Shown here in pieces: positions 1-64,000 of a stretch of DNA of 64,000 bases; the first letter of the stretch is position 1; each line of letters starts with the position of its first letter. Source of the stretch: Candidatus Gastranaerophilales bacterium (GTDB taxonomy: Bacteria; Cyanobacteriota; Vampirovibrionia; Gastranaerophilales; Gastranaerophilaceae). The stretch lies in contig CANRHZ010000004.1 of assembly GCA_947630535.1 (NCBI GenBank), positions 10,243 to 74,242 of the forward strand. The letters run 5' to 3'. The notes under the pieces are model-generated. The model was not told the origin of the DNA, searched no databases, and saw nothing but the letters and a program-made list of their open reading frames with translations. Both the position numbers and the translations under genes were made by a program.

Positions 1-1074
1 CATTTTGGGGGCTTTGGAACAAAAATTGGAGAAATAGTTTTTAATACGTCCATGACGGGTTATCAGGAAATTTTAACCGACCCCAGTTATGCCAATCAAA
101 TAATAGTTATGACCTACCCCGAGATTGGAAATTACGGTATAAATGAAGAAGATTTTGAATCGAAAAAACCCGAGTGCCTTGGATTTATTGTTAAAAGAAA
201 CTCCAAAAACGAATCCCACCATAAATCAAAAGAAACCTTAAATTGCTACCTTGAAAGAAACGGGGTAATCGGAATTGAAGGAATTGATACAAGAAGCCTT
301 GTTATAAAACTGAGAGAAAAAGGCACAATGAAATGTATGATAACAACGGATAATATTGAAACGGAAGATGACCTTACCCAAAGAATTGCGGCCATTTGCA
401 TATATAAAACGGATAAAGATGTTGTCTTAAATGTTTCTGCAAAACAAAAATATATAGTAAACCCCGATGGTATGATAGATTTAGCACTGATAGATTACGG
501 CGCAAAATCGGGGATAATAAATTCTCTTGCAAACAGAGGATGCAAAGTAACCGTATATCCTGCTGATGTAACACCTGATGAGATATTATCAAACGGGCAT
601 ACAAGCCTCTTTTTATCAAACGGCCCCGGGGATCCGAAAGATTGCATAACTGAATTAAAAACCATTGAAGAATTGGTGGGAAAAATTCCGATATTTGGAA
701 TATGCCTCGGGTATCAGCTTTTAGGGCTTGCACTCGGAGCAAAAACTTATAAATTAAAATACGGACACAGGGGAGGAAATCACCCCGTTATTGACCTTGT
801 AAGACAAAAAGTTATGGTCACAAGCCAAAATCACGGATATGCAATTGATACAAACACATTATCAGGTATAATGCAGCCAACATATAAAAATTTAGACGAC
901 GATACCCTGGAAGGCTTTGATGCGCAAAGACTAAAAATCTATGCGGTTCAATTCCACCCCGAAGCAAAACCGGGGCCCGAGGATGCGAGCATAATTTTTG
1001 ACGAGTGGATAGAAAAAATGGAAGAATACCAAGCTATGCCCGTAAGGAAAGCCGAAGATATGGTAAAAGTTTAA
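1..1074 (+). CDS. carA: carbamoyl-phosphate synthase small (glutaminase) subunit; 5' end cut by window edge
   Basis: Frame 1 is open from base 1 (HFGGFGTKIGEIVFNTSMTGYQEILTDPSY). Has amidotransferase motifs GICLGYQLL and VQFHPEA. carB follows directly. Confidence 0.95.
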   Translation, partial: HFGGFGTKIGEIVFNTSMTGYQEILTDPSYANQIIVMTYPEIGNYGINEEDFESKKPECLGFIVKRNSKNESHHKSKETLNCYLERNGVIGIEGIDTRSLVIKLREKGTMKCMITTDNIETEDDLTQRIAAICIYKTDKDVVLNVSAKQKYIVNPDGMIDLALIDYGAKSGIINSLANRGCKVTVYPADVTPDEILSNGHTSLFLSNGPGDPKDCITELKTIEELVGKIPIFGICLGYQLLGLALGAKTYKLKYGHRGGNHPVIDLVRQKVMVTSQNHGYAIDTNTLSGIMQPTYKNLDDDTLEGFDAQRLKIYAVQFHPEAKPGPEDASIIFDEWIEKMEEYQAMPVRKAEDMVKV

Positions 1075-1087
1075 AAGGAAAATTAAA

Positions 1088-4000
1088 ATGGGAAAAGATG
1101 CAAGTATAAAAAAAGTAATGGTAATAGGCTCGGGCCCAATAGTAATAGGGCAGGCGGCAGAATTTGATTATGCGGGTGTACAAGCATGCAGAGCCTTAAG
1201 GGAAGAAAATATAAAAGTTGTTCTTGTAAATTCAAATCCCGCAACAATTATGACGGATGAAAACATTGCAGATAAGGTTTATATAGAGCCGCTTGATATA
1301 AATATGCTTGAAGATATTATACAAAAAGAGCGCCCCGACGGACTGATTGCATCCCTTGGCGGACAAACGGGACTTAACCTTGCAATGGAGTTGCACAAAA
1401 AAGGAATTTTAGAAAAGTACAATTTGAGGCTGCTTGGAACAAAAATTAATTCAATTAACAAAGCGGAGGACAGAGAACAATTTAAAAATCTTATGAAAGA
1501 GATAAATGAGCCCGTTCCTGAATCTGAAATAGTTTCAAGTTACGAAGATGCAAAGAAGTTTGCACAAAGAATAGGATTTCCGATAATAATACGTCCCGCT
1601 TTTACTCTCGGAGGTTCAGGGGGCGGCATTGCCAAAAATGATGAAGAATATAGCCAATATGTAACAACGGGCCTTCAACAGTCTCCGATAAATCAAATTC
1701 TGGTAGAAAAGAGTATAGCAGGCTTTAAAGAAGTTGAATATGAAGTAATGAGAGATTCAAACGACACCTGTATAACCGTCTGCAATATGGAAAATATTGA
1801 CCCTATAGGTATACACACGGGTGACTCTTTTGTTGTTGCACCAAGCCAAACTCTAACCAACAATGAATATCAGATGCTTAGAACTTCCGCCATAAAAATC
1901 ATAAGAGCGCTAAAAATTGAAGGAGGATGCAATGTTCAATTTGCGCTCGATACAAATTCCAATCAATATTATGTAATTGAAGTTAATCCGAGAGTATCAA
2001 GGTCCTCTGCCCTTGCAAGCAAGGCAACCGGGTATCCCATTGCAAAAGTCACAACAAAAATTGCAATAGGCTATAAGCTCCATGAGATAAAAAATGCGAT
2101 AACCAAAAAAACCGTTGCGGCATTTGAGCCCAGTCTTGATTATGTTGTCGTTAAAATTCCAAAGTGGCCGTTTGATAAATTTGCCAACGGGGATAGAATT
2201 TTGGGCACAAAAATGAAGGCAACGGGGGAGATTATGGCAATCGGAAGAACCTTTAACAGTGCCTTTAAAAAAGCAATCGCTTCTCTTGAAGAAAAAAATA
2301 CGGGCCTCACCCAAAGAAGGGAATTTGAAGAAATAGGATACACAGAGCTTATAAATATGTTATCTATTCAGGATGACAGAAGAATTTTCAGAGTATCCGA
2401 AGCCCTGAAAAGAGGAGTTGAGCCTCAATTAATAAGCCAAATAACAAAAATAGATTACTGGTTTATATCTAAAATAAAAGAGCTGGTTGACTTTGAAAGA
2501 AGGCTTCAAAATGAAGAATTAACAAAAGAACTGTATATAAAAGCAAAAGAAGAAGGGTTTTTAAATTCCGAAATAGCGGCTCTGACTAAAAAGGAAGAAA
2601 AAGAGCTTGAAAGTTTCAATGTAGAGGCCGTATTTAAAATAGTTGATACGTGCGCTGCCGAATTCAAAGCAAAAACCCCTTATTTTTATTCAACCTATGG
2701 GGAAGAAGAAGAACCCGAATTTATCGAGGAGAAAAAAGAAAAGAAAAAGGGCGGCATTCTGGTTTTAGGCTCGGGCCCAATAAGAATAGGACAGGGGATT
2801 GAGTTTGATTACTGCTCGGTACATGCCAGCTGGGCCATCACAAATAACGGATATGAATCCATAATGATAAATTCTAACCCCGAGACCCTGTCTACCGATT
2901 TTGATATAGCAGACAGGCTTTATTTTGAACCTATGAATATTGAAAATGTTATGAATGTTGTTAAAAAAGAAAACCCGATCGGGGTTATGGTTCAATTCGG
3001 CGGGCAGACCGCAATTAACCTTGCGGAAAAGCTGGATAAAAAAGGGGTTAAAATTTTAGGAACATCAATAGAGAGCATTAATGCGGTTGAAGATAGAAAG
3101 GTGTTTGAAAAACTGTTAAGGGAGCTTAAAATACCTCAACCAAAAGGAAAAGGGGTTAAAAGCGTGCAAGAAGCCCTTGATGCAACAAAAGAGCTTGGAT
3201 ATCCGGTTCTTGTGCGTCCGAGCTATGTTATAGGCGGAAGGGGAATGCAGGTTGTATATAACGACGATGAACTTTTAACCTATATAAACGAAGCTTTCAA
3301 ATTTTCATCCGAACACCCCGTGCTTATTGATCAATACCTTGAAGGTCAGGAAGTTGAGCTGGATGCAATTTCGGACGGGAAAGATGTTTTAATCCCCGGA
3401 ATATGCGAACACATAGAGCGTGCAGGGGTGCATTCCGGAGATTCCATGAGCATTTATCCGAGTCAGCATATTTTAAGAAAGCATGAAAAAACACTTGTAA
3501 AATACGCAAAAGAAATAGCTAAAAAAACAAAGATAATTGGGCTTATGAATATACAGTTCATTATTAAAGATGATGTTGTATACGTTATAGAAGTAAACCC
3601 GAGAGCATCAAGAACAGTTCCCATTATGTCCAAAGTAACGGGCATTCCTATGGCAAAAATAGCGGTAAATGTTATTTTGGGTAAAAGCATAAAATCTCAA
3701 GGGTATAAAGCGGGGCTATACAGAAAAACAAACCTTGTTTGCGTTAAAATGCCCGTGTTTAGTTTTCAAAAATTAAACAGAATTGACCCTGCTCTTGCTC
3801 CCGAAATGAAATCCACGGGAGAAGTTTTAGGAGTTGATACAAATTATAAAAAAGCCCTTTTAAAGGCATTTATTGCGGGAGGATATAAATTCGGGGGAAG
3901 AAAACAAAGGGTTCTTGTTTCTTTAAACGACCACTATAAAAAACCCGCATTAAAAATAATCAAAAAAATGTTTAATCAAGGCTACTTTATAATGGCAACA

Positions 4001-4333
4001 TGGGGAACTCACAAGTTTTTGGAAAAAAACGGCATACCAAGCAAAATGATTGAAAAATTCATGATAGATAAGCTCCAAAAACGTATGAAAGAGGGACGCT
4101 TAAGCTTTGTTATAAATACGCCGACTCTTGGTAAAAACTCTCAAACTTCAGGTTTTCAAATAAGAACCATAGCAGAGATGTATTGTATTCCTTGCTTTAC
4201 AAGCATAGATACACTAAGAGCATATTTAAGCGCCGTAAAAACCTACGATAAAAAGGTTAAACTCACAACAGACACCATTTCAAACTACAGAAAAAGAACA
4301 ATATTCGGATTGTTGGATAAAATTAAAAAATAA
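1088..4333 (+). CDS. carB: carbamoyl-phosphate synthase large subunit
   Basis: 1081 aa with a duplicated ATP-grasp architecture. GSGPIxIGQxxEFDY occurs twice (near res 14 and 560). Length and C-terminal domain are typical; an RBS-like AAGGAAA lies upstream. Confidence 0.97.
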   Translation: MGKDASIKKVMVIGSGPIVIGQAAEFDYAGVQACRALREENIKVVLVNSNPATIMTDENIADKVYIEPLDINMLEDIIQKERPDGLIASLGGQTGLNLAMELHKKGILEKYNLRLLGTKINSINKAEDREQFKNLMKEINEPVPESEIVSSYEDAKKFAQRIGFPIIIRPAFTLGGSGGGIAKNDEEYSQYVTTGLQQSPINQILVEKSIAGFKEVEYEVMRDSNDTCITVCNMENIDPIGIHTGDSFVVAPSQTLTNNEYQMLRTSAIKIIRALKIEGGCNVQFALDTNSNQYYVIEVNPRVSRSSALASKATGYPIAKVTTKIAIGYKLHEIKNAITKKTVAAFEPSLDYVVVKIPKWPFDKFANGDRILGTKMKATGEIMAIGRTFNSAFKKAIASLEEKNTGLTQRREFEEIGYTELINMLSIQDDRRIFRVSEALKRGVEPQLISQITKIDYWFISKIKELVDFERRLQNEELTKELYIKAKEEGFLNSEIAALTKKEEKELESFNVEAVFKIVDTCAAEFKAKTPYFYSTYGEEEEPEFIEEKKEKKKGGILVLGSGPIRIGQGIEFDYCSVHASWAITNNGYESIMINSNPETLSTDFDIADRLYFEPMNIENVMNVVKKENPIGVMVQFGGQTAINLAEKLDKKGVKILGTSIESINAVEDRKVFEKLLRELKIPQPKGKGVKSVQEALDATKELGYPVLVRPSYVIGGRGMQVVYNDDELLTYINEAFKFSSEHPVLIDQYLEGQEVELDAISDGKDVLIPGICEHIERAGVHSGDSMSIYPSQHILRKHEKTLVKYAKEIAKKTKIIGLMNIQFIIKDDVVYVIEVNPRASRTVPIMSKVTGIPMAKIAVNVILGKSIKSQGYKAGLYRKTNLVCVKMPVFSFQKLNRIDPALAPEMKSTGEVLGVDTNYKKALLKAFIAGGYKFGGRKQRVLVSLNDHYKKPALKIIKKMFNQGYFIMATWGTHKFLEKNGIPSKMIEKFMIDKLQKRMKEGRLSFVINTPTLGKNSQTSGFQIRTIAEMYCIPCFTSIDTLRAYLSAVKTYDKKVKLTTDTISNYRKRTIFGLLDKIKK

Positions 4334-4354
4334 AAGCCCTTGTATTAGGGCTTT
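4333..4354. terminator. bidirectional hairpin between convergent carB and the coiled-coil gene
   Basis: AAAGCCCT (4333-4340) pairs with AGGGCTTT (4347-4354) around a 6-nt loop. Flanked by an A-run on the left and a T-run on the right. Confidence 0.7.
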
Positions 4355-4388
4355 TATCTGTATGATAACATTTAAGATGTTGTTTTTA

Positions 4389-6032
4389 TTAAGCTGCAAG
4401 TGCATATATTCCGTACTGCATTGCTTCTTTTGCCATATCTTTGAATGCTTGAGCTTTATCGTCGGTTGCTTCAAAGAAGTTTTCATCTTTGTCATATTCG
4501 TTTTGGGTTAAAACGTCGTCATTTTTGTTGTCTTGAATTGATTTATCGTCGGTGATTTTTTCTTTCATTTGAGAAAGAAGGGATTCGCCTTTTGTTGCTG
4601 CAGATTTATCTTCAGAGTTTTTAGAAGTTTCAATTGAATTTTGTATGGTTTTTGCAATGGTGGTTGATTTTTCAATTTCTTTAGTTAAAACGTATTCGCC
4701 GTCAACTAATCTTTCTTGGAGCTTTGATAAACCTTCATAGTTTGATTTATCCGTTAAGCTTAAAAATGCCGTGTTAGCTGAGCTGAATTTTGCTCTGGCA
4801 CCGGAGAATGCATCCATAAAGTCTGAAATTGCTTCTTGGTTTTCATCTATTGTTGCCGTATCCGTTTTGTCTGAAACTTTTTGAGTGTATACGTTGTTAG
4901 AATATAATTCAGCTTTGTATGATTCGCTAACCATATCAATAGCATCTTTAGCATCAATACCTATAACATCTTCAGCGTTAAGTGTTAAAGTTTCAATATC
5001 GAACATATCGTTAACTATAACATCAGCCATAAGTTCATCAGTTTGTTCGTTATTTTCAATTCTTTCCATAACATCATCTGAAATGATATCATCAAATTTT
5101 GTTGTATCTTCATCATTAGCTATGGTTGAATTTTCATCCGCAACGGGTGTTTCAACAGATTGAGCCTGAGAAACAACGGTTTCGCTAGCGGGGGTTGCAA
5201 CTTGTTGAACTTGAGGTTGAACTTGTGCTTGGGGTTGTTCTTGTACTTGAGCTTGAGGTTGTTCTTGTACTTGTGCTTGGGGTTGTTCAGCTTGTTGTTG
5301 TACTGCTTGTTGTTGAGCTTGTTCAGCTTTAGCTTCTGTTTGTTCAGCTTGTTGTTGTCCTGATTGACCTTGAGAAGCGTTGCCGTCTGCTTGGCTTTGA
5401 AGTGATTGAGCTTGGCCTTCGAGTTCTTTAATTTGAGCTTCAATATTTGAAATTTCGTTTTCAATTCTTGCTTTTTCTTCTTCAAGTGAAGCTTTTTTTG
5501 TTTCCTGATCTGCTTTTTGATTTTCAAGTCCCATTTTTTCTGTTTTTAAGCTTTCAACTTGATTTTGAAGGTTTGATATTTGAGATTGAATTGAAGCTGC
5601 TTGAGCTTTGTATCCTTCATCTTCGCCTGAAGCAGCTTTGAGTTGATTAGCCGAAGATTGAAGGCTTGAAATATTGGATTCTATATTTGAAATATCTGAA
5701 TCAATGTCTGAAATTTGTGAAGTTGTTTCGCTTATTTGTGTAGCGGTTTCATTTAAGTCGGTGTTGGTTGTTTCTAATTGAGTGTTAGCTTCATTTTTAA
5801 GAGATTCTTGTTCTGTGGTTTGTGCATTAATTTCAGAGCCTTGTGAAATAATGCTATCAACTGCTTGAGAAAATGAATCACAGTTAACTGATTCTTGAAT
5901 AACTTCAGCAAATAAAGAATCGGAATCAGCTAATGCGCCTAATTCGCTAACTGCTGAATTTGCAGATTGAACAGAAGCGTCAAAGCTATTTTGAATTGGT
6001 ATTAAGTTTTGTCCTATTGAAGTTTCTGCCAT
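4389..6032 (-). CDS. hypothetical coiled-coil / Gln-Pro-rich repeat protein (paralog A)
   Basis: Long ORF; ATG at 6032 preferred (MAETSIGQNLIPIQN), GTG at 6044 possible. Layout: heptad-like S/Q/E/N-rich central region, then QAQVQEQP repeats, then an acidic C-terminal domain homologous to the neighbour at 6203-7711. No signal peptide or TM segment seen. Confidence 0.8.
   Translation of the reverse strand: MAETSIGQNLIPIQNSFDASVQSANSAVSELGALADSDSLFAEVIQESVNCDSFSQAVDSIISQGSEINAQTTEQESLKNEANTQLETTNTDLNETATQISETTSQISDIDSDISNIESNISSLQSSANQLKAASGEDEGYKAQAASIQSQISNLQNQVESLKTEKMGLENQKADQETKKASLEEEKARIENEISNIEAQIKELEGQAQSLQSQADGNASQGQSGQQQAEQTEAKAEQAQQQAVQQQAEQPQAQVQEQPQAQVQEQPQAQVQPQVQQVATPASETVVSQAQSVETPVADENSTIANDEDTTKFDDIISDDVMERIENNEQTDELMADVIVNDMFDIETLTLNAEDVIGIDAKDAIDMVSESYKAELYSNNVYTQKVSDKTDTATIDENQEAISDFMDAFSGARAKFSSANTAFLSLTDKSNYEGLSKLQERLVDGEYVLTKEIEKSTTIAKTIQNSIETSKNSEDKSAATKGESLLSQMKEKITDDKSIQDNKNDDVLTQNEYDKDENFFEATDDKAQAFKDMAKEAMQYGIYALAA
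5210..5299 (-). repeat. in-frame tandem 24-nt repeat encoding (QAQVQEQP)n
   Basis: Plus-strand units CTTGRGGTTGTTCTTGTACTTGWG at 5228-5251 and 5252-5275, with degenerate copies on both sides. Confidence 0.85.
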
Positions 6033-6144
6033 TTGTTTCACCACTTTCTACTAACATATATATAAAGTATATATAAAAGTCATAATTTCAAGTTTATCTT
6101 TTTTTGTTACATTTCTTTACAATATATTTCAAAAGTCGAGGTGC

Positions 6145-6180
6145 AAAAAAAAATCAGAGAAAATAATTTCTCTGATTTTG
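6145..6180 (-). terminator. rho-independent terminator of the 6203-7711 gene
   Basis: ATCAGAGAAA (6153-6162) pairs with TTTCTCTGAT (6167-6176) around a 4-nt loop. The A8 run at 6145-6152 gives a U-tract on the minus strand. Confidence 0.8.
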
Positions 6181-6202
6181 TGATTATTTATGTTTAACCT
6201 TA

Positions 6203-7711
6203 TTATTCTTCATTGATTTTTGTAAGGTTATATTTTGCCGCTTCTTCTTTTAGATATTTGAAGGCATTTTCAACATCCGTAGTTTTTAGCATATTATAAT
6301 GAGATTCGATTTTTGTGTATTCATCTTTATCAGGTTTATTTTCGGAAAACTTATCTTCGGACAAGTCTTGCAGTTGTTTCAATATAGCATCTGAAAATTC
6401 TTCGTATTTGGTTTTACCTATTTCGTTATCGTCTTTTTCGACAAATTGAATATTTTTAACGGATGAAGTTGTTTTTTCAAGGTCACTTGTTTTAATATAC
6501 TCACCGTCATTTATTCTCTCGAGCATATGTTGTCCGAGTTCATAATTGGATTGGTCAGTAATATTTGAAAATTCAAGATTTCCGGTATTAACTATATCTG
6601 AAACATTTAATACGGCTTCGGTAAAATCAGTTTCAGCACTTGAATGTTCTTGATTTGAAGCAGTGTCTGTTTTTGCCATTGCAGAGGACTTCGTATATAC
6701 CTGCTCGTTCATTTTTGATTCAATCATATCGGAAATGGCACTTGAAAGTTCCAATGCATCTGCATCAACTGCATCAAAATCACCTATCGTAAAGAGCCCG
6801 CCTGATGTTTCCATTATTTTAGAAAGATAGTCTTTAACATCTTCATGAACAAAATCAAAGAACCAGTTGTCATAGTTTTCTATAACTTTGTTTGAATCTT
6901 CTATAATTTGGTTAATGGTCTCATCTTGAATTCCTTGCGTTGGAGCCGAAGAAGAAAGGTTGGATGCTCCCTTTGTATCTGAATTCTGTTGAGCAGCGGA
7001 AGGTGTTTGAGCTTTATTTGCCGTATCTGAAGATGTACTTTTATTTGTCTTTTCGTTTTGCGGTTTTGGCTGAAGTTCCTGAATTTTAGATTTAATGGCG
7101 TCAGCTTCCTGAGCTTTAGCCTGCCTTTGAGAACTTAGCTCGTTTCTTTCGTTTTGAAGATTTTTAATTTCTTCCTGTGCGGCTTTAATCTGCTCCTGAA
7201 TTTTTTCATATTCTTCTTGAACACTTCTGGCTTGTTGTTTCAAAGTGTCGACTTTACCGTTTAATTGTTGCATATCGGATTTTTTAAACAGGCTTGAACC
7301 TGAAGCATGAGATTGTGTTTCATCCAGTTCGTTTGCAACAATGGCATACAGTTTATTCGTTTCTTGTGCCTGTCCGGAAAGTACGCTTGCCGTATTTGTT
7401 AAGGTCAAAATATTTGTTGTAGCTTCCGACATTTTCAAAGCATTATCAGCAAGTGAAGCGTCTATACCTTGTATTTCCGTTTCTTTATTTTGTAATTCAA
7501 CTTTAAGTGCAAGTACCTCCGGAGAATCGTTTGCACCGGCAGCTGAAACATCAAATGATTCGTCTTGTGCGGCAGGAGAAACGGAATCTTCAAATAAGGG
7601 CGCTACATAGCTTTCCGAATTTGTACCGTCTGCGTTTTGAGTCCGGTCGTTTGGCGGAACCTGGTTGAGTCCTTGGTTAGCATTCAGGTTAATTGGGATT
7701 TCATTTGCCAT
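6203..7711 (-). CDS. hypothetical coiled-coil protein (paralog B of 4389-6032)
   Basis: ATG at 7711 is preceded by a strong SD (AAGGAGGTAAAA ATG). N-terminus is MANEIPINLN. Has a central coiled-coil (LKQQARSVQEEYEKIQEQIKAAQEEIKNLQNERNEL), an S/T/Q/P-rich linker, and a C-terminal domain alignable with paralog A. Confidence 0.85.
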   Translation of the reverse strand: MANEIPINLNANQGLNQVPPNDRTQNADGTNSESYVAPLFEDSVSPAAQDESFDVSAAGANDSPEVLALKVELQNKETEIQGIDASLADNALKMSEATTNILTLTNTASVLSGQAQETNKLYAIVANELDETQSHASGSSLFKKSDMQQLNGKVDTLKQQARSVQEEYEKIQEQIKAAQEEIKNLQNERNELSSQRQAKAQEADAIKSKIQELQPKPQNEKTNKSTSSDTANKAQTPSAAQQNSDTKGASNLSSSAPTQGIQDETINQIIEDSNKVIENYDNWFFDFVHEDVKDYLSKIMETSGGLFTIGDFDAVDADALELSSAISDMIESKMNEQVYTKSSAMAKTDTASNQEHSSAETDFTEAVLNVSDIVNTGNLEFSNITDQSNYELGQHMLERINDGEYIKTSDLEKTTSSVKNIQFVEKDDNEIGKTKYEEFSDAILKQLQDLSEDKFSENKPDKDEYTKIESHYNMLKTTDVENAFKYLKEEAAKYNLTKINEE

Positions 7712-7795
7712 TTTTACCTCCTTAATATACACTTATTTAATAAAGATTAACGGCAAAATGTTGTAAAAATTTAAGATTGTTTACAAAAATTAATA

Positions 7796-8275
7796 TTATT
7801 TTTTTACGGTAAGTCTTTCTAAAAATCTGACAAATCTTGTTAAAAATCCTTCCGCATCTTTTGAAATCGAATCAACAAGAATTGTTTTCATACCTACTTT
7901 TTTGCCCGCAAGAATATCGGTTAGGGGCCTGTCGCCCACCATTACAACTTCTTTAATTTCTAAACCCATCTCATAACAAGCTATTTTTAAAATTTTAACA
8001 TCAGGTTTTCTTGCATTTCCGTAGACCTTAACGGGCGAAATCTTTTGAACCTTATCAACGTAGCTTTTGTTATGGTTATTAGATATAATTGCAATCTTAA
8101 AATCTTTTTTAAGTGAATTTAAAAAATCCAGAGTTCTTTTTGTAAATTTGCATGTCTTGGATTGCATAACCGTAGAATCAAGGTCAAAAAATATTCCTTT
8201 AATCCCCTTGCTTTTTAATTCAAGCGGGTTTATATCATATATGGACTCCAAATTATAATCAGGTTTTATTCGCAT
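7796..8275 (-). CDS. HAD-superfamily phosphatase, YqeG-like (subfamily IIIA)
   Basis: DxD motif FFDLDSTV, IISNN, and GDRPLTDILAG near the C-terminus. Size of about 160 aa is typical. Confidence 0.75.
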   Translation of the reverse strand: MRIKPDYNLESIYDINPLELKSKGIKGIFFDLDSTVMQSKTCKFTKRTLDFLNSLKKDFKIAIISNNHNKSYVDKVQKISPVKVYGNARKPDVKILKIACYEMGLEIKEVVMVGDRPLTDILAGKKVGMKTILVDSISKDAEGFLTRFVRFLERLTVKK

Positions 8276-8277
8276 TT

Positions 8278-9516
8278 TTAATCCTTAGTAAAAACTGTGT
8301 TTTTTATTCCTTTTGTTCTTAAAAGAGCATATTCAAACTCATTTTGCCAGCTATTGTCTTTAGAATTAAATTCTACATACACTTCATCATTTGTATTTGC
8401 AAGCTCATTTGTTTCTCTTTTTTCATTATATATATTAATAATTTTAGCATTTGTTGAATACGAAGGCGAAATTATTTCAATTTCGTCGTTTAAAAATACC
8501 TTATTTTTAAACAAAACTTTAAATTTGTTATCCTGTTTTTCTTTAACTATACCGATAAAATCGGCTCCGGCTAAGCCCTTAGATATATCATAAGAATAAG
8601 ACGAGCTATCGTTATGCCCGAGGAAAAACCCCGTTGTATATCCTCTGTTGCCTGCCTTTAAAAGTTCAATGAAGCCTTCTTTTTCGCTAATTTTATTGTC
8701 AAGTACGTATCTGTATGCCTTTGCAACCGCACTCACATAATAAAGCGATTTTGTCCTTCCTTCAACTTTAAAAGAATCAATTCCTATATTAACGAGCTCT
8801 TTTAAATATTTTATTAAACATAAATCTTTGGTTGATAATATATGAGAGCCTTTATCGTCCTGAACAATTTCAAAATACTCATTGGGCCTTGTTTCTTCCA
8901 ACAGTTTATAACTCCATCTGCAAGGCTGGGCACAGTTTCCATGGTTTGCCCTTCTTTCATATCCCGTCATATAATCCGATAACAGGCATCTGCCCGAATA
9001 GCTCATACATTGAGCACCATGGACAAACATTTCTATTTCAATATCAGACACACTGTTTCTTATTGTTTTAATTTGTTCAAACGAAAGTTCTCTTGCAAGT
9101 ATAACCCTATTTGCGCCCAAATCTCTCCAAAATTTAACGGTTTCGGTGTTTAAAATATTTGTTTGGGTTGAAATATGGATATCAATATTATCTGTATGTT
9201 TTTTTACAACATTTAAAATTCCAAAATCGCTTATTATAAGTGCATGAGGCTTAGCATCTTTAATTATATCTATAACACCATAAAGTTTTTTAATGTCACT
9301 GTCATAGGCAAAGATATTAAGCGTAAGATAGACTTTTTTATTCATTTTTTTTGCAGTGTCTATTGCAAATTTTAAGTTATCAAGGGTAATTATATCCCCT
9401 TTTCTCATTGTTCTTAAGCTAAAATCGTCGACACCCAGATACACCGCATCTGCCCCATACATAAAGGCATAGCGCATTTTTTCAATACTTCCTGCGGGTA
9501 ACAATAATTCACTCAT
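8278..9516 (-). CDS. peptidase U32 family protein
   Basis: N-terminus MSELLLPAGSIEKMRYAFMYGADAVYLG and a Cys-rich core (CMSYSGRCLLS, HGNCAQPCRW). The track's upstream extension to 9594 runs through a terminator hairpin, so ATG 9516 is preferred. Confidence 0.85.
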   Translation of the reverse strand: MSELLLPAGSIEKMRYAFMYGADAVYLGVDDFSLRTMRKGDIITLDNLKFAIDTAKKMNKKVYLTLNIFAYDSDIKKLYGVIDIIKDAKPHALIISDFGILNVVKKHTDNIDIHISTQTNILNTETVKFWRDLGANRVILARELSFEQIKTIRNSVSDIEIEMFVHGAQCMSYSGRCLLSDYMTGYERRANHGNCAQPCRWSYKLLEETRPNEYFEIVQDDKGSHILSTKDLCLIKYLKELVNIGIDSFKVEGRTKSLYYVSAVAKAYRYVLDNKISEKEGFIELLKAGNRGYTTGFFLGHNDSSSYSYDISKGLAGADFIGIVKEKQDNKFKVLFKNKVFLNDEIEIISPSYSTNAKIINIYNEKRETNELANTNDEVYVEFNSKDNSWQNEFEYALLRTKGIKNTVFTKD

Positions 9517-9537
9517 AAAGAAATAATAACATAAAAT

Positions 9538-9567
9538 AAAAGCGGTAAATGTTTTTACCGCTTTTTT
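9538..9567 (-). terminator. hairpin terminator after the 9573-9863 ORF
   Basis: 12-bp stem: AAAAGCGGTAAA (9538-9549) pairs with TTTACCGCTTTT (9554-9565) around a 4-nt loop. T/A runs flank it. Confidence 0.7.
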
Positions 9568-9572
9568 AAAAA

Positions 9573-9863
9573 TTAATCGTCTATCATGCAGCACTTAAAA
9601 GTAAAGGCTTTAATATGACAGGCGGGAATATTAAGCCATCTGAAATGTTTTTCGGAATCAAAATCTTCCGCTTCCATATCATGGTGATGTTTGGAACATT
9701 TAACGGTAACATCCTGCAATGTAACTACCCCTGAGATACATTTGTTATCGTCACAATCTAAAAGAATACCTCTGATTTCAAAATGGTCAACCCATAGTAT
9801 AATAATGTCTGATTCGGTGGTTTTAGCAACTTTATAAATTGCTTCGTAAGTTTTTTCTCCCAT
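9573..9863 (-). CDS. hypothetical small Cys/His-rich protein (96 aa)
   Basis: ATG at 9863 has the SD AAAGGAAAC upstream. Contains CDDNKC, CSKHHHD and a C-terminal KCCMIDD. No recognisable family. Confidence 0.55.
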   Translation of the reverse strand: MGEKTYEAIYKVAKTTESDIIILWVDHFEIRGILLDCDDNKCISGVVTLQDVTVKCSKHHHDMEAEDFDSEKHFRWLNIPACHIKAFTFKCCMIDD

Positions 9864-9960
9864 AAAAGTTTCCTTTCTTGTATGAATGTTAACACTGGTG
9901 TTGTCATACAAAAAGAAATACAATAAATGTTTAATCCGAACATTACTCTACTGTAAAAAG

Positions 9961-12810
9961 CTAAGAGGTAATTTTATCTCTTGATAAATATTCATCAAGA
10001 AATTTTGCCGTATAGGATTTGTCTTTGTGTTTTAAAATTTGCTTTAGGGTGCCTTTTGCAACAACTTGTCCCCCGTATTCTCCGCCTTCGGGGCCAAGGT
10101 CAATTATATGGTCTGCACATTTAACAATATCGAGGTTGTGTTCGATAATTAAAACTGAATTTCCCGAATCGGCAAGCTTTTGGAGTATTTTAATAAGTTT
10201 ATCCACATCATAATAATGAAGCCCGACAGATGGCTCATCCAATATATAAAGAGTTTTTCCCGTCGCTCTTTTATTTAATTCAAGGGCAAGCTTAATTCTT
10301 TGGGCTTCACCACCCGATAGAGTAGTAGCACTTTGTCCCAATTTTATATAGTCGAGCCCGACATCATAAAGAGTCTGGAGTCTTGTTTTAATTCTCGGAA
10401 CATTTTGGAAAAATTCAAGCGCCTCTGATACTGTCATATCAAGAACATCAGCTATGCTTTTTCCTTTATATTTAACTTCAAGGGTTTCTGAATTATACCT
10501 TTTTCCTTTACAAACGTCACAGTTTACATAAATATCGGACAAAAAATTCATCTCAATTTTAAGTACGCCGTCCCCCTTGCATTTTTCACATCTTCCGCCC
10601 TTAACATTAAAGCTGAATCTGCCTTGTTTGTAGCCCCTTACCTTTGCTTCATTTGTCTGAGAGAATAAATCCCTTATATGATTAAACACTTCGGTATAAG
10701 TTGCAGGGTTTGACCTTGGGGTTCTTCCTATGGGAGATTGGTCAACGGATACAACCTTATCGATATTTTCAAACCCCTTAATTTCATCCACACCTAATGG
10801 TTTAGGGCGATTACCCCTGAGTTTATGAAGGGCATATTCATATATAATATCATTTACAAGAGTGGATTTTCCCGAACCCGATACACCGGTTATTGCAACT
10901 ATTTTACCGAGCGGAATATTGACATCTATATTTTTTAAATTGTTAAGGTGGGCATTTTTAATTTCAAGAAAAGAACCGTTTCCAAGACGGGAAGTTTGCG
11001 GGGTTTTAATTTCCAGAGCTCCCGATAAGTATTTTCCCGTAACGGAGTCAGGACATTTTGCAACATCTTCTACAGACCCTTTTACAATAATGTTTCCGCC
11101 CTTTGTGCCCGCATAAGGACCGATATCTACAATGTAATCGGCACTTCTTATTGTATCCTCATCATGCTCAACAACAATTAATGTGTTTCCTAAATTTCTA
11201 AGTTTAAAAAGGGTTTGAATTAACATTGAATTGTCTCTTTGATGAAGCCCGATAGAAGGTTCATCAAGCACATATAAAACACCAGATAATCCGCTTCCTA
11301 TCTGAGTTGCAAGCCTTATTCTTTGAGATTCGCCGCCTGATAGCGTTGAAGCTTTTCTTTTTAAATTCAGATAAGATAACCCGACATCCATTAAAAATTT
11401 TAATCTGACCCTGATTTCATCAAGAACCTGTTTTACAATGGAAAGTCTGAAAGAATCAAGGGATAAATACAATTCCTCAATAAAACTGTGGGCATCTTTA
11501 ACAGACATGGAACAAAATTCATCAATATTTTTATCCATAAGAGTAACGGATAAAATAAAGGGGTTCAATCTTGCACCGTTACATGCTTTGCAGGTAATTT
11601 CACCCATATACTTTTGAATTTCCGCCCTTATTATATCAGAATCCGATTGTTCGAATTTTTTCATCATATACGGTATGACACCAATATATGGATGATAGTG
11701 AACTCTAACATATTTCGTGCCAAAATCGGGATATTTCATTTTGATTATTTCATTATCGTTCCCATATAAAATTATTCCTTTTTCTCTTGGAGAAAGAGAC
11801 TTAAAAGGAATATCGGGATTAATTCCGTAGTGTTCACAAACGGAATTTAAAACATCTGCATAGTATTTATTTCCGGTTTTATGCCAAGGGTATATCGCCC
11901 CTTGATTAATCGACTTTGTTTCATCAGGAACAACAAGTTCCATAGTAACTTCATAATGCGCACCAAGTCCGTTACATACCTTGCAGGCGCCGTACGGGGC
12001 ATTAAAACTGAACATTCTGGGGGAAAGTTCATCAAAACTAAGCTCACAGTTAGGACAGTTTAGTTTTTCAGAAAATAACCTTTCCCCTTCACCTATAATA
12101 TCAACGGCAACAAGCCCTTCGGAGCGAATAAGCGCCGTTTGAACACTGTCAAATATTCTTGAGTGAGAGGAAGGCTTAACAATTATTCTGTCAATAATAA
12201 CGTCTATGTCATGCTTTTTATTTTTTTCAAGCTCTATATCATCCTCATCAAGGTTATATATGTTTCCATCCGCTCTAACCCTTATGTAGCCTTCCTGTTT
12301 TAATTCGGAAAAAAGAGATTGATATTCGCCTTTTTTACCCCTTACAAGAGGAGAAATAATCTGAATTTTTGTACCCTCATTAAGGGAGGTTATTTTGGAT
12401 ACAATTTCATCTATAGTCTGAGGAACAATTTCCCTTCCGCACTTTGGACAGTGGGGAATTCCCGCTCTTGAATAAAGAAGCCTTAAAAAGTCGTAAATTT
12501 CCGTAATTGTTCCGACGGTTGATCTCGGGTTATTGGATGTGGATTTTTGGTCAATTGAAATTGCGGGGGAAAGCCCGTCAATTGAATCAACATCCGGTTT
12601 ATCCATCTGTCCCAAAAATTGTCTGGCGTATGTTGAAAGGCTTTCAACATAGCGCCTTTGGCCTTCGGCAAATATGGTATCGAACGCAAGAGAACTTTTC
12701 CCCGAACCCGAAACGCCCGTAAAAACAATAAGGGAGTTTTTCGGAAGTTCAAGCGAAACATTCCTTAAATTGTGTTGCCTTGCCCCTTTTATAACTATCT
12801 TATCGTTCAT
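9961..12810 (-). CDS. uvrA: excinuclease ABC subunit A
   Basis: 949 aa with two ABC modules (GVSGSGKSS and GVSGSGKST, LSGGE signatures) and CxxC zinc modules. Confidence 0.97.
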   Translation of the reverse strand: MNDKIVIKGARQHNLRNVSLELPKNSLIVFTGVSGSGKSSLAFDTIFAEGQRRYVESLSTYARQFLGQMDKPDVDSIDGLSPAISIDQKSTSNNPRSTVGTITEIYDFLRLLYSRAGIPHCPKCGREIVPQTIDEIVSKITSLNEGTKIQIISPLVRGKKGEYQSLFSELKQEGYIRVRADGNIYNLDEDDIELEKNKKHDIDVIIDRIIVKPSSHSRIFDSVQTALIRSEGLVAVDIIGEGERLFSEKLNCPNCELSFDELSPRMFSFNAPYGACKVCNGLGAHYEVTMELVVPDETKSINQGAIYPWHKTGNKYYADVLNSVCEHYGINPDIPFKSLSPREKGIILYGNDNEIIKMKYPDFGTKYVRVHYHPYIGVIPYMMKKFEQSDSDIIRAEIQKYMGEITCKACNGARLNPFILSVTLMDKNIDEFCSMSVKDAHSFIEELYLSLDSFRLSIVKQVLDEIRVRLKFLMDVGLSYLNLKRKASTLSGGESQRIRLATQIGSGLSGVLYVLDEPSIGLHQRDNSMLIQTLFKLRNLGNTLIVVEHDEDTIRSADYIVDIGPYAGTKGGNIIVKGSVEDVAKCPDSVTGKYLSGALEIKTPQTSRLGNGSFLEIKNAHLNNLKNIDVNIPLGKIVAITGVSGSGKSTLVNDIIYEYALHKLRGNRPKPLGVDEIKGFENIDKVVSVDQSPIGRTPRSNPATYTEVFNHIRDLFSQTNEAKVRGYKQGRFSFNVKGGRCEKCKGDGVLKIEMNFLSDIYVNCDVCKGKRYNSETLEVKYKGKSIADVLDMTVSEALEFFQNVPRIKTRLQTLYDVGLDYIKLGQSATTLSGGEAQRIKLALELNKRATGKTLYILDEPSVGLHYYDVDKLIKILQKLADSGNSVLIIEHNLDIVKCADHIIDLGPEGGEYGGQVVAKGTLKQILKHKDKSYTAKFLDEYLSRDKITS

Positions 12811-12840
12811 AAGAATATTATAAAACGAATGACAAACTAA

Positions 12841-13497
12841 TCAAATAATGTTTGATTTAACAGCAATAACGGCAGCTTGAACACGGTCTATGGCATTCAT
12901 TTTGTATAAAATATTTGCCACATGGGCTTTTGCGGTATTTATACTTACTATCATTTCTTTTGCAATTTGGGTATTGGTTTTGCCCTCTGCAAGAAGTTTT
13001 AAAACTTCCATTTCTCTTTGAGTTAAAGAAAATTTGTTATCATCTTTTTTATAAAGGTTAAAAAGTTCGTATGAGTCAGGTTTTGGAAAGATTTCTTTAT
13101 AGGTATTTAAAAGACAAGGATCAATCCAAATTGCATCCATACTGACCGCCTTTATTATTTTTTCAAGTTTTTCTTTGTCTGTGTCTTTATTTGTAAACCC
13201 GTTGGCACCCGAAAACATACTTGCTATTAAAAAATCTTTTCCGACATGTTCTGTTAAAACTATAATTTTAACGGAAGGATTTATGTGTTTAATCTTTCTT
13301 GCGGCCTTTATGCCGTTCATGCCCGTAAGATTTAAATCAAGAAGTATAATATCAACGGAATTTATAATACCGCTTTCAAAAAAAAGTTCAGCACATTCAA
13401 AATCCCCTAACACTTTTATATTTTTAATCAAAGATAGGGAATGTTTGACAGTAATTCTCTCTAATAGACAATCTTCGATAATTACAACATTTGTCAT
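12841..13497 (-). CDS. NarL/FixJ-type response regulator (REC + LuxR HTH)
   Basis: Canonical receiver residues (IIEDC, ILLDLNL, VLTEH, TNKD) and a C-terminal LuxR HTH (LTQREMEVLKLLAEGKTNTQIAKEM). Start ATG 13497 preferred over 13575. No histidine kinase is adjacent. Confidence 0.85.
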   Translation of the reverse strand: MTNVVIIEDCLLERITVKHSLSLIKNIKVLGDFECAELFFESGIINSVDIILLDLNLTGMNGIKAARKIKHINPSVKIIVLTEHVGKDFLIASMFSGANGFTNKDTDKEKLEKIIKAVSMDAIWIDPCLLNTYKEIFPKPDSYELFNLYKKDDNKFSLTQREMEVLKLLAEGKTNTQIAKEMIVSINTAKAHVANILYKMNAIDRVQAAVIAVKSNII

Positions 13498-13593
13498 TTT
13501 GTTTAATGCTTTCTTTTCACTACATTTTAAAACCTTATAAACATCAAACAATACAAAAAGAGCAAAATACATCACCCAATCAGGTAATTAAAA

Positions 13594-14796
13594 TTATTGA
13601 ATATTAAAATCGAAGGTAAATATTATATCGAGAGTTTCTCTGTTTAGTTTATCGGGAAGCGGGGGGAAAGGCTTTGAAAGTTCGATTGCATCCAATGCCG
13701 ATTTATCAAATTCAACAAGGCCCGAGGAAGAATAAATTTGATTGTTTATAAGCTCTCCTTCTTTATTGACCGTAAATTTAACGGAAGCCTTTTTTAAATT
13801 GGAACCGACAGGCGGTGTCCAGTTAGTTTTTATAGAAACCTCTATATCTTTAATATAAGAATCAAGAACTTCTTTATTTATGGGCTCTTGTTTTACTTCT
13901 TGAGGTTTTTTGGCTTCAATTTGGCTTTGTTGTTGAGAGGACATTTTAAATTCAATTGTACGTTTCAGGGATTGGGCAGCTTTATTATCCTTATTTTCCT
14001 CTAAAATTTCATTGCACAAATTAACGGAAGAATCAAATTTGTTGAGCTCAAAATAACATTTAGCAAGTTTTAGGGCAATATTTTCGTCAAAAGAGTATAA
14101 AAGCGAATCTTCAAAATATGAAACGGCCTTTTTATATTCCATTTTCTGAAAATAAATTTCACCGATTTGAGAGTTTGCAAGCACATTTTGGGGCTCGCTT
14201 TCAAGTATTTTTTCAAACAAAACTATGGCATCATCAGCCATTCCTCTTAGTTTATATGCCTGGGCGGTGAGGCTTAATACCTCTAAGTTGTCTATTTGAG
14301 ATTTACTTGCCTGAGTTAAATACTTGGAAGCGTTTTTATAATCATTTAGCGAAAAATATATTTTTCCAAGCTCATAGTTAGCTTCGTAAGAATCGGGGTT
14401 AAATTCAATAGCCTTTTCAAAATTTGCTATAGCAAGGGTTTGATTACCTTCTTCAAGATAAATTTTTGCAAGATAAATATACGCATCAGGATCATCAACA
14501 ATCGAAAGTTGTTTATTTAAATATTCGATTGCTTTTTCATTATTTCCTTCATCATAATATCTTATTGCATCGAAATAAAGTTGTTGGGCGTCTTTTAAGT
14601 TTTTTGGGGCAATAGCAAGAATTTTTTTTCCGAACCTTGTATTAAAATTAAAAGAAAAAGCGCTCACACAAAGGGCAACAAAAGTTAAGAACATAACAAC
14701 AAGAAAAACCTTGATTGCAACCTTCCTTTTTTTGGGTCTTATCGGTTTTTCAAGAAAAAAATCTTTATCAATATCAAATTCTTTTTTAAACTGCAC
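13594..14796 (-). CDS. membrane-anchored TPR-repeat protein with TonB/TolA-like C-terminal domain
   Basis: One N-terminal TM (VAIKVFLVVMFLTFVALCVSAF), several TPR-like repeats, and a C-terminal approx 90 aa (NWTPPVGS...VKFTVNKEGELIN...SGLVEFDKSALDAIE) resembling the TonB_C fold. Confidence 0.7.
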   Translation of the reverse strand: MQFKKEFDIDKDFFLEKPIRPKKRKVAIKVFLVVMFLTFVALCVSAFSFNFNTRFGKKILAIAPKNLKDAQQLYFDAIRYYDEGNNEKAIEYLNKQLSIVDDPDAYIYLAKIYLEEGNQTLAIANFEKAIEFNPDSYEANYELGKIYFSLNDYKNASKYLTQASKSQIDNLEVLSLTAQAYKLRGMADDAIVLFEKILESEPQNVLANSQIGEIYFQKMEYKKAVSYFEDSLLYSFDENIALKLAKCYFELNKFDSSVNLCNEILEENKDNKAAQSLKRTIEFKMSSQQQSQIEAKKPQEVKQEPINKEVLDSYIKDIEVSIKTNWTPPVGSNLKKASVKFTVNKEGELINNQIYSSSGLVEFDKSALDAIELSKPFPPLPDKLNRETLDIIFTFDFNIQ

Positions 14797-15937
14797 TTTT
14801 AAGCCTTATGTATTTTCTCATATCCAGATTTAAAATATGTTTAATATTCTCATAAGAATCAGCTTTAATAAAAAGAACGCAAAACATTGGTTTTATTCTG
14901 TAATCAAACTCTCTTACATCCAAAATTTCGCTTTTTGTATCTTTTTTAAAGGATTCAATGTCAAATGACATTATATCACTTTTTTCGATATCAAGGGGGA
15001 CTTCTCCCATAACAAAGGCATAAACCCCTTTATTGGTTGAATTTATGTATTCCCAGTCGGGTTTTTTATTTTCCATAAAATATTCATAAATATTAATATT
15101 GTATGCAAAATACGCCAAATCTGTTGTGCACCAGCCTGCAAACCTAAGAGGATTAATTTCTATGGGAACAATTTCATCCCCGTTTATTCTAAGCTCAATA
15201 TGCATAGGAAAATTCTTAGGACAAATAAGTTTTGAGATACCGTTTAGAAGGGGCGAGAGCTTATCTTTGTATTTCATAATAATTGAAGGGGAAGAAACAT
15301 ACATCCTATCCGATACGTCATATTTATTTAAAAAGGGATGATAAAAAAGATTTAAGATAACGGGGTTTGAGTTTTCATCATAATAAACATCAAGTGCGTA
15401 TTCTATACCTTCTATATATTTTTCAATTATAAAATTGTCACAGTTAAGTACGGATTCGGGGAACATACCCTTTGTTTTTTCAATTGATTGAACAATTGCT
15501 TTAATTGCACCTTCAAACTCTGAAGAATTGTATACGCTATAAACCCCGAAGCTTAAAAAACCAACCGCAGGTTTAATAACCACAGGGTAGGAAATTGAAT
15601 TTTTATCAAGGTTTATAAGCTCATTATATGAAACTTTCCTAAAATAAAAATCGGGATATAATTTGCTTAAGATTTCTCTAAAAGAAACTTTGTCTTTAAA
15701 TAAATCAATATAGTAAGGAATTTTTGTATCTTTGAGGTATGTTTTTATTATATCTATTGAATTTTCCGAGTTTGAATAGACGTGGTTTGTTTCTATAAAT
15801 GAAGAATATATTTTATCTGTCGTAACTGTGTTTAAATTTTTTTCTTTTAATATGGGATTATCCAAAACAGGGTAATTATTTTTTCTGATTGTTTCGATTA
15901 AAAAATCTGATACATAAGGTTCATCCAAGAAAAACAT
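14786..15937 (-). CDS. ATP-grasp domain protein of unknown substrate
   Basis: ATG 15937 has GGAG 8 nt upstream. ATP-grasp-like core (YPVVIKPAVGFLSFGVYSV ... IEKYIEG ... IEINPLRFAGW). Overlaps the downstream TPR gene by 11 nt. Confidence 0.65.
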   Translation of the reverse strand: MFFLDEPYVSDFLIETIRKNNYPVLDNPILKEKNLNTVTTDKIYSSFIETNHVYSNSENSIDIIKTYLKDTKIPYYIDLFKDKVSFREILSKLYPDFYFRKVSYNELINLDKNSISYPVVIKPAVGFLSFGVYSVYNSSEFEGAIKAIVQSIEKTKGMFPESVLNCDNFIIEKYIEGIEYALDVYYDENSNPVILNLFYHPFLNKYDVSDRMYVSSPSIIMKYKDKLSPLLNGISKLICPKNFPMHIELRINGDEIVPIEINPLRFAGWCTTDLAYFAYNINIYEYFMENKKPDWEYINSTNKGVYAFVMGEVPLDIEKSDIMSFDIESFKKDTKSEILDVREFDYRIKPMFCVLFIKADSYENIKHILNLDMRKYIRLKSAV

Positions 15938-16053
15938 TTTAAAAACTCCTATTAAATTCAATAAAATAATAACAAAAAATTATTTTTATGTTAGAATTTT
16001 CATAACTTTTGTTTATTTTAAAAGTAGAAATAAAGAATAATAAGGAGAATTTT

Positions 16054-18720
16054 ATGACCGATAACAAACGTGTTTGGTTGTTTAGAGAAGGAAATGCAAA
16101 CATGCGCAATCTTCTTGGCGGAAAAGGCGCAAATCTTGCAGAAATGACAAATCTTGGATTGCCCGTACCTCCGGGATTAACCATTACAACCGAAACTTGC
16201 ATGGACTATATTAATAGCGGAAACAAAATGCCTGAAGGCTTAATGGATGAAGTAAAAACCGCTCTTAAAGATGTTGAAGCGCAAAAAGGACAAAAATTCG
16301 GCGACAGTCAAAATCCGCTTTTGGTTTCGGTTCGTTCCGGCGCAAGAATTTCAATGCCCGGCATGATGGAAACAATATTAAACCTGGGCTTAAATGACGA
16401 AACGGTTGAAGCTATGGTTAAATTAACAAACAACCCCCGTTTTTGCTATGACAGTTACAGAAGATTTCTTACAATGTTCGGCTCTGTTGCATGGGATATG
16501 GACAGACAAAAGTACTTTGAAGCCGAAGTTGAAAAGCTAAAAGAAAAAGAAGGGGTTAAATCAGATACGGAAATTTCTGCGGACGGCTGGAAATCCTTAA
16601 TTCCCATATACAAAAAAACAATCAAAGAAGTTACGGGAAAAGATTTTCCCCAAGACCCCTATGTACAATTACAAGAAGCAATTGAAGCGGTATTTAGAAG
16701 CTGGAACATCCCAAGAGCAGTTGCATACAGAAACATGAATAAAATTGACCATAACTACGGTACCGCAGTCAATGTTCAATCAATGGTGTTCGGGAATATG
16801 GGTGATGACTGTGCTACAGGGGTATCGTTTACAAGAAACCCCGCAACCGGCGAAAACAAATTTTACGGCGAATATTTAACAAATGCTCAGGGCGAGGACG
16901 TTGTTGCAGGTATCAGAACACCAAAACCGATTGCAATGTTAGAAACCGAAATGCCTGATTTATACAGACAGTATGTTGATATTGCAAAAAAACTTGAACT
17001 TGGATATAAAGATGTTCAGGATATGGAATTTACAATAGAAAGAGGTAAATTATATATCCTTCAAACCAGAAACGGCAAAAGAACCGCCGCAGCTGCAATA
17101 AGAATTGCGGTTGAAATGCAAAAAGAGGGAATAATTTCAAAAGAAAGAGCTATTGAGCTTGTTGATCCGTATACCGTAAATCAAATTTTACTTCCCTGCT
17201 TTGATATAAAGGCAATGGAAGAAGCTAAAAAGATATCAACGGGTGTAAACGCATCCCCCGGAGCTGCCGTAGGTAAAATCGTATTTGATACGGAAGAAGC
17301 GGCACAAAGAGGCGAAGCGGGCGAAAAAGTTATTCTTGTCCGTGTTGAAACATGTCCTGATGATATTCACGGTATGGCAGTATCTCAAGGTGTTTTAACC
17401 TTAAGAGGCGGTGCAACAAGCCATGCTGCGGTTGTTGCAAAGGGAATGGGAAAACCCTGTGTATCAGGATGCGAAGATATTAAAATTGATTTAGCTAACG
17501 AAACTTTAACCGGAAAAGACGGTACAATCTACCATAAAAACGATATCATATCGCTTGACGGCGGTAAAGGTATTGTTATGGAAGGGGCTGTAAAGCTCGT
17601 TGAAGCAAAGATTGACGACAATTGGAACACTTTCTTTGGCTGGGTAGATGAAGCAAAGAAAATGAAAATTGAAGCAAATGCAGACACACCAAAAGATATT
17701 GAAAACGCAATTAAATTTGGTGCGGAAGGTGTCGGACTTTGCAGAACGGAACATATGTTTATGGACCCGGATAGACTTCCTTGGGTTCAAAAGATGATTA
17801 TTGCGGGAACCAAAGAAGCAAGAAAAGAAGCACTTGATAAACTTCTTCCCATGCAATATTCAGACTTTTATGCAATGTTTAAAGCACTTGGTGATAAACC
17901 TTTAACTGTAAGACTTCTTGATCCTCCGCTTCATGAATTTCTTCCTTCAAAAGAAGATTTAATTGCGGAAGTTGCAACTCTAAAAGCTTTGAATAAAGAT
18001 TACAAAGAAAAAGAAGAACTTTTAAAAATAGTTGAAAATTTATCCGAATCAAATCCTATGATGGGCTTAAGAGGTTGCAGACTCGGCTTAACGTATCCTG
18101 AAATAAACGAAATGCAGGTAAGGGCAATTTTTGAAGCATGTTGCGATTTAAAACGTGAAGGATATGCGGTTAAACCGTGGATTATGATACCTTTAATCGG
18201 ACATGTTAACGAATTAAAAACCGCAAAAGATATTCTCGTTAGAGTTGCAAGAGAAGTAATGATTCAAAAAGGAATTGAAGTTGAATACAAATTCGGCACA
18301 ATGATTGAAATTCCAAGAGCAGCTTTAACGGCGGATGAAATTGCTCAATATGCCGAATTCTTCTCATTTGGCACAAACGACCTTACACAGATGACATTCG
18401 GGTATTCAAGGGATGATGCGGAAGGCAAGTTCTTAAACAGATACGTAGAACAAAAAATCCTGCCTTCTAATCCGTTTGAAACACTTGACACAAAAGGTGT
18501 TGGACAGTTAATCGAAATGTCTATGGAAAAAGGTAAAAAGGTTAACCCCGCACTTGTTGGCGGAGTTTGCGGAGAACATGGCGGCGATCCTAATTCGGTT
18601 AAATTCTGCCATTCAATCGGATTAAACTATGTATCCTGCTCACCATACAGAGTTCCGCAAGCAAGGTTAGCAGCAGCACAGGCGGCTATTGCTGAAGCAA
18701 AACAAAAAGTCTGTGTATAA
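16054..18720 (+). CDS. ppdK: pyruvate, phosphate dikinase
   Basis: ATG 16054 follows AAGGAG. N-terminus LLGGKGANLAEM, phosphohistidine loop RGGATSHAAVVAKGMG, C-terminal PEP-utilising TIM domain (GTNDLTQ). Confidence 0.96.
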   Translation: MTDNKRVWLFREGNANMRNLLGGKGANLAEMTNLGLPVPPGLTITTETCMDYINSGNKMPEGLMDEVKTALKDVEAQKGQKFGDSQNPLLVSVRSGARISMPGMMETILNLGLNDETVEAMVKLTNNPRFCYDSYRRFLTMFGSVAWDMDRQKYFEAEVEKLKEKEGVKSDTEISADGWKSLIPIYKKTIKEVTGKDFPQDPYVQLQEAIEAVFRSWNIPRAVAYRNMNKIDHNYGTAVNVQSMVFGNMGDDCATGVSFTRNPATGENKFYGEYLTNAQGEDVVAGIRTPKPIAMLETEMPDLYRQYVDIAKKLELGYKDVQDMEFTIERGKLYILQTRNGKRTAAAAIRIAVEMQKEGIISKERAIELVDPYTVNQILLPCFDIKAMEEAKKISTGVNASPGAAVGKIVFDTEEAAQRGEAGEKVILVRVETCPDDIHGMAVSQGVLTLRGGATSHAAVVAKGMGKPCVSGCEDIKIDLANETLTGKDGTIYHKNDIISLDGGKGIVMEGAVKLVEAKIDDNWNTFFGWVDEAKKMKIEANADTPKDIENAIKFGAEGVGLCRTEHMFMDPDRLPWVQKMIIAGTKEARKEALDKLLPMQYSDFYAMFKALGDKPLTVRLLDPPLHEFLPSKEDLIAEVATLKALNKDYKEKEELLKIVENLSESNPMMGLRGCRLGLTYPEINEMQVRAIFEACCDLKREGYAVKPWIMIPLIGHVNELKTAKDILVRVAREVMIQKGIEVEYKFGTMIEIPRAALTADEIAQYAEFFSFGTNDLTQMTFGYSRDDAEGKFLNRYVEQKILPSNPFETLDTKGVGQLIEMSMEKGKKVNPALVGGVCGEHGGDPNSVKFCHSIGLNYVSCSPYRVPQARLAAAQAAIAEAKQKVCV

Positions 18721-18737
18721 ATAAAATAAATACAGTA

Positions 18738-18770
18738 AATAGCACTCCTTTATAGGGGGTGCTATTTTAT
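18738..18770 (+). terminator. rho-independent terminator of ppdK
   Basis: AATAGCAC (18738-18745) pairs with GTGCTATT (18759-18766), with inner C-G pairs, followed by TTTTAT. Confidence 0.7.
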
Positions 18771-18837
18771 TTAACGGATTTGCAAAATATAATAAATTTG
18801 CTAAAATTAAATTGTATAATTATTATAGAAACAATAA

Positions 18838-19362
18838 ATGACCATTAGGGAAGAATACGAAAATCTAAAAACAGAATTAATTGTAAGATTGGCCGATGCA
18901 ACCACAATGTGCGCTCTTGAGTTTCCTTTTGATTTGGAAATATCCAAAGAAGAAGAAACAAGGTACTTTATAAGGGGTGCTAATACCAGACTTGCAACGA
19001 AGAAGTCAATGATTATTCTTGATAACACATATAAAAAAGTAAGGCTTTTCCCATCGGATGACATTGCCGATATTTTTATTGAAGCAAGGGATGGAATTCT
19101 TGAAGATTACAAAAAAGACGTAATGGATGCTTACAACGGAGAAAAATACACCTTTATGGAAGATACATTAGAAACTTACAGTGCATACATTGACAGTTTA
19201 ATCTCCAAAATAAAGGAAGCATCAAAACCTTACATAGAAAAATTAAAAACACTCACAAAACAAGATATCGAAAAAGAAATTGATGCAAAAGACAAGTTGC
19301 TAAACCTTTCGGTAAAGGCTAACAGTACTATAAACAGTGAAGATAAAAAAGAGTTGTTTTAG
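18838..19362 (+). CDS. hypothetical protein (174 aa)
   Basis: Uninterrupted ORF in a gap not covered by other genes. Acidic/helical; no motif recognised. Confidence 0.55.
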   Translation: MTIREEYENLKTELIVRLADATTMCALEFPFDLEISKEEETRYFIRGANTRLATKKSMIILDNTYKKVRLFPSDDIADIFIEARDGILEDYKKDVMDAYNGEKYTFMEDTLETYSAYIDSLISKIKEASKPYIEKLKTLTKQDIEKEIDAKDKLLNLSVKANSTINSEDKKELF

Positions 19363-20093
19363 CTCTTTAAAGTAATAAATGCACTTAACCTGTCTGTAGT
19401 TCCCTGATTTTTTCTGTATGAGGGGAACATGTCATTATTGCAGCAAGTGCAAAAGGGAGATACGTCGATTTTTTCTACACCCGCCTGATTTAGTTGTATT
19501 TTATTTATAAGCGGCAAATTAGCATAGCATTTACCGTTTCTATATTCACAATAAGAAGAATCATTAATTGATTTTTCAAGCATATACATAATTTCTTCGC
19601 TTGTTTCAAAACACTTATAACAAATACAAGGCCCTATAACCCCTATTATATCTTTTGGATTGGAATTAAAGTCATTTTTCATTTTTAAAACCGTCTTTTT
19701 TACAATTTGTTTTACTGTTCCTCTCCAACCGGAATGAACAATTGAAGCTATATTGTTATTTGAATCATAAAGTATAATAGGAACACAGTCTGCGAAATTT
19801 AAAAATATTCCGTTTTTAAAATCAGCCAAAATAAGCGCATCTGAGTCGGGGTAATCAACAATCCCGTCTTTAACAATTTCAATGTTATCGGAATGAATTT
19901 GTTTTGAAGTAACCAGATATTCAAGCTGGAATATCTCTTTTAATTCCCTTCTGTAATTAAGAGATAAAGCCACCTTATCATCGCTTTCTTTTGTCTTTAA
20001 AATAAGCTCTCTTGTTGTGAAAAAATGGTTAATATCTCCTAAAAAATCGGATTTTACAACCTGTTTATTCATAACCTTATCTGTATAAAACAT
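19359..20093 (-). CDS. pgeF: peptidoglycan editing factor / YfiH (DUF152) family
   Basis: HSGWRG motif, a later conserved Cys/His region (GPCICYKCFE), size approx 245 aa. Confidence 0.85.
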   Translation of the reverse strand: MFYTDKVMNKQVVKSDFLGDINHFFTTRELILKTKESDDKVALSLNYRRELKEIFQLEYLVTSKQIHSDNIEIVKDGIVDYPDSDALILADFKNGIFLNFADCVPIILYDSNNNIASIVHSGWRGTVKQIVKKTVLKMKNDFNSNPKDIIGVIGPCICYKCFETSEEIMYMLEKSINDSSYCEYRNGKCYANLPLINKIQLNQAGVEKIDVSPFCTCCNNDMFPSYRKNQGTTDRLSAFITLKS

Positions 20094-20098
20094 GAATT

Positions 20099-21442
20099 TT
20101 ATTCTCCAATTAACTTACCAAAAAGCTCACCAAATTCGGGAAAAGAAGTATCAACCCAGCCGAAATCCTTAATCAAATTGGTTTTACTTGATAATAAAGA
20201 TGCAACATAAAGGCTCATTGCAATTCTGTGGTCATTATAACAGTTTAATTCAACTCCGCCTTTGAGTTTATTTTTACCTTCAATTATAAACCCGTCATCA
20301 GTTGGTACAATATTTGCGCCGAGCTTTTTTAATTCCAAAGAAGTGCAATCAATGCGGTTGGATTCTTTATTCTTTAAGTCCTTGGCATCTTTTATAACGG
20401 TTTTTCCTTCCGCAAAAAGCGATAAAACCGCAATAACAGGGATTTCATCAATCAGTCTTGGTATAATATCTCCTTCTATAGTGCAACCTTTTAGATTTGG
20501 AGAGTATTTAACCCTGATATCTCCAATCAGTTCATTGTTTTTGGTTTTTAAATCAAGAATTTCAATATTCCCGCCCATCATGTTTAAAACATCAATAATT
20601 CCTGTCCTTGTAGGGTTAAGACCAACATTTTTAATTAAAATATCACTGCCTTCTATTATAGATGCCCCGACAATGAAAAATGCGGCCGAGGATATATCCC
20701 CCGGTACATAAATATCTTTTGGAACAAGAAATGAGTTTCTTATTGTGGTATAAAACCCGCAAGATACGGAAGATGCAAGCTCAAGCGCCTTAATATCGGA
20801 CATAATGCCGTAATCAATATCTGCATCAAAGTATTTTAGCATTAGCTCGGAATGGTTTCTTGATAAATAGGGTTCAACAACGGCAGTCATACCTGATGCA
20901 AAATATCCAGCAATCAACAAAGATGATTTAACCTGTGCGGATGGAATTTTTGTATCAAATGTAATTCCTTTTAATTTTTGGCCTTTAATGTTTAAGGGAG
21001 CCCTATTATCGTTAGAATTTATTTTAGCCCCCATCAGTGAAAGAGGTTCTATAATTCTTCTCATGGGACGTTTTGAAAGGCTTGCATCTCCGATTAGGGT
21101 TGATGAAAAATTCTGCCCGGATAAAAGCCCCGATAAAAGGCGCATTGAAGTTCCCGAATTTCCGCAATCAAGGCCGGTATCAGGTTTTTTATACCCCGAT
21201 TTGGAATTTAAAGTAAGATTTTTTTCATCCTTAAATACAATATCCACCCCCAACTGTTTTAGTATGTTTAAGGTACAAATACAGTCTTTACCTTTGGAAA
21301 AATTAGATATATTAACCACTCCCCCCGTTAACGAGCCCAAAATGAGCGCCCTGTGCGAAATAGATTTATCGGAAGGAATTATTATTTCGCCCGAAAGAGG
21401 TTTATTTAGAGGGTTTACGGTTATATCATTCATTTTCTGCAA
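20099..21442 (-). CDS. aroA: 3-phosphoshikimate 1-carboxyvinyltransferase (EPSP synthase)
   Basis: 447 aa. PSDKSISHRALIL, GNSGTSMRLL, KESNRI and DHRIAMS motifs. Confidence 0.95.
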   Translation of the reverse strand: MQKMNDITVNPLNKPLSGEIIIPSDKSISHRALILGSLTGGVVNISNFSKGKDCICTLNILKQLGVDIVFKDEKNLTLNSKSGYKKPDTGLDCGNSGTSMRLLSGLLSGQNFSSTLIGDASLSKRPMRRIIEPLSLMGAKINSNDNRAPLNIKGQKLKGITFDTKIPSAQVKSSLLIAGYFASGMTAVVEPYLSRNHSELMLKYFDADIDYGIMSDIKALELASSVSCGFYTTIRNSFLVPKDIYVPGDISSAAFFIVGASIIEGSDILIKNVGLNPTRTGIIDVLNMMGGNIEILDLKTKNNELIGDIRVKYSPNLKGCTIEGDIIPRLIDEIPVIAVLSLFAEGKTVIKDAKDLKNKESNRIDCTSLELKKLGANIVPTDDGFIIEGKNKLKGGVELNCYNDHRIAMSLYVASLLSSKTNLIKDFGWVDTSFPEFGELFGKLIGE

Positions 21443-22277
21443 GTTTCCTTACAAAGTTTGGAACCATAAAGACACCGTAATGCAAATCTGTATTATACAG
21501 TTTTGATATTTTTTCAATTTCTTTTGCACGGTTAATGTCTTTAATTTGGTTGTTTTCATCATTAGAACAAAAAGCAAAACTCCAATATCCGCCGGGATAC
21601 GTTGGTATAGGGCCGCAATATGGCATAACCGTATTAAATACTTTATGAAGAAGGATATACATATTTCTCATTTCATTTTTGTTTGCAAAAGGGGATTCCG
21701 ATTGAGGGGTAACAATACCGCCTTCCCTTAGGCTTTCTTTTACATTGTTGTAAAATTCCTCGGTAAATAAACCGACCCCGGGACCCATAGGATCGGTAGA
21801 ATCAATCAAAACAACGTCATAACAATTTTTTTTATCTTTAATAAATTTAATTGCATCTTCAACATAAATTTTGACCCTGCTATCGTCAAGTTTGGATGAG
21901 ATTGTAGGAAGAAATTTTTTGCTTGCCTCAATTACAAGAGAATCAATTTCGCATAAATCAACATTTTCAACACTTGAATGCTTTAGAACTTCTCTTACGG
22001 TACCGCCGTCACCCCCGCCGATTACAAGAACATTTTTTGGGTTTTTATGAGAATTTAGAGGAATGTGAGCAATCATTTCATGATAGAAAAATTCATCCTC
22101 AACGCTTGTCATCATAAGCCCGTCCAATGTTAAGACATTTCCAAGCCCCGTGGATTTAAATATTTCAACCTTTTGGAATTTAGATTTTTCAGAATATAGG
22201 TTGCCTCCCTCTTTTTCAATAATTACACCGTATTTTAGCGGGTTAATTTCTTTATAGTATTTGTTTTTAAATAACAT
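21426..22277 (-). CDS. speE: spermidine synthase
   Basis: LDGLMMTSVEDEFFYHEM, VIGGGDGGTVRE, DSTDP motifs. Overlaps aroA by 17 nt. Confidence 0.93.
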   Translation of the reverse strand: MLFKNKYYKEINPLKYGVIIEKEGGNLYSEKSKFQKVEIFKSTGLGNVLTLDGLMMTSVEDEFFYHEMIAHIPLNSHKNPKNVLVIGGGDGGTVREVLKHSSVENVDLCEIDSLVIEASKKFLPTISSKLDDSRVKIYVEDAIKFIKDKKNCYDVVLIDSTDPMGPGVGLFTEEFYNNVKESLREGGIVTPQSESPFANKNEMRNMYILLHKVFNTVMPYCGPIPTYPGGYWSFAFCSNDENNQIKDINRAKEIEKISKLYNTDLHYGVFMVPNFVRKLAENE

Positions 22278-22363
22278 AAAAATTGTACTCCGAATAAATA
22301 ATTGACTAATTTATAAAAAATTATACAAAAAAATCAAATTTTTTGATAGAATAAGTTAAAACT

Positions 22364-22675
22364 GTGAAAACTATGAAAAAAAATATTCTGCAAACTTTTG
22401 AGGACTTTTTAAGAGAACCTTTAAGTATCTTAAAAAAAACAATTATTCATATAACAGGTATTGACACTTCTGACAATACCAAATCTATTGCGGTTGAAAA
22501 AACACAAGACGGCATTCAAATTAACGTAATTAATTCACAAAAAGCGTACAATCTTTTATCTTCCGTTATGTATAAAAGACAGATATGCGAATTGAGGCAT
22601 CTTATAAATGAAAATAAAACTCGCAAAATTCAGCAAAAGTTCACCGGATATAAAATCGGCACCAACGTACAATGA
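22364..22675 (+). CDS. possible small hypothetical protein (uncertain)
   Basis: Open frame filling the speE-engB gap, but it overlaps the well-supported engB start by 68 nt. No motif recognised. Confidence 0.3.
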   Translation: MKTMKKNILQTFEDFLREPLSILKKTIIHITGIDTSDNTKSIAVEKTQDGIQINVINSQKAYNLLSSVMYKRQICELRHLINENKTRKIQQKFTGYKIGTNVQ

Positions 22676-23189
22676 AACTGAATTTGCACTTTTAGGACGT
22701 TCTAACTCGGGAAAGTCCTCTTTTATTAATTCTATAACGTTAAACGGAAAACTTGCCAAAACTTCTAACACACCGGGGAAAACAAGGCTTATAAACCATT
22801 TTGAAATAACGACAGATAAAGGGCTTTTCATTATTGCGGATTTGCCCGGATACGGATATGCAAAAGTTTCAAAAACCACCCAAAAAGAATGGCAAAAAAA
22901 CCTTGAAAATTACCTTTTAAAAAGGGAGAATTTAGGGCACTGCTTTTTATTTATCGACTCAAGACACGGGCTTTTGGATAACGATATGCAAATGGTTGAC
23001 TGGCTTATTTTAAACAAAGTGCCTTTTATAAACATTCTTGCAAAATGCGACCTTGTAAAACAAAATGAAATATTAAAAAGAAAAAAAGAAATTGAATACT
23101 TTACAAAAACAATGTGCATGCCTTTTTCAATAAAAAAACCAATCTATAGGGATAAAATTTTAGATTTCATAGAATTTAATATAAATTAA
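22608..23189 (+). CDS. engB: ribosome biogenesis GTPase EngB/YsxC
   Basis: G1 GRSNSGKSS, G3 DLPGYG, G4-like AKCD. N-terminal region resembles B. subtilis YsxC. Confidence 0.92.
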   Translation: MKIKLAKFSKSSPDIKSAPTYNETEFALLGRSNSGKSSFINSITLNGKLAKTSNTPGKTRLINHFEITTDKGLFIIADLPGYGYAKVSKTTQKEWQKNLENYLLKRENLGHCFLFIDSRHGLLDNDMQMVDWLILNKVPFINILAKCDLVKQNEILKRKKEIEYFTKTMCMPFSIKKPIYRDKILDFIEFNIN

Positions 23190-23199
23190 TAAATTTGCC

Positions 23200-23466
23200 A
23201 TGCCAATAAAAAAAATTCAAAATGTTTGTATGGAATTTTGGGGTTTGATAGAAAAAACAGAATTAAACAAAATAATTAAAGAGGCAAAAAGGTCTTGCGT
23301 AAATGATGCCCTAAAAAGACTCAAAGAATTTGACCCTATGAATGAAACTTTTTTTAAGTATGCCATGCCAAATGACACCCCAAATCTTCTGATTAAAAAA
23401 AGAGTAACAACAAACAAGCTTCTTTTAAAGAAAAGAGAAAAAGAGCTAAAAAAGCTATTAGGATAA
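23200..23466 (+). CDS. hypothetical basic protein (88 aa)
   Basis: ORF 10 nt after engB; Lys-rich C-terminus; no family recognised. Confidence 0.45.
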   Translation: MPIKKIQNVCMEFWGLIEKTELNKIIKEAKRSCVNDALKRLKEFDPMNETFFKYAMPNDTPNLLIKKRVTTNKLLLKKREKELKKLLG

Positions 23467-23496
23467 TAGACAAACTCAAAAGTTTAATGCTAAAAT
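23467..23496 (+). promoter_or_regulatory. sigma70-like promoter TAGACA-18nt-TAAAAT
   Basis: -35 TAGACA at 23467-23472 and -10 TAAAAT at 23491-23496. Predicted TSS near 23503, the first bases of the closing helix of the RNA below. Confidence 0.45.
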
Positions 23497-23501
23497 ATTA
23501 T

Positions 23502-23683
23502 TGCTTTATGCGGGTTTAAATTTTGTTCCTACATTTTACTAAAACGGGAGAGTAAGCTCTTAATAAAGGCAATTGAAGTATACCTTGGGCTTATTATAAG
23601 CTTTTTTAAAGGAAACGGATTTGCCGAGGCACTCACCCACCTGCCGGAGCTTGGCAGGTAACAAAATTCACCCGTATAGAGCA
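23502..23683 (+). ncRNA. ssrS: candidate 6S-like regulatory RNA (rod-shaped fold with central bubble)
   Basis: Hand-folded. 23502-23515 pairs with 23670-23683 (14 bp including 2 G.U). 23519-23527 pairs with 23660-23668 (9 bp). An open 18-nt A/U-rich strand at 23528-23545 lies opposite 23639-23659. 23546-23553 pairs with 23631-23638 (7 of 8). 23568-23572 pairs with 23621-23625. Apical hairpin at 23589-23601. The G.U pairs work only on the + strand. Confidence 0.45.
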
Positions 23684-23705
23684 CTATAAATAAAAAAGAG
23701 GAAGT

Positions 23706-24854
23706 ATGCCCTATAAATTTTTTATATCGCTTATCGTTATTATATTTACAATTATTCCTGCATTTGCAAAAAACGAAATAACATTTATTTACCTTAACGG
23801 CTCAAACACTAATACTCAAAACAGTAAGGAAGATTTTATTAAAGGAGTAAATAAACTCCATAACCAAATAATTCAAAACTTTGAATGCGACGCTTTTATA
23901 TACGGTTTTCTTCTTGAAGGAGGGAAATACAAAATAAATAAAACTCCAAATCCTTTTTATTGGGGGGATTTAAGCAAGGTTGAAATTGAACTTATAAAAA
24001 ACGATTTTGATTTTCTAAAACAAATAAGTCCAAAACCCGCAAACCATGTAAGAGAATTTATAGCACTCTGTTTGCATGATGCTATATGGGTATCAAAACA
24101 AGAAAATATGATGCCCATACTTGAAAATCTGCATAAAATCATAGTTGATGAATATAACAAAGGAAACAAAACCGCCCTTTTGGGATATAGTGCAGGAACT
24201 TTTATAGTCCACCAGTACATGTTTTTAAAAGTGCCCGTAATAAATTTAAAAGAAGCGATTTTAAGGTCAAATATAGAAAAAAAATACAAAGACTATGTTG
24301 CTGATATAAATATGGAAAACACATGCACAGATGCCCTTTTTAAAAACAGTCTGGTGAGATACGATATTGATAACAGATTTATATTTGAAGAAAATTTCAA
24401 CGACTACAAAACAAAAATCTCGAAGTTGAATGATGATACTAAAAAATACTGTGCTCCAAAAGATGCTCTTGTGGGCGGAATTAATTTTGCAAGCCCGTTT
24501 GCGCTTTTTTATAGCGACCTTTTTGATAAAGACTATAAAATGTCTGAAGAAATGGCGCTTGCATACAAATTCATAATTGAAAACAAACTTTTTTGGCTTA
24601 CCGTTAATTATTCTGATGACCCTTTGGGGTTCCCGCTTACAAGAAATGTTACATACAATGACATAAAAAACCTTACAAATCTTGAAATCAAAGACGGCGG
24701 GGGTTTTATATATGATAAATCAGACAAGCCTTCAAGAAGAACATTTTTGATGGCACATCTTTCATATTTTAATACCTCAAAAAGGTATGCAAAAATTCTC
24801 ACAGATGCTTTTATTGAAGGTTTTGAACACTTTTATATGACAAAAGAAGATTAA
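23706..24854 (+). CDS. secreted alpha/beta-hydrolase-like protein (putative lipase/esterase)
   Basis: N-terminal signal peptide (FFISLIVIIFTIIPAFA), nucleophile-elbow GxSxG (LLGYSAGTF), RBS AAGAGGAAG upstream. Confidence 0.6.
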   Translation: MPYKFFISLIVIIFTIIPAFAKNEITFIYLNGSNTNTQNSKEDFIKGVNKLHNQIIQNFECDAFIYGFLLEGGKYKINKTPNPFYWGDLSKVEIELIKNDFDFLKQISPKPANHVREFIALCLHDAIWVSKQENMMPILENLHKIIVDEYNKGNKTALLGYSAGTFIVHQYMFLKVPVINLKEAILRSNIEKKYKDYVADINMENTCTDALFKNSLVRYDIDNRFIFEENFNDYKTKISKLNDDTKKYCAPKDALVGGINFASPFALFYSDLFDKDYKMSEEMALAYKFIIENKLFWLTVNYSDDPLGFPLTRNVTYNDIKNLTNLEIKDGGGFIYDKSDKPSRRTFLMAHLSYFNTSKRYAKILTDAFIEGFEHFYMTKED

Positions 24855-24872
24855 ATCGTTATAATTTAAATT

Positions 24873-26219
24873 ATGAAAGAAAACATAGAATTAAAAATCC
24901 ATAACATAAAAACAAAAGCGTACGAAACCCTTGAGAATGTGCCTTTATATAAGTATAAAGGAGTGGTTTCAAAACTTGTGGGCCTGACGGTTGATGTTAA
25001 ACTTCCGGGGCTTAAAATCGGGGATTTATGTTATATACAAACATATACCGGAGAAAAAAAGGCTGCGGAAGTTGTTGCTTTTAAAGGCGAGATGGCACAA
25101 CTTTTGCTTTTATATGACGGCGAAGGAATAGGACAGGGCTCTTTGGTTGAAACAACGGGAGGCCCCATTATGCTTCCTGTCGGAGATTTTTTACTCGGAA
25201 GGCTCATAAACCCTCTTGGTGAGCCTATGGATAGCCGCCCCTTAGATTTAGAGGGGGCAGAATATGTAAACATAAACGGAAGCGTTCCTGATGCATTCCA
25301 CAGACCCATTATTAAAGACACAATATTTACGGGAATAAGAGCAATAGACGGACTTTTGACTCTTGGCGGCGGACAGAGAATGGGGCTTTTTGCAGGTTCG
25401 GGGGTTGGAAAAAGTACAACCCTCGGCATGATAGCAAGAAACTCGGAAGCTGATGTTAATGTTATGGCCCTGATAGGAGAACGTGGGAGAGAAGTCAAGG
25501 AGTTTATGGTAAATTCTCTCGGGGAAGAAGGTATGAAAAAATCAGTGATAGTCTGTGCTACAGGCGACCTGCCCCCTCTTATCAGGATGAAATGCCTGCT
25601 TGCGGCAACAAGTGTGTGCGAATATTTCAGAGATAAAGGAAAAAAAGTTTTTCTTATGACAGACACGGTTACACGTTGTGCCATGGCAGGCCGTGAAGTG
25701 GGGCTATCAATCGGAGAACCCCCCACAATGAAGGGATATCCGCCATCAATATTTTCATGGCTTCAAAGAGCGCTTGAAAGAACGGGAAATTCCGAACGTG
25801 GTTCAATAACGGCACTTTATACCGTTCTTATGGAAGGGGATGACATAACAGACCCCATAGTAGACATTGTAAGAGGTATAGTTGACGGTCACATTTTCTT
25901 ATCAAGGAAAGTTGCGGAACAAAACCATTATCCCGCCATTGATGTTTTAGGTTCTGTTTCAAGGTTGTTTACAGAAATAACGGATAAAGAACATCAGGCG
26001 GCAGCATCCAAAATGCGTCAATTGATGGCCTTATATAGAGAGAATAAAGACCTTATTGATGTTGGCATGTACCAATCCGGTTCAAACCCAAAACTTGATA
26101 TTGCAATACAGTTAATGCCTGAAATTAACGCATTTTTACAACAGAAAGTTTCGGATAAAGTTACAATGGAAGGCACAATTCAGACTCTTAAAGATATGAT
26201 GAGGGATGTTAACATATAA
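24873..26219 (+). CDS. fliI: flagellar/type III secretion ATPase FliI/YscN family
   Basis: Walker A GSGVGKST, ALIGERGREVKEF, Walker B VFLMTDTVTR, GSITALYTVLMEGDD, HYPAIDVLGSVSR. 448 aa. Starts 18 nt after the hydrolase gene. Confidence 0.9.
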   Translation: MKENIELKIHNIKTKAYETLENVPLYKYKGVVSKLVGLTVDVKLPGLKIGDLCYIQTYTGEKKAAEVVAFKGEMAQLLLLYDGEGIGQGSLVETTGGPIMLPVGDFLLGRLINPLGEPMDSRPLDLEGAEYVNINGSVPDAFHRPIIKDTIFTGIRAIDGLLTLGGGQRMGLFAGSGVGKSTTLGMIARNSEADVNVMALIGERGREVKEFMVNSLGEEGMKKSVIVCATGDLPPLIRMKCLLAATSVCEYFRDKGKKVFLMTDTVTRCAMAGREVGLSIGEPPTMKGYPPSIFSWLQRALERTGNSERGSITALYTVLMEGDDITDPIVDIVRGIVDGHIFLSRKVAEQNHYPAIDVLGSVSRLFTEITDKEHQAAASKMRQLMALYRENKDLIDVGMYQSGSNPKLDIAIQLMPEINAFLQQKVSDKVTMEGTIQTLKDMMRDVNI

Positions 26220-26365
26220 AAAAAACGGCATTCATAAATGAAAGCCGTGATGGATAGAATTAGTATTACGGAGTTTATAGAGGAGTTTACATCTACTATA
26301 ATAACCGTAAAAAAGTATTTTTGCGTCATGGCGCAAGTAAAATCCAAAAAATTTTACAAAACTTA

Positions 26366-26410
26366 ATAAAAAAGGCGGGAAACTCAATAATCCCGCCATT
26401 TTTATTTTTT
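26366..26410. terminator. bidirectional terminator between fliI and oadB
   Basis: GGCGGGA (26374-26380) pairs with TCCCGCC (26391-26397). An A-run lies before it and TTTTTATTTTTT after it. Confidence 0.75.
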
Positions 26411-26411
26411 A

Positions 26412-27584
26412 TTAATGACACATTGAAAGTAATACCCCTGCGGCAACCGCAGAACCTATAACACCTGAAACATTGGGTCCCATTGCGTGCATAAGCAGGT
26501 AATTTTGACTGTTTGCTTCCAGTCCTACCTTGTTAACCACTCTTGCTGCCATAGGAACTGCACTAACACCTGCTGCACCGATAAGCGGGTTAATGGGAGT
26601 TTTGGAACATTTGTTCATAATTTTTCCGAATATAACACCCATTGCAGTTGCAAGCCCGAATGCAACAATACCGAGGATTAAAATAAAGAGAGTCTGGACG
26701 GTTAAAAATTGACTTGCGGAAAGTTTTGAACCTACGGATAAACCGAGAAATATTGTAACAATATTTATAAGTTCATTTTGAAGGGTTTTGGATAACCTTT
26801 CAATAACACCGGATTCTCTTGCAAGATTACCGAATGCAAGTGCACCAATTAAAGGACAGGCATCAGGCAAAAGTAAAATACAAAGCCCGAGAACCAAAAG
26901 CGGAAATACGATTTTTTCCCTTTGTGAAACTTCTCTTAATTGAACCATTTCAATTTTTCTTTCAGCTTCTGTTGTTAGAAGCTTCATAATAGGAGGTTGA
27001 ATAACAGGAACTAGCGCCATATAAGAATATGCGGCAACCGCAATTGCGCCTAAAAGTTCAGGAGCAAGCTTGCTTGTAACATAAATTGACGTAGGGCCGT
27101 CAGCTCCGCCTATAATACCGATTGATGCGGCTTGAGGCATTGTGAAACCAAATAAGCATAACGCTAAAAGCAAAGCGCCGAATATACCAAATTGTGCCGC
27201 ACCCCCTAAAAGCGCAGTCTTGGGGTTAGCAATAAGAGGGCCAAAATCAGTCATTGCGCCAACACCCATAAATATAATTAAAGGAAACAACCCCTGATGA
27301 ATACCTGCTTCATATATTATGCCTAAAAAACCCGTAGGTTCCGCTATTCCTGCAAGAGGAATATTTGATAAGATGCCGCCAAAGGCAATCGGAACCAAAA
27401 GAAGGGGTTCAAATTGCTTTTTGATACCAAGCCACAATAAAAAGCAGCATACAACAAGCATAATCGGCATTCCAAATTGATGCAATACCTGTTCGCATCC
27501 TGAAAGTTCAGGGTCCGGCTGCAATATGATATTTGCAATACCTGTTGAAGTATAGAGGGCTTTTAAACTTTCTATAAAATTCAT
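26412..27584 (-). CDS. oadB: Na+-transporting decarboxylase beta subunit (OadB/MmdB/GcdB family)
   Basis: 390-aa polytopic membrane protein. Family-typical N-terminus and Gly-rich helices ([27 protein letters not shown]). Directly downstream of the alpha subunit. Confidence 0.9.
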
Positions 27585-27596
27585 TGAACTATCCCC

Positions 27597-29387
27597 CTAT
27601 CCGACAACTACCATTACTTGAGAGTTTTTAACCTGATCGCCGACAGAAACCTCAACACTTAAGACGGTACCTGAAACAGGAGATTTGATTTCGGTTTCCA
27701 TTTTCATAGCCTCAAGGACAAGGAGCACATCTCCCTCTTGAATTGAATCGCCTTCTGAAACATTTATCTTAAGGACGGCACCGGGGAGTGCTGCTTTAAT
27801 AGGTGTGCCTTCGGAAGGATTTGCGCCCTGTTTAGCTTCAATTCCTTCTTTAACCGATATATCGTATGCTTTACCGTTAACAATAGCCTTAGAGCCTTCA
27901 ATTCTGACGGCATACTTTTTGTTATTAACACTAACCGTATACCCGTCGGGAGTTTCTGAACTTTGGGCATCTTTTTTAACGTCGGCATTTTTTCTTACAC
28001 CAATCTGTCCTTTTCCTTGAAGGAAAAGTATGCCTTTTTCTTTGCAGGTGGCTGCAATGAATATATTTTCATCATTAACGGGAAGCCCTGCATCTTGAAG
28101 CATTTTTGTGGCGGGAGCAATTCCCTTGTTTGGGTCTTTATCATTAATTTCAAGAACAGTTTCCGTTGTTTTTGGCAATTCAAGCTGTTTTGATGCAAGT
28201 TCAACAATCTCGCTATCAGGTTCACAAGGTGTTTTACCAAAGTAACCGAGCACCATCTTGCCATATCCTTCGGTAATTTTTGCCCAATTACCAAACATAA
28301 CATTTGAATATGCCTGTTGGAAATAGAATTGAGAAACCGGAGTAACGGATGTTGCAAACCCGCCCTTTTCAACAACTTCTTTCATGGCGGCAACCACTTC
28401 GGGGAACCTGTCCATTGTACCGTTATCTCTCATCATCTGAGTGTTAGCGGTAAGTGCACCACCCGGAAGCGGGGATGATATAATCATAGGATTAACCGCA
28501 AGTGCTTCGGGGGGCAAGAAGTAATCTTTCATGCATTCTTTAAAAATTTCTTCCGTTTCCAATATCTTTTGAATATCAATGCCAAGGTCATAATCCGTAC
28601 CTTTAAGAGCATGCCAGAGAGATACAATATCAGGTTGAGCAGTACCGCCCGATACGGGTTTCATTGAAAGGTCAACACCGTCCGCACCGCCGTCAAGAGC
28701 GGCAATATATGCAGCAAGGCCTGTTCCTGCCGTTTCGTGAGAATGAAATCTGATATGAGCATCACTTCCTAAAATTTCACGGGTTCTTTTTATGGTTTCA
28801 TAGACTTTTCTTGGAGCTGACGTTCCTGAAGCATCCTTAAAGGCAAGGGAGCTAAATGGAATACCAGCTTCCAAAATGTTATTTAAAACTCTTATATAAA
28901 ATTCAACATCATGAGCGCCGCTGCAACCTATCGGAAGTTCCATCATTGTAATTGTAACTTCATGGTTTAAGCCGTTATCAACAATGCATTGACCGGAATA
29001 AATAAGGTTGTTTACATCATTTAGAGCATCAAAATTTCTTATGGTTGTCATACCGTGTTTTTTGAACATTTTGGCATGAAGATTTATTATGTCTTTTGGT
29101 TGAGAATCAAGCCCTACAACATTAACACCTCTTGCCAAAGTTTGAAGATTAACATCAGGGCCGACTGTTTTTCTGATTGTATCCATCATATCAAACGCAT
29201 TTTCTTTGCAATAAAAGATGGGTGACTGAAATCTGGCGCCGCCGCCAACTTCAAAATGGCGAATTCCTGCACTAACTGCAGATTCAAGAGCGGGCAAAAA
29301 GTCTTTTGTGAAAACTCTTGCTCCGTATACGGATTGAAAACCGTCACGAAACGAGGTATCCATAACTTTAATTTGTTTTTTTGTCAT
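27597..29387 (-). CDS. oadA: oxaloacetate decarboxylase alpha subunit / carboxyltransferase with biotinyl domain
   Basis: N-terminus DTSFRDGFQS (HMGL-like carboxyltransferase), C-terminal biotin attachment motif LEAMKMETEI, strong RBS GGAGAAAGAGG. Confidence 0.92.
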   Translation of the reverse strand: MTKKQIKVMDTSFRDGFQSVYGARVFTKDFLPALESAVSAGIRHFEVGGGARFQSPIFYCKENAFDMMDTIRKTVGPDVNLQTLARGVNVVGLDSQPKDIINLHAKMFKKHGMTTIRNFDALNDVNNLIYSGQCIVDNGLNHEVTITMMELPIGCSGAHDVEFYIRVLNNILEAGIPFSSLAFKDASGTSAPRKVYETIKRTREILGSDAHIRFHSHETAGTGLAAYIAALDGGADGVDLSMKPVSGGTAQPDIVSLWHALKGTDYDLGIDIQKILETEEIFKECMKDYFLPPEALAVNPMIISSPLPGGALTANTQMMRDNGTMDRFPEVVAAMKEVVEKGGFATSVTPVSQFYFQQAYSNVMFGNWAKITEGYGKMVLGYFGKTPCEPDSEIVELASKQLELPKTTETVLEINDKDPNKGIAPATKMLQDAGLPVNDENIFIAATCKEKGILFLQGKGQIGVRKNADVKKDAQSSETPDGYTVSVNNKKYAVRIEGSKAIVNGKAYDISVKEGIEAKQGANPSEGTPIKAALPGAVLKINVSEGDSIQEGDVLLVLEAMKMETEIKSPVSGTVLSVEVSVGDQVKNSQVMVVVG

Positions 29388-29430
29388 TTTTCCTCTTTCT
29401 CCTTATTAAAAAAAGTATCAATCAATATTT

Positions 29431-30003
29431 TTAAACGTATGTTAATTCCGATTTAAGCCCGTTGTTTAAGAAGTTATCATACGAATTTATAAAGCTTTCC
29501 ATAAATTTAGATAAAAACTCGTCTTTATCTGTTCTTTTATTTGTTTCAAGAAAAATTGAAGTAGCGGGAATATCTATATTTTTAATATCCAAACCGTCCA
29601 AATTCAGATTAATTCCCACACCGACTATAACTCCCTTAAACTCAGAACCCACAAAAACAGATTCAGCCAAAATACCCGATATTTTCTTGCCCGAAATTAA
29701 AACGTCGTTCGGGAATTTAAAGTCGGGCTTAAGAGAATACGTTTTTAATACTTCTGACACTATAGAACTTGTATATCTTGTAAGTTCGTTTAAATAGTTA
29801 ATTTTATCGGGTTTTAAGACAATTGATATATAAATATTGCCGCCGTTTTTATCGGAAGAATACCATTTTCTTTCAAACTGTCCATGCCCTGAAAGCTGAT
29901 TATCAGCGCTTATTACATCAAAATCATTAAGAGTGTCAAGGTTCTTTCTCGCCCAGACACTGGTTGAATCCACATTTTCGATTTTGATTATATTGTAGCG
30001 CAT
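29431..30003 (-). CDS. birA: minimal biotin--protein ligase (catalytic domain only)
   Basis: VDSTS, GHGQFERKW (position of the GRGRxGRxW loop), FPNDVLISGKKISGILAE, VGVGINL. Only 190 aa, with no HTH and no room for the C-terminal beta domain. Confidence 0.8.
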   Translation of the reverse strand: MRYNIIKIENVDSTSVWARKNLDTLNDFDVISADNQLSGHGQFERKWYSSDKNGGNIYISIVLKPDKINYLNELTRYTSSIVSEVLKTYSLKPDFKFPNDVLISGKKISGILAESVFVGSEFKGVIVGVGINLNLDGLDIKNIDIPATSIFLETNKRTDKDEFLSKFMESFINSYDNFLNNGLKSELTYV

Positions 30004-30064
30004 ACAAGAAGATTATATTTCAAACAAATTTTTTTTGCTAATTTTTTTATAATATAATTAAACT

Positions 30065-31930
30065 ATGCAAGAAAACGAAAACAAAAGCTCTTATTTGCCT
30101 CTATTCAGGAAATATCGCCCTCAGTCGTTTAAAGATGTTATAGGTCAGGAATTTACAACAAGGGCGCTTTGCAATGCAATAAAATTAAACAAAATAGCAA
30201 ACGCTTACCTTTTTTGCGGCCCAAGGGGCACAGGCAAAACCTCATGCGCAAGAATTTTTGCAAAATCCCTTAACTGTATTGAAGGCCCGACCGTTGAACC
30301 ATGTCAAAAGTGTCAAAGTTGTCTTGATGTAACAAACGCATCAGGACTTGATGTCATAGAAATAGACGCAGCAACAAACAGGGGTATAGATGATGCAAAA
30401 GAACTTATAAGCAAAGTTCAATATGCGCCTATGAACGGCAAATATAAAATTTTTATTATAGACGAAGTTCATATGCTCTCAAAAGAAGCATTTAATGCCC
30501 TTTTAAAAACATTTGAAGAACCGCCTAAAAATGTTATATTTATTCTTGCAACAACGGAACCCCATAAAGTTATAGAAACCATTGTAAGCAGATGCCAGAG
30601 GTTTGATTTTAAAAGAATTACAACCGAGGATATAACAAAAAGACTCAGAGAAATTTCCGATAAAGAAGGGATAAAAATAACGGATGATGCTCTGTATACA
30701 ATAGCAAAGAATGTATCGGGCGGCATGAGAGATTCTCTTGCACTTTTGGATCAATCATCAATTTTAGGTTTTGAAAAAGAAATTACAAAAGAAACAATTG
30801 AAACCCTGATGGGTAAATTAACCTTTGATGTTTTATTTGACCTGTGCAACAGTATCCTAAACAAAGATACCAAAGAGGCAACAAAAAAAGTAAGAGAAAT
30901 TTTTGAAAAGGGGATTGAACCGAGAAACTTTATAGAAAACTTTATAGAGTTTTTAAGAAATGCAATTTTAACTTCCAATTCAGATAGTACAGATGAAATA
31001 CAAAATTTAACTCTTTTCACAAAAGAAAACATCTCTCAAATAAAAAGCAATGATAAGTTTATTAAAGCTGAGTTAATAAATATCCTTGATACTTTAATTG
31101 AGTTTTATAAAGAAGTTAAAAGCTCTACAAACCCATATCTTTGGGCGGAACTTGGCATAATTAGCGCAACCGGATTAAAAAAAGAAACATACGGTATAGA
31201 GCCGCCAAACAAAACCGCTAAATATAATATAGAGTCACCAAACAAAACCGTTTCGCAAAAAAAAGAAACGTATAATATAGAGCCGCCAAACAAAACCGCT
31301 AAAATAAAAGAGGATGAAAATAAAAATCAGGAAGCATTCCGTATAGATACTAAACCTGTTATAGAAGATATTGAAGATAAAAAAGAAGATAAAAATATAA
31401 ATAACGAAAACCTATCCAAACCCGAACAAAAAGAAACAATTTCTCCATCCAAGGTTTGGGCGGAGATATTAAACGGTGTAGACTCAATACCTGCAAAATT
31501 TTTCTATTCCGGGGTAGGAAAACTTGTTAGTATTGAAAATACAAAAATAACGCTTGGTTTTGTAAATGAAAATGCAATTACTCAGGCAAAAAGCGAAAAC
31601 AAATACAATCCGCTTTTAAGGGCAATCAAGAATGTTCTTGGAGAAAACGGCACAATTGATTTTATAACCGTTACCAAAGACACAAAAATAATAGATACAA
31701 AATTAAATGTTTCAATTGCAAAGCCTCAAAAAAATATTGAAAGCTATAGAGATAAAAAAGAAAAAAACAGTATAAAAGAAGATAAATTACCGCCTTCATC
31801 CGATAATTTGCAGGCTGAAGATACAATTGACAAGGATGAAGATAATATTTCGGATGAAAACGACAAAGAAATTTATACGGAAGAAACAAAAAACATGCTT
31901 GAAACCTATAGCGGAAGAATTATAGAGTAG
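30065..31930 (+). CDS. dnaX: DNA polymerase III subunit gamma/tau
   Basis: Walker A GPRGTGKTS, Zn module CQKCQSC, Walker B IIDEVHML, sensor VSRCQRF. Low-complexity repeat-containing middle and a tau-like C-terminus. Confidence 0.95.
   Translation: MQENENKSSYLPLFRKYRPQSFKDVIGQEFTTRALCNAIKLNKIANAYLFCGPRGTGKTSCARIFAKSLNCIEGPTVEPCQKCQSCLDVTNASGLDVIEIDAATNRGIDDAKELISKVQYAPMNGKYKIFIIDEVHMLSKEAFNALLKTFEEPPKNVIFILATTEPHKVIETIVSRCQRFDFKRITTEDITKRLREISDKEGIKITDDALYTIAKNVSGGMRDSLALLDQSSILGFEKEITKETIETLMGKLTFDVLFDLCNSILNKDTKEATKKVREIFEKGIEPRNFIENFIEFLRNAILTSNSDSTDEIQNLTLFTKENISQIKSNDKFIKAELINILDTLIEFYKEVKSSTNPYLWAELGIISATGLKKETYGIEPPNKTAKYNIESPNKTVSQKKETYNIEPPNKTAKIKEDENKNQEAFRIDTKPVIEDIEDKKEDKNINNENLSKPEQKETISPSKVWAEILNGVDSIPAKFFYSGVGKLVSIENTKITLGFVNENAITQAKSENKYNPLLRAIKNVLGENGTIDFITVTKDTKIIDTKLNVSIAKPQKNIESYRDKKEKNSIKEDKLPPSSDNLQAEDTIDKDEDNISDENDKEIYTEETKNMLETYSGRIIE
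31181..31303 (+). repeat. imperfect tandem approx 40-nt repeats inside dnaX
   Basis: AAAGAAACRTAYRRTATAGAGCCGCCAAACAAAACCGCTAAA at 31181-31222 and 31262-31303, with a degenerate copy between them. Encodes KKETYGIEPPNKTAK-type units. Confidence 0.9.
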
Positions 31931-33235
31931 CTAGTTTTCCCTATATATAATACTCTTTTTTTCAACTTTTTCACTTGTAAATTTAAATGCGGACATTGCA
32001 TGTTTTAGGGCATCATTTAAGCGTCTTTTGTCGTTATAGTATAACGTCATAAGAAGCTCACCCTCATATACTTTATCTCCTTGTTTTTTATTTATTGTGC
32101 AGCCTACCCCGAAATCAACAGAGTCAGATTTTTTCTCTCTGCCTGCACCAAGCAACTTGCAGGCATGGGCAATTTCAAGCGCATCAAGGGATTCAAGATA
32201 TCCTTTGTCCGATTGTGCTTTAATTTGAACAAAGTATTCACCTATATCAAACAGTCCGTAATTATCAATAACATTATGGTTTCCCCCCTGATACGATATT
32301 ATTTCTTTTAATTTATTTAGAGCAGCCCCTGTTAGGATTGAAGAATCAAACATCTTTTTTGCGGCATTGAAATCAGGGGCAATACCCGATAATATAAGAG
32401 TTTTTGCTGCTATTTCAAGGGTAACTTCATATAAATCATACGTAAGATGCCCTTTTAAAAATTCGATTGCTTCAATAACTTCGAGAGAATTTCCGACAGA
32501 TTTACCTAACGGTTGTTCCATAGATGAAATAACGGCATCTATTTTTCTGTTAAAAAGAGCGCCCACCTTAATCATAAGGTCTGATAGTTCTTTTGCTTTT
32601 TCTTTTGTTTTTATAAATGCGCCGCTTCCGTATTTAACATCCAAAACAATAACATCGGCTCCTGATGCTATTTTTTTACTTACAACGGAAGCACATATAA
32701 GCGACATATTATCTACGGTTGCAGTTACATCCCTAAGAGCATAAATTCTGCCATCAGCAGGCACAAGGTTTGGAGTTTGAGAAGAAATGGCAGCCCCAAT
32801 GGATTTTATTTGATTTTTAAAATCAATTTCCGATAGTGCCGTATTAAACCCGGGTATGGATTCAAGTTTATCAATTGTGCCGCCCGTCATGCCAAGCCCT
32901 CTGCCTGAGAGCTTTGCACAGTTAACGCCAAGGGAAGCAAGGATTGGAATTAAAACTAAAGTAACCTTGTCGCCGACACCGCCCGTTGAATGTTTATCTG
33001 CTATATGGCCTTCAATACCATCAAAATGTAAAATATCGCCCGAATTAACAAAAGCTTCGGTTAAATATGCGGTTTCATCAAAATTTAAACCGTTAAGACA
33101 AACTGCCATAAGCCATGCAGACATTTGATAGTCTTGAATTTTTCCTTTAAGATATCCGTCTATAAAAAAATTGATTTCTTCTTTTGTGTGAATTAGTCCG
33201 CATTTTTTATTTTCAATAACATCAACCGCTCTCAT
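31931..33235 (-). CDS. pdp: pyrimidine-nucleoside (thymidine) phosphorylase
   Basis: 434 aa. DKHSTGGVGDK and GRGLGMTGGTIDKLE motifs. Its stop codon abuts the dnaX stop with no gap. Confidence 0.93.
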   Translation of the reverse strand: MRAVDVIENKKCGLIHTKEEINFFIDGYLKGKIQDYQMSAWLMAVCLNGLNFDETAYLTEAFVNSGDILHFDGIEGHIADKHSTGGVGDKVTLVLIPILASLGVNCAKLSGRGLGMTGGTIDKLESIPGFNTALSEIDFKNQIKSIGAAISSQTPNLVPADGRIYALRDVTATVDNMSLICASVVSKKIASGADVIVLDVKYGSGAFIKTKEKAKELSDLMIKVGALFNRKIDAVISSMEQPLGKSVGNSLEVIEAIEFLKGHLTYDLYEVTLEIAAKTLILSGIAPDFNAAKKMFDSSILTGAALNKLKEIISYQGGNHNVIDNYGLFDIGEYFVQIKAQSDKGYLESLDALEIAHACKLLGAGREKKSDSVDFGVGCTINKKQGDKVYEGELLMTLYYNDKRRLNDALKHAMSAFKFTSEKVEKKSIIYREN

Positions 33236-33243
33236 AATTTCTC

Positions 33244-33669
33244 CTATTTATGGTAAGGTTCATTTTTCAATATTTTAAATGCCCTGTATATTTGTTCAGT
33301 TAATATCATACAGGCTTCCTGATGTAAAAATGTCAGCTTAGACATAGAAAAGCTGAAATCAGAACTCTTTTTGACAAAATCGCTTAATCCCGTTGAACCG
33401 CCGATTAAAAAAACAATCCGATTATAAAAACCGTCGTTTTCAATTTCTTTTATTTTGTTTGCAAATTCTGCGCTCGATAACATTTTACCATCAATTTCAA
33501 GAGTTATTTTGTAATCAGTATTCTTTAAATTCGGGACAAAATCGTCCATATTGGAAATTTCACAGACGCTAATATTGGAATAAGGGGTCAATCTCTTTTT
33601 AAATTCATCAACACCCGCCTTAAAATAAGGTTCTTTAAGCTTTCCTTCAAGAATAATATCAATGTTCAT
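33244..33669 (-). CDS. rlmH: 23S rRNA (pseudouridine1915-N3)-methyltransferase
   Basis: 141 aa SPOUT YbeA family. FLIGGSTGL and C-terminal EQIYRAFKILKNEPYHK. Confidence 0.9.
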   Translation of the reverse strand: MNIDIILEGKLKEPYFKAGVDEFKKRLTPYSNISVCEISNMDDFVPNLKNTDYKITLEIDGKMLSSAEFANKIKEIENDGFYNRIVFLIGGSTGLSDFVKKSSDFSFSMSKLTFLHQEACMILTEQIYRAFKILKNEPYHK

Positions 33670-34992
33670 TTATACAATATCTTTTTGCAACTCGGGGTTG
33701 TTAAAAAGTTCATAGTTGATTTCATTTGCATTATCAGCAATTATTGAAGCAACAACCGCATCAGATGTAACATTGGCAGTGGTTCTTAACATATCGGTAA
33801 ATCTGTCAAGAGCAAACAGGAATGAAAAACCTTCAACCATCTGTTCTGACGTTAAACCTATACCGTTTAATACAAGCGCAATCGTTATAAGACCGGCACC
33901 GGGGATACCCGCACATGTTGAAGATGCAACGATTGCAAGAAGTGCAATTTGGACAATCGCGAGCATAGAAAGTTCAATACCGTATGCTTGGGTCAGAAAC
34001 AGAACCGCAATAGTTTGAACCATGGCAGTACCGTCCATATTCAAAGTGGCACCCAAAGGAAGAACAAAAGAGCATATTTTGCTTGATATACCTCTTTTCT
34101 CGCAACATGTAATGGTAAGCGGCAAGGTTGCCGAGCTTGAAGCGGTACCGAATGCCACCATAGCGGCTTCAGTAATTGCAGAATACAGTTTTGAAACGGA
34201 AACTTTTGAAAAAACTTTAAGCATAATAGGGTATACAAAAACAAATTGAATCAAAAGACCGATAAGAATAGCTATAAAGTATTTGCCGACCCCTGAGAAT
34301 ATTTGTATACCAAAACTTGAAACGGAACTTGCAACAAGGGCAAATATACCGGGAGCGGCAAGATACATAATCCAGTCCGTAACTTTCATTGTAGCGGCGA
34401 AAATACTTTCAAAGAAAGAAACAACGGGTCTGTTAATTTCGCCTATTTTAGAAAGCGCTATTGCAAAAATTAAAACAAAAATTATAATCGGAATCATATC
34501 TCCCAATGCAAGAGAATGAAACGGATTTTGAGGAATTAAGTTTAAAAATATTTGCGCTATATGGGATTGCTGATCAGAGAGCATGCCTGAAACAACCCCT
34601 TGAAGCTCTGCTGCAATATCGGCATCAATAAACTCTCTGGCACCGTCCCCCGGACGAATTACAACGCCAAGTATAGCGCCTATACTAACCGCAACAAGAG
34701 TTATTATGGCATAATAAAAAATCATTTTTTTACCGAATTTTGCAAGCTGCTTATTATCGCCAATACTTGAAATTCCGATAACAATGGCGCTTATAACAAG
34801 AGGAATAACCACCATCTGGATTATATTAATAAATGCCTGACCGATAAAGGTAAATACGTGGTGTGCAAAAGGATATTGACTTTTTGGAAAAACAATACCG
34901 CATACAATGCCAAGAAGCAGTCCCGCAAATATGTGCCAATTACGCTTAATTCCAAGTAAAAGCGCAATTAAAATATGCATGTGAAAACCCAT
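33670..34992 (-). CDS. dicarboxylate/amino acid:cation symporter (DAACS family)
   Basis: About 440-aa polytopic protein with family-typical SSSATLP and NMDGTA motifs. Start may be at 34980. Confidence 0.88.
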   Translation of the reverse strand: MGFHMHILIALLLGIKRNWHIFAGLLLGIVCGIVFPKSQYPFAHHVFTFIGQAFINIIQMVVIPLVISAIVIGISSIGDNKQLAKFGKKMIFYYAIITLVAVSIGAILGVVIRPGDGAREFIDADIAAELQGVVSGMLSDQQSHIAQIFLNLIPQNPFHSLALGDMIPIIIFVLIFAIALSKIGEINRPVVSFFESIFAATMKVTDWIMYLAAPGIFALVASSVSSFGIQIFSGVGKYFIAILIGLLIQFVFVYPIMLKVFSKVSVSKLYSAITEAAMVAFGTASSSATLPLTITCCEKRGISSKICSFVLPLGATLNMDGTAMVQTIAVLFLTQAYGIELSMLAIVQIALLAIVASSTCAGIPGAGLITIALVLNGIGLTSEQMVEGFSFLFALDRFTDMLRTTANVTSDAVVASIIADNANEINYELFNNPELQKDIV

Positions 34993-35095
34993 TTTTTTTC
35001 CTCGTATATTAATTTTAAAATTACCTGTCTATAATACAACTATTTTATGACATTTTCAATATTTTAAAATAGGTATCCGTTATAAAAAGTAGCGC

Positions 35096-36778
35096 TTAAG
35101 TTTTTTCAAATATGTATATCCGCCATCCTTCATGCGATACGACACCTGAAAAACTCAAAAGAATTTGAGAGTGTTGGACTATATAGTTTCTTATATAAGA
35201 AAATACAAGAAATAATAGCGGGGTTTGATTGTATTTTTTATCGTTGTCGAGCGTATATAAAAAGTTTTGATTATTAAAAATGCTCACAGGCGAAAAGTCC
35301 ACAAGAAAAAATTTTTCACCGTTTTTTATTTTGGAATACACATTTTTATCTAAAAATATATCAAGTCCCTTGTTTTCATCCGCCAAAAACACCTCTTTAT
35401 ATCTGTAATTTCCGCCCTCATAGGTTTCAGACATTGTTTCTTTGTCACTTTTAATAAAATTGAAATTGTACTTTGAAATATCGGATGTGTTCTTACTGTT
35501 GGCTATTTCTTTTGAATACTTTAAAAATCTTTCTTTCGGGTAATAAAGAAAAACAACCTTGTCTGTTGTCTTATAATCCAAAACATTTAACATGGTAACG
35601 GGAATATTTTGCCCTTCAGCCCTTACAAGCTTAACGGGCGAATAATTTGAAACGAGTATAAAAAAGAGTATAAGGGTTGAATAAACAGTTCCTAAAATTG
35701 CCTTAAACGCTTTACTTTTAAATTCGCTAAACCCGAAAACTGCAAACAAAATAAGGATAGGATAAATTTCCGTTAAATATTTGGTAAGAAAAATAATCTT
35801 CCCGAAAAGCGATGCAACAAAAACGGTTAAGTATACGCCGACTGATGTTAAAATAAAATATTTAACATTTTTATCAAAAGAAAATAAAGCTCTTATCATA
35901 CATAAAACAGAAATTATAAGCGGTATAAAAGCAAAGAGGATAAAACCTAAATTAACTTTTCCGCCCCCATAAACCATAGACATAAACTCAGGAGGCGCAT
36001 TTGTAATATTAATAAGGTATGGAGAAAATAAATCCGTAAAGAAAAATGCAAGTTTAGCCCAGCTAAAAGGAGCCCACCATTGGCTAAAGTATTGCTGATG
36101 AAACATTGTATTGTATATGAATATACATAAAGGAATTAAAAGTATTAATCCGACAAGAAGAATTGAAACCAAAAACCTTTTAAATTTGGTTTTTTTATCG
36201 GCAAAAAGCAAGACGGAAATTACCGAGAAAAATACAAAAACAAACCCTATAGTATGCTCCAACATAACAAGAACAGAAGTTAAAACAAAAAAGGTACAAT
36301 TTTTCTTAGTTGGATTATCCATTGTCTTTAGCGCACACAGTGCATTTATGGAACTTAAAAGAAAAAGAAGGGAATAAATTCTGACTTCTTGCGAAAAATA
36401 AATTAAAAAGGCACTGATTGATGCAAACCATGCGCAAATAAGTCCGTTTGTATCGGATGTTTTTTTACCAAGATGTTTTCCTAAAAAAAACATTGAAATT
36501 ATTGATAAAATGCCTGCAAAATAAGATGAAAACCTTAAACTTAAATCCGAATCCCCGAGAAAATACATCCAAACTTTAAGATAGATGTAATGAAGGGGTG
36601 CATGGCAATTTCTTAAAATTGCCTGAAAAAATTCGTTTGGAAAGCTTGCTTTTGCAATTTCCCATGTTAAATACTCATCATTCCACATACCCTCGGGCTT
36701 ATTAATGTTTATAAGTCTTAAAAGGGCTCCTACAATAAGAATGACAAATAAATACAATATAAGTTTCTTTTTTTCCAT
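35096..36778 (-). CDS. GT-C type glycosyltransferase (ArnT/PMT_2-like membrane protein)
   Basis: 560 aa. More than 10 predicted TM helices in the N-terminal 380 aa, followed by a soluble C-terminal domain. N-terminus LRLININKPEGMWNDEYLTW is typical of family 39/83 enzymes. Confidence 0.7.
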   Translation of the reverse strand: MEKKKLILYLFVILIVGALLRLININKPEGMWNDEYLTWEIAKASFPNEFFQAILRNCHAPLHYIYLKVWMYFLGDSDLSLRFSSYFAGILSIISMFFLGKHLGKKTSDTNGLICAWFASISAFLIYFSQEVRIYSLLFLLSSINALCALKTMDNPTKKNCTFFVLTSVLVMLEHTIGFVFVFFSVISVLLFADKKTKFKRFLVSILLVGLILLIPLCIFIYNTMFHQQYFSQWWAPFSWAKLAFFFTDLFSPYLINITNAPPEFMSMVYGGGKVNLGFILFAFIPLIISVLCMIRALFSFDKNVKYFILTSVGVYLTVFVASLFGKIIFLTKYLTEIYPILILFAVFGFSEFKSKAFKAILGTVYSTLILFFILVSNYSPVKLVRAEGQNIPVTMLNVLDYKTTDKVVFLYYPKERFLKYSKEIANSKNTSDISKYNFNFIKSDKETMSETYEGGNYRYKEVFLADENKGLDIFLDKNVYSKIKNGEKFFLVDFSPVSIFNNQNFLYTLDNDKKYNQTPLLFLVFSYIRNYIVQHSQILLSFSGVVSHEGWRIYIFEKT

Positions 36779-36929
36779 ATAAATGCCTTATAAACTAAAC
36801 CAGTTAAATATATCCCATTTAAGAGAATAATTCAAATTCAAGAAATTTGCTTATAAAAACTTTAAATATTTGCCACAAATTAAGAATTAAAGTATCTTTA
36901 AAAATAGAGATATAAGGGGTATTAAAATA

Positions 36930-38453
36930 TTGAACAATACGGTTGCCATAGTATCAAGTGCAGAATTTGCAATGCAAGAAATAAAAAACATGCTTGTCTT
37001 ATTAAGAGAAGTAGACAAGGTTGAGTGCCTTGATTATTATGATTTTGAAGATTACATGAAAAAGACGACCCCGAACGTGATAATTCTTCACTCTATTGAA
37101 AACGACAAAAAAACCCTTAAATTGATTAAAAAAATAAAAGAAGATAAAAAAACGGCAAAAATCCCTATTATATTGTATCCGGAGTTTGCAGGCACAGACT
37201 ATATTGTAGAGGCCTTTGATGCAGGCATAACCGATATGTTGTCCTATCCTCTTAAGGATTATGAGCTTGCAATGAGGGTTATATGGACAATTCAAAAAAA
37301 TGAAGATGAAGTTTTAAAAGAAAATAACTTTGATTTTTTAAAGGACCTCGGGATAATAGACAAAACCACGGGCTTTTTCTCGGAAGAATTCGGGCTTAAG
37401 TTTCTTGAAGGGCTTATTAAAAAATCAAAAGAAAACGGACAAAACTCTTGTTTAATGCTCCTTAAGTTAACAAATGCAATTAATGTAAACTTGGACAAAT
37501 CGAACGTTGCAAACATTTTAAAAACAACCGTCAGGATGAATGATGTAATTTCCATTAAAGATGATGAGTCATATTACATTTACCTTTCCAAATCAAAATT
37601 AAACGGGGTGTATTCGGTCTATGAAAGAATAAAAAGAAAAATAAACCCGATAACATCCGTTTCAAGCGCAGTTGTGGAAATTCAGGATGAAATTTTTGAT
37701 GATATTATAAATGTTCTTGATTATTCAATAGAAACTGCCCGCATAAACGGAGATATAAATATCGTAAAACCGAAAGATTTTGTTGATATGCTTGAAAAAG
37801 ACACTATTAAAGAAGATAGTGAAGATGAGCTTGGCATTTCAAAAATATTGAACGAAAACGAAGATATTGCATCCGATAAAAAGGGGGATTTAAAGGACGA
37901 TTTATTGGATGAGATATTAAAAGAAGAAGATAATAACGAACCGGAACAAACAGAAGAAAAAGAGTCGACACAAGAAGAACAGATAGACCTCGGTTTAAAA
38001 ATAATGCAAGAAAAAATAGAAGAAATTAAAAATCCTCATCCGAAAAAAAGCCTAAAACAACAGAGAATTGAAAAAGAAGAAAAAGAGATAGACGAAAGAA
38101 ATATAATACTTTATAAGCAAGCTTACGCAAAGAAATTAAATCTTGTAATCGAGCCTCTGTTAAAAAAGTATGCATCAAAACTTCAACAAAAATACAGGGC
38201 GCTGGATGCAAATATTATGGCAGAGCCCGAGCTTTCTTTTATGAAGCTCAATAAAGATGATATAAAGCTTGATGTTGAAATAATTTATGATAAAGTAAAA
38301 ACCATAAAAATAAATATGACCCTAAACGCACTCAATTCACAAATTGAATCGGATACGATAGATTTTGAAGTTATGGATTTTGACTATCAAAAATTTGATA
38401 TAGTTTTAAAGACGCTTATTGAAGAATACGAAAATTATCTGAGCGAAGATTAA
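36930..38453 (+). CDS. pseudo-receiver / degenerate GGDEF-like / acidic linker / unknown C-terminal domain protein
   Basis: TTG start. REC-like fold without the acidic pocket (IVSSAE) or phospho-Asp (IILHS). DKTTGFFSEEFGLKFLE resembles the GGDEF N-terminal segment, but the GGDEF position reads KDDESYYIY. E/K/D-rich linker. Confidence 0.6.
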   Translation: MNNTVAIVSSAEFAMQEIKNMLVLLREVDKVECLDYYDFEDYMKKTTPNVIILHSIENDKKTLKLIKKIKEDKKTAKIPIILYPEFAGTDYIVEAFDAGITDMLSYPLKDYELAMRVIWTIQKNEDEVLKENNFDFLKDLGIIDKTTGFFSEEFGLKFLEGLIKKSKENGQNSCLMLLKLTNAINVNLDKSNVANILKTTVRMNDVISIKDDESYYIYLSKSKLNGVYSVYERIKRKINPITSVSSAVVEIQDEIFDDIINVLDYSIETARINGDINIVKPKDFVDMLEKDTIKEDSEDELGISKILNENEDIASDKKGDLKDDLLDEILKEEDNNEPEQTEEKESTQEEQIDLGLKIMQEKIEEIKNPHPKKSLKQQRIEKEEKEIDERNIILYKQAYAKKLNLVIEPLLKKYASKLQQKYRALDANIMAEPELSFMKLNKDDIKLDVEIIYDKVKTIKINMTLNALNSQIESDTIDFEVMDFDYQKFDIVLKTLIEEYENYLSED

Positions 38454-38454
38454 A

Positions 38455-38667
38455 TTAGTTGTTGCTAACAAGCATTTTAAAGACTACAAGTGCCCTTGCT
38501 GAAATTTCGCCCGAGATTTCTCTTTGTTCCTCGGTAATATTAAAGATTTTTATAATGTTTTTTAATTCACAAAGGGATTTTTTATCTTTAATATCATAAA
38601 CATTTTTAACGGGTTCTAAAACAATATCAAAAAGTGTATTTATTGTATTTTCATTCATTCTTGACAT
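38455..38667 (-). CDS. hypothetical small protein (70 aa)
   Basis: ATG 38667 has GAGGAG 10 nt upstream (alternative ATG at 38685). No motif recognised. Abuts the convergent 36930-38453 stop. Confidence 0.4.
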   Translation of the reverse strand: MSRMNENTINTLFDIVLEPVKNVYDIKDKKSLCELKNIIKIFNITEEQREISGEISARALVVFKMLVSNN

Positions 38668-38699
38668 AGTGTGTGTGCTCCTCACACATTAATAAAGTA

Positions 38700-38724
38700 T
38701 TTTTGCAATCAAAAATTGCAAAAA
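38700..38724. promoter_or_regulatory. perfect 10-bp inverted repeat TTTTTGCAAT-N5-ATTGCAAAAA
   Basis: Lies between kdsC and the small ORF. No U-tract follows on either strand beyond the stem. Could be a terminator-like hairpin or a protein-binding palindrome. Confidence 0.35.
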
Positions 38725-38784
38725 AACGATTAAATGTTAAGAATGTTTAACTACTTTTTAAATATTTTGTATATATTATATATA

Positions 38785-39312
38785 CTATTTTGAAATTAAA
38801 TCATCAAAAGAAATTCCGTTTGAAAAAAGAATAAAATCACAAAACTCCCTAACGGCACCCTTTCCGCCGCCATAAGATGAAACAAAACTTGCATTCTGTT
38901 TAACTTCATCTATTGCATCATTTGGCGCACAAGATAAGCCGACCCTTTTTATTACGCATAAATCAGGGTAATCATCTCCCATATAGGCAATTTGACTATA
39001 ATCAAGCTTAAATTCTTCAACAAGTGAATTCAAAGCATTTATTTTATTGGTTTGGCCGCTATATAGTTTTGTTATACCTAAAGTTTTTGCCCTCTCAATT
39101 ACAACAGGAGAGTCTTTTGCGGTAATAATGGCGGTTAAAAACCCCGCTTTATTTAACATTACAACCCCTTGCCCGTCTTTTGCATTAAAAGTTTTAATTT
39201 GAGAGCCGTCAGGAAGATAAGTTAAAGACCCGTCAGTCATAACCCCATCAACATCAAAGGCGACAAGTTTAATCTTTTTTGCTTTATATTTTAAATCCAA
39301 ATTGTCTAACAT
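38785..39312 (-). CDS. kdsC: 3-deoxy-D-manno-octulosonate 8-phosphate phosphatase
   Basis: HAD IIIA. FDVDGVMTDG and GDDYPDL motifs, 175 aa, directly downstream of kdsD. Confidence 0.9.
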   Translation of the reverse strand: MLDNLDLKYKAKKIKLVAFDVDGVMTDGSLTYLPDGSQIKTFNAKDGQGVVMLNKAGFLTAIITAKDSPVVIERAKTLGITKLYSGQTNKINALNSLVEEFKLDYSQIAYMGDDYPDLCVIKRVGLSCAPNDAIDEVKQNASFVSSYGGGKGAVREFCDFILFSNGISFDDLISK

Positions 39313-39315
39313 AAT

Positions 39316-40302
39316 TTATGCAACTTTAGCCTTTAACAAGTCATGGATATGTATAAGCCCGATTGGCTTACTGTTGCAATCGACTATTGCAAGAGAAGTT
39401 ATGGAGTGCTTTTCCATAAGCGCAAGAGCGCTTGCCGCAAGCTCGTCTTTTTTTATTGTTCTTGGAGTTTTTGTCATAACATCTTTAACAAGAAGGGACT
39501 CTGTATATTTATGGTTTAATAAAGTGCGTCTTATATCACCGTCGGTCAGTATACCCGATAGGCAACCCTCATTATTAACAACAAGAGTACACCCGAGCTT
39601 TTTATCACTGATAAATTTAATTGCACACTCAAAAGACTCATTTTCAGGAACAACAGGAAGCTTATCTCCCGTAATCATAAGTTCATCTACTTTATATAAA
39701 ACTCCTTTTCCGAGTGCACCCGATGGGTGAAACATTAAAAAGTCATCTTTTGAAAATCCTCTTTTTTTAAGGAGACAAACGGCAATAGCATCACCCATGG
39801 CAAGAGTTGCGGTTGTACTTGCAGTCGGCGCTTTATTTAGGGGGCATGCTTCCCTTTCAACCGAAATATCAAGGACAACATCCGATTTATCGGCAAGGGT
39901 AGAATTTATTCCGCCCGTCATCCCGACAATTGGAACACCAAACCTTTTAATAAGCGGAAGAAGATTTAAAAGTTCGTTTGTTTCACCGCTATTAGATATT
40001 GCAATAACAACGTCTTGTTTTGTTATGATGCCTGAATCCCCGTGGGTTGATTCGGCAGGATGTAAAAATACCGCAGGAGTGCCTGTTGAACAAAGTGTGG
40101 CGGCAATTTTTCTTCCAATCAGGCCGGATTTACCCATACCGCTAACCACAACTTTACCTTTGCAGGAATATAAAATTTCAATTGCTTTTGTAAAATTGTC
40201 ATCAATTCTTTTTTTAAGTTCTTTAATGGCATCAGCCTCTATATCAAAGACTTCAAGCGCACTTTCAATAAGCTCATCTGTTTTAACAGAAACATTCTGC
40301 AT
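39316..40302 (-). CDS. kdsD: arabinose-5-phosphate isomerase (SIS + tandem CBS)
   Basis: VVSGMGKSGLIGRKIAATL (SIS) and two C-terminal CBS repeats. 328 aa. Confidence 0.93.
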   Translation of the reverse strand: MQNVSVKTDELIESALEVFDIEADAIKELKKRIDDNFTKAIEILYSCKGKVVVSGMGKSGLIGRKIAATLCSTGTPAVFLHPAESTHGDSGIITKQDVVIAISNSGETNELLNLLPLIKRFGVPIVGMTGGINSTLADKSDVVLDISVEREACPLNKAPTASTTATLAMGDAIAVCLLKKRGFSKDDFLMFHPSGALGKGVLYKVDELMITGDKLPVVPENESFECAIKFISDKKLGCTLVVNNEGCLSGILTDGDIRRTLLNHKYTESLLVKDVMTKTPRTIKKDELAASALALMEKHSITSLAIVDCNSKPIGLIHIHDLLKAKVA

Positions 40303-40432
40303 TAAGTTACCCCCAAAAAATAAAATTTTTAAGAAAATTATACAATAAAAAGAGTATTTTTTAAAATTTATAAAGATATATAAAAATAAGGTGCCGTAAA
40401 AGATTTTATATCAATCAACAGGAATAATATAA

Positions 40433-40690
40433 ATGAATCAAGTGCTAAAAAGATGTGAACAGAGAGTAACAAAAAGAATTGCAAGTTTTTTATGTTCAAG
40501 GGAAAATGAACTTACCATAAATATCAGCAAACTCAATTTTATTGATGCCTCAAGAATGGCGCTTTTAAATTCAACAAAGTGTTATGTGGAAAATCCGAAT
40601 AAAAAAATAAACTGGATAGTTAAAGACGAATTAATAAAAAACGTAATAAGTCCCTTTAAACTGGAAAATATGAAAATCATTGCAAAATAG
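40433..40690 (+). CDS. small STAS-like protein (possible anti-sigma antagonist fold)
   Basis: LTINISKLNFIDASRMALL resembles the STAS core, but the protein is short (85 aa). Confidence 0.4.
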   Translation: MNQVLKRCEQRVTKRIASFLCSRENELTINISKLNFIDASRMALLNSTKCYVENPNKKINWIVKDELIKNVISPFKLENMKIIAK

Positions 40691-40699
40691 GAAAACAAA

Positions 40700-41308
40700 A
40701 TGTCAAACGTAATAAGAGCAATTTATCAAAATAAACTTATAGGAATAATAAGGGAAAATGATGAGAAAAAGGCTATAGAAATAGCAAAAGCATATATTGA
40801 AGGCGGAATTAAAATAATAGAAATGGCAACTCCGATTAACGCAATAAAAGAGGTTGCGAAAAATGATGAAGTTTATATAGCAAGGGGCGGAATAATTACA
40901 AGGGAACAAGCCATAGAAGCAATTGAAGCAAAAGCAAAACTTCTTGTATCCCCGATACTTCAAATGGGCTTGGTTAAACTTTCAAGCGGATATAAAACCC
41001 CGCTTGTGCTAACGGCAACAACACCTAATGAAGCATATATGGCATGGCAAGCAAGAACTCCTTTAATCAAAATATACCCCATTAAAGATTTAGGCGGAGC
41101 AGGCTATATAGAAGAACTTTTAAGGCCGATGAAATTCTTAAATGTAATGCCGACAGGTTCAATACAGATTGATGATATTGAAGATTATCTTAAAGCAGGC
41201 TCTATGGCAGTAGGTTTAGGAAGGGCCTTTTATCAAAATAAAAATTTTGATGAAATTAAAAAGTCCGTAATGAAGGCAGTTCAGATTGCAGACAAATTTA
41301 ATCGGTAA
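40700..41308 (+). CDS. eda: KDPG/KHG aldolase family protein
   Basis: LIGIIRENDEKKAIEIAKAYIEGGIKIIEM, a Lys in IKIYP (Schiff-base position), and GLGRAF near the C-terminus. 202 aa. Confidence 0.75.
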   Translation: MSNVIRAIYQNKLIGIIRENDEKKAIEIAKAYIEGGIKIIEMATPINAIKEVAKNDEVYIARGGIITREQAIEAIEAKAKLLVSPILQMGLVKLSSGYKTPLVLTATTPNEAYMAWQARTPLIKIYPIKDLGGAGYIEELLRPMKFLNVMPTGSIQIDDIEDYLKAGSMAVGLGRAFYQNKNFDEIKKSVMKAVQIADKFNR

Positions 41309-41810
41309 TAATCATATCCGCTTTAGCATCAAACTCGTCCGAACAAATAAAATCAACCATAAGTTCTTTGTATATTACAATAATTTTTTTTGCGCCAAAT
41401 TCTTTTTTGACTAAAAGCCTGTCATAAAAACCTTTTCCGTACCCTATGCGATTTAAGTTTTTATCGGCTGCAATCGCAGGAATAAATGCAACGTCTATTA
41501 AGGAAATATTATCAACAGGAGAACTTAGAGGCTCTAAAACACCAAATTCGGATTTTTTCAAATCTGATGAAAACGGGCAAATAACAATTTCATTGCCCTC
41601 AACCCTTGGCAAATAAAAGTTTTTACTTTTGTTTAATGTTAAATCCAATAAATCAATTTCATATTTAAGCGGATAATAAATTAACACATTTTTTGCATCG
41701 GAATAAAAATTCAAACCGTTAATTTTTGAAACGATATTCCTTGATGCCACGTTTTTATCAAGGGTTTTTCTCAATAAAAGATTAGTTTTTCTTATATAGG
41801 ATTTATTCAT
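41298..41810 (-). CDS. 5-formyltetrahydrofolate cyclo-ligase
   Basis: RIGYGKGFYDRLL motif; 170 aa. Confidence 0.85.
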   Translation of the reverse strand: MNKSYIRKTNLLLRKTLDKNVASRNIVSKINGLNFYSDAKNVLIYYPLKYEIDLLDLTLNKSKNFYLPRVEGNEIVICPFSSDLKKSEFGVLEPLSSPVDNISLIDVAFIPAIAADKNLNRIGYGKGFYDRLLVKKEFGAKKIIVIYKELMVDFICSDEFDAKADMIITD

Positions 41811-41817
41811 TTAAAAA

Positions 41818-41943
41818 TTATACTGTATGAAACAATGATTTAAGAAAAGCTATAATAAAACAGGGTTTGTTTTCTTTTTCCTGAGTTTTAAGTTCCTCTT
41901 TTTGATAGTTTATTATATAAGACATAAATTGATCGCTGTACAT
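41818..41943 (-). CDS. possible 41-aa small ORF upstream of MTHFS (below track cutoff)
   Basis: Hand translation MYSDQFMSYIINYQKEELKTQEKENKPCFIIAFLKSLFHTV. GAGGA lies 7 nt upstream of the ATG at 41943. Confidence 0.25.
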   Translation of the reverse strand: MYSDQFMSYIINYQKEELKTQEKENKPCFIIAFLKSLFHTV

Positions 41944-42016
41944 GTTCTATCCTCTATTTCTCATACAAAAATAAAAAATTGCCCTTCAAAAAAATTGACG
42001 ATTGTGTAAAGTTTTT

Positions 42017-42346
42017 TTAACAAATAGGGCCAAGCTTTTCGGATGAAACTATATGAAGGTGTATATGAAAAACCGATTGACCGGCAGTTTCCCCTGTATT
42101 AATTACTGTTCTGTATTCATCTATGCCGAGTTGTTTTGTAACTTTTTTAACAGTTAAAAGCAGCTTGGATAAAAGCATAGGTTCTATATCATCATTTAGG
42201 GAAGAATAGTGTTTTTTTGGAACAACAAGAAGATGAACGGGCGCAATCGGGTTAATATCCTTAAAAACAACAACCTCGCTATCCTCATAAATAAATTCGG
42301 TATTAAATTCGCCTTTTGCAATTTTACAGAAAATGCAATCTTCCAT
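42017..42346 (-). CDS. HIT family protein
   Basis: CIFCKI N-terminus and histidine triad HIHLHIV. Confidence 0.9.
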   Translation of the reverse strand: MEDCIFCKIAKGEFNTEFIYEDSEVVVFKDINPIAPVHLLVVPKKHYSSLNDDIEPMLLSKLLLTVKKVTKQLGIDEYRTVINTGETAGQSVFHIHLHIVSSEKLGPIC

Positions 42347-42433
42347 TTATAACCCCCCAAATAAAGTATTTAAAAAATTTTAAATCCAAATAATCGCATG
42401 TGACAAATTTTGAAACATAGTATAATAGCTATT

Positions 42434-43540
42434 ATGAGGAACAATATTAAAAAAGCAATAACAATAACAATTATACTCTCTTTTTTGAATATAAATTCGG
42501 CAATTGCAGCCCCCCTTAAGGGTTCTGTAAGCGAAGATGAAACAATAAATCATTCAAAAATGTTTACGGGGCAAACGGATAAATTGGACAAAAAAGATAC
42601 CGTAAAATTAACGGTATCTCACGTTATTAACGGTTCGATAAATGAAGAAGGGGATGAATTTTTTGCCGAAATAACAGAAGATGTTAAAGGAGATAAAGGG
42701 GTTATAATTCCGAAAGGTTCAATAGTCCATGGGATAATTCAATACATACAAGACCCCAAAAAATTAAACAGGGACGGATATATAATAACCGCATTTGATT
42801 ATCTTGTTACAAGCGACGGAAGGCAAATCCCCATTCAAGGAAGCCTGAGCACAAAAGAAAATTTGGCAAAAGGAACCCTAAAAAATATAGCCCAACACAC
42901 GGGGGTAACTCTTGTAACGGGGGCCATCGGCGGCTTAATGAGTATAAACCTGTTCGGGCTTGAAACCGCTATAGCATCCCACGGCGCAACGGTTGCGGGG
43001 GGAGCAGCCATAGGCGGTGCAATAGGGCTTGTATCAATGATGAACAGGAAGGGAGATGTCGTAAATTTAAAACCGGGTGATGAATTTGAAATAAAAATAA
43101 TAGGGGAAATTGACCTTCCGGTTTTTTCGCAAGACGCATTTAAAGAAGATGATTTATATATAGACGGACTTAATGTCGATATATTAAGCGCAAAGTACGA
43201 TAAAGACCCGTTTGGAGGAGATAACTTTATAACTCTTGATTTAAAAATAGAAAACAATTCAAATCTTGATTTTTACCCTTTTGATATTGCGCTTATGGAT
43301 GACATTAAAAAAGTCTATTACCCTTCCCCTTTTGGCGATAACGATATATGGTTTAATTCAATTAAATCGGGTGAGAAGGCAATCGGCAAAATGTCGTTTT
43401 CAATTAACAACAAAAAAAACAAACACTGGCTTATTTTTATGGACAGGGGAACAAAAAAACCCATAGCCAAATACTCCATAGAGTCACTTTTGATGGCAAA
43501 CAAAGATAAAAAAAATAAAAAATCAAGACATAAAGACTAA
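42434..43540 (+). CDS. secreted protein: TrbI/VirB10-like segment, glycine-zipper region, DUF4352-like Ig domain
   Basis: ATG 42434 gives the signal peptide MRNNIKKAITITIILSFLNINSAIA; the track start is TTG 42410. VIIPKGSIVHGII ... DGRQIPIQGSL ... VNLKPGDEFEIKIIGEIDL matches the TrbI pattern. Gly-rich GAIGGLMS...GGAAIGGAIG. C-terminus LDLKIENNS...GEKAIGKMSF. Confidence 0.6.
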   Translation: MRNNIKKAITITIILSFLNINSAIAAPLKGSVSEDETINHSKMFTGQTDKLDKKDTVKLTVSHVINGSINEEGDEFFAEITEDVKGDKGVIIPKGSIVHGIIQYIQDPKKLNRDGYIITAFDYLVTSDGRQIPIQGSLSTKENLAKGTLKNIAQHTGVTLVTGAIGGLMSINLFGLETAIASHGATVAGGAAIGGAIGLVSMMNRKGDVVNLKPGDEFEIKIIGEIDLPVFSQDAFKEDDLYIDGLNVDILSAKYDKDPFGGDNFITLDLKIENNSNLDFYPFDIALMDDIKKVYYPSPFGDNDIWFNSIKSGEKAIGKMSFSINNKKNKHWLIFMDRGTKKPIAKYSIESLLMANKDKKNKKSRHKD

Positions 43541-43594
43541 AAAAGCAATTTTAAATTATTTTTTGTTTTTTAATAGTTATAAAGAAGGCTTTTT

Positions 43595-44962
43595 ATGGTT
43601 CAAAATAATATAAATACAAGCAGCTTGCTGCAATCGTATATAAATAAAACATCTTTAAATAAGAGCACTGATAGTAATGGCAACAATTTTCAACCTACAC
43701 CCCAAACTATAACAACTCCTGTTGATACGTTTAGCCAAAACGGGAATATTGACGAAAAACAAAGAAACAAAAAAAGAAAAGTTGCAAAAATAGCACTTTT
43801 TGGCGCCATGGGTTTAACCGTTACTCTTGGTTTACTTGCCGCATTCAGGCATCAGGGCGGTTTAATAAACACTGCAAAAAAAACAGTTGGAAATATTAAA
43901 GGCTTTTTCGGTTCGCAAAAAGAGGATGTTAAAAAAATAACGGAAAATATAGCCGAATATCAAAACGGAGCAGACAATCTTAACAGTGCAAAAGATTCAC
44001 TAATCAGGCATTTTATGATGAAAATTCCCGGATACAAATATTTTGATTCGCTGATGTCATCAATATATAAAAATTCAGCCGTAAAAGCTATGCAAAGAGG
44101 GTATTCAAAGGCTCTTAATATGATGAAAGACACTGATGAAGCCCTTCTTAAATCAGTAGAAAATTCGGATTTGGATTCAACACAGATAGAAAGATTAAAA
44201 GAACTTCTTTATAAAAGATTTGATACTTTAAAAAATCTTGCGGATAAAAGCAAGGTTAAAACAAGAATTGATAAGCTAAATAAATCAATGAAACGAATTG
44301 ATATAGAAGCTTATGAAAAAATGAAATCCGCAAAAGAAGGCGGCATTACAAAATTAAAAGAAAACCTTGATGATTTTTCAAGGCATGCCTGGGCCGAAAG
44401 CACTCTTGCAAACTCAAGAAACATACAGGCAAAACAACTTGAAGCATTTGAAAACTTTGGCTTAAGTACGCAAGAAGCCCTTGAATTAGATGAACTTATA
44501 AAAATCGGAACAAAAAGCAATCTTCAAATGAGAAGCGACGTTCAAAATTCATCTAAAGCTATGGAAAAAATATTTAAAAAAGAAAAAGGCGCAATGTTTG
44601 AAAAATTAAGAGATATAAATTACGGTTGCGCACCTGCTGATGCACTCGGAATACTTACAACAATGGGGTTATTAAAATTATACAGTGCACAGGCTGATTC
44701 AAAAGAAGAAAAAATGAAAGTGACGCTGACAACGGGCCTGCCCCTTATGGTTACATTAGGAACAACTCTGGGCGCAACAATTAAAATGGTTAGCGGCGCA
44801 AAAGCATTGGTTCTTGGCTTATTTACAGGATTTATTGCAAATAAAACCGGCAAAACAATCAACGAAATTTATCAAAAAAAGCACAATACTCAAGGAGCAC
44901 CCTCGACAATTATTACGCTTGATGATTGTGCAAAAACAGGCAACAAAAAATATGAAAAATAA
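43595..44962 (+). CDS. hypothetical membrane protein (455 aa)
   Basis: SD AAGAAGG upstream. N/T/Q-rich N-terminus, TM at about res 65-85, long helical middle, two C-terminal hydrophobic segments. Confidence 0.6.
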   Translation: MVQNNINTSSLLQSYINKTSLNKSTDSNGNNFQPTPQTITTPVDTFSQNGNIDEKQRNKKRKVAKIALFGAMGLTVTLGLLAAFRHQGGLINTAKKTVGNIKGFFGSQKEDVKKITENIAEYQNGADNLNSAKDSLIRHFMMKIPGYKYFDSLMSSIYKNSAVKAMQRGYSKALNMMKDTDEALLKSVENSDLDSTQIERLKELLYKRFDTLKNLADKSKVKTRIDKLNKSMKRIDIEAYEKMKSAKEGGITKLKENLDDFSRHAWAESTLANSRNIQAKQLEAFENFGLSTQEALELDELIKIGTKSNLQMRSDVQNSSKAMEKIFKKEKGAMFEKLRDINYGCAPADALGILTTMGLLKLYSAQADSKEEKMKVTLTTGLPLMVTLGTTLGATIKMVSGAKALVLGLFTGFIANKTGKTINEIYQKKHNTQGAPSTIITLDDCAKTGNKKYEK

Positions 44963-44995
44963 AAAACCGCTACATTATAAAAGCAGCGGTTTTTT
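44963..44995. terminator. bidirectional terminator between 43595-44962 and the ferredoxin gene
   Basis: AAAACCGCT (44963-44971) pairs with AGCGGTTTT (44985-44993). T-run after it and A-run before it. Confidence 0.7.
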
Positions 44996-45011
44996 AAATT
45001 GAATTTTTATT

Positions 45012-45188
45012 TTATTCTACAACAATTACGCCAACAGGGCAGCTTTCAGCAGCTTCTTTAACCGCATCTTCATTTCCTGCAAGTTTGGAATTGTCAGCAA
45101 CGGCAACGTCCTCAACTTTGAATACATCCGAGCAGAATGATTCACATGCGCCGCAAGCTATGCAACCGTCTTGAATAGTAACTTTCAT
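45012..45188 (-). CDS. small single-cluster ferredoxin (58 aa), missed by the ORF track
   Basis: Hand translation MKVTIQDGCIACGACESFCSDVFKVEDVAVADNSKLAGNEDAVKEAAESCPVGVIVVE. CxxCxxC...CP cluster motif. SD AAGGAG lies 8 nt upstream. Confidence 0.85.
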   Translation of the reverse strand: MKVTIQDGCIACGACESFCSDVFKVEDVAVADNSKLAGNEDAVKEAAESCPVGVIVVE

Positions 45189-45248
45189 GATTTAACTCCT
45201 TATATTTTTATATTTAATTATGATAACCATAAAATTAGAAATTGCAAG

Positions 45249-47105
45249 TTAATTTACATCAACATATATTTCTTCCAAATTATGAAACACTCCCCCCAAC
45301 GATGTCGGAAAAATGTTTTTGAATTTATTTCTGACGGCAACAATATTTGTCGGACTGTAAAGATAAATGATAGGGTTATATTCGGCAACCACTCTTTGAT
45401 AATTTTTATAAAGTTCCCTTCTTTTGTTAAAATCAATTTCAACCGAAGCTTGATCGAAGATTTGATTGAGAGCGGCTTCAAAAGGCAAGAGCTTGTCTGT
45501 AGACTTTATGTCGTTCTCGCTTCGCTGATTAAAAAGGTGCAATGCCCCGTCAGACCTCCACACGTTATACCCCGAATGCGGTTCCAGCGGGTTTCCCGTT
45601 AAAGAAATTATTATTGCTTCCCAATCCAAAGAATTGGTTAGCTTATTTACAAGAGAATTAAACTCAATCGGTTTAAAATTAACCGTAATACCAAGCGAAG
45701 ATAAATCCTCTTTAATGCTTACTCCCGTTGCTTCTCTTTGGGTGTTTCCCGCATTGGTCAGAAGTTCGAATTCGACTTTGTTTCCGTTTTTATCATACAG
45801 TATTCCCTCTTTTTTATAAAATCCGGATTTCTCAAGAAGCTCCATGGAATGTTTTATATCCTGTCCGTGGCCTTTTGCGGTTTTTTCATCAAGGAAAATT
45901 GAAGATATGCTCTCTGCCGTATAAAGAGGTTCCCCCACCCCCGATAAAACATTTAAAACAAGATTTTCTCTGTCTATTGCCCAATCAATAGCTGAGCGGA
46001 AGTTTTTATCATTGAACCAAACCTGCTTAACAGGACTAAGGTAATATTTGCCGTTTTCTTTATTTTTTCTTGAATTTAAATTAAAGACAATAAAACTTGT
46101 GTTTGTAGTCGGCCCTAAGTTATAGAGTGTATAATCGGATTTTTTTTCATCCTCTCTGTATTTGGAAACCAAATTACCGGGGATTGTAGTTGTGTCCGTT
46201 TCTTTGGCTTCAAATTTTAAAATGTCGTTATTTAAATCCCCTACTATTAAAACAATATATTTATCAAGGTAAGGAAGCCTTTTATTGTTCTTATCAATTA
46301 CATAGTAATTTGGGTTTCTTTCATATACAAGTCTTTGAGCCGGGATATATTCCTTTAAAATAAAGGCACCCGATACAACCGGATTTTTTAAATCAATATC
46401 GGTTGAATGAAAAGTCCTGAAATAGTCTTTACCCTTATCCGTTGCAAATTTATATACATGCTTTGGAACAACGGGAGAAGTAAGGTTTCTTAAAAAAGGA
46501 GCAAAAGGAACGGGAGTCTTAAATTTAACCGTGTACTTATCAACAATTTCAACGGTAGGGAGTTTTCCGTTTACCATCATTGAATCCCTTGTGCTTGTAT
46601 CTCCGTATCCGCCAAAAATAATTGTATTATAAGTAAAATAAACATCATCAGAGGTTATTTCTTTACCGTCAGACCACATCACACCCTTTCTTAATTTAAC
46701 AATGTAGGTCATTTTATCGGGAAGGATGCTATACTCTTTTGCAAGACGGCAAATTACTTCACCGTTATACGGGTCTGTAGAAAAAAGCCCGTCATACATA
46801 ATCCCCGATAGCATAGAAGATGTAGCATCGTTAGAATTAAACGGGTTAAAAGTTTTTGGGCCTTCTCCTATGACTGATGTGATAAATTCGCCGCCGAATT
46901 TTCCAACCTCACCCCTTGAAACAAGAAAATCCACACCATCAATTGTCTTATTTTCCTGTTCAATGAAGTCATATTCAATAACATCCAGCGCTCTTAAATT
47001 AGACTGAACATAGGGTTCATTGTATCCTTTATCTTTTTTAACGCAAGAAAAAAGGAGTAAAGATAAAAAAAGAATTACTGAAACAATGTATACATATTTT
47101 TTCAT
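45249..47105 (-). CDS. ABC transporter substrate-binding lipoprotein, family 5 (peptide/nickel type)
   Basis: ATG 47105 gives the lipobox signal MKKYVYIVSVILFLSLLLFSC. About 600-aa mature protein with an OppA/DppA-like architecture. No permease or ATPase genes nearby. Confidence 0.8.
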   Translation of the reverse strand: MKKYVYIVSVILFLSLLLFSCVKKDKGYNEPYVQSNLRALDVIEYDFIEQENKTIDGVDFLVSRGEVGKFGGEFITSVIGEGPKTFNPFNSNDATSSMLSGIMYDGLFSTDPYNGEVICRLAKEYSILPDKMTYIVKLRKGVMWSDGKEITSDDVYFTYNTIIFGGYGDTSTRDSMMVNGKLPTVEIVDKYTVKFKTPVPFAPFLRNLTSPVVPKHVYKFATDKGKDYFRTFHSTDIDLKNPVVSGAFILKEYIPAQRLVYERNPNYYVIDKNNKRLPYLDKYIVLIVGDLNNDILKFEAKETDTTTIPGNLVSKYREDEKKSDYTLYNLGPTTNTSFIVFNLNSRKNKENGKYYLSPVKQVWFNDKNFRSAIDWAIDRENLVLNVLSGVGEPLYTAESISSIFLDEKTAKGHGQDIKHSMELLEKSGFYKKEGILYDKNGNKVEFELLTNAGNTQREATGVSIKEDLSSLGITVNFKPIEFNSLVNKLTNSLDWEAIIISLTGNPLEPHSGYNVWRSDGALHLFNQRSENDIKSTDKLLPFEAALNQIFDQASVEIDFNKRRELYKNYQRVVAEYNPIIYLYSPTNIVAVRNKFKNIFPTSLGGVFHNLEEIYVDVN

Positions 47106-47191
47106 AATTATTGATTTTACCATAATTATTTGATATAAAAAGTGTATAATAAGGTTAATTTTTTGTGAGTTCAGCTGATAAAAACCTAAAT

Positions 47192-48013
47192 ATGAAAATA
47201 CTTGTGACAGGCGCAAGCGGTTTGCTCGGGCAAGAATTATGCCCTATGTTAGATGAAATTGGTGCACTGTATTGGGCAACAAACAGTAAAATATTTGACA
47301 TAACCAATGTTAAAATGGTTAATGAAATTATGAACAAGGTGAAATTGGATTTCATTATTCACCTTGCCGCATTTACAAATGTTGATCAAGCCGAAGTAAA
47401 TCAAAAAGAAGCGTTTGAAGTTAATCATATCGGAACAAAAAATATGGCAAAGATTGCAAAAAAACTTGATGTTCCGATTTTATATTTAAGCACTGCGAGT
47501 GTTTTTGACGGAGAAACATCCGTTCCCTACAAAACAAGCGATATTGCGCATCCCATCAACATTTACGGCCAATCCAAACTTATGGGTGAAGAAGAAATCA
47601 GAAAAATCACAAAAAAACACTATATAATAAGAACAAGCACACTGTACGGAAAAGGCGGAAACAACTACGTTGATGCTATGCTTACATATTCAATGTTTAA
47701 CAGTAATATATCAGTCGTTGATGATCAGGTTTCATGCCCAACTTGGACAAGAGATTTAGCAAAAGAAATAATTAAATTTTTAACGGAAAAAAGAGAATTT
47801 GGAACATATCACATATCCTCAAGCGGGTATGTGAGCTGGCCCGAGTTAACAAAAAAAATATTTGATATTAAAAAGAGAAATGTGTTCATTACTCCTATCA
47901 AAAATTCAGATTTTCCAAGACCGGCAAAACGTCCGAGATTTAATGTTTTAGATAATAAAGGCATATTACCCTCTTGGGAAAAATCGCTTGAAGAATATCT
48001 TCTTGCAAAATAA
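47192..48013 (+). CDS. rfbD: dTDP-4-dehydrorhamnose reductase
   Basis: MKILVTGASGLLG Rossmann motif and the YGQSKLMGE catalytic YxxxK. About 273 aa. Confidence 0.88.
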   Translation: MKILVTGASGLLGQELCPMLDEIGALYWATNSKIFDITNVKMVNEIMNKVKLDFIIHLAAFTNVDQAEVNQKEAFEVNHIGTKNMAKIAKKLDVPILYLSTASVFDGETSVPYKTSDIAHPINIYGQSKLMGEEEIRKITKKHYIIRTSTLYGKGGNNYVDAMLTYSMFNSNISVVDDQVSCPTWTRDLAKEIIKFLTEKREFGTYHISSSGYVSWPELTKKIFDIKKRNVFITPIKNSDFPRPAKRPRFNVLDNKGILPSWEKSLEEYLLAK

Positions 48014-48117
48014 AGTGCAAAAAATAAAAATTATGTGTTTTTTAAAAAAGTTGCCATACTTGCATTTATATTTTTAATAATATAAAATCAAATAAAACTA
48101 CAAAGGGAGAAAATTAA

Positions 48118-49299
48118 ATGAGAAAGATGCTTATAAAATTATTCGGCTTAGTTGCAATAATATGCTCAATGGCTATTACACCGGCTATTGCACTTGAAGA
48201 ATTTCCTGATGTCGAACCCGATTACTGGTCATACGATGCAATTATGTACTTTAAAGACAAAAATGTTTTATCGGGATATCCTGACGGATACTACAGACCT
48301 GACGATTTGGTATCACGTGCCGAATTTGCAACAATTATAACAAAGGCTCTGGGGCTAAGAGATATTAACAAAATTACGTTTACAAAATATAACGATATAA
48401 ATGAAAATCACTGGGCATATTATGATGTGATGCTTGGTTCATATTACAATTTAATCCATGGTACACCGAGCGGTTATTTTTATCCGAACAACAATATAAC
48501 AAGATTAGAAATCATTATGGTAATAATGAAAGCGCTTTCTATTAAAGAAATTACGGAAGATGAAGCTATAAGACAACTTTCCGTATATAGAGATGCTAAC
48601 GACGTACCTTATTGGGCAACTTTAACAACCGGTAAAGCTCAGCAATTGGGTTTAATAGTTCTTCTTCCGGGTAAAGAAGATTATATTCTTCCTAACCAAT
48701 ATGCAACCAGAGGCGAACTTGCAGTATGGTTATACGGAATGTTGCAAAGAGCCGCTATTCAGCCTTCGGAAAAATTACCCGAACAACCCAAAGGCCCGAG
48801 AAAAGTTGACGGATACGTTATTCCAAACGTAATTTTTGATGACCATTACGCTATAATTCCCGCAGGCACAACAATTCCTTTAGGTATTATGGACTGCTTA
48901 TTTACAAAAACGGCAAAAGAAGAAACCCCGATTTTAACAAGGGCGCTTATGAACTTTGTAAGTGAAGACAGAACTCTCCTTATACCTGTAGGTAGTGAAA
49001 TGGTTGGCGTTATAGATAAAGTCGGTGTCGGAAGAACAATGCTGAAAAACTCTCAAATGATATACAGAACAGAATCTCTGATTGATTCAAACACAAGACA
49101 ACCGATTGCACCGTTTAAGGCCGTTGCAAAAATGACTCCTCAGGTAAGAGAATTTACCCACAATCCTATATTACAAAAAATAGGCTTTAAGGGATTTAAA
49201 GGTCACAATTTCTATACACATAAATCTCAACAGGCAGATTTTGTTCTCCTTGAAGAAGTTAAAATTGATTTAGATGACGACCTTCATATAGTTCAATAA
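48118..49299 (+). CDS. SLH-domain protein with TrbI/VirB10-like C-terminal domain
   Basis: Signal peptide ending AIA-LEE. Three SLH-like repeats (FPDVEPDYWSYDAIMYF, YNDINENHWAYYDV, YRDANDVPYWATL). C-terminus IIPAGTTIPLGI ... LLIPVGSEMVGVI ... ADFVLLEEVKIDL. Confidence 0.7.
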   Translation: MRKMLIKLFGLVAIICSMAITPAIALEEFPDVEPDYWSYDAIMYFKDKNVLSGYPDGYYRPDDLVSRAEFATIITKALGLRDINKITFTKYNDINENHWAYYDVMLGSYYNLIHGTPSGYFYPNNNITRLEIIMVIMKALSIKEITEDEAIRQLSVYRDANDVPYWATLTTGKAQQLGLIVLLPGKEDYILPNQYATRGELAVWLYGMLQRAAIQPSEKLPEQPKGPRKVDGYVIPNVIFDDHYAIIPAGTTIPLGIMDCLFTKTAKEETPILTRALMNFVSEDRTLLIPVGSEMVGVIDKVGVGRTMLKNSQMIYRTESLIDSNTRQPIAPFKAVAKMTPQVREFTHNPILQKIGFKGFKGHNFYTHKSQQADFVLLEEVKIDLDDDLHIVQ

Positions 49300-49314
49300 G
49301 TTTTAAACTAAAAC

Positions 49315-49350
49315 CAAAAAAACCGAAAATTAACTTTTTCGGTTTTTTTT
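49315..49350 (+). terminator. rho-independent terminator of the SLH gene
   Basis: AACCGAAAA (49321-49329) pairs with TTTTCGGTT (49336-49344), followed by a T-run. Confidence 0.8.
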
Positions 49351-49363
49351 ATATAATAAAGCT

Positions 49364-50764
49364 ATGGCAAAATTTAAAAGCAAATGGATATGTCAAAATT
49401 GCGGATACGAAAGCTTTTCTTATTTGGGAAAATGTCCCGATTGCGGAAGGTTTTCAACCTTTATTGAAGAAGTCGTACAAGAAAAAACAGAAGTTAAATC
49501 GAAAAATTCATCCCTGAATTTTGTTAATTTAGATTCCTTAAAATATACAAAAATAAAAGACGTTAAAACAGATGACAGTATAAGAATTAAAAGCGGAATG
49601 GAAGAATTAGACAGAGTTTTGGGGGGCGGCTTTGTCGAGGGCTCTCTTTGTCTTTTGGCGGGGGACCCCGGAATCGGAAAATCCACGCTGATTTTACAAT
49701 CCGCAAATAACATTGCAAAACAGGGCAAAAAAATTCTTTATATCTGTGCAGAGGAATCAACTTCTCAGGTAAAATTAAGAGCAAAAAGGCTCAATGCCGA
49801 CAATGAAAACATTTATGTCACCCAGCAAAACTGTCTTGAAGAAATAACAAAACAAATAGAGGAATTGAAACCCGATTTTCTTGTTGTAGATAGCATACAG
49901 TCGGTATTTAGCGCACAAATAGTAAGCTCAATCGGTTCAATAAGTCAAATTAGAGAATGCACAAACATCTTAATGAGAATTGCAAAGCAATACAATGTAA
50001 CAACAATTATAATAGGCCATGTTACAAAAGAAGGAAATATAGCAGGCCCCAAAGTGCTTGAACATATGGTAGATTGCGTTCTTAATTTTGAAGGAGAAAA
50101 ATATAAAACCACAAGAATTTTAAGGGGGATAAAAAACAGATTTGGGGCAGTTTTTGAGGTTGGTGTCTTTAATATGGAAGATTCGGGGCTTGTTGAAATT
50201 AAAAACCCCTCAGAATTATTCCTCTCCGACAGAGAAAATATAATGACATCAGGAAGCACTGTAATTGCAGCCCTCGAAGGTACAAGGTGCCTTCTTCTTG
50301 AGGTGCAAGCACTGACGGGAGTTTCACCATATCCCAATCCAAGACGTGTTGCAAGAGGGGTTGAATACGACAGATTGCTTCAAATTCTTGCCGTATTGGA
50401 AAAAAGAGTGGGTTTAAACCTTTCAAGAAGCGACGTTTATATAAACGTCATAGGGGGAATTGATATAATAGAGCCGGCTGCCGATTTATCAATAGCTCTT
50501 GCCGTCTTAACATCGGCAAAAGACTGTATAATAAACCACAAGACAATCTGTCTTGGAGAAATCGGTTTAAACGGCGAAATAAGGTCTGTCGATAATTTGG
50601 AAGCAAGATTAAAAGAGGCGCAAAAACTGGGTTTTGAGCGTGCAATAATTCCAAAAATCAACAACAAAACAGTTTTGGAAAGAATAAAGAAAATTGATAT
50701 AAAGACATACGAAGTTTCAAAAATACCGGATGCGATTAAATTTATTGATTCTCATCCTTGTTAA
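49364..50764 (+). CDS. radA: DNA repair protein RadA/Sms
   Basis: Zn ribbon CQNCGYESFSYLGKCPDCG, Walker A GDPGIGKST, KNRFG motif, Lon-protease-like C-terminus. Confidence 0.95.
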   Translation: MAKFKSKWICQNCGYESFSYLGKCPDCGRFSTFIEEVVQEKTEVKSKNSSLNFVNLDSLKYTKIKDVKTDDSIRIKSGMEELDRVLGGGFVEGSLCLLAGDPGIGKSTLILQSANNIAKQGKKILYICAEESTSQVKLRAKRLNADNENIYVTQQNCLEEITKQIEELKPDFLVVDSIQSVFSAQIVSSIGSISQIRECTNILMRIAKQYNVTTIIIGHVTKEGNIAGPKVLEHMVDCVLNFEGEKYKTTRILRGIKNRFGAVFEVGVFNMEDSGLVEIKNPSELFLSDRENIMTSGSTVIAALEGTRCLLLEVQALTGVSPYPNPRRVARGVEYDRLLQILAVLEKRVGLNLSRSDVYINVIGGIDIIEPAADLSIALAVLTSAKDCIINHKTICLGEIGLNGEIRSVDNLEARLKEAQKLGFERAIIPKINNKTVLERIKKIDIKTYEVSKIPDAIKFIDSHPC

Positions 50765-51560
50765 TCATTATGTTATCAAACATTGTCCTTGAATAATCGC
50801 CGGTTTGCTCAAATTGATAATCGGTATATTCAAGGTCTTGTTCATCAAATAAAAAGTTTATTTTTGTTTCATAGTCATCTGCATTAAATTTTCCACCCTT
50901 GCATAGTTTATTTATCATAAACAATTTTTCATGTTTTTTAACCGTTTCGTCTGTTTCAGGGTCATACAGTAGTTTAAATCGGGCTATTGCACCGCATTTA
51001 AAATCCGCAAAGTCAAGCCACGGGTCAATTACTATGTCTCTTTGCCCGCTTTTATTCATGTCCGTTAAAACAAAGGCATGGTCTGCCGAATCATAATTAC
51101 TATATTCAATTTTGCCCGTTTTTTTATTTATGAATTGAATTTGAAGGGTTAAATGTACTCTTTTGGAGTTATTGTACCCGTTTGCAAGCAAAACAGCCAT
51201 AGCGGCAAGCGAATTTTCATGGCAGTTGCCTATTTTTGTCTGTTTAGCCAATAAAAGCGGAACAATATAGGGGGTGTTTTTCTCTCTGTCGCTAAATTCA
51301 AACTCGAAAGTATCGGGATTTTTGGCTACATATCTTTCGCTATTGATAGTTTTTTTCATTTTATCACATATAGAATTTGCCTTTTTTGCAGAGTCCGATT
51401 TGGGTTTAACGGAATGATAAAAATCGTGAATATATGAGGGACTATAAAGCGGAAAAACTTCTTTTGTTTTTCTTAACACCTTGTCAGCGTCCCTTATTTC
51501 TTTCTTTCTTGAAGTAAAGCTTTTAGAATATGAATAATTGTTAATCGGAAAAATTTTCAT
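50742..51560 (-). CDS. hypothetical protein with papain/transglutaminase-like Cys-His-Asp arrangement
   Basis: GNCHENSLAAMAVLLANGY ... ADHAFVL ... VIDPW. No signal peptide. N-terminus MKIFPINN. Confidence 0.5.
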   Translation of the reverse strand: MKIFPINNYSYSKSFTSRKKEIRDADKVLRKTKEVFPLYSPSYIHDFYHSVKPKSDSAKKANSICDKMKKTINSERYVAKNPDTFEFEFSDREKNTPYIVPLLLAKQTKIGNCHENSLAAMAVLLANGYNNSKRVHLTLQIQFINKKTGKIEYSNYDSADHAFVLTDMNKSGQRDIVIDPWLDFADFKCGAIARFKLLYDPETDETVKKHEKLFMINKLCKGGKFNADDYETKINFLFDEQDLEYTDYQFEQTGDYSRTMFDNIMINKDENQ

Positions 51561-51592
51561 GACAAAACTAAAAAGTGTATAAATATAAAAAA

Positions 51593-51621
51593 TTGACAGT
51601 TTCGTTAAGTTCTATTAATAA
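51593..51621 (+). promoter_or_regulatory. sigma70-like promoter upstream of ftsZ
   Basis: TTGACA (51593-51598), 17-nt spacer, TAATAA (51616-51621). A second candidate, TTGAAA-17-CATAAT, follows immediately. Confidence 0.35.
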
Positions 51622-51728
51622 TTTGAAATATTGTGAAATTTTAAGCATAATATTTATAAAATGCTTTACTTAAAAGCAATTTTTAAATATAGTATTATCA
51701 AAGGAACCATAAAAAGAGGACCAAAAAA

Positions 51729-52910
51729 GTGGAAAAGTTTAGACTAGATAATTTTAGCAGAAAATCAAGCGAGTTTGACAGATATTCAAACCAGGCAAAT
51801 ATTAAAGTTATAGGTGTTGGCGGCGGTGGCGGAAATGCCGTTGACAGAATGATTGCCGCAGGTTTAAGCGGTGTTGAATTTTGGGCAATGAATACGGATG
51901 CTCAAGTTCTTGAAAGGTCATCAGCACCTAAAAAAATTCAGCTTGGCGCAAAACTTACTGCCGGTCTTGGCGCAGGGGGAGACCCTACGGTTGGCGAAAA
52001 AGCGGCTGAAGAATCCAGAGAAGATTTACTTGTTGCTATAGATGGTTCCGATATGGTGTTCGTTACGGCCGGTATGGGCGGAGGAACAGGAACGGGCGCT
52101 GCTCCTGTTGTTGCAAAAATTGCAAAAGAATTGGGAGCCCTTACAATCGGTGTTGTCACAAAACCGTTTGGTTTTGAAGGCAAAAAACGTATGAATCAAG
52201 CAATTGCAGGTTTGGAAAAACTCAAAGAAAGCGTTGATGCTCTTATAGTTATTCCTAACGATAAATTAATTGAAGTTGTTGAAAGAAGAACCACAATGAG
52301 AGATGCCTTCCTTGTGGTTGACGAAGTTCTGTTAAGAGGTGTACAAGGCATATCAGACATTATTGTAATCCCCGGTCTTATCAACGTTGACTTTGCAGAC
52401 GTAAGAACTGTTATGCAGGCTTCAGGTTCCGCATTAATGGGCATAGGTAAGGCTTCAGGCGAAGGCAGAGCAATGGAAGCCGCAAAACTTGCAATTAATT
52501 CAAAACTTCTTGAAACTTCAATAAACGGTGCGACCGGCATCATTATGAATGTATCCGGCGGCCCCGATATGACTTTACATGAAGTTAACGAAGCCGCAAG
52601 TGTTATCCATGATGCCGTATCTGACAATGCGGAAGTTATCTTCGGTTCCGTTATTGACGATAGAATTCAGGGTGAAATTCAAATTACGGTTATTGCAACC
52701 GGCTTTAAACTTAAAGAAAATGAGCCCGCAAAAACACAGGAAAGAAAAATCAGTGCAGCAGACATATTCTCGGGCGGTTTATCCTTTGGCGATATGGGAG
52801 CAAAACAAAATCAGCCAAACCAATTCAATCAACCCATAAATAAACCGAATAACGATTCCGGGGCAGGGGGTCTGCTTGATATACCGGAATTTTTAAATCC
52901 GAAAAGATAA
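51729..52910 (+). CDS. ftsZ: cell division protein FtsZ
   Basis: GTG start after [17 protein letters not shown] and [13 protein letters not shown] tubulin signatures. Q/N/P-rich linker and a C-terminal peptide DIPEFL. Confidence 0.96.
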
Positions 52911-52914
52911 ATTT

Positions 52915-52946
52915 AAAAAACTCCCTTATTGTTAAGGGAGTTTTTA
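52915..52946 (+). terminator. rho-independent terminator of ftsZ
   Basis: CTCCCTTA (52921-52928) pairs with TAAGGGAG (52933-52940) around loop TTGT, followed by TTTTT. Confidence 0.8.
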
Positions 52947-53032
52947 TTATAGTTTAATCATATAGCTAATCTGATATATAAACCTTTATCTTTTTTAAAA
53001 CAAATTGCGCCTATATATTTAAACGTATTTTT

Positions 53033-53563
53033 TTAAAAGAAATACCTTGAAACAATAATAGCAGCAACAATGCCGACTATATCAGCCAAAAGCCCCACAA
53101 TAAGAGCATACCTTATTTTTTTAACCCCGATAGCACCAAAATAAACGGCTAAAACATAAAAAGTGGTTTCAGAGCTTCCGACAATAACGGAAGATAATTT
53201 TGTTGCATAGGAATCAACACCTGTTGTGTTTATAACATCCGATAAAAGCCCCAATGTAGCAGAGCCTGAAAGAGAACGTGTTATCATAACAGGAAGGGAT
53301 TCAACAGGAATTTTAAGATAATGAAGAACAATTGACAGATGAGAGGATATTAAATCTATCCCGCCTGATGCTCTGAACATGGAAACAGAAACTATAATTG
53401 CAACAAGGTAAGGTAAAATTTTAATTGATACAAAAAGCCCTTCTTTTGCGCCATCAATAAAACTATCGTATGCGGGAACTTTTTTATATGCGGCATAAAT
53501 TAAAATAACGGCCACAATCAAAGGGAGAAGCATAACAGATATTGCGCTTAAAATTTCTTTCAT
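53033..53563 (-). CDS. spmB: nucleoside-recognition/spore maturation protein B-like membrane protein
   Basis: 176-aa polytopic protein downstream of the spmA-like gene; typical paired arrangement. Confidence 0.75.
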   Translation of the reverse strand: MKEILSAISVMLLPLIVAVILIYAAYKKVPAYDSFIDGAKEGLFVSIKILPYLVAIIVSVSMFRASGGIDLISSHLSIVLHYLKIPVESLPVMITRSLSGSATLGLLSDVINTTGVDSYATKLSSVIVGSSETTFYVLAVYFGAIGVKKIRYALIVGLLADIVGIVAAIIVSRYFF

Positions 53564-53572
53564 AATTCAAGC

Positions 53573-54151
53573 CTATCCTTTATATATCCTGCTAAATAGC
53601 ATAGATAAAACTATGGCGGAAACAAAAGCAATCGAAGTTACAATTAAAGTCGGTATTATAATTTCAGTCGGGTTTTTTGAATTAAATGAAACAAGAAGCG
53701 CTATAACGGTAGCGGGGACTATCTGAAATCCTGCCGTATTCATGGCAAGCAGCATACACATTGAATCAGACGCAATATCTTTATTTTCAGCTTCTTTATG
53801 TAAATCCTTCATAGCCTTAATTCCAAACGGTGTAGCCGCATTTTGAAGCCCAAGAGCATTAGCCGAAATATTCAAGGCAATATTTGAAAATGCGGGAGAG
53901 CCCTTTTTTATATCTTTAAAAATTAAAGATAGGATAGGGGAGATAATTTTTGAGAAAATATTAATTAAACCTGATTTTTGAGCAATCTTAACAATCCCAA
54001 GCCAAAAGGCCATAATACCAATCAGAGAAATTGAAACCTCTACGGCTTTTTTTGATGAATACAACATAGCATTAACTACATCATCCAATTTGCCCGTAAT
54101 TAAGCCGATTACAAATGAAGAAAGTATTAAAAATAAAAAAACTATATTCAT
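53573..54151 (-). CDS. spmA: nucleoside-recognition/spore maturation protein A-like membrane protein
   Basis: 192-aa polytopic protein. Gate-domain-like segments (NALGLQNAATPFGIKAM). Confidence 0.75.
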   Translation of the reverse strand: MNIVFLFLILSSFVIGLITGKLDDVVNAMLYSSKKAVEVSISLIGIMAFWLGIVKIAQKSGLINIFSKIISPILSLIFKDIKKGSPAFSNIALNISANALGLQNAATPFGIKAMKDLHKEAENKDIASDSMCMLLAMNTAGFQIVPATVIALLVSFNSKNPTEIIIPTLIVTSIAFVSAIVLSMLFSRIYKG

Positions 54152-54315
54152 CTTACTAAAACTAAATACCGGATATTTGATTTTACTTCAAAAATCATTA
54201 AATATATTTAATAAGGGTAAAAATAGGTCGTTTGAATGAATTAAATCATTTGATATTAGCCTATACTGTTTTTATCGGGGAAAGTCATCACGTTTTTTGG
54301 TTATAAGGATATAAA

Positions 54316-55791
54316 TTGTTTAACTATAATGTAATAAATCCTGTTAATATTCACTACAGAAAATACCCTCAAAATGAAGGTATCAAAAAGAGTGAAAATG
54401 AAAACGAAGAAAAGAAAAAACCAAACCTTACCCCTGATGAAAACGACTCAAATAAAAGATTTCCGAACGGAAACAAGGTTGCAATAGATTATACTAAAAA
54501 CCAAATAAATATAGCACAGGTCATACAAGATTTTAAAAGCACAATAGCTGCAATAAATTCCCCCAAAGATGTAAAGGAAGAAGTAGAGCTTTACCTTGAT
54601 ATGGTAACAAAAGAAACAAAAAAGGAAGCTCCCTCAAAAGAAATTGTATTATCCAACCTGAAAAATGCGGCAAGAATAACCGATAAATATATCCAAGACA
54701 GTCTTAAAAAACCTTCAAAGGTTGTTCAAGACTGGGTTGATGCGCTTTTTTTACAAAAAATTAATTTAAAAGCGGATGAAAATGAAATTAATGAAGAATT
54801 CAGAGTAAAAATTCCCGAAAAAAAAGAAACAAAACCCCATACAGGAGGCCTTACCCCCCTAAAAGAAGATAAATTTGAATATGATAGTAAAGAGCAATAT
54901 ACAAATGATGTCAACTTAAGTTATGAAAATGCAGGCAACAATTTTGTAACCGTAAACCCCGCACAAGAAGAAATTAAAGAAGCTAAAAAAGATGATACTA
55001 TAGAAACCACACCCCAAATAACAAAACCCGAAAATGAATTATACCTTATAAAAACCGAAAATGAAGAAAGAGCAAAAGACCTTTTATTAATGGCAAAAAA
55101 AGCCTTTGAAGAAGGGTCTGATATGTATTCAACCCTAAAACTTTATGATGAAGCAATAGAATCAATGGAAGGAAGCGAAAATAAAAATCTGAAATCGGCA
55201 ATTTATTTTGAAAGAGGAAAAATTTTTGATTCTTATGATTATGCGGAACTTGCCCTGATTGATTACCATAAGGCAACAAAAAGCAGTGATAACAATCTCA
55301 AAGCTCAGGCTCATATTAAAATGGGAAACATTTATGACGATTACGTTCAATTTGACCCTGCCATGGACCAGTATACAAGAGCAATAGAGAGCCTTGAAGA
55401 AGTAAATAACCTTCAGGGCAAAACAAGGGCGCTAAGATATATAGCATCAATGTTTGCCGGCATATACGACAAAGAAAATACCGAAGCATTTTCAAACCTT
55501 GCAATAGAATCGGCAAAAGAAAGCAAAAATCCAAAAACAATTTCAAACACCTATCTTGATGTTGCAAAAAATTACGCATACATAGGCGAAGATTCAAAAG
55601 CACTCAATATTTGCGCAACCTTTGCAAAAGACGAAGCCACAAAAGATAGCTACAGTGAGCTTGCTAAAAATTATATGGAAGCCTCTATGTTAATGGACAA
55701 AAAAGGTAACAAGAAAAAAGCATACGCACTTATGGTAAAATCCAAAGAATACAACAGACTTGCAAAATTGAAAGAAAAAGACGAATTTTAG
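54316..55791 (+). CDS. hypothetical protein with C-terminal TPR-like repeats
   Basis: TTG start with AAGGA 8 nt upstream. K/E/N-rich N-terminal half. The C-terminal half has TPR-like A/Y/L periodicity (AIYFERGKIFDSYDYAELALIDYHKA). Confidence 0.6.
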   Translation: MFNYNVINPVNIHYRKYPQNEGIKKSENENEEKKKPNLTPDENDSNKRFPNGNKVAIDYTKNQINIAQVIQDFKSTIAAINSPKDVKEEVELYLDMVTKETKKEAPSKEIVLSNLKNAARITDKYIQDSLKKPSKVVQDWVDALFLQKINLKADENEINEEFRVKIPEKKETKPHTGGLTPLKEDKFEYDSKEQYTNDVNLSYENAGNNFVTVNPAQEEIKEAKKDDTIETTPQITKPENELYLIKTENEERAKDLLLMAKKAFEEGSDMYSTLKLYDEAIESMEGSENKNLKSAIYFERGKIFDSYDYAELALIDYHKATKSSDNNLKAQAHIKMGNIYDDYVQFDPAMDQYTRAIESLEEVNNLQGKTRALRYIASMFAGIYDKENTEAFSNLAIESAKESKNPKTISNTYLDVAKNYAYIGEDSKALNICATFAKDEATKDSYSELAKNYMEASMLMDKKGNKKKAYALMVKSKEYNRLAKLKEKDEF

Positions 55792-56828
55792 ATAACGTCT
55801 TTAATCGCTTCTTCATCTTCTACATCAAATATCTGAACTTCGCCTTGTTTAACGGGAAGCACAAGTCTTATTTTGTTTGAGTTGGTTTTTTTATCAATGT
55901 GCATAATTTTTATGTAATCTTCTTTGTTAAATTCCATATTGGCTGAATTTTTAAGCTTGTATTTATCAATAAGCATAATTGCAGATTTATAGTAATTTTC
56001 ATCAATTATACCAAGGTTTAATGAAAGCTTAAATGCACTCACAATCCCCATCGCTACGGCTTCACCGTGGGTAAATTTTTTATAATTTGTAATTGTTTCA
56101 ATTGCATGTGCAAATGTGTGCCCGAAATTTAAAACGGCTCTTAGTCCTTTTTCTTTCTCGTCCGATAAAACAACATCACTTTTTAATCCGAGCGATTTAT
56201 AAACTATATCTTGATAGTTTATTTCGTCAGAATTTAAAAGATAATCGTATAAATAGTATTCCTTATTTTTACTTGAACTCTTTTCAATAAAAGCATACTT
56301 TATAACTTCCCCAAGTCCTGAATATATTTCTTTTTTTGGAAGGGTTTTTAATAAATCGGTATCAACTAAAACCGCCTTAGGCTGATAAAAAGCACCGACA
56401 AGATTTTTACCGTAAGCCGTATTAAAGCCCGTTTTGCCCCCGACGGAAGAATCAACCTGAGATAATAAAGTTGTAGGTATTTGAATAAAATCTACACCCC
56501 TTAAAACGCTTGATGCGGCAAATCCGCCCAAATCTCCCGTAACGCCCCCGCCAAAAACAACTATAGTGTCATTTCTGCGGATTTTTTGCCGCAGGAGTTC
56601 TTCTGTTATATATTGAAAAGTTTCAAAATTTTTATGTTCTTCCCCGTCTTTTATAATAACCCTGTTTTCAAAACGGTTGATAAAATCGGGATAAAAATTT
56701 ATAAGGTTATCGTTTGTTATAAGAAAAGTTCTGGTCTTGGGCAAAAATTTATCCGTATCGGATAATAAGCCTGAAGAAATATTTATATCGTATTTAAAAG
56801 AATTTGTATTAAGTGTGATTGTTTTCAT
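55788..56828 (-). CDS. aroB: 3-dehydroquinate synthase
   Basis: GGGVTGDLGGFAA, NFGHTFAHAIE motifs; 346 aa. Confidence 0.94.
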   Translation of the reverse strand: MKTITLNTNSFKYDINISSGLLSDTDKFLPKTRTFLITNDNLINFYPDFINRFENRVIIKDGEEHKNFETFQYITEELLRQKIRRNDTIVVFGGGVTGDLGGFAASSVLRGVDFIQIPTTLLSQVDSSVGGKTGFNTAYGKNLVGAFYQPKAVLVDTDLLKTLPKKEIYSGLGEVIKYAFIEKSSSKNKEYYLYDYLLNSDEINYQDIVYKSLGLKSDVVLSDEKEKGLRAVLNFGHTFAHAIETITNYKKFTHGEAVAMGIVSAFKLSLNLGIIDENYYKSAIMLIDKYKLKNSANMEFNKEDYIKIMHIDKKTNSNKIRLVLPVKQGEVQIFDVEDEEAIKDVI

Positions 56829-57324
56829 ATATTTTAATTATCTCATCCGTTATTTTTTTAATAGAATTATTCCCGTCAATTATATAATCAGCCTTAAAAT
56901 ATTGATTGCACCTTTTATTATATAATACTTCAAGCTCAAATTTTTGGTCTTTTTTATTTAAAAGGGGGCGTTCATTATTATCTTTAACTCTTTCATACAG
57001 ATTATCCAAAGACACATTAAGAAAAAAAACAAGTCCGATTTTTTTTAAAAGTTCAATATTTTCATCTCTCAAGACAATTCCGCCGCCTGTAGAGAGTATA
57101 AAACAATTTTTATTCAATAATGATTTAATAAATGCGGTTTCTAAATCTCTAAAATAATTTTCCCCTTGTTTATTAAATATATCGGATATTTTGAACCCCT
57201 CGTTTTTTTCAATACAAAAATCGGAATCAATACAATCTAAGCCCGTTTTTTTTGAGAGTAAATTTGCAACAGACGATTTTCCCGAGCCCGGCATTCCGAT
57301 AAGAATGATGTTATCTTGCTTCAT
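56809..57324 (-). CDS. aroK: shikimate kinase
   Basis: Walker A GMPGSGKSS, STGGG. Overlaps aroB and aroC. Confidence 0.92.
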   Translation of the reverse strand: MKQDNIILIGMPGSGKSSVANLLSKKTGLDCIDSDFCIEKNEGFKISDIFNKQGENYFRDLETAFIKSLLNKNCFILSTGGGIVLRDENIELLKKIGLVFFLNVSLDNLYERVKDNNERPLLNKKDQKFELEVLYNKRCNQYFKADYIIDGNNSIKKITDEIIKIYENNHT

Positions 57325-58414
57325 AATTCCTCAAGGTTTCAAGGTAGCTATCCCCCCCGAATTTATCAAAGAAAGCATTTAATATTGAAATTGCAGCCAT
57401 ATTAAGCGCAACAACACCGCAGGCTTCAATTGCTGAAGTATCGGCCCTTTCAAAGTGGGCACTTGTATTTTCTTTTGTTTTTATATCAATTGAATTTAGT
57501 GCCTTTTTCATGGTTGGAATAGGCTTCATTGAGCAAGTTATAATAATATCTTCCCCGTTTGTCATTCCGCCTTCAATTCCGCCCGAGTTATTTGTTTTTC
57601 TTGTTATTTTTCCGTTTTCATAAAATATTTCATCATGAACGCTATCGCCAAAAAATTCCGAATACTTGGCACCAAGTCCGATTTCAACGGATTTTACCGC
57701 AGGAATACTCATCATGGCTTGGGCTAAAATCCCGTCAAGCCTTTTATCCCACTGAACAAAACTTCCAAGCCCAACGGGCAAATTCTTATACACAACCCGG
57801 ATTTTTCCCCCGACGGAAACACCGAGTTTTCTTGCTTCATCTATAACGGAATTGAATTTGTCGGGGTTTATTTCATCCTTAACGGAGAGAACTTTTGAAT
57901 ACCCTTTGATATTAAATTTAGATAGTATATTTTGGCAAATTGCGCCCACGGCAACTCTTGTTGCCGTTTCTCTTGCAGATGACCTTTCAAGTATATCTCT
58001 TATATCACAAGCCCCGAATTTGATTGCGCCGGATAAATCCGCATGGGAAGGACGAGCCTTTGTAATTCTTTTTTCTTCTATTTTGGATAATATTTCATTT
58101 TTTGTGTTTTCATCCATTGAATTAAAATCAAAAGATTGAACACTCATGGGGATTTTCCAATTTTCAAAGTCTTTATTTTGAATTTCGATACAAATGGGAG
58201 AACCCGTAGTTTTATTAAATCTGACACCCGATTTAACCGTTATTTTATCGGTTTCGATTTTCATTCTTCCGCCCCTGCCGTAACCTTTTTGGCGGTTTGA
58301 AAGTTCGTTGTTTATAAAATCAAAATCAAGCTCATAGCCATATCCTATACCATCTATTATGGCATTTAAAGATTGACCGTGAGATTCGCCAGAAGTTAAA
58401 AATCGAATTGTCAA
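57311..58414 (-). CDS. aroC: chorismate synthase
   Basis: FLTSGESHG N-terminus, RPSHAD, GGRSSARETA-like and GGIEGGMTNG motifs. Confidence 0.95.
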   Translation of the reverse strand: MTIRFLTSGESHGQSLNAIIDGIGYGYELDFDFINNELSNRQKGYGRGGRMKIETDKITVKSGVRFNKTTGSPICIEIQNKDFENWKIPMSVQSFDFNSMDENTKNEILSKIEEKRITKARPSHADLSGAIKFGACDIRDILERSSARETATRVAVGAICQNILSKFNIKGYSKVLSVKDEINPDKFNSVIDEARKLGVSVGGKIRVVYKNLPVGLGSFVQWDKRLDGILAQAMMSIPAVKSVEIGLGAKYSEFFGDSVHDEIFYENGKITRKTNNSGGIEGGMTNGEDIIITCSMKPIPTMKKALNSIDIKTKENTSAHFERADTSAIEACGVVALNMAAISILNAFFDKFGGDSYLETLRNYEAR

Positions 58415-58433
58415 AATGAATTACTCCCAAAAA

Positions 58434-59171
58434 TTAAATATAAGTCCAAGGCAGGTGCTCTTGAGCAATAATAACTTCAACGCCCGCCTTTGCGATTAAC
58501 CCCTGCAAAAGAGGTAAAACGGGAATTTCCGAATCAAAATGTCCGATATCGGCAGCAGCAAAATTTCTTACTTCAAGTGCGGCATGAAATTTTATGTCAC
58601 CCGTTAAATAAAGGTCAATATCGTAATCTCTTAATTTTTTAATAAAAGAACCGCCGGCACCTGCCGAAATTGCAATATTTTTAACCGTTGTAACACCGGA
58701 AGGGTTAACAAGTTTAATCCTTTCAACCCCAAGAGCAATTTTAACATTGTCAAGGAAATCTTCAATCCCGATTTCGTCTTTAAGATGGGATATTTTAATG
58801 TAATCATCAACGGTAATTAAATTTTTTAGCCCGAGAACACCTGCAAGTGCATCCGTGGTTGAGCCGTATGTTTTATCAAGGTTCGTGTGTGCACTGTAAA
58901 CCGATATGTTGTGTTTAATTGCCTCAATTATAACGGAATCGTTAATTGCCGATAATCTGTCAAATATAAGAGGGTGGTGAGTTATAATCAAATCACAATC
59001 GTTTGTAATAGCCTGTTCCAAACTTTCTTTTGTGAGAGAAAGAGCAACAAGAACTTTATTTGTGTAGTCATGACATAAATTTATCTGCCATCCTGAATTA
59101 TCCCATGGCTCACATAAATCAAGGGAAGCATACTTTTCTATTTTTGATATAATGTCGTCGGTCTTTATCAT
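58434..59171 (-). CDS. Nif3-like dinuclear metal centre protein
   Basis: NIF3/DUF34 pattern (WDNSG, ITHHPLIF, YSAHTNLD, C-terminal HFDSE). Confidence 0.85.
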   Translation of the reverse strand: MIKTDDIISKIEKYASLDLCEPWDNSGWQINLCHDYTNKVLVALSLTKESLEQAITNDCDLIITHHPLIFDRLSAINDSVIIEAIKHNISVYSAHTNLDKTYGSTTDALAGVLGLKNLITVDDYIKISHLKDEIGIEDFLDNVKIALGVERIKLVNPSGVTTVKNIAISAGAGGSFIKKLRDYDIDLYLTGDIKFHAALEVRNFAAADIGHFDSEIPVLPLLQGLIAKAGVEVIIAQEHLPWTYI

Positions 59172-60325
59172 AACACAATCTCCAAAATTGATTTTGCAAT
59201 TTGTTCTTTACTTGCCATATCTATTTTTTGTGTATTTTCATTTTTATCAATTACCCAAACTTCGTTATTGTCACTATTCAGGGCAGTTTTAGCCTCATTT
59301 GCAACAATAAAGTCAAGGTTTTTTTCTTTTAGTTTTTGTTTTGCAATCTCTATGGTGTTTTCGGTTGTTAAAGAAAAACCTATCACTTTTTGATTTGATG
59401 TTTTTTGTTGAGCTATACATTTAAGTATATCAGGATTTAGGCTAAGTTCAATCGAATATGAATCATTTTTAATATCATTTTTTCTTATTTTGGAATTTTG
59501 ATAGTTTTTAACTTTAAAATCGCTAACTGCAGCCGCCATTATAAGATAATGCGCATCTTTGAATTCTTGTTTTAAAATGTTGAGCATATCATCGGCACTT
59601 TCGGCTTTAAGCGTTTTATAGGGCTTTGTAAGGTCATTTGTTGAAATTAAAACAACGTCATACCCCAAACTATAGGCGCAATCTGCTATTTTATTTCCCA
59701 TCCTGCCTGATGATGCGTTTGTAATAAATCTGACAGGATCAATATATTCTCTTGTTCCGCCTGATGTTACAACGATTTTTTTATTTATTTTGGATTGAAT
59801 TTTTGTAGCTTCATATATAAAAGAAGGCTCTGCCATTTTGCCAACCCCGTATGTCCCGCAGGCAAGCTCTCCTGTTGTCGGTTCAATAACATTTATTTTG
59901 TACTGTTTTAATTTTAGAATATTTTCTTTTATTATGGGGTTATTCCACATACCATCATTCATGGCAGGTGCAACGTAGATGGGTTTATTTTTCCCTAAAT
60001 AAGCGCATGCAACCGAAGTAAGCAAGTTATCAGCAATCCCTGATGCTATTTTTGATATAGTGTTGGCGCTTATGGGGGCAATGACAAAAATATCCGCCCA
60101 ATCTGCAAGGGAAATATGCTCCGTATTTTGTCTTTTTTCAAATAAATCAACGGAAACACTGTTACAAGAAAGGGTTTCAAGCGTCTTTTCACCTATAAAT
60201 AAAAGAGTGTCTTTGGTACACACAACCTTAACATCATCCCCGCCTTTTTTATAAAGACGTATTAATTCTGCCGCCTTGTATGATGCAATTGAAGATGTTA
60301 TACCTATTAATACGTTTCTTTTCAT
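59168..60325 (-). CDS. coaBC: bifunctional phosphopantothenoylcysteine decarboxylase/synthetase
   Basis: N-terminal flavoprotein domain (GITSSIASYK, PAMN) and C-terminal DFP domain (TSGGTREYIDPVRFITNASSGRMG). Confidence 0.94.
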   Translation of the reverse strand: MKRNVLIGITSSIASYKAAELIRLYKKGGDDVKVVCTKDTLLFIGEKTLETLSCNSVSVDLFEKRQNTEHISLADWADIFVIAPISANTISKIASGIADNLLTSVACAYLGKNKPIYVAPAMNDGMWNNPIIKENILKLKQYKINVIEPTTGELACGTYGVGKMAEPSFIYEATKIQSKINKKIVVTSGGTREYIDPVRFITNASSGRMGNKIADCAYSLGYDVVLISTNDLTKPYKTLKAESADDMLNILKQEFKDAHYLIMAAAVSDFKVKNYQNSKIRKNDIKNDSYSIELSLNPDILKCIAQQKTSNQKVIGFSLTTENTIEIAKQKLKEKNLDFIVANEAKTALNSDNNEVWVIDKNENTQKIDMASKEQIAKSILEIVL

Positions 60326-60329
60326 AGGT

Positions 60330-60908
60330 CTATTTTACCTCAAAATCATAAACCGCCTTGAATTTTTTTAAGGCTTCACTTAGCTCATCATTTACAATTA
60401 CATACTTATAATTAGAAGATTCTGATAGTTCTCTTTCAACCTCATCAAGCCTTTTTTGGATGGCTTTTTCATCTTCCGTATGCCTTCCTCTGAGTCTTGA
60501 TTCCAATTCAAAAACACTGGGCGGGGAAATAAAAATAGTTATTGCATCTTTATATTTTTCCATAACTTTTTTTGCGCCCTTTGTTTCTATTTCAAGGATT
60601 ACATTTATCCCGTTATTTAATTTATCTGATACTATTTTATTATTCGTGCCGTAAAAATTACCGGAATATTCCGTCCACTCCAAAAATTCATCTTTCTCTA
60701 TAGCACGCCTGAATTCATCCTTTGATACAAACAAATAGTTAACCCCGTCTTTTTCATTAGGCCTCGGGGCTCTTGTTGTCATAGAAACAGAATAATAAAG
60801 GTTTTTATTATCCTGTTTAAAAAAGTTTGCAAGAATAGTTCCTTTGCCGACACCTGATGGGCCCGTCACTACAAAAAGTTTGCCTTGCTTTATATTCTTC
60901 TCTTCCAT
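60330..60908 (-). CDS. gmk: guanylate kinase
   Basis: GPSGVGKGT P-loop, TTRAPR motif. Confidence 0.95.
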   Translation of the reverse strand: MEEKNIKQGKLFVVTGPSGVGKGTILANFFKQDNKNLYYSVSMTTRAPRPNEKDGVNYLFVSKDEFRRAIEKDEFLEWTEYSGNFYGTNNKIVSDKLNNGINVILEIETKGAKKVMEKYKDAITIFISPPSVFELESRLRGRHTEDEKAIQKRLDEVERELSESSNYKYVIVNDELSEALKKFKAVYDFEVK

Positions 60909-60941
60909 ATTGAAAAGATTATAGCATAGTTTATTTAAAAA

Positions 60942-61457
60942 TTAATACTTCGCAAGCGTTAAAACTTTAACGTCTTTTGGGAGCTTTTCTCTGCCGTTTA
61001 AGTCTTTTAATTCAATTACAAAAGCAACTCCTGCAAGTACTCCCGCCTTTTGAACAAGCTTACATGCAGCCTGTGCGGTTCCGCCGGTTGCAAGTAAATC
61101 ATCTATAACAAGAACTCTTTTTCCTTTTTCTATTGCATCTTTATGTATTTCAATTCTATCGGTACCGTATTCAAGCTCATATTCAACGCTATATGTTTCG
61201 CAAGGAAGTTTGTTTGGTTTTCTTATTGGCACAAAACCAACTCCAAGAGAATATGCAACGGGCATACCAAATATAAAGCCTCTTGATTCTATTCCCGCAA
61301 CATAATCAATATTTTCATCCTTGAATTCATCAACTATTGCATCAATCATTTTTTTCATAACCGTGGGGTTTTTGATTGCGGTTGTAATATCTCTGAATAA
61401 AATTCCTTTTTTGGGAAAATCGGGAACATCCCTTATAGCGTCCTTAATAAAATCCAT
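60942..61457 (-). CDS. apt: adenine phosphoribosyltransferase
   Basis: PRPP-binding [13 protein letters not shown] and [12 protein letters not shown]. Confidence 0.95.
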
Positions 61458-61532
61458 TTAAAAACTTCCTTAAATATATTCCACAAAACAAAAATATTTT
61501 ATCAAAAAAACTTTTATAGTAAAATTCCTTAT

Positions 61533-62634
61533 ATGGAAGAAAACAAAGAAGAACTAAAACAACTCATATCAGAAACCACACCCCGTTTTAATTCATACGG
61601 GAGGTGCCTTTGACCCTGACAGCTTAAGGGAAACTTTGGCTGAAATTGAGAAAAAGTCAAAGGATGAAAATATATGGAATGACCCCAAGCTTGCATCTGA
61701 AATATTAAAAGAGCAAAAAGATTTAAAGATAAAATTAGACAACTTTATTAAAAATAAAGAAGTTCTTGATGACTGTAAAATCGCCCTTGAATTAAACGAC
61801 AATGACTTAATTTCAGAGAGTATAACAAATTTAAAAAATCTTATAAAGTTTTTAGATAAGTTCGATTTAGAAAAAATGCTCTCGGATGAATATGATATAA
61901 ATGATGCCATCCTAACCGTAAATGCGGGAGCCGGAGGAACGGATGCACAGGACTGGGCAAATATGCTCCTTAGAATGTATTTAAGGTATTCAGACATTAA
62001 AGGGTATAAAACCGAGCTTTTAGACAAATCCGACGGAGAAGAAGCAGGAATAAAATCTGCAACAATAAAGGTGGAAGGGAAATACGCTTACGGGTATTTA
62101 AAAGCGGAAAAAGGAGTCCACAGGCTTGTGAGAATTTCGCCTTTCAATGCGAACGGAAAAAGGCAGACCAGCTTTGCAAGCATTGAAGTGACACCTGTTA
62201 TTGAAGATTTTGAAAATAAAATAATAATCCCGCCCGATGAAATTGAAGTGGAAACAATGCGCTCCGGCGGGGCGGGCGGTCAGAATGTAAATAAGGTAGA
62301 AACCGCAGTAAGAATTTATCATAAGCCGACAGGTATTGTCGTTAAATGTCAACAGGAAAGATCGCAGCTTCAAAACAAAGAAACTGCAATGCAAATGCTT
62401 GCAAGCAAACTTCTTTTGATTAAAAAAACCGAACATGAAAAAAAATTATCAGACTTAAAAGGCGAAAATGTTGATATAAATTTTGGCTCACAAATAAGGA
62501 GCTACGTTTTTCACCCGTACAAAATGGTTAAAGACCACAGAACAAATTTTGAAATCGGGAATGTGGATTCTGTTATGGACGGGAACATTGAAGGGTTTAT
62601 TGAAGAATATTTAAAAGGGAATAAAAATGATTAA
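61533..62634 (+). CDS. prfB: peptide chain release factor 2, requires programmed +1 frameshift (join 61533..61610, 61612..62634)
   Basis: Frame 0 reads [26 protein letters not shown] then TGA at 61611-61613. Skipping T61611 continues as [25 protein letters not shown], into the track ORF frame. SPF and GGQ ([11 protein letters not shown]) motifs lie downstream. Confidence 0.93.
61599..61614 (+). promoter_or_regulatory. RF2 autoregulatory +1 frameshift site
   Basis: GGGAGG (SD-like, 61599-61604), 3-nt spacer TGC, then CTT TGA C (61608-61614). Same spacing as the classic E. coli prfB site. Confidence 0.9.
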
Positions 62635-63844
62635 AGCGCAAAGAGGAACAAAAGATATACTGCCAAATGAAATTATGACTTGGCAAGAAGTTGAAAATAA
62701 AGCAAGAGAACTTTTTCAAGGCGCAAACTATAAAGAAATCAGAACACCGATTTTTGAAGGAACGGAACTTTTTAAAAGGGGAGTCGGGGATTCAACCGAT
62801 ATCGTTAATAAAGAGATGTATACTTTTTGTGTCGGAAACAACGAAAATTCAATAACCCTAAGGCCGGAGAATACGGCAGGGGTTGTAAGAAGTTATATAG
62901 AACATGGAATGGAGAGGCTTTCTCCCCCCGTAAAGCTATGGTATTTCGGGCCAATGTTCCGATATGAAAGACCGCAAGCGGGAAGGCAAAGGCAATTTCA
63001 CCAAATAGGGCTTGAACTGTTCGGTATAAAAGAAGGAACGGCAGATGCGGAAGTTATTATTATGGCATCTGAATTTTTGAAAAGAAACGGAATAAAAGAT
63101 TTATATGTAAGCTTAAATTCGCTAGGATGCCCGAATTGCAGGAATAAATACAAAGAAGAAATCAAAAAGGCGCTTATGCCATATTTAGACAATCTTTGTG
63201 ATGATTGTAAAGTAAGATATGAAAAAAATCCATTGAGGATGCTTGATTGTAAGGATGAAAACTGTAAAAAAATCTTTGAAAAAGAAGAAATAAAAAATGT
63301 CATTTTAAAAGATTTTATATGTGATGAATGCAGGGAACATTTTGAAAAAGTAAAAGAGTATCTTGAAATATCAAACATAGAATATAAAATTGATAAAATG
63401 CTTGTTAGAGGGCTTGATTACTATACAAGAACGGTTTTTGAAATTAAAAGCGATTCGCTGGGTTCGCAAAACGCAATACTTGGCGGAGGAAGATATGACG
63501 GACTTGTTGAAATGCTCGGAGGAAAACCGACACCGGCGGTCGGATTTGCGCTCGGTGTTGAAAGGTTAATAAGTTTAATAAATAAAAAGGAAGAATTGAA
63601 GCTTGATTATTTTGTTGTATCTACCGATACAAAAGAAGGAATTAAGGCAGTTAACCTTTTAAGAAACAAGGGATATAGTGCGGATTTTGATTTTCAGGCA
63701 AGAAAATTTGCAAAACAGATTGAAAAGGCGGGAAGGGTTGCAAAATTTGCGCTTATTATAGGAGAGGACGAGATAAAAGAAGGATACTTTACCGTTAAAA
63801 ACTTAGAAACGGGCGAACAAAAAAGAATAACGGAAATTAAATAG
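62627..63844 (+). CDS. hisS: histidine--tRNA ligase
   Basis: Class II motifs [18 protein letters not shown] and GGGRYDGL, plus a C-terminal anticodon-binding domain. Overlaps the prfB stop by 8 nt. Confidence 0.94.
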
Positions 63845-63886
63845 CAATAATTAAAAAGGGGTAAGCCCCCTTGCATACAATTAAAA

Positions 63887-63920
63887 TAGGGGGAATTACC
63901 CCCCTTAAACACTTTTTTTA
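63887..63920 (+). terminator. probable terminator after hisS
   Basis: AGGGGG (63888-63893) pairs with CCCCCT (63900-63905) around loop AATTA; T7 run at 63913-63919. A smaller GGGG-TAAG-CCCC hairpin lies at 63858-63869. Confidence 0.5.
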
Positions 63921-64000
63921 AATAAAATTTTAAATTGAATTTTAAATAAAGAATTTTATCTTTTGACGCAGCGAACGTCGTACGAGCCCGAGCGTGCGTA

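Follow-up and report, generated by a model that had tools for sequence, protein, structure and literature searches.

A tandem gene pair for acidic coiled-coil proteins of gut Gastranaerophilales with conserved HLR1-type and sigma-28-type promoter elements

In photosynthetic cyanobacteria, RpaB-type promoters carry HLR1, a direct repeat of the form (G/T)TTACA(T/A)(T/A)-N2-(G/T)TTACA(T/A)(T/A), and such sites activate when their centre lies about 50 nt before the transcription start (peak near -51; PMC6525291). Melainabacteria retain rpaA, rpaB and nblS (PMC3787301, PMC5877343). Full flagellar gene sets have been reported for about 25% of Gastranaerophilales. Late flagellar promoters are of the sigma-28 (FliA/SigD/WhiG) class, for which the consensus is established, and sigma factors of this class control non-flagellar genes too in other phyla. 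In Campylobacter, the tandem paralogues flaA and flaB each have a promoter of a different kind. RpaB influences the size of Synechococcus cells, and the regulon of WalR (box TGTWAH-N5-TGTWAH) includes pcsB and cwlO. At the protein level, ClpX recognises the LAA end of the ssrA tag.

We analysed a 64,000-nucleotide stretch of DNA from a Candidatus Gastranaerophilales bacterium, hereafter the window. A preliminary description, made from the letters alone, had pointed out two adjacent same-strand paralogues, each with its own terminator. Both open reading frames indeed lie on the minus strand, and a terminator-like hairpin follows each of them:

6203..7711 (stop codon included), minus strand: gene A, the upstream paralogue, A clade (ORF and ribosome-binding site)
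6150..6179, minus strand: intrinsic terminator-like hairpin of gene A (13-bp stem, then a T-run)
4389..6032 (stop codon included), minus strand: gene B, the downstream paralogue, B clade, ending ...GIYALAA (ORF)
4328..4359, minus strand: intrinsic terminator-like hairpin of gene B

Gene A encodes 502 amino acids from an ATG (MANEIPINL...) preceded by an AAGGAGG ribosome-binding site, and its product is identical to database protein P0001. Gene B encodes 547 amino acids from its ATG (MAETS...), or 551 if an upstream GTG is used, and its product is identical to P0004. Orthologous loci carry a GC-rich hairpin (GCCGCA...TGCGGCTTTTT) in the position of the gene A terminator. The BLASTP alignment of the two proteins (E = 2e-17) starts where the coiled coil ends and reaches the C-terminus, with 26% identity in 370 aligned columns. 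The C-terminal segments that had been judged about half identical by eye share 19 of 39 residues.

Neither protein was recognised by the Pfam, NCBIfam, PHROGs, PADLOC or PDB libraries. As the preliminary description had it, no known domain is present: the searches of Pfam, NCBIfam, PHROGs and PADLOC gave only sub-threshold coiled-coil noise, including weak matches to Filament, SMC and Rad50 models (Pfam, NCBIfam), and neither the profile nor the fold searches produced a confident match to a characterised family.

We searched 1.84 billion (1.84e9) representative proteins exhaustively with family profiles and retrieved 25 relatives, all with E ≤ 3e-17 and nothing weaker. Every traceable relative either comes from Gastranaerophilales or shares the syntenic block, and all six species-genome loci are from Gastranaerophilales metagenome-assembled genomes. 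Among these non-photosynthetic cyanobacteria of the gut, one subclade of Gastranaerophilales alone has the family, and the order HAD phosphatase - A - B - carB is fixed across loci. This neighbourhood is of a housekeeping kind and uninformative on function. The window also encodes a lone FliI/YscN export ATPase (TIGR01026, 533 bits against a cutoff of 379.5). In a neighbour-joining tree the A and B sequences form two separate clades, so the duplication is old. Between genera, A and B are 29-41% identical, whereas carB, HAD and uvrA are 84-89% identical; by this sequence comparison the pair is fast-evolving, diverging much faster than the neighbouring genes. We found no close strain relatives of the pair, and the sole length difference inside a 90% cluster reflects a different start-codon call.

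No other part of the locus is as informative as its conserved promoter elements, which the preliminary description does not mention:

7770..7797, plus strand: degenerate HLR1-like half-sites TTTACAAA and TTTAAGAT (two overlapping matches, 2 mismatches each)
7747..7773, minus strand: sigma-28 (FliA/SigD)-type promoter of gene A, TAAATTTTTACAACATTTTGCCGTTAA (motif match)
6106..6123, plus strand: exact HLR1 box GTTACATTTCTTTACAAT upstream of gene B (sole exact match in the window)
6058..6075, minus strand: AT-rich core-promoter block TATATATACTTTATATAT, 25 nt before the ATG of gene B (cross-locus identity)

The gene B box fits the published HLR1 consensus exactly, against 0.02 exact matches expected in the window. 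It ends 73 nt before the ATG, which would fit the activating position some 50 nt ahead of a start. Exact copies stand in the same position and orientation in L001, L002, L004, L006, L007, L008 and L010, and L006 has one upstream of A as well as of B; counting all family genes, the box is conserved in front of them in almost every other locus. With up to one mismatch, HLR1 matched 16 times in 229 kb (window plus loci); all 16 matches are intergenic and precede either family genes or another orphan gene, with constant orientation before the family genes. At gene A, the half-sites lie just upstream of the -35 element and overlap it, and the orthologues have better copies (CTGTTAAGTTATGTAACAG, 1 mismatch to HLR1). 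In the core promoter of gene B, 17 nt (ATATATACTTTATATAT) are identical in the window and seven other loci, where the proteins are only ~20-55% identical. The predicted RNA fold of the gene B leader was not significant (z = -0.64). Compared with the RpaB promoters of photosynthetic cyanobacteria, the box here stands in inverted orientation to the gene in every case, the organism does not photosynthesise and the putative targets are orphan coiled-coil genes rather than photosystem or high-light genes.

The sigma-28-type element TAAATTTTTACAACATTTTGCCGTTAA ends 35 nt before the ATG of gene A. It resembles late flagellar promoters in its TAAA-N15-GCCGTTAA layout, and the pattern TAAA-N15-GCCGWTAA has its sole exact match in the window at this position (0.11 expected). 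The same element lies upstream of the A orthologues in L001, L002, L005, L007, L009 and L010. In four loci (sister genomes), a co-regulated orphan gene of 158 aa has a perfect TAAAGTT-N12-GCCGATAA in front of it; this suggests that the clade uses sigma-28-type promoters. Two differences from late flagellar promoters are that the genes downstream of these elements match no flagellar or chemotaxis family and that the -35 TAAA of the A orthologues overlaps an HLR1-like half-site. These motifs suggest that an RpaB-like regulator and a flagellar-type sigma factor control the promoters. The regulator may be other than RpaB, since the half-site TGTAA[AC] is similar to those of further members of the OmpR family, WalR among them.

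Our leading reading, which we hold tentatively, is that A and B are a pair of non-enzymatic cytoplasmic adaptor or scaffold proteins in an envelope or motility programme, encoded by co-regulated tandem duplicates. The two genes would be transcribed separately yet co-regulated, each under an RpaB-type HLR1 repeat that lies ~50-60 nt before the probable start of transcription (an activating position in cyanobacteria), A from a sigma-28 (FliA-type) core promoter and B from the invariant AT-rich promoter. Each protein would consist of a disordered N-terminus of ~60 residues (low in charge, S/T/N/Q-rich, with an [LV]F-acidic motif), an antiparallel hairpin of ~10 nm, a fast-evolving acidic repeat spacer and an all-alpha C-terminal domain. 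The C-terminal domain may bind a partner, with the hairpin providing oligomerisation or docking and the spacer serving as a flexible tether. The four-part layout with an acidic C-terminal domain, as first proposed, holds for both proteins:

7073..7522, minus strand: gene A residues 64-213, predicted antiparallel coiled-coil hairpin (AF2, heptad scan)
6926..7072, minus strand: gene A residues 214-262, disordered S/T/Q/P/K-rich linker (pLDDT <50)
6206..6925, minus strand: gene A residues 263-502, C-terminal family domain (profile match, alignment, AF2)
5388..5870, minus strand: gene B residues ~55-215, heptad-rich helical region (heptad scan, B-clade N-terminal alignment)
5148..5387, minus strand: gene B residues 216-295, Q/A/E/P low-complexity spacer (sequence)
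5217..5288, minus strand: 24-nt tandem repeat in the gene B spacer, encoding QAQVQEQP (Tandem Repeats Finder)
4392..5147, minus strand: gene B residues 296-547, C-terminal family domain, all-alpha (AF2)

We infer a cytoplasmic location because a signal peptide or transmembrane segment is absent, as noted before (judged from the sequence and N-terminal composition rather than with a dedicated predictor), because the family proteins are very acidic (pI 4.05-4.4) and almost without Cys or Trp, and because B has an Ala-Ala tail. The N-terminus leaves room for a different account. An I-P-I-[QN] motif had been proposed there; it occurs only in the pair of this genome, and the orthologues do not conserve it. 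An [LV]F-acidic motif near residues 35-50 is widely common to the family. Residues 1-60 of A are predicted to be disordered in the full-length AF2 model, and the first 25 residues of the family hold on average 2.8 charged and 8.5 S/T/N/Q residues; for the other ORFs of the window the averages are 6.0 and 4.8.

Both roles suggested in the preliminary description, a cytoskeletal or scaffold protein and a non-classically exported surface or filament protein, stay the leading candidates. The main rival, which we consider rather unlikely, is that A and B, and perhaps the 158-aa orphan, are substrates of a flagellar type III apparatus and then surface, filament-associated or host-facing proteins; the apparatus is complete in some Gastranaerophilales, and other members have a reduced form of it, possibly a secretion device. 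The type III-like N-terminus, the conserved sigma-28-type promoter of A, the FliI/YscN ATPase of the window and the fast divergence relative to carB, HAD and uvrA, a pattern typical of exposed proteins, suit export at least as well as a cytoplasmic role. Acidity and near-freedom from Cys and Trp are also in its favour, and the tandem arrangement with different promoters recalls flaA/flaB. However, we detected no flagellin, FlgK/L, FliD, FliK or FlgM match in Pfam or NCBIfam and no terminal D0-type helices (the N-terminus of A is not predicted to be helical), the family as a whole does not conserve the FxxxPhi motif for gate recognition, and no flagellar gene adjoins the locus or the 158-aa gene. 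The promoter class is itself compatible with non-flagellar genes, and the ssrA-like tail of B suggests cytoplasmic turnover, which argues against export. FliK/YscP rulers and late type III substrates are similar in their disordered N-terminus, Q/P-rich repeats of variable length, conserved C-domain, lack of Cys, acidity and weak sequence conservation. A and B differ from them in having no Flg_hook/T3S4 match, an all-alpha rather than alpha/beta C-domain, two paralogues with separate promoters and the tail on B.

The heptad-like coiled coil described earlier is present (periodicity at residues ~65-110 and 140-200 of A, ~85-150 and 175-205 of B); its form is predicted for A to be an intramolecular antiparallel hairpin, with helices at 64-135 and 140-213 of ~72 residues each (AF2, block-mean pLDDT 63-92). 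By analogy with this model, B may form a similar hairpin, and its heptad-rich region has a G-containing break near residues 134-141. Foldseek with the gene A hairpin retrieved generic hairpins only, the top match being the SteB-RipA coiled coil at an insignificant E = 0.06. Polymerisation of the coiled coils into shape-giving, intermediate-filament-like structures, as in crescentin, FilP or cyanobacterial coiled-coil-rich proteins, appears improbable. The heptad-rich segments, the sub-threshold Filament, SMC and Rad50 matches, the cytoplasmic features and the influence of RpaB on Synechococcus cell size speak for it, but the modelled helices fold back instead of forming a long parallel rod, the coiled coil makes up less than one third of the protein and the C-domain is conserved whereas the rod is not. 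Short relatives (230-250 aa) have only the N-terminal peptide and the C-domain, and one of them fills the corresponding genomic position behind the HAD gene. The shortness of the predicted hairpin and the lack of a coiled coil in some relatives speak against a classical filament-forming rod. Crescentin, FilP and related proteins, and the hubs PopZ and HubP, are alike in being cytoplasmic and acidic, with coiled-coil or disordered acidic linkers and a conserved terminal helical domain, although we found no sequence or fold relationship to them.

The order of hairpin, low-complexity linker and C-terminal effector domain is also that of PcsB, CwlO, EnvC and RipA. A corresponding role, in which the hairpin docks on an FtsEX-type ABC transporter, the C-domain regulates cell-wall remodelling and an essential OmpR-family regulator drives expression as WalR does for pcsB and cwlO, could draw on the SteB-RipA match and on the upstream TGTAA[AC]-N4-TGTAA[AC], which resembles the WalR box. 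We regard it as very improbable: those proteins are all exported, whereas A and B have no signal peptide, the repeat spacing is 10 nt (HLR1) and not 11 nt, no ftsEX lies nearby, Pfam gave no CHAP, NlpC/P60 or M23 signal, and the acidic C-domain is all-alpha, with no conserved Cys/His or LytM-type residues.

The tether of the proposed adaptor pair would be its fast-evolving spacer. The 24-nt repeat reported in the B spacer was recovered by Tandem Repeats Finder (period 24, 3.0 copies, 89% matches, score 123), the A linker cannot be aligned between genera, and every genus has different, unrelated repeats in the spacer (ETPVAE, EPPKAETQTT, AQAEAK and EEPKA in the orthologues of B).

The C-terminal domain is predicted to be the non-enzymatic core of the family. 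Structure prediction and profile searches of this region gave an all-alpha domain (gene B model: pLDDT 80.9, pTM 0.62; confident core in A: residues 343-502, 6206-6685) of no known family or fold, and Foldseek found no match in the PDB or BFVD. Its alignment has 8 invariant and 8 near-invariant positions with the core motif GEY-x-x-T; Cys, His and Ser are absent from these 16 positions. An acidic calcium-binding or storage role through an EF-hand-like loop is extremely improbable: the pI near 4, the near-EF-hand loop DNKNDDVLTQNEY of gene B, the canonical PROSITE PS00018 loop DNDNDDVLTQNEY of a single family member (P0009) and the sole PDB profile match (calexcitin, aligned on EDKNDDVLTQKEYDxIENFF) suggest it, but that match is not significant (E = 0.12), 42 of 43 family sequences fail PS00018, both window proteins among them, B has Lys at loop position 3, the A clade has no loop, and the loop is single rather than a paired EF-hand.

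The adaptor reading also includes control of B levels. The tail GIYALAA is unstructured in the AF2 model, and its YALAA is identical to the final five residues of the E. coli ssrA tag. We found no tmRNA gene in the window; the tail of B is genome-encoded, whereas the ssrA tag is added by tmRNA. An AA ending occurs in 14 of 17 B-clade proteins, against 3 of 12 in the A clade and 1 of the 55 window ORFs, and the B-clade ending, a hydrophobic residue followed by AA, is kept despite indels and differing tail length. It may act as a ClpXP-type degron that tunes B levels, with degradation putative here, or this tail, missing in most A-clade proteins, could be a recognition peptide for something besides ClpX.

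Genes A and B are adjacent on the minus strand of the window, which has a GC content of ~35%. They form separate transcription units, and each is followed by a terminator-like hairpin. The features that concern us most are the following.

6203-7711, minus strand: gene A, 502 aa, with the ribosome-binding site AAGGAGG
4389-6032, minus strand: gene B, 547 aa
5217-5288, within gene B: repeat with a period of 24 nt, three copies
7747-7773, minus strand: sigma-28-type (FliA/SigD class) promoter of A
6106-6123: RpaB-type direct-repeat box (HLR1) upstream of B

BLASTP aligned the two proteins over 370 columns (E=2e-17, 26% identity), starting where the helical region ends and reaching the C-terminus. 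Within the window, they are the only two copies of their common C-terminal family domain, the C-domain. The preliminary description of two same-strand paralogues, each with its own terminator, and of a 24-nt repeat in B was therefore correct at the sequence level.

A word-index search with the whole A protein retrieved only A itself because coiled-coil words filled the candidate list. The C-domain was then used as the query, followed by an exhaustive profile search of 1.84 billion representative proteins. This returned 25 matches, all with E<=3e-17, and no match weaker than this value, so the C-domain family is closed and lineage-restricted. None of the 25 proteins carries a name in any source. 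Six related loci were found among GTDB species genomes, all of them Gastranaerophilales MAGs. This bore out the gut melainabacterial origin that the GC content and the genes of the window had suggested. Additional loci were taken from ENA, NCBI and Logan assemblies and from a JGI metagenome scan, which gave just one further locus. A and B are true paralogues, anciently duplicated, in an orphan family restricted to this lineage.

We required a score above the curated cutoff of a family, or a significant E-value outside the coiled coil, to accept membership in a curated family. Pfam-A, NCBIfam, PHROGs and PADLOC yielded only sub-threshold coiled-coil matches (SMC, Rad50, Filament, JetC and others) and no consistent family match for any of 22 C-domains. 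At the structural level, a fold match was defined as a Foldseek hit to the C-domain model with E<=1e-3 or TM>0.5. The best hit in the PDB had E=1.3 with a TMq of 0.24 (top TMq 0.37), and the best in BFVD had E=1.2, short of this threshold. The full-length A model retrieved only generic hairpins (SteB, HP0958, colicin R-domains, EmrA/HlyD, SMC and p85 iSH2). Membership in a known family is thus unsupported. The C-domain is sizeable and well predicted, and neither its sequence nor its structure led to a relative, so it may represent a new fold family. In type, A and B resemble coiled-coil/disordered-linker adaptor proteins, of which they would be an additional form.

Gene order around the pair is fixed: TPR/TonB-C protein, LuxR-type response regulator, uvrA, small ORF, U32 peptidase, HAD phosphatase, A, B and the carB-carA-pyr genes. 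This chromosomal synteny, together with zero tblastn matches to A/B homologues in 50,697 phage and 72,556 plasmid records, speaks against mobile-element, phage or defence cargo. Between genera, A and B share 29-41% identity, and carB, HAD and uvrA of the same genera share 84-89%. A neighbour-joining tree of the C-domains separates the first genes (A clade) from the second genes (B clade). The exception is one related locus, L009, where the tandem genes for P0017 and P0021 (6194-9905) both have A-clade C-domains and GCCG(T/A)TAT sigma-28-like -10 elements; in this genome, a second duplication or gene conversion seems to have supplanted the B type. Short relatives of 230-250 aa branch beside the B clade, one of them encoded directly after the HAD gene in locus L008. 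They retain only the N-terminal peptide and the C-domain, which makes the latter the core of the family, with coiled coil and spacer as accessories. Cluster members of 573 and 594 aa differ solely in the N-terminal start call. In two genomes, an extra basic gene of ~565 aa lies between B and carB (L004:3352-5061 and L006:10887-12575). It has only weak HTH_17 and FliJ matches and was rejected as a paralogue of A and B.

The most informative result at the locus is its regulation. The DNA 5' of the A and B genes is conserved far better than the fast-evolving proteins they encode, and HLR1-type and sigma-28-type promoter motifs are conserved at the A/B loci. Upstream of the B orthologues, we found a common direct repeat, TGTAAA(G/C)AA(A/T)TGTAACA, and a common TTGAA(A/T)T element; the AT-rich block ATATATACTTTATATAT occurs unchanged in the window and in seven further loci. 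On the opposite strand, the repeat of B reads GTTACATTTCTTTACAAT, which agrees exactly with the HLR1 consensus (G/T)TTACA(T/A)(T/A)-N2-(G/T)TTACA(T/A)(T/A), to which the cyanobacterial response regulator RpaB binds (PMC6525291). No other exact HLR1 occurs in the 64-kb window, where 0.02 are expected. Allowing at most one mismatch, the 229 kb of the window and related loci contain 16 sites, all intergenic and all upstream of A/B-family genes or another orphan gene. Ahead of family genes, the box always has one orientation and usually lies 66-84 nt from the ATG (37 nt at one alternative start call).

RpaB activates when HLR1 is centred ~50 nt upstream of the transcription start site and represses when it is at the start site (PMC6525291). 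The centre of B's box lies 82 nt from the ATG and about -50 to -62 from starts compatible with the AT-rich block, which would place it close to the described activating position. A sigma-70 promoter for B (TTGAAA then TATACT, spacing 14 nt) was rejected. An RNA element in the conserved leader of B was also unsupported, with zero Rfam matches and no significant fold. The window encodes no OmpR-type regulator; rpaB has been reported in Gastranaerophilales genomes (PMC3787301, PMC5877343). Melainabacteria retain rpaA, rpaB and nblS, whose non-photosynthetic role was noted as unknown (Di Rienzi et al., Utami et al.; PMC3787301, PMC5877343).

Upstream of A, the HLR1 consensus is matched with 1-2 mismatches, and the HLR1-like half-sites abut a promoter of the sigma-28 type, TAAA-N15-GCCGTTAA, which ends 35 nt before the ATG. 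The exact form TAAA-N15-GCCGWTAA occurs in the window only at this promoter. The element is kept upstream of A orthologues in 6 loci, among them L009, where it precedes both genes; none was found upstream of B. A therefore has the sequence properties used to define a sigma-28 regulon, namely a TAAA-N15-GCCGATAA-type element, at the proper distance and conserved in orthologues. A and B may be co-regulated through an RpaB-like regulator and FliA, judging from these motifs.

A similar arrangement precedes a 158-aa orphan beside the pyr cluster, located as follows in the related loci.

L001, 20156-20686: 158-aa orphan
L002, 20130-20660: 158-aa orphan
L005, 20181-20711: 158-aa orphan
L007, 20159-20692: 158-aa orphan
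L011, 1-586: 158-aa orphan in the window species

In sister genomes, a perfect TAAAGTT-N12-GCCGATAA lies 27 nt before the ATG of this orphan, and an HLR1-like box, TGTAAACAATTGTTACA, lies 16 nt upstream of the -35 element. Contig L011 of the window species has the same arrangement of box and promoter (TCCGATAT). The orphan has 38 database relatives and no Pfam or PDB match. A relationship with the C-domain was rejected (hhalign probability 0.4%), and no flagellar genes adjoin it. These elements suggest that FliA-type promoters are in use in the clade and that A, B and the orphan have an upstream operator in common; the 158-aa orphan appears to belong to one regulon with the pair. At L012, a 114-aa orphan ORF (MNPVQSFKEAPTAAK...), which lies two genes from the 158-aa orphan, has an exact HLR1 (11185-11202) 107 nt upstream. 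This ORF is a candidate further member of the regulon.

We modelled the C-domain of B with AlphaFold2 from a 22-sequence alignment. The model is all-alpha (pLDDT 80.9, pTM 0.62); residues 155-196 form a long helix, and the C-terminal tail is free. The full-length model of A, whose helical segments are consistent with a crude heptad scan, is divided as follows.

Residues 1-60: disordered
Residues 64-135 and 140-213: helices joined by a four-residue turn into an antiparallel hairpin of roughly 10 nm
Residues 214-262: disordered
Residues 343-502: confident core of the C-domain

The predicted architecture of A and B is a hairpin, a low-complexity spacer and a novel domain. The C-domain positions that are invariant or nearly so hold D, A, Y, T, I, L, E, F and G, and their core motif is GEY-x-x-T. 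No Cys, His or Ser nucleophile is found among them, which makes binding a likelier role than catalysis. The family is very acidic (pI 4.05-4.4, with a single short form at 4.7) and nearly devoid of Cys and Trp. The spacer repeat differs per genus, being QAQVQEQP in the window and ETPVAE, EPPKAETQTT, AQAEAK or EEPKA elsewhere, and the spacer may serve as a tether. In P0011, a B-clade protein of 687 aa, an additional beta-rich insert (KFEVTINGKTADVEVEVLPDGTYNIV...) at ~300-380 precedes EEPKA repeats, so the spacer is able to gain folded modules. The repeat-rich spacers of the family also break assemblies, as on the L001 scaffold. There, an N run at 9550-9760 inside a long AQAEAK-type repeat interrupts the B orthologue, for which reason the gene caller gave just a 239-aa C-terminal fragment (P0002).

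The two ends of the proteins bear on their location. Within the first 25 residues there is neither a basic n-region nor a hydrophobic core, confirming the reported lack of a signal peptide. This segment averages 2.8 charged and 8.5 S/T/N/Q residues in the A/B family versus 6.0 and 4.8 in the other ORFs of the window. The IPI[QN] motif noted in the preliminary description is present in this genome but private to it, and is not consistently conserved. An [LV]F-acidic motif recurs around residues 35-50 in A, B and the short forms. It was dropped as a beta-clamp motif (QLxLF) for want of consistent conservation and fit. It was likewise dropped as a flagellar gate-recognition signal, defined as FxxxPhi conserved ~30-50 residues from the N-terminus: the F at ~40 is kept, and few proteins besides the window pair are hydrophobic at +4. 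At the other end, B terminates in YALAA, on a tail that AlphaFold2 predicts with low confidence as unstructured. These five residues also close the E. coli ssrA tag, the signal that ClpX classically recognises. A hydrophobic-Ala-Ala end is found in 14 of 17 B-clade proteins (on tails of varied length), 3 of 12 A-clade proteins and 1 of 55 window ORFs. By sequence and model, B has the accessible C-terminal hydrophobic-Ala-Ala of a ClpXP degron and may undergo ClpXP-type turnover. No tmRNA or tRNA genes were found in the window.

We tentatively prefer to read A and B as a cytoplasmic adaptor/scaffold pair in an envelope/motility programme, because they lack a recognised export signal and B has a degron-like tail; this assignment is possible rather than probable. 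Its main rival, a somewhat unlikely one, is export of A and B through a flagellar type III system. The sigma-28-type promoter of A, the disordered, low-charge N-termini, the composition and the fast divergence of the proteins would all fit export, as would the presence of a FliI gene in the window.

24873-26219, plus strand: FliI/YscN-family type III export ATPase (TIGR01026, 533 bits vs cutoff 379.5; ATP-synt_ab and T3SS_ATPase_C)

This fliI stands alone among non-flagellar genes (YsxC GTPase; oxaloacetate decarboxylase beta downstream); immediately upstream of it is the gene for an orphan protein of 382 aa with a signal peptide. According to published surveys (including PMC3787301 and PMC5877343), only some Gastranaerophilales have a full set of flagellar genes, and the remainder retain a subset (flhB, fliI, flgG) that may serve secretion. 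The case for export is weakened by the AA tail of B and by the absence of any flagellar-family signature in either protein: the Flagellin_N/C, Flg_bb_rod, FliD_N/C, Flg_hook and FlgM models gave no match at E<=1, and the sole flagellar-type match was FlaG (E=0.05), on the disordered linker of A.

A bolder form of the export reading, which we consider unlikely, combines it with the regulatory motifs. A, B and the 158-aa orphan would be the first recognisable NblS-RpaB output regulon in non-photosynthetic cyanobacteria, wired with a FliA-type sigma factor. The flagellar type III apparatus of gut Gastranaerophilales, complete or relic, would export the proteins, which would form a new class of fast-evolving substrates facing the host. 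That A and B form intermediate filament (IF)-like filaments is quite improbable. Such proteins are defined by filament formation and by a long uninterrupted parallel coiled-coil rod that dominates the protein, whereas the predicted hairpin is short (two ~72-residue helices, <30% of the protein) and the short members have no coil. A PcsB/EnvC-like module would fit the architecture and the operator type but is very unlikely. Effectors of the PcsB/CwlO/EnvC type combine a signal peptide with a CHAP, NlpC/P60 or LytM domain at the C-terminus; A and B have neither, and their C-domain is all-alpha. Calcium binding is poorly supported and hardly probable: a PDB sequence-profile search with the C-domain found only calexcitin (E=0.12), through the near-EF-hand loop DNKNDDVLTQNEY, and an EF-hand identity was rejected since PROSITE PS00018 (a 12-residue loop, usually paired) matches neither A nor B and only 1 of 43 family sequences.

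The Gastranaerophilales, relatives of cyanobacteria from the gut, are uncultured, and since 2013 they have posed two open questions: which part the photosynthesis-linked regulators RpaB and NblS play in non-photosynthetic cells, and why many genomes retain only part of the flagellar export machinery. The exact, conserved RpaB-type box before lineage-specific genes and the FliA-type promoter on one of them provide handles on both. This wiring raises the interest of the locus because it turns these questions into specific experiments, and the features of the proteins permit a clean test of export versus cytoplasmic turnover. Should none of these leads hold, the pair would be one more lineage-restricted coiled-coil orphan.

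Several further features were recorded in the window.

23460-23690: ~230 nt, non-coding and comparatively GC-rich, ahead of the 382-aa ORF/fliI pair
42434-43540 and 43595-44962, plus strand: two adjacent orphan proteins
48118-49299, plus strand: SLH-domain (S-layer homology) protein
51849-52910, plus strand: FtsZ

The non-coding stretch, which had no Rfam match at the gathering threshold, could be a leader or regulatory RNA. The two orphans have no Pfam or NCBIfam match. One of them (368 aa) has a signal peptide and a Gly/Ala-rich hydrophobic segment, and in the other (455 aa) the N-terminus is rich in N/S/T, the middle resembles a coiled coil, and hydrophobic segments occur internally. The listed FtsZ ORF begins inside the conserved N-terminal region, and the true start may therefore be an upstream non-ATG codon.

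Follow-up and report, generated by a model that had tools for sequence, protein, structure and literature searches.

What lies in the 239-nt gap at 23467-23705, between two protein-coding ORFs that face the same way? All positions are those of the window, by which we mean the whole stretch of 64,000 nucleotides that was analysed. The gap separates an 88-aa ORF (23200-23466, +) from a 382-aa ORF (23706-24854, +). A sequence-only reading of this DNA had placed in it a 6S-like RNA of about 182 nt with its own promoter, preceding a hydrolase-fliI pair, and the pair is where that reading put it: the hydrolase-like 382-aa ORF is followed by fliI, both on the + strand.

The host is an uncultured Candidatus Gastranaerophilales (Melainabacteria/Vampirovibrionia), a group known from MAGs. 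These bacteria are non-photosynthetic, gut-dwelling relatives of the cyanobacteria, the sister lineage of Melainabacteria. The 382-aa protein has 330 homologues, and those with a named source belong to Candidatus Gastranaerophilales or Melainabacteria.

We propose that 23501-23684 (+) is a functional 6S-type (ssrS-type) RNA gene of Gastranaerophilales, a reading to which we assign a probability of roughly 0.78. 6S RNA is a rod of about 200 nt in which closing and apical stems flank a central bubble (PMC8876501). The parts of the locus to which the argument refers are as follows.

23200-23466, + strand: upstream 88-aa ORF, with its stop codon at 23464-23466
23467..23472, + strand: -35-like hexamer TAGACA given by the promoter scan, directly after the stop codon of the 88-aa ORF
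23488..23496, + strand: extended -10 TGcTAAAAT given by the promoter scan, with TG before the second hexamer
23501..23684, + strand: proposed 6S-type RNA gene, the 184-nt match to the family covariance model R1
23502-23515 with 23670-23683, + strand: closing (terminal) stem, 14 bp
23519-23527 with 23660-23668, + strand: helix P2 ('downstream duplex'), 9 bp, 5′ strand AAUUUUGUU
23528-23545, + strand: 5′ strand of the central bubble, an open 18-nt strand, CCTACATTTTACTAAAAC
23546-23553 with 23631-23638, + strand: G+C-rich helix at the apical border of the bubble, GGGAGAGT with ACTCACCC
23554..23630, + strand: apical (internal) arm, irregular, holding the GGCAA/UUGCC helix, the invariant loop blocks and the apical hairpin
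23568-23572 with 23621-23625, + strand: GGCAA/UUGCC helix within the apical arm
23574-23584, + strand: invariant loop block UGAAGUA.ACC of the apical arm
23589-23601, + strand: apical hairpin, variable in sequence and length among species
23609-23619, + strand: invariant loop block AAGGAAACGGA of the apical arm
23632-23639, + strand: CUCACCCA block in the bubble-border region, 3′ side
23639..23659, + strand: 3′ strand of the central bubble, with a 7-bp hairpin, ACCUGCC (23639-23645) / GGCAGGU (23653-23659)
23706-24854, + strand: 382-aa gene downstream, encoding a secreted, hydrolase-like protein of no Pfam family; context, outside the RNA
24873-26219, + strand: fliI, following the 382-aa ORF

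The fold stands up well to inspection. When the sequence is read directly, the helices of the sequence-only reading, its 18-nt open strand and its 3′ bubble hairpin all fall exactly where they had been drawn, and the 14-bp closing stem contains the two G.U pairs attributed to it (T23506-G23679 and G23510-T23675). One helix calls for a correction. GGGAGAGT and ACTCACCC do pair at the positions claimed, but the duplex they form at the bubble border, GGGAGAGU/ACUCACCC, comprises 7 bp and one A.A mismatch that had been passed over. In ViennaRNA folding of 23495-23690 on the + strand, the rod is both the MFE and the centroid structure, with an energy of -63.5 kcal/mol against a mean of -41.65 kcal/mol for shuffled sequences (z = -5.25; 0/200 shuffles as good). 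The minus strand folds more weakly, at -55.6 kcal/mol (z = -3.75). Single-sequence MFE folding recovers the same layout in 12 of 14 relatives. The 5′ bubble strand is unpaired in the window MFE, in 12 of 14 relatives (the exceptions being L029 and L089) and in every consensus fold, and its counterpart in the RF00013 alignment is the model's unpaired 5′ bubble. The 6S architecture first proposed, with a closing stem, a large bubble and a terminal stem, is borne out as a rod of about 184 nt.

This rod belongs to a family. One genome per species was scanned with an alignment of the 382-aa protein family, yielding 80 loci, and among these blastn and nhmmer located the element in 15 other species, always directly upstream of the 382-aa gene. 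Across these 15 species the DNA of the element is 75-84% identical, against no more than 39-62% for the adjacent 382-aa protein. That non-coding DNA is conserved more tightly than the gene beside it is strong evidence of function. The covariance model R1 was built from the window and its 15 relatives and is very narrow, with an effective sequence number of 1.14. It matches 23501-23684 with 190.5 bits on the + strand and 18.4 bits on the - strand, and detects a single copy in the whole window and likewise in every one of the 15 loci. A pattern drawn from two invariant blocks retrieved nine further contigs, from metagenomes. Eight of the nine hold full-length matches (84-189 bits), four of which are clearly divergent, and one match is truncated. 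The window, the 15 species and five distinct metagenome variants together make up a family of 21 sequences, with lengths of 175-209 nt.

The sequence-only reading had called for a search for covariation, and compensatory changes are found in every alignment. RNAalifold, applied to the 16-sequence alignment, recovers the rod of that reading with 50 pairs. In this MAFFT alignment (A2), 12 of the 50 pairs show changes in both partners, and pairing holds in 98.5% of cells. None of 500 shuffles matches it on any of five measures, and register-shifted controls reach 36-48% paired cells and 1-3 pairs changed on both sides. Extending the comparison to all 21 sequences in an R1-guided alignment (A5) raises the number of pairs altered on both sides to 21/50, with 97.5% of cells paired, against 37-48% in register-shifted controls. 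An alignment of the same 21 sequences by MAFFT and RNAalifold, independent of model fitting (A4), has 18 compensatory pairs among 44.

Change is spread unevenly along the rod. In the 21-sequence model alignment, both sides have changed in 10 of 12 pairs of the closing stem, in all five pairs of the GGCAA/UUGCC helix and in three of the seven pairs of the 3′ bubble hairpin, the innermost pair of which occurs as GC in nine members, CG in six, UG in five and AU in one. The eight modelled pairs of P2, AUUUUGUU/AACAAAAU, are invariant in 21/21 members; 23519-23530 is invariant in alignment A4, and 23519-23532 is nearly so across 21/21. Six pairs of the bubble-border helix (GGG.GAG/CUC.CCC) are likewise the same in all 21 members; at the seventh, UA to CG exchanges occur. 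The strictly invariant blocks are AAUUUUGUUCCU, GGGAGAG/CUCACCC, UGAAGUA.ACC and AAGGAAACGGA. Covariation strongly supports the predicted rod. Being both conserved and covarying in related genomes, the element is far beyond chance, and it is almost certainly a genuine structured RNA gene of some kind.

The putative gene appears to carry its own promoter. TAGACA(23467)-18-TAAAAT(23496), the promoter already picked out by eye, is the sole sigma-70-like site that the scan reports in 23300-23900, with 10/12 matches and a TG extension. The extended -10, TGnTAnAAT, does not vary among the 21 family members and stops 4-5 nt short of the closing stem, or of the first base of the model match. From this position we infer that transcription starts at about 23502-23504. 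The -35 is variable: it reads TAGACA, TGGACA, TCGACA or TTGATA in most close relatives, and is absent or degenerate in L004, L007, L008 and the divergent group. The many G.U pairs, the promoter upstream in 21/21 members and the terminators of two metagenome loci (L081 and L086) favour the + strand as that of the RNA. The G.U argument had been made earlier from the window, and it gains from the abundance of G.U pairs in the alignments.

The 3′ end differs among members. In L081 and L086, a hairpin and T-run terminator lies directly downstream on the RNA's own strand. Most relatives have a U-tract right after the closing stem, while the window and L003 have neither U-tract nor terminator. The scan that found the promoter reports no terminator-like site in 23300-23900, in keeping with the earlier remark that no terminator follows, and in the window it places neither a terminator nor a second promoter between the RNA and the 382-aa gene, which begins 21 nt beyond the end of the RNA. 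Read-through into the 382-aa gene, as suggested from the sequence at first, is consequently plausible here, but it does not extend to the family as a whole, in which most members have a U-tract or a terminator. Transcription from the RNA promoter probably continues through the 382-aa gene and fliI in this genome, much as in E. coli ssrS-fau.

Is the RNA a 6S RNA? At a relaxed threshold, the top Rfam match for 23350-23800 is RF00013 (6S), with 19.9 bits and E = 0.054. The match covers model positions 1-187, its full length, and runs from 23498 to 23688 on the + strand, coterminous with the structure derived from covariation. The metagenome variant L082 scores higher in a local search against all 4227 families (26.6 bits, E = 0.00084, full length, correct strand), and there the next family after 6S has E = 0.71. 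Comparison with Rfam, which had been recommended at the outset, places 6S first and over the whole element, but at 19.9 and 26.6 bits it stays below the gathering score of 46.4 bits. For this reason the gene is missed by standard annotation: at the gathering threshold, the window and 29 related loci yield only tRNAs and no 6S. Recovering 6S RNAs that escape general searches routinely takes lineage-specific models and relaxed thresholds (PMC8414754).

Other features agree with this assignment. The RF00013 consensus blocks that align here are GGGag, GGAAaC, caCCCACCUg and GCAGGU, and the bubble-border helix corresponds to GGGag / caCCC. Length, closing stem, central bubble and apical stem all follow the definition of 6S RNA in PMC8876501, and the family's 175-209 nt, as predicted from sequence, compares with the 180-200 nt or so of a stand-alone 6S gene. 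The 18-nt unpaired 5′ strand, set beside an invariant A/U-rich P2 of 8-9 bp, would be compatible with pRNA templating; a conserved refolding helix induced by the pRNA is not predicted. Other RNAs in Rfam that are rod-like or abundant, among them SRP RNA, Ms1, tmRNA and RNase P, give no match at E <= 10 in the local scans of 23350-23800 and L082. Matches to STnc370, AgrB, RNAI and other families in divergent members lie on terminator hairpins, and we take them to be chance. A scan for another 6S in loci where a long gap precedes the 382-aa gene (L050, L054 and others) found none.

The same evidence leaves some room for a lineage-specific sRNA that resembles 6S by convergence or chance and acts on another target, perhaps as a sponge for a protein or as a regulator that works by base pairing. 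Every Rfam 6S score is below the cut-off, and in the four most divergent members RF00013 goes unmatched at a limit as loose as E <= 10. Applied to E. coli ssrS, R1 gives nothing beyond an 8.9-bit match to a local hairpin, although this is a weak test for so narrow a model and so distant a species. A refolding helix induced by pRNA is not predicted, and several blocks are invariant in sequence rather than merely in pairing, which could equally reflect another binding partner. Against this, the one significant Rfam match is to 6S, spans the full length on the correct strand and is coterminous with a structure obtained independently. Further, the shared blocks sit at the borders of the bubble, where 6S RNAs are most conserved, length and architecture match the family definition (PMC8876501), and lineage-specific models are a routine necessity for 6S RNAs that general searches overlook (PMC8414754). 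We consider such an sRNA unlikely. There is likewise an outside chance of a still more unusual outcome: that the RNA is no orthologue of 6S and represents a new class confined to Gastranaerophilales, whose strictly invariant blocks bind a partner other than the sigma-70 holoenzyme, or that a 6S promoter doubles as the promoter of the secreted-hydrolase/fliI operon in one clade.

The gene contexts of the RNA bear on whether it might instead be a cis-acting 5′ leader, riboswitch-like or an attenuator, of the 382-aa gene and fliI. In 16 species it precedes the 382-aa gene by 20-35 nt and has the same orientation. The syntenic loci fall into two groups with different neighbouring genes up- and downstream, and in both the RNA stays beside the 382-aa gene, as a leader would. 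The lack of a terminator or second promoter in between, in the window, points the same way. The linkage is not obligate, however. In 64 of the 80 loci, the 382-aa gene occurs without the RNA, mostly with only ~50-140 nt upstream of it, and R1 finds nothing there. Conversely, the five metagenome variants lie outside the 382-aa context. The RNA divergently adjoins a PPIC-type rotamase (PPIase) gene in L081 and L086, follows a methyltransferase gene in L088, and occupies another, unrelated context in L082, L083 and L087. Counted together, its gene contexts number at least four. The terminator that it carries in L081 and L086, and the U-tract directly after the closing stem in most syntenic copies, also speak against a leader, and no alternative terminator/antiterminator fold is evident. 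We largely reject this reading as very unlikely. The varied contexts, the 64 loci without the RNA and the terminators in two loci indicate a stand-alone RNA gene, neither a leader nor a MITE, and the pattern fits what would be expected of a trans-acting RNA.

A shorter product had also been offered: an sRNA of ~100 nt ending at the apical hairpin and T6 (23589-23607). The window does have a 5-bp hairpin followed by TTTTTT at this place, and T-runs follow the apical hairpin in many close relatives. Yet the terminator scan does not report the hairpin and T6, and divergent members are without this arrangement. Conservation is equal in the 5′ and 3′ halves, and the two covary along the whole rod, which implies that the full-length RNA is required. 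As the main product, the ~100-nt form finds no support, and we rate its chances as slim indeed.

A MITE or other repeat, for which the closing stem would supply long terminal inverted repeats, is scarcely credible, as is a small coding gene (a 51-aa ORF, 23529-23684, minus strand), for which stop-free stretches of ~50 codons on both strands of the window might be cited: the covariance model, a 26-mer with 3 mismatches and an invariant 16-mer find a single copy in the window and in related loci, changes in the inverted repeats are compensatory and pass through G.U pairs, member lengths of 175-209 nt differ by non-multiples of 3 and so fall out of register, and the open stretches are unconserved, with the longest dropping to 31-34 codons in L001 and L081. 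Many dispersed copies had been named in advance as the mark of a MITE; the pattern is one copy per locus in 21 loci, with none in the other 64 or in viral contigs.

If the RNA is of the 6S type, as we prefer to read it, a working model of its action can be outlined by analogy. A stand-alone RNA of ~184 nt would be made from its own extended -10, sigma-70-type promoter. It would mimic an open promoter and lodge in the active-site cleft of RNA polymerase in its housekeeping holoenzyme form. A -10-like role may fall to the 3′ bubble strand together with the invariant CUCACCC-A junction, and a -35-like role to the invariant loop blocks of the apical arm (23574-23584 and 23609-23619). With nucleotides plentiful, the polymerase would copy the proximal 5′ bubble and the 5′ strand of P2 (23519-23532) into a pRNA. 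The predicted pRNA, complementary to 23519-23532, would resemble 5′-GUAGGAACAAAAUU, the form expected if synthesis starts opposite C23532, or 5′-AGGAACAAAAUU. Its synthesis would unzip the all-A/U P2 and so release the polymerase. Templating of pRNA and unwinding of P2 are the established 6S mechanism (PMC8876501).

The release step may take a form of its own. When a pRNA hybrid was mimicked by constraint folding, neither an extended hairpin of the E. coli type nor a collapse helix of the B. subtilis type appeared in conserved form, and the sole effect was a loss of ~4.5-7 kcal/mol. The lack of a conserved new helix suggests that release may rely on the loss of P2 together with a pre-existing hairpin. 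We speculate that polymerase is released through P2 loss and the preformed 3′ bubble hairpin.

The presence of a 6S RNA in this host is in itself unsurprising, since nearly all bacteria are considered to possess 6S RNA (PMC8414754) and it is expected in almost every one. A literature search found nothing that joins 6S RNA with Melainabacteria, and a survey from 2026, which covers RNA structures across 202 genomes of cyanobacteria, makes no mention of Melainabacteria (PMC12873609). What is new here is a divergent 6S subfamily that falls below the Rfam threshold, comes from an uncultured gut lineage, and is backed by covariation and a usable alignment.

The finding opens no new field, though it has practical uses. 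The 21-sequence alignment and a working model could allow the gene to be annotated across Gastranaerophilales MAGs, and the RF00013 seed could be extended with the family alignment. In gut metatranscriptomes, the RNA could mark abundance and activity. The family is a naturally occurring variation on the B. subtilis-type design: its 3′ bubble hairpin is preformed, its P2 is all A/U and a collapse helix is not obvious. It may inform how pRNA drives polymerase release. Should it be true that a 6S promoter drives the hydrolase/fliI operon, polymerase sequestration would be coupled directly to flagellar export genes.

Among known systems, the cyanobacterial 6S RNA (SsaA/6Sa) is the expected orthologue. 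In photosynthetic cyanobacteria, Rfam does recover 6S (PMC12873609). Ms1 of Actinobacteria is described as a 6S-like rod with a bubble that binds RNA polymerase (PMC9130861). Ms1 differs in binding the core enzyme, not the holoenzyme, and in being restricted to Actinobacteria, and the RNA described here has no Rfam match to it.

The resemblance to E. coli ssrS is one of size (183 nt there, ~184 nt here) and of genomic setting. Both are stand-alone sigma-70-type genes close upstream of a co-oriented protein gene into which read-through is possible, with ssrS lying 75 nt before fau in E. coli. The downstream gene encodes a 5-formyl-THF cyclo-ligase there and a secreted hydrolase-like protein here. 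The RF00013 consensus is shared at GGGag, GGAAaC, CCCACCU and GCAGGU, while scores of 19.9-26.6 bits against a cut-off of 46.4 set the family apart from E. coli ssrS and RF00013. In free E. coli 6S RNA the 3′ bubble is unstructured, and a hairpin forms in it only after pRNA synthesis (PMC8876501).

The closest parallel in design is B. subtilis 6S-1 (bsrA). Apart from the weak RF00013 match, no sequence relationship to it is detectable. Opening of P2 is not predicted to bring about a 'central bubble collapse helix' here, and P2 is purely A/U-rich and invariant in the Gastranaerophilales family. The two nevertheless share a rod of ~190-200 nt with a closing stem, P2, a central bubble, an apical arm and an open 5′ bubble. 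RNAs of the B. subtilis 6S-1 type combine this open 5′ bubble with a hairpin of 5-7 bp preformed in the 3′ bubble of the free RNA (PMC8876501), and the Gastranaerophilales RNA is predicted to form a hairpin at the same place, here of 7 bp and covarying.

The gene immediately downstream of the 6S-type RNA candidate encodes a protein of 382 amino acids that looks like a member of a secreted, serine-hydrolase-like family lacking a curated model, judging from its sequence features. Pfam matched no family to this protein, and its 330 homologues lie almost throughout in Gastranaerophilales/Melainabacteria. A GYSAG motif is invariant across the family, as are His and Asp residues, and the N-terminus is hydrophobic. 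The neighbouring fliI was compared with its counterparts in six related loci (L001-L006) and in L086, a metagenome contig carrying the RNA in another gene context. Across species in which the 382-aa protein beside it retains only 57-62% identity, FliI retains 88-93%. In L005 and L006, some 800-900 additional bases separate the two genes.

23706-24854, + strand: gene for the 382-aa protein, no Pfam match
24873-26219, + strand: fliI
23200-23466, + strand: 88-aa ORF, following an EngB/YihA-like GTPase gene

On the other side of the RNA lies its promoter, whose -35 hexamer directly abuts the stop codon of the 88-aa ORF. This ORF likewise matched no family in Pfam, and is kept in L002-L006 at 47-65% identity.

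The second group of syntenic loci, distinguished by its flanking genes, has a conserved tRNA gene on the strand opposite to the RNA gene, at a distance of approximately 1.8-2.2 kb upstream.

L009 952-1025, L013 173-246, L015 2-75, L018 834-907 and L040 196-269, - strand: tRNA gene

Eight records (L002, L003, L011, L020, L043, L055, L058 and L068) present a Gastranaerophilales-type locus under titles naming other taxa ('uncultured Gammaproteobacteria', 'Muribaculaceae', 'Clostridium sp.' or 'Eubacteriales'), and are probably mislabelled MAGs. In the metagenome contig L082, overlapping ORFs are chained on the same strand at 100-2700 with the frame shifting between them, which suggests indel errors in a long-read metagenome assembly; stop-codon reassignment gave no clean resolution of these chains. 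The RNA copies of L083 and L087, together with their 45-nt flanks, are identical to that of L082.

In two metagenome contigs, a hairpin and T-run follow the RNA gene.

L081 26-160: terminator region
L086 1927-2027: terminator region

Both gave weak Rfam matches on both strands, including AgrB in L081, and STnc370 and STnc240 in L086. The terminator appears to be bidirectional, common to the RNA gene and the adjoining gene.
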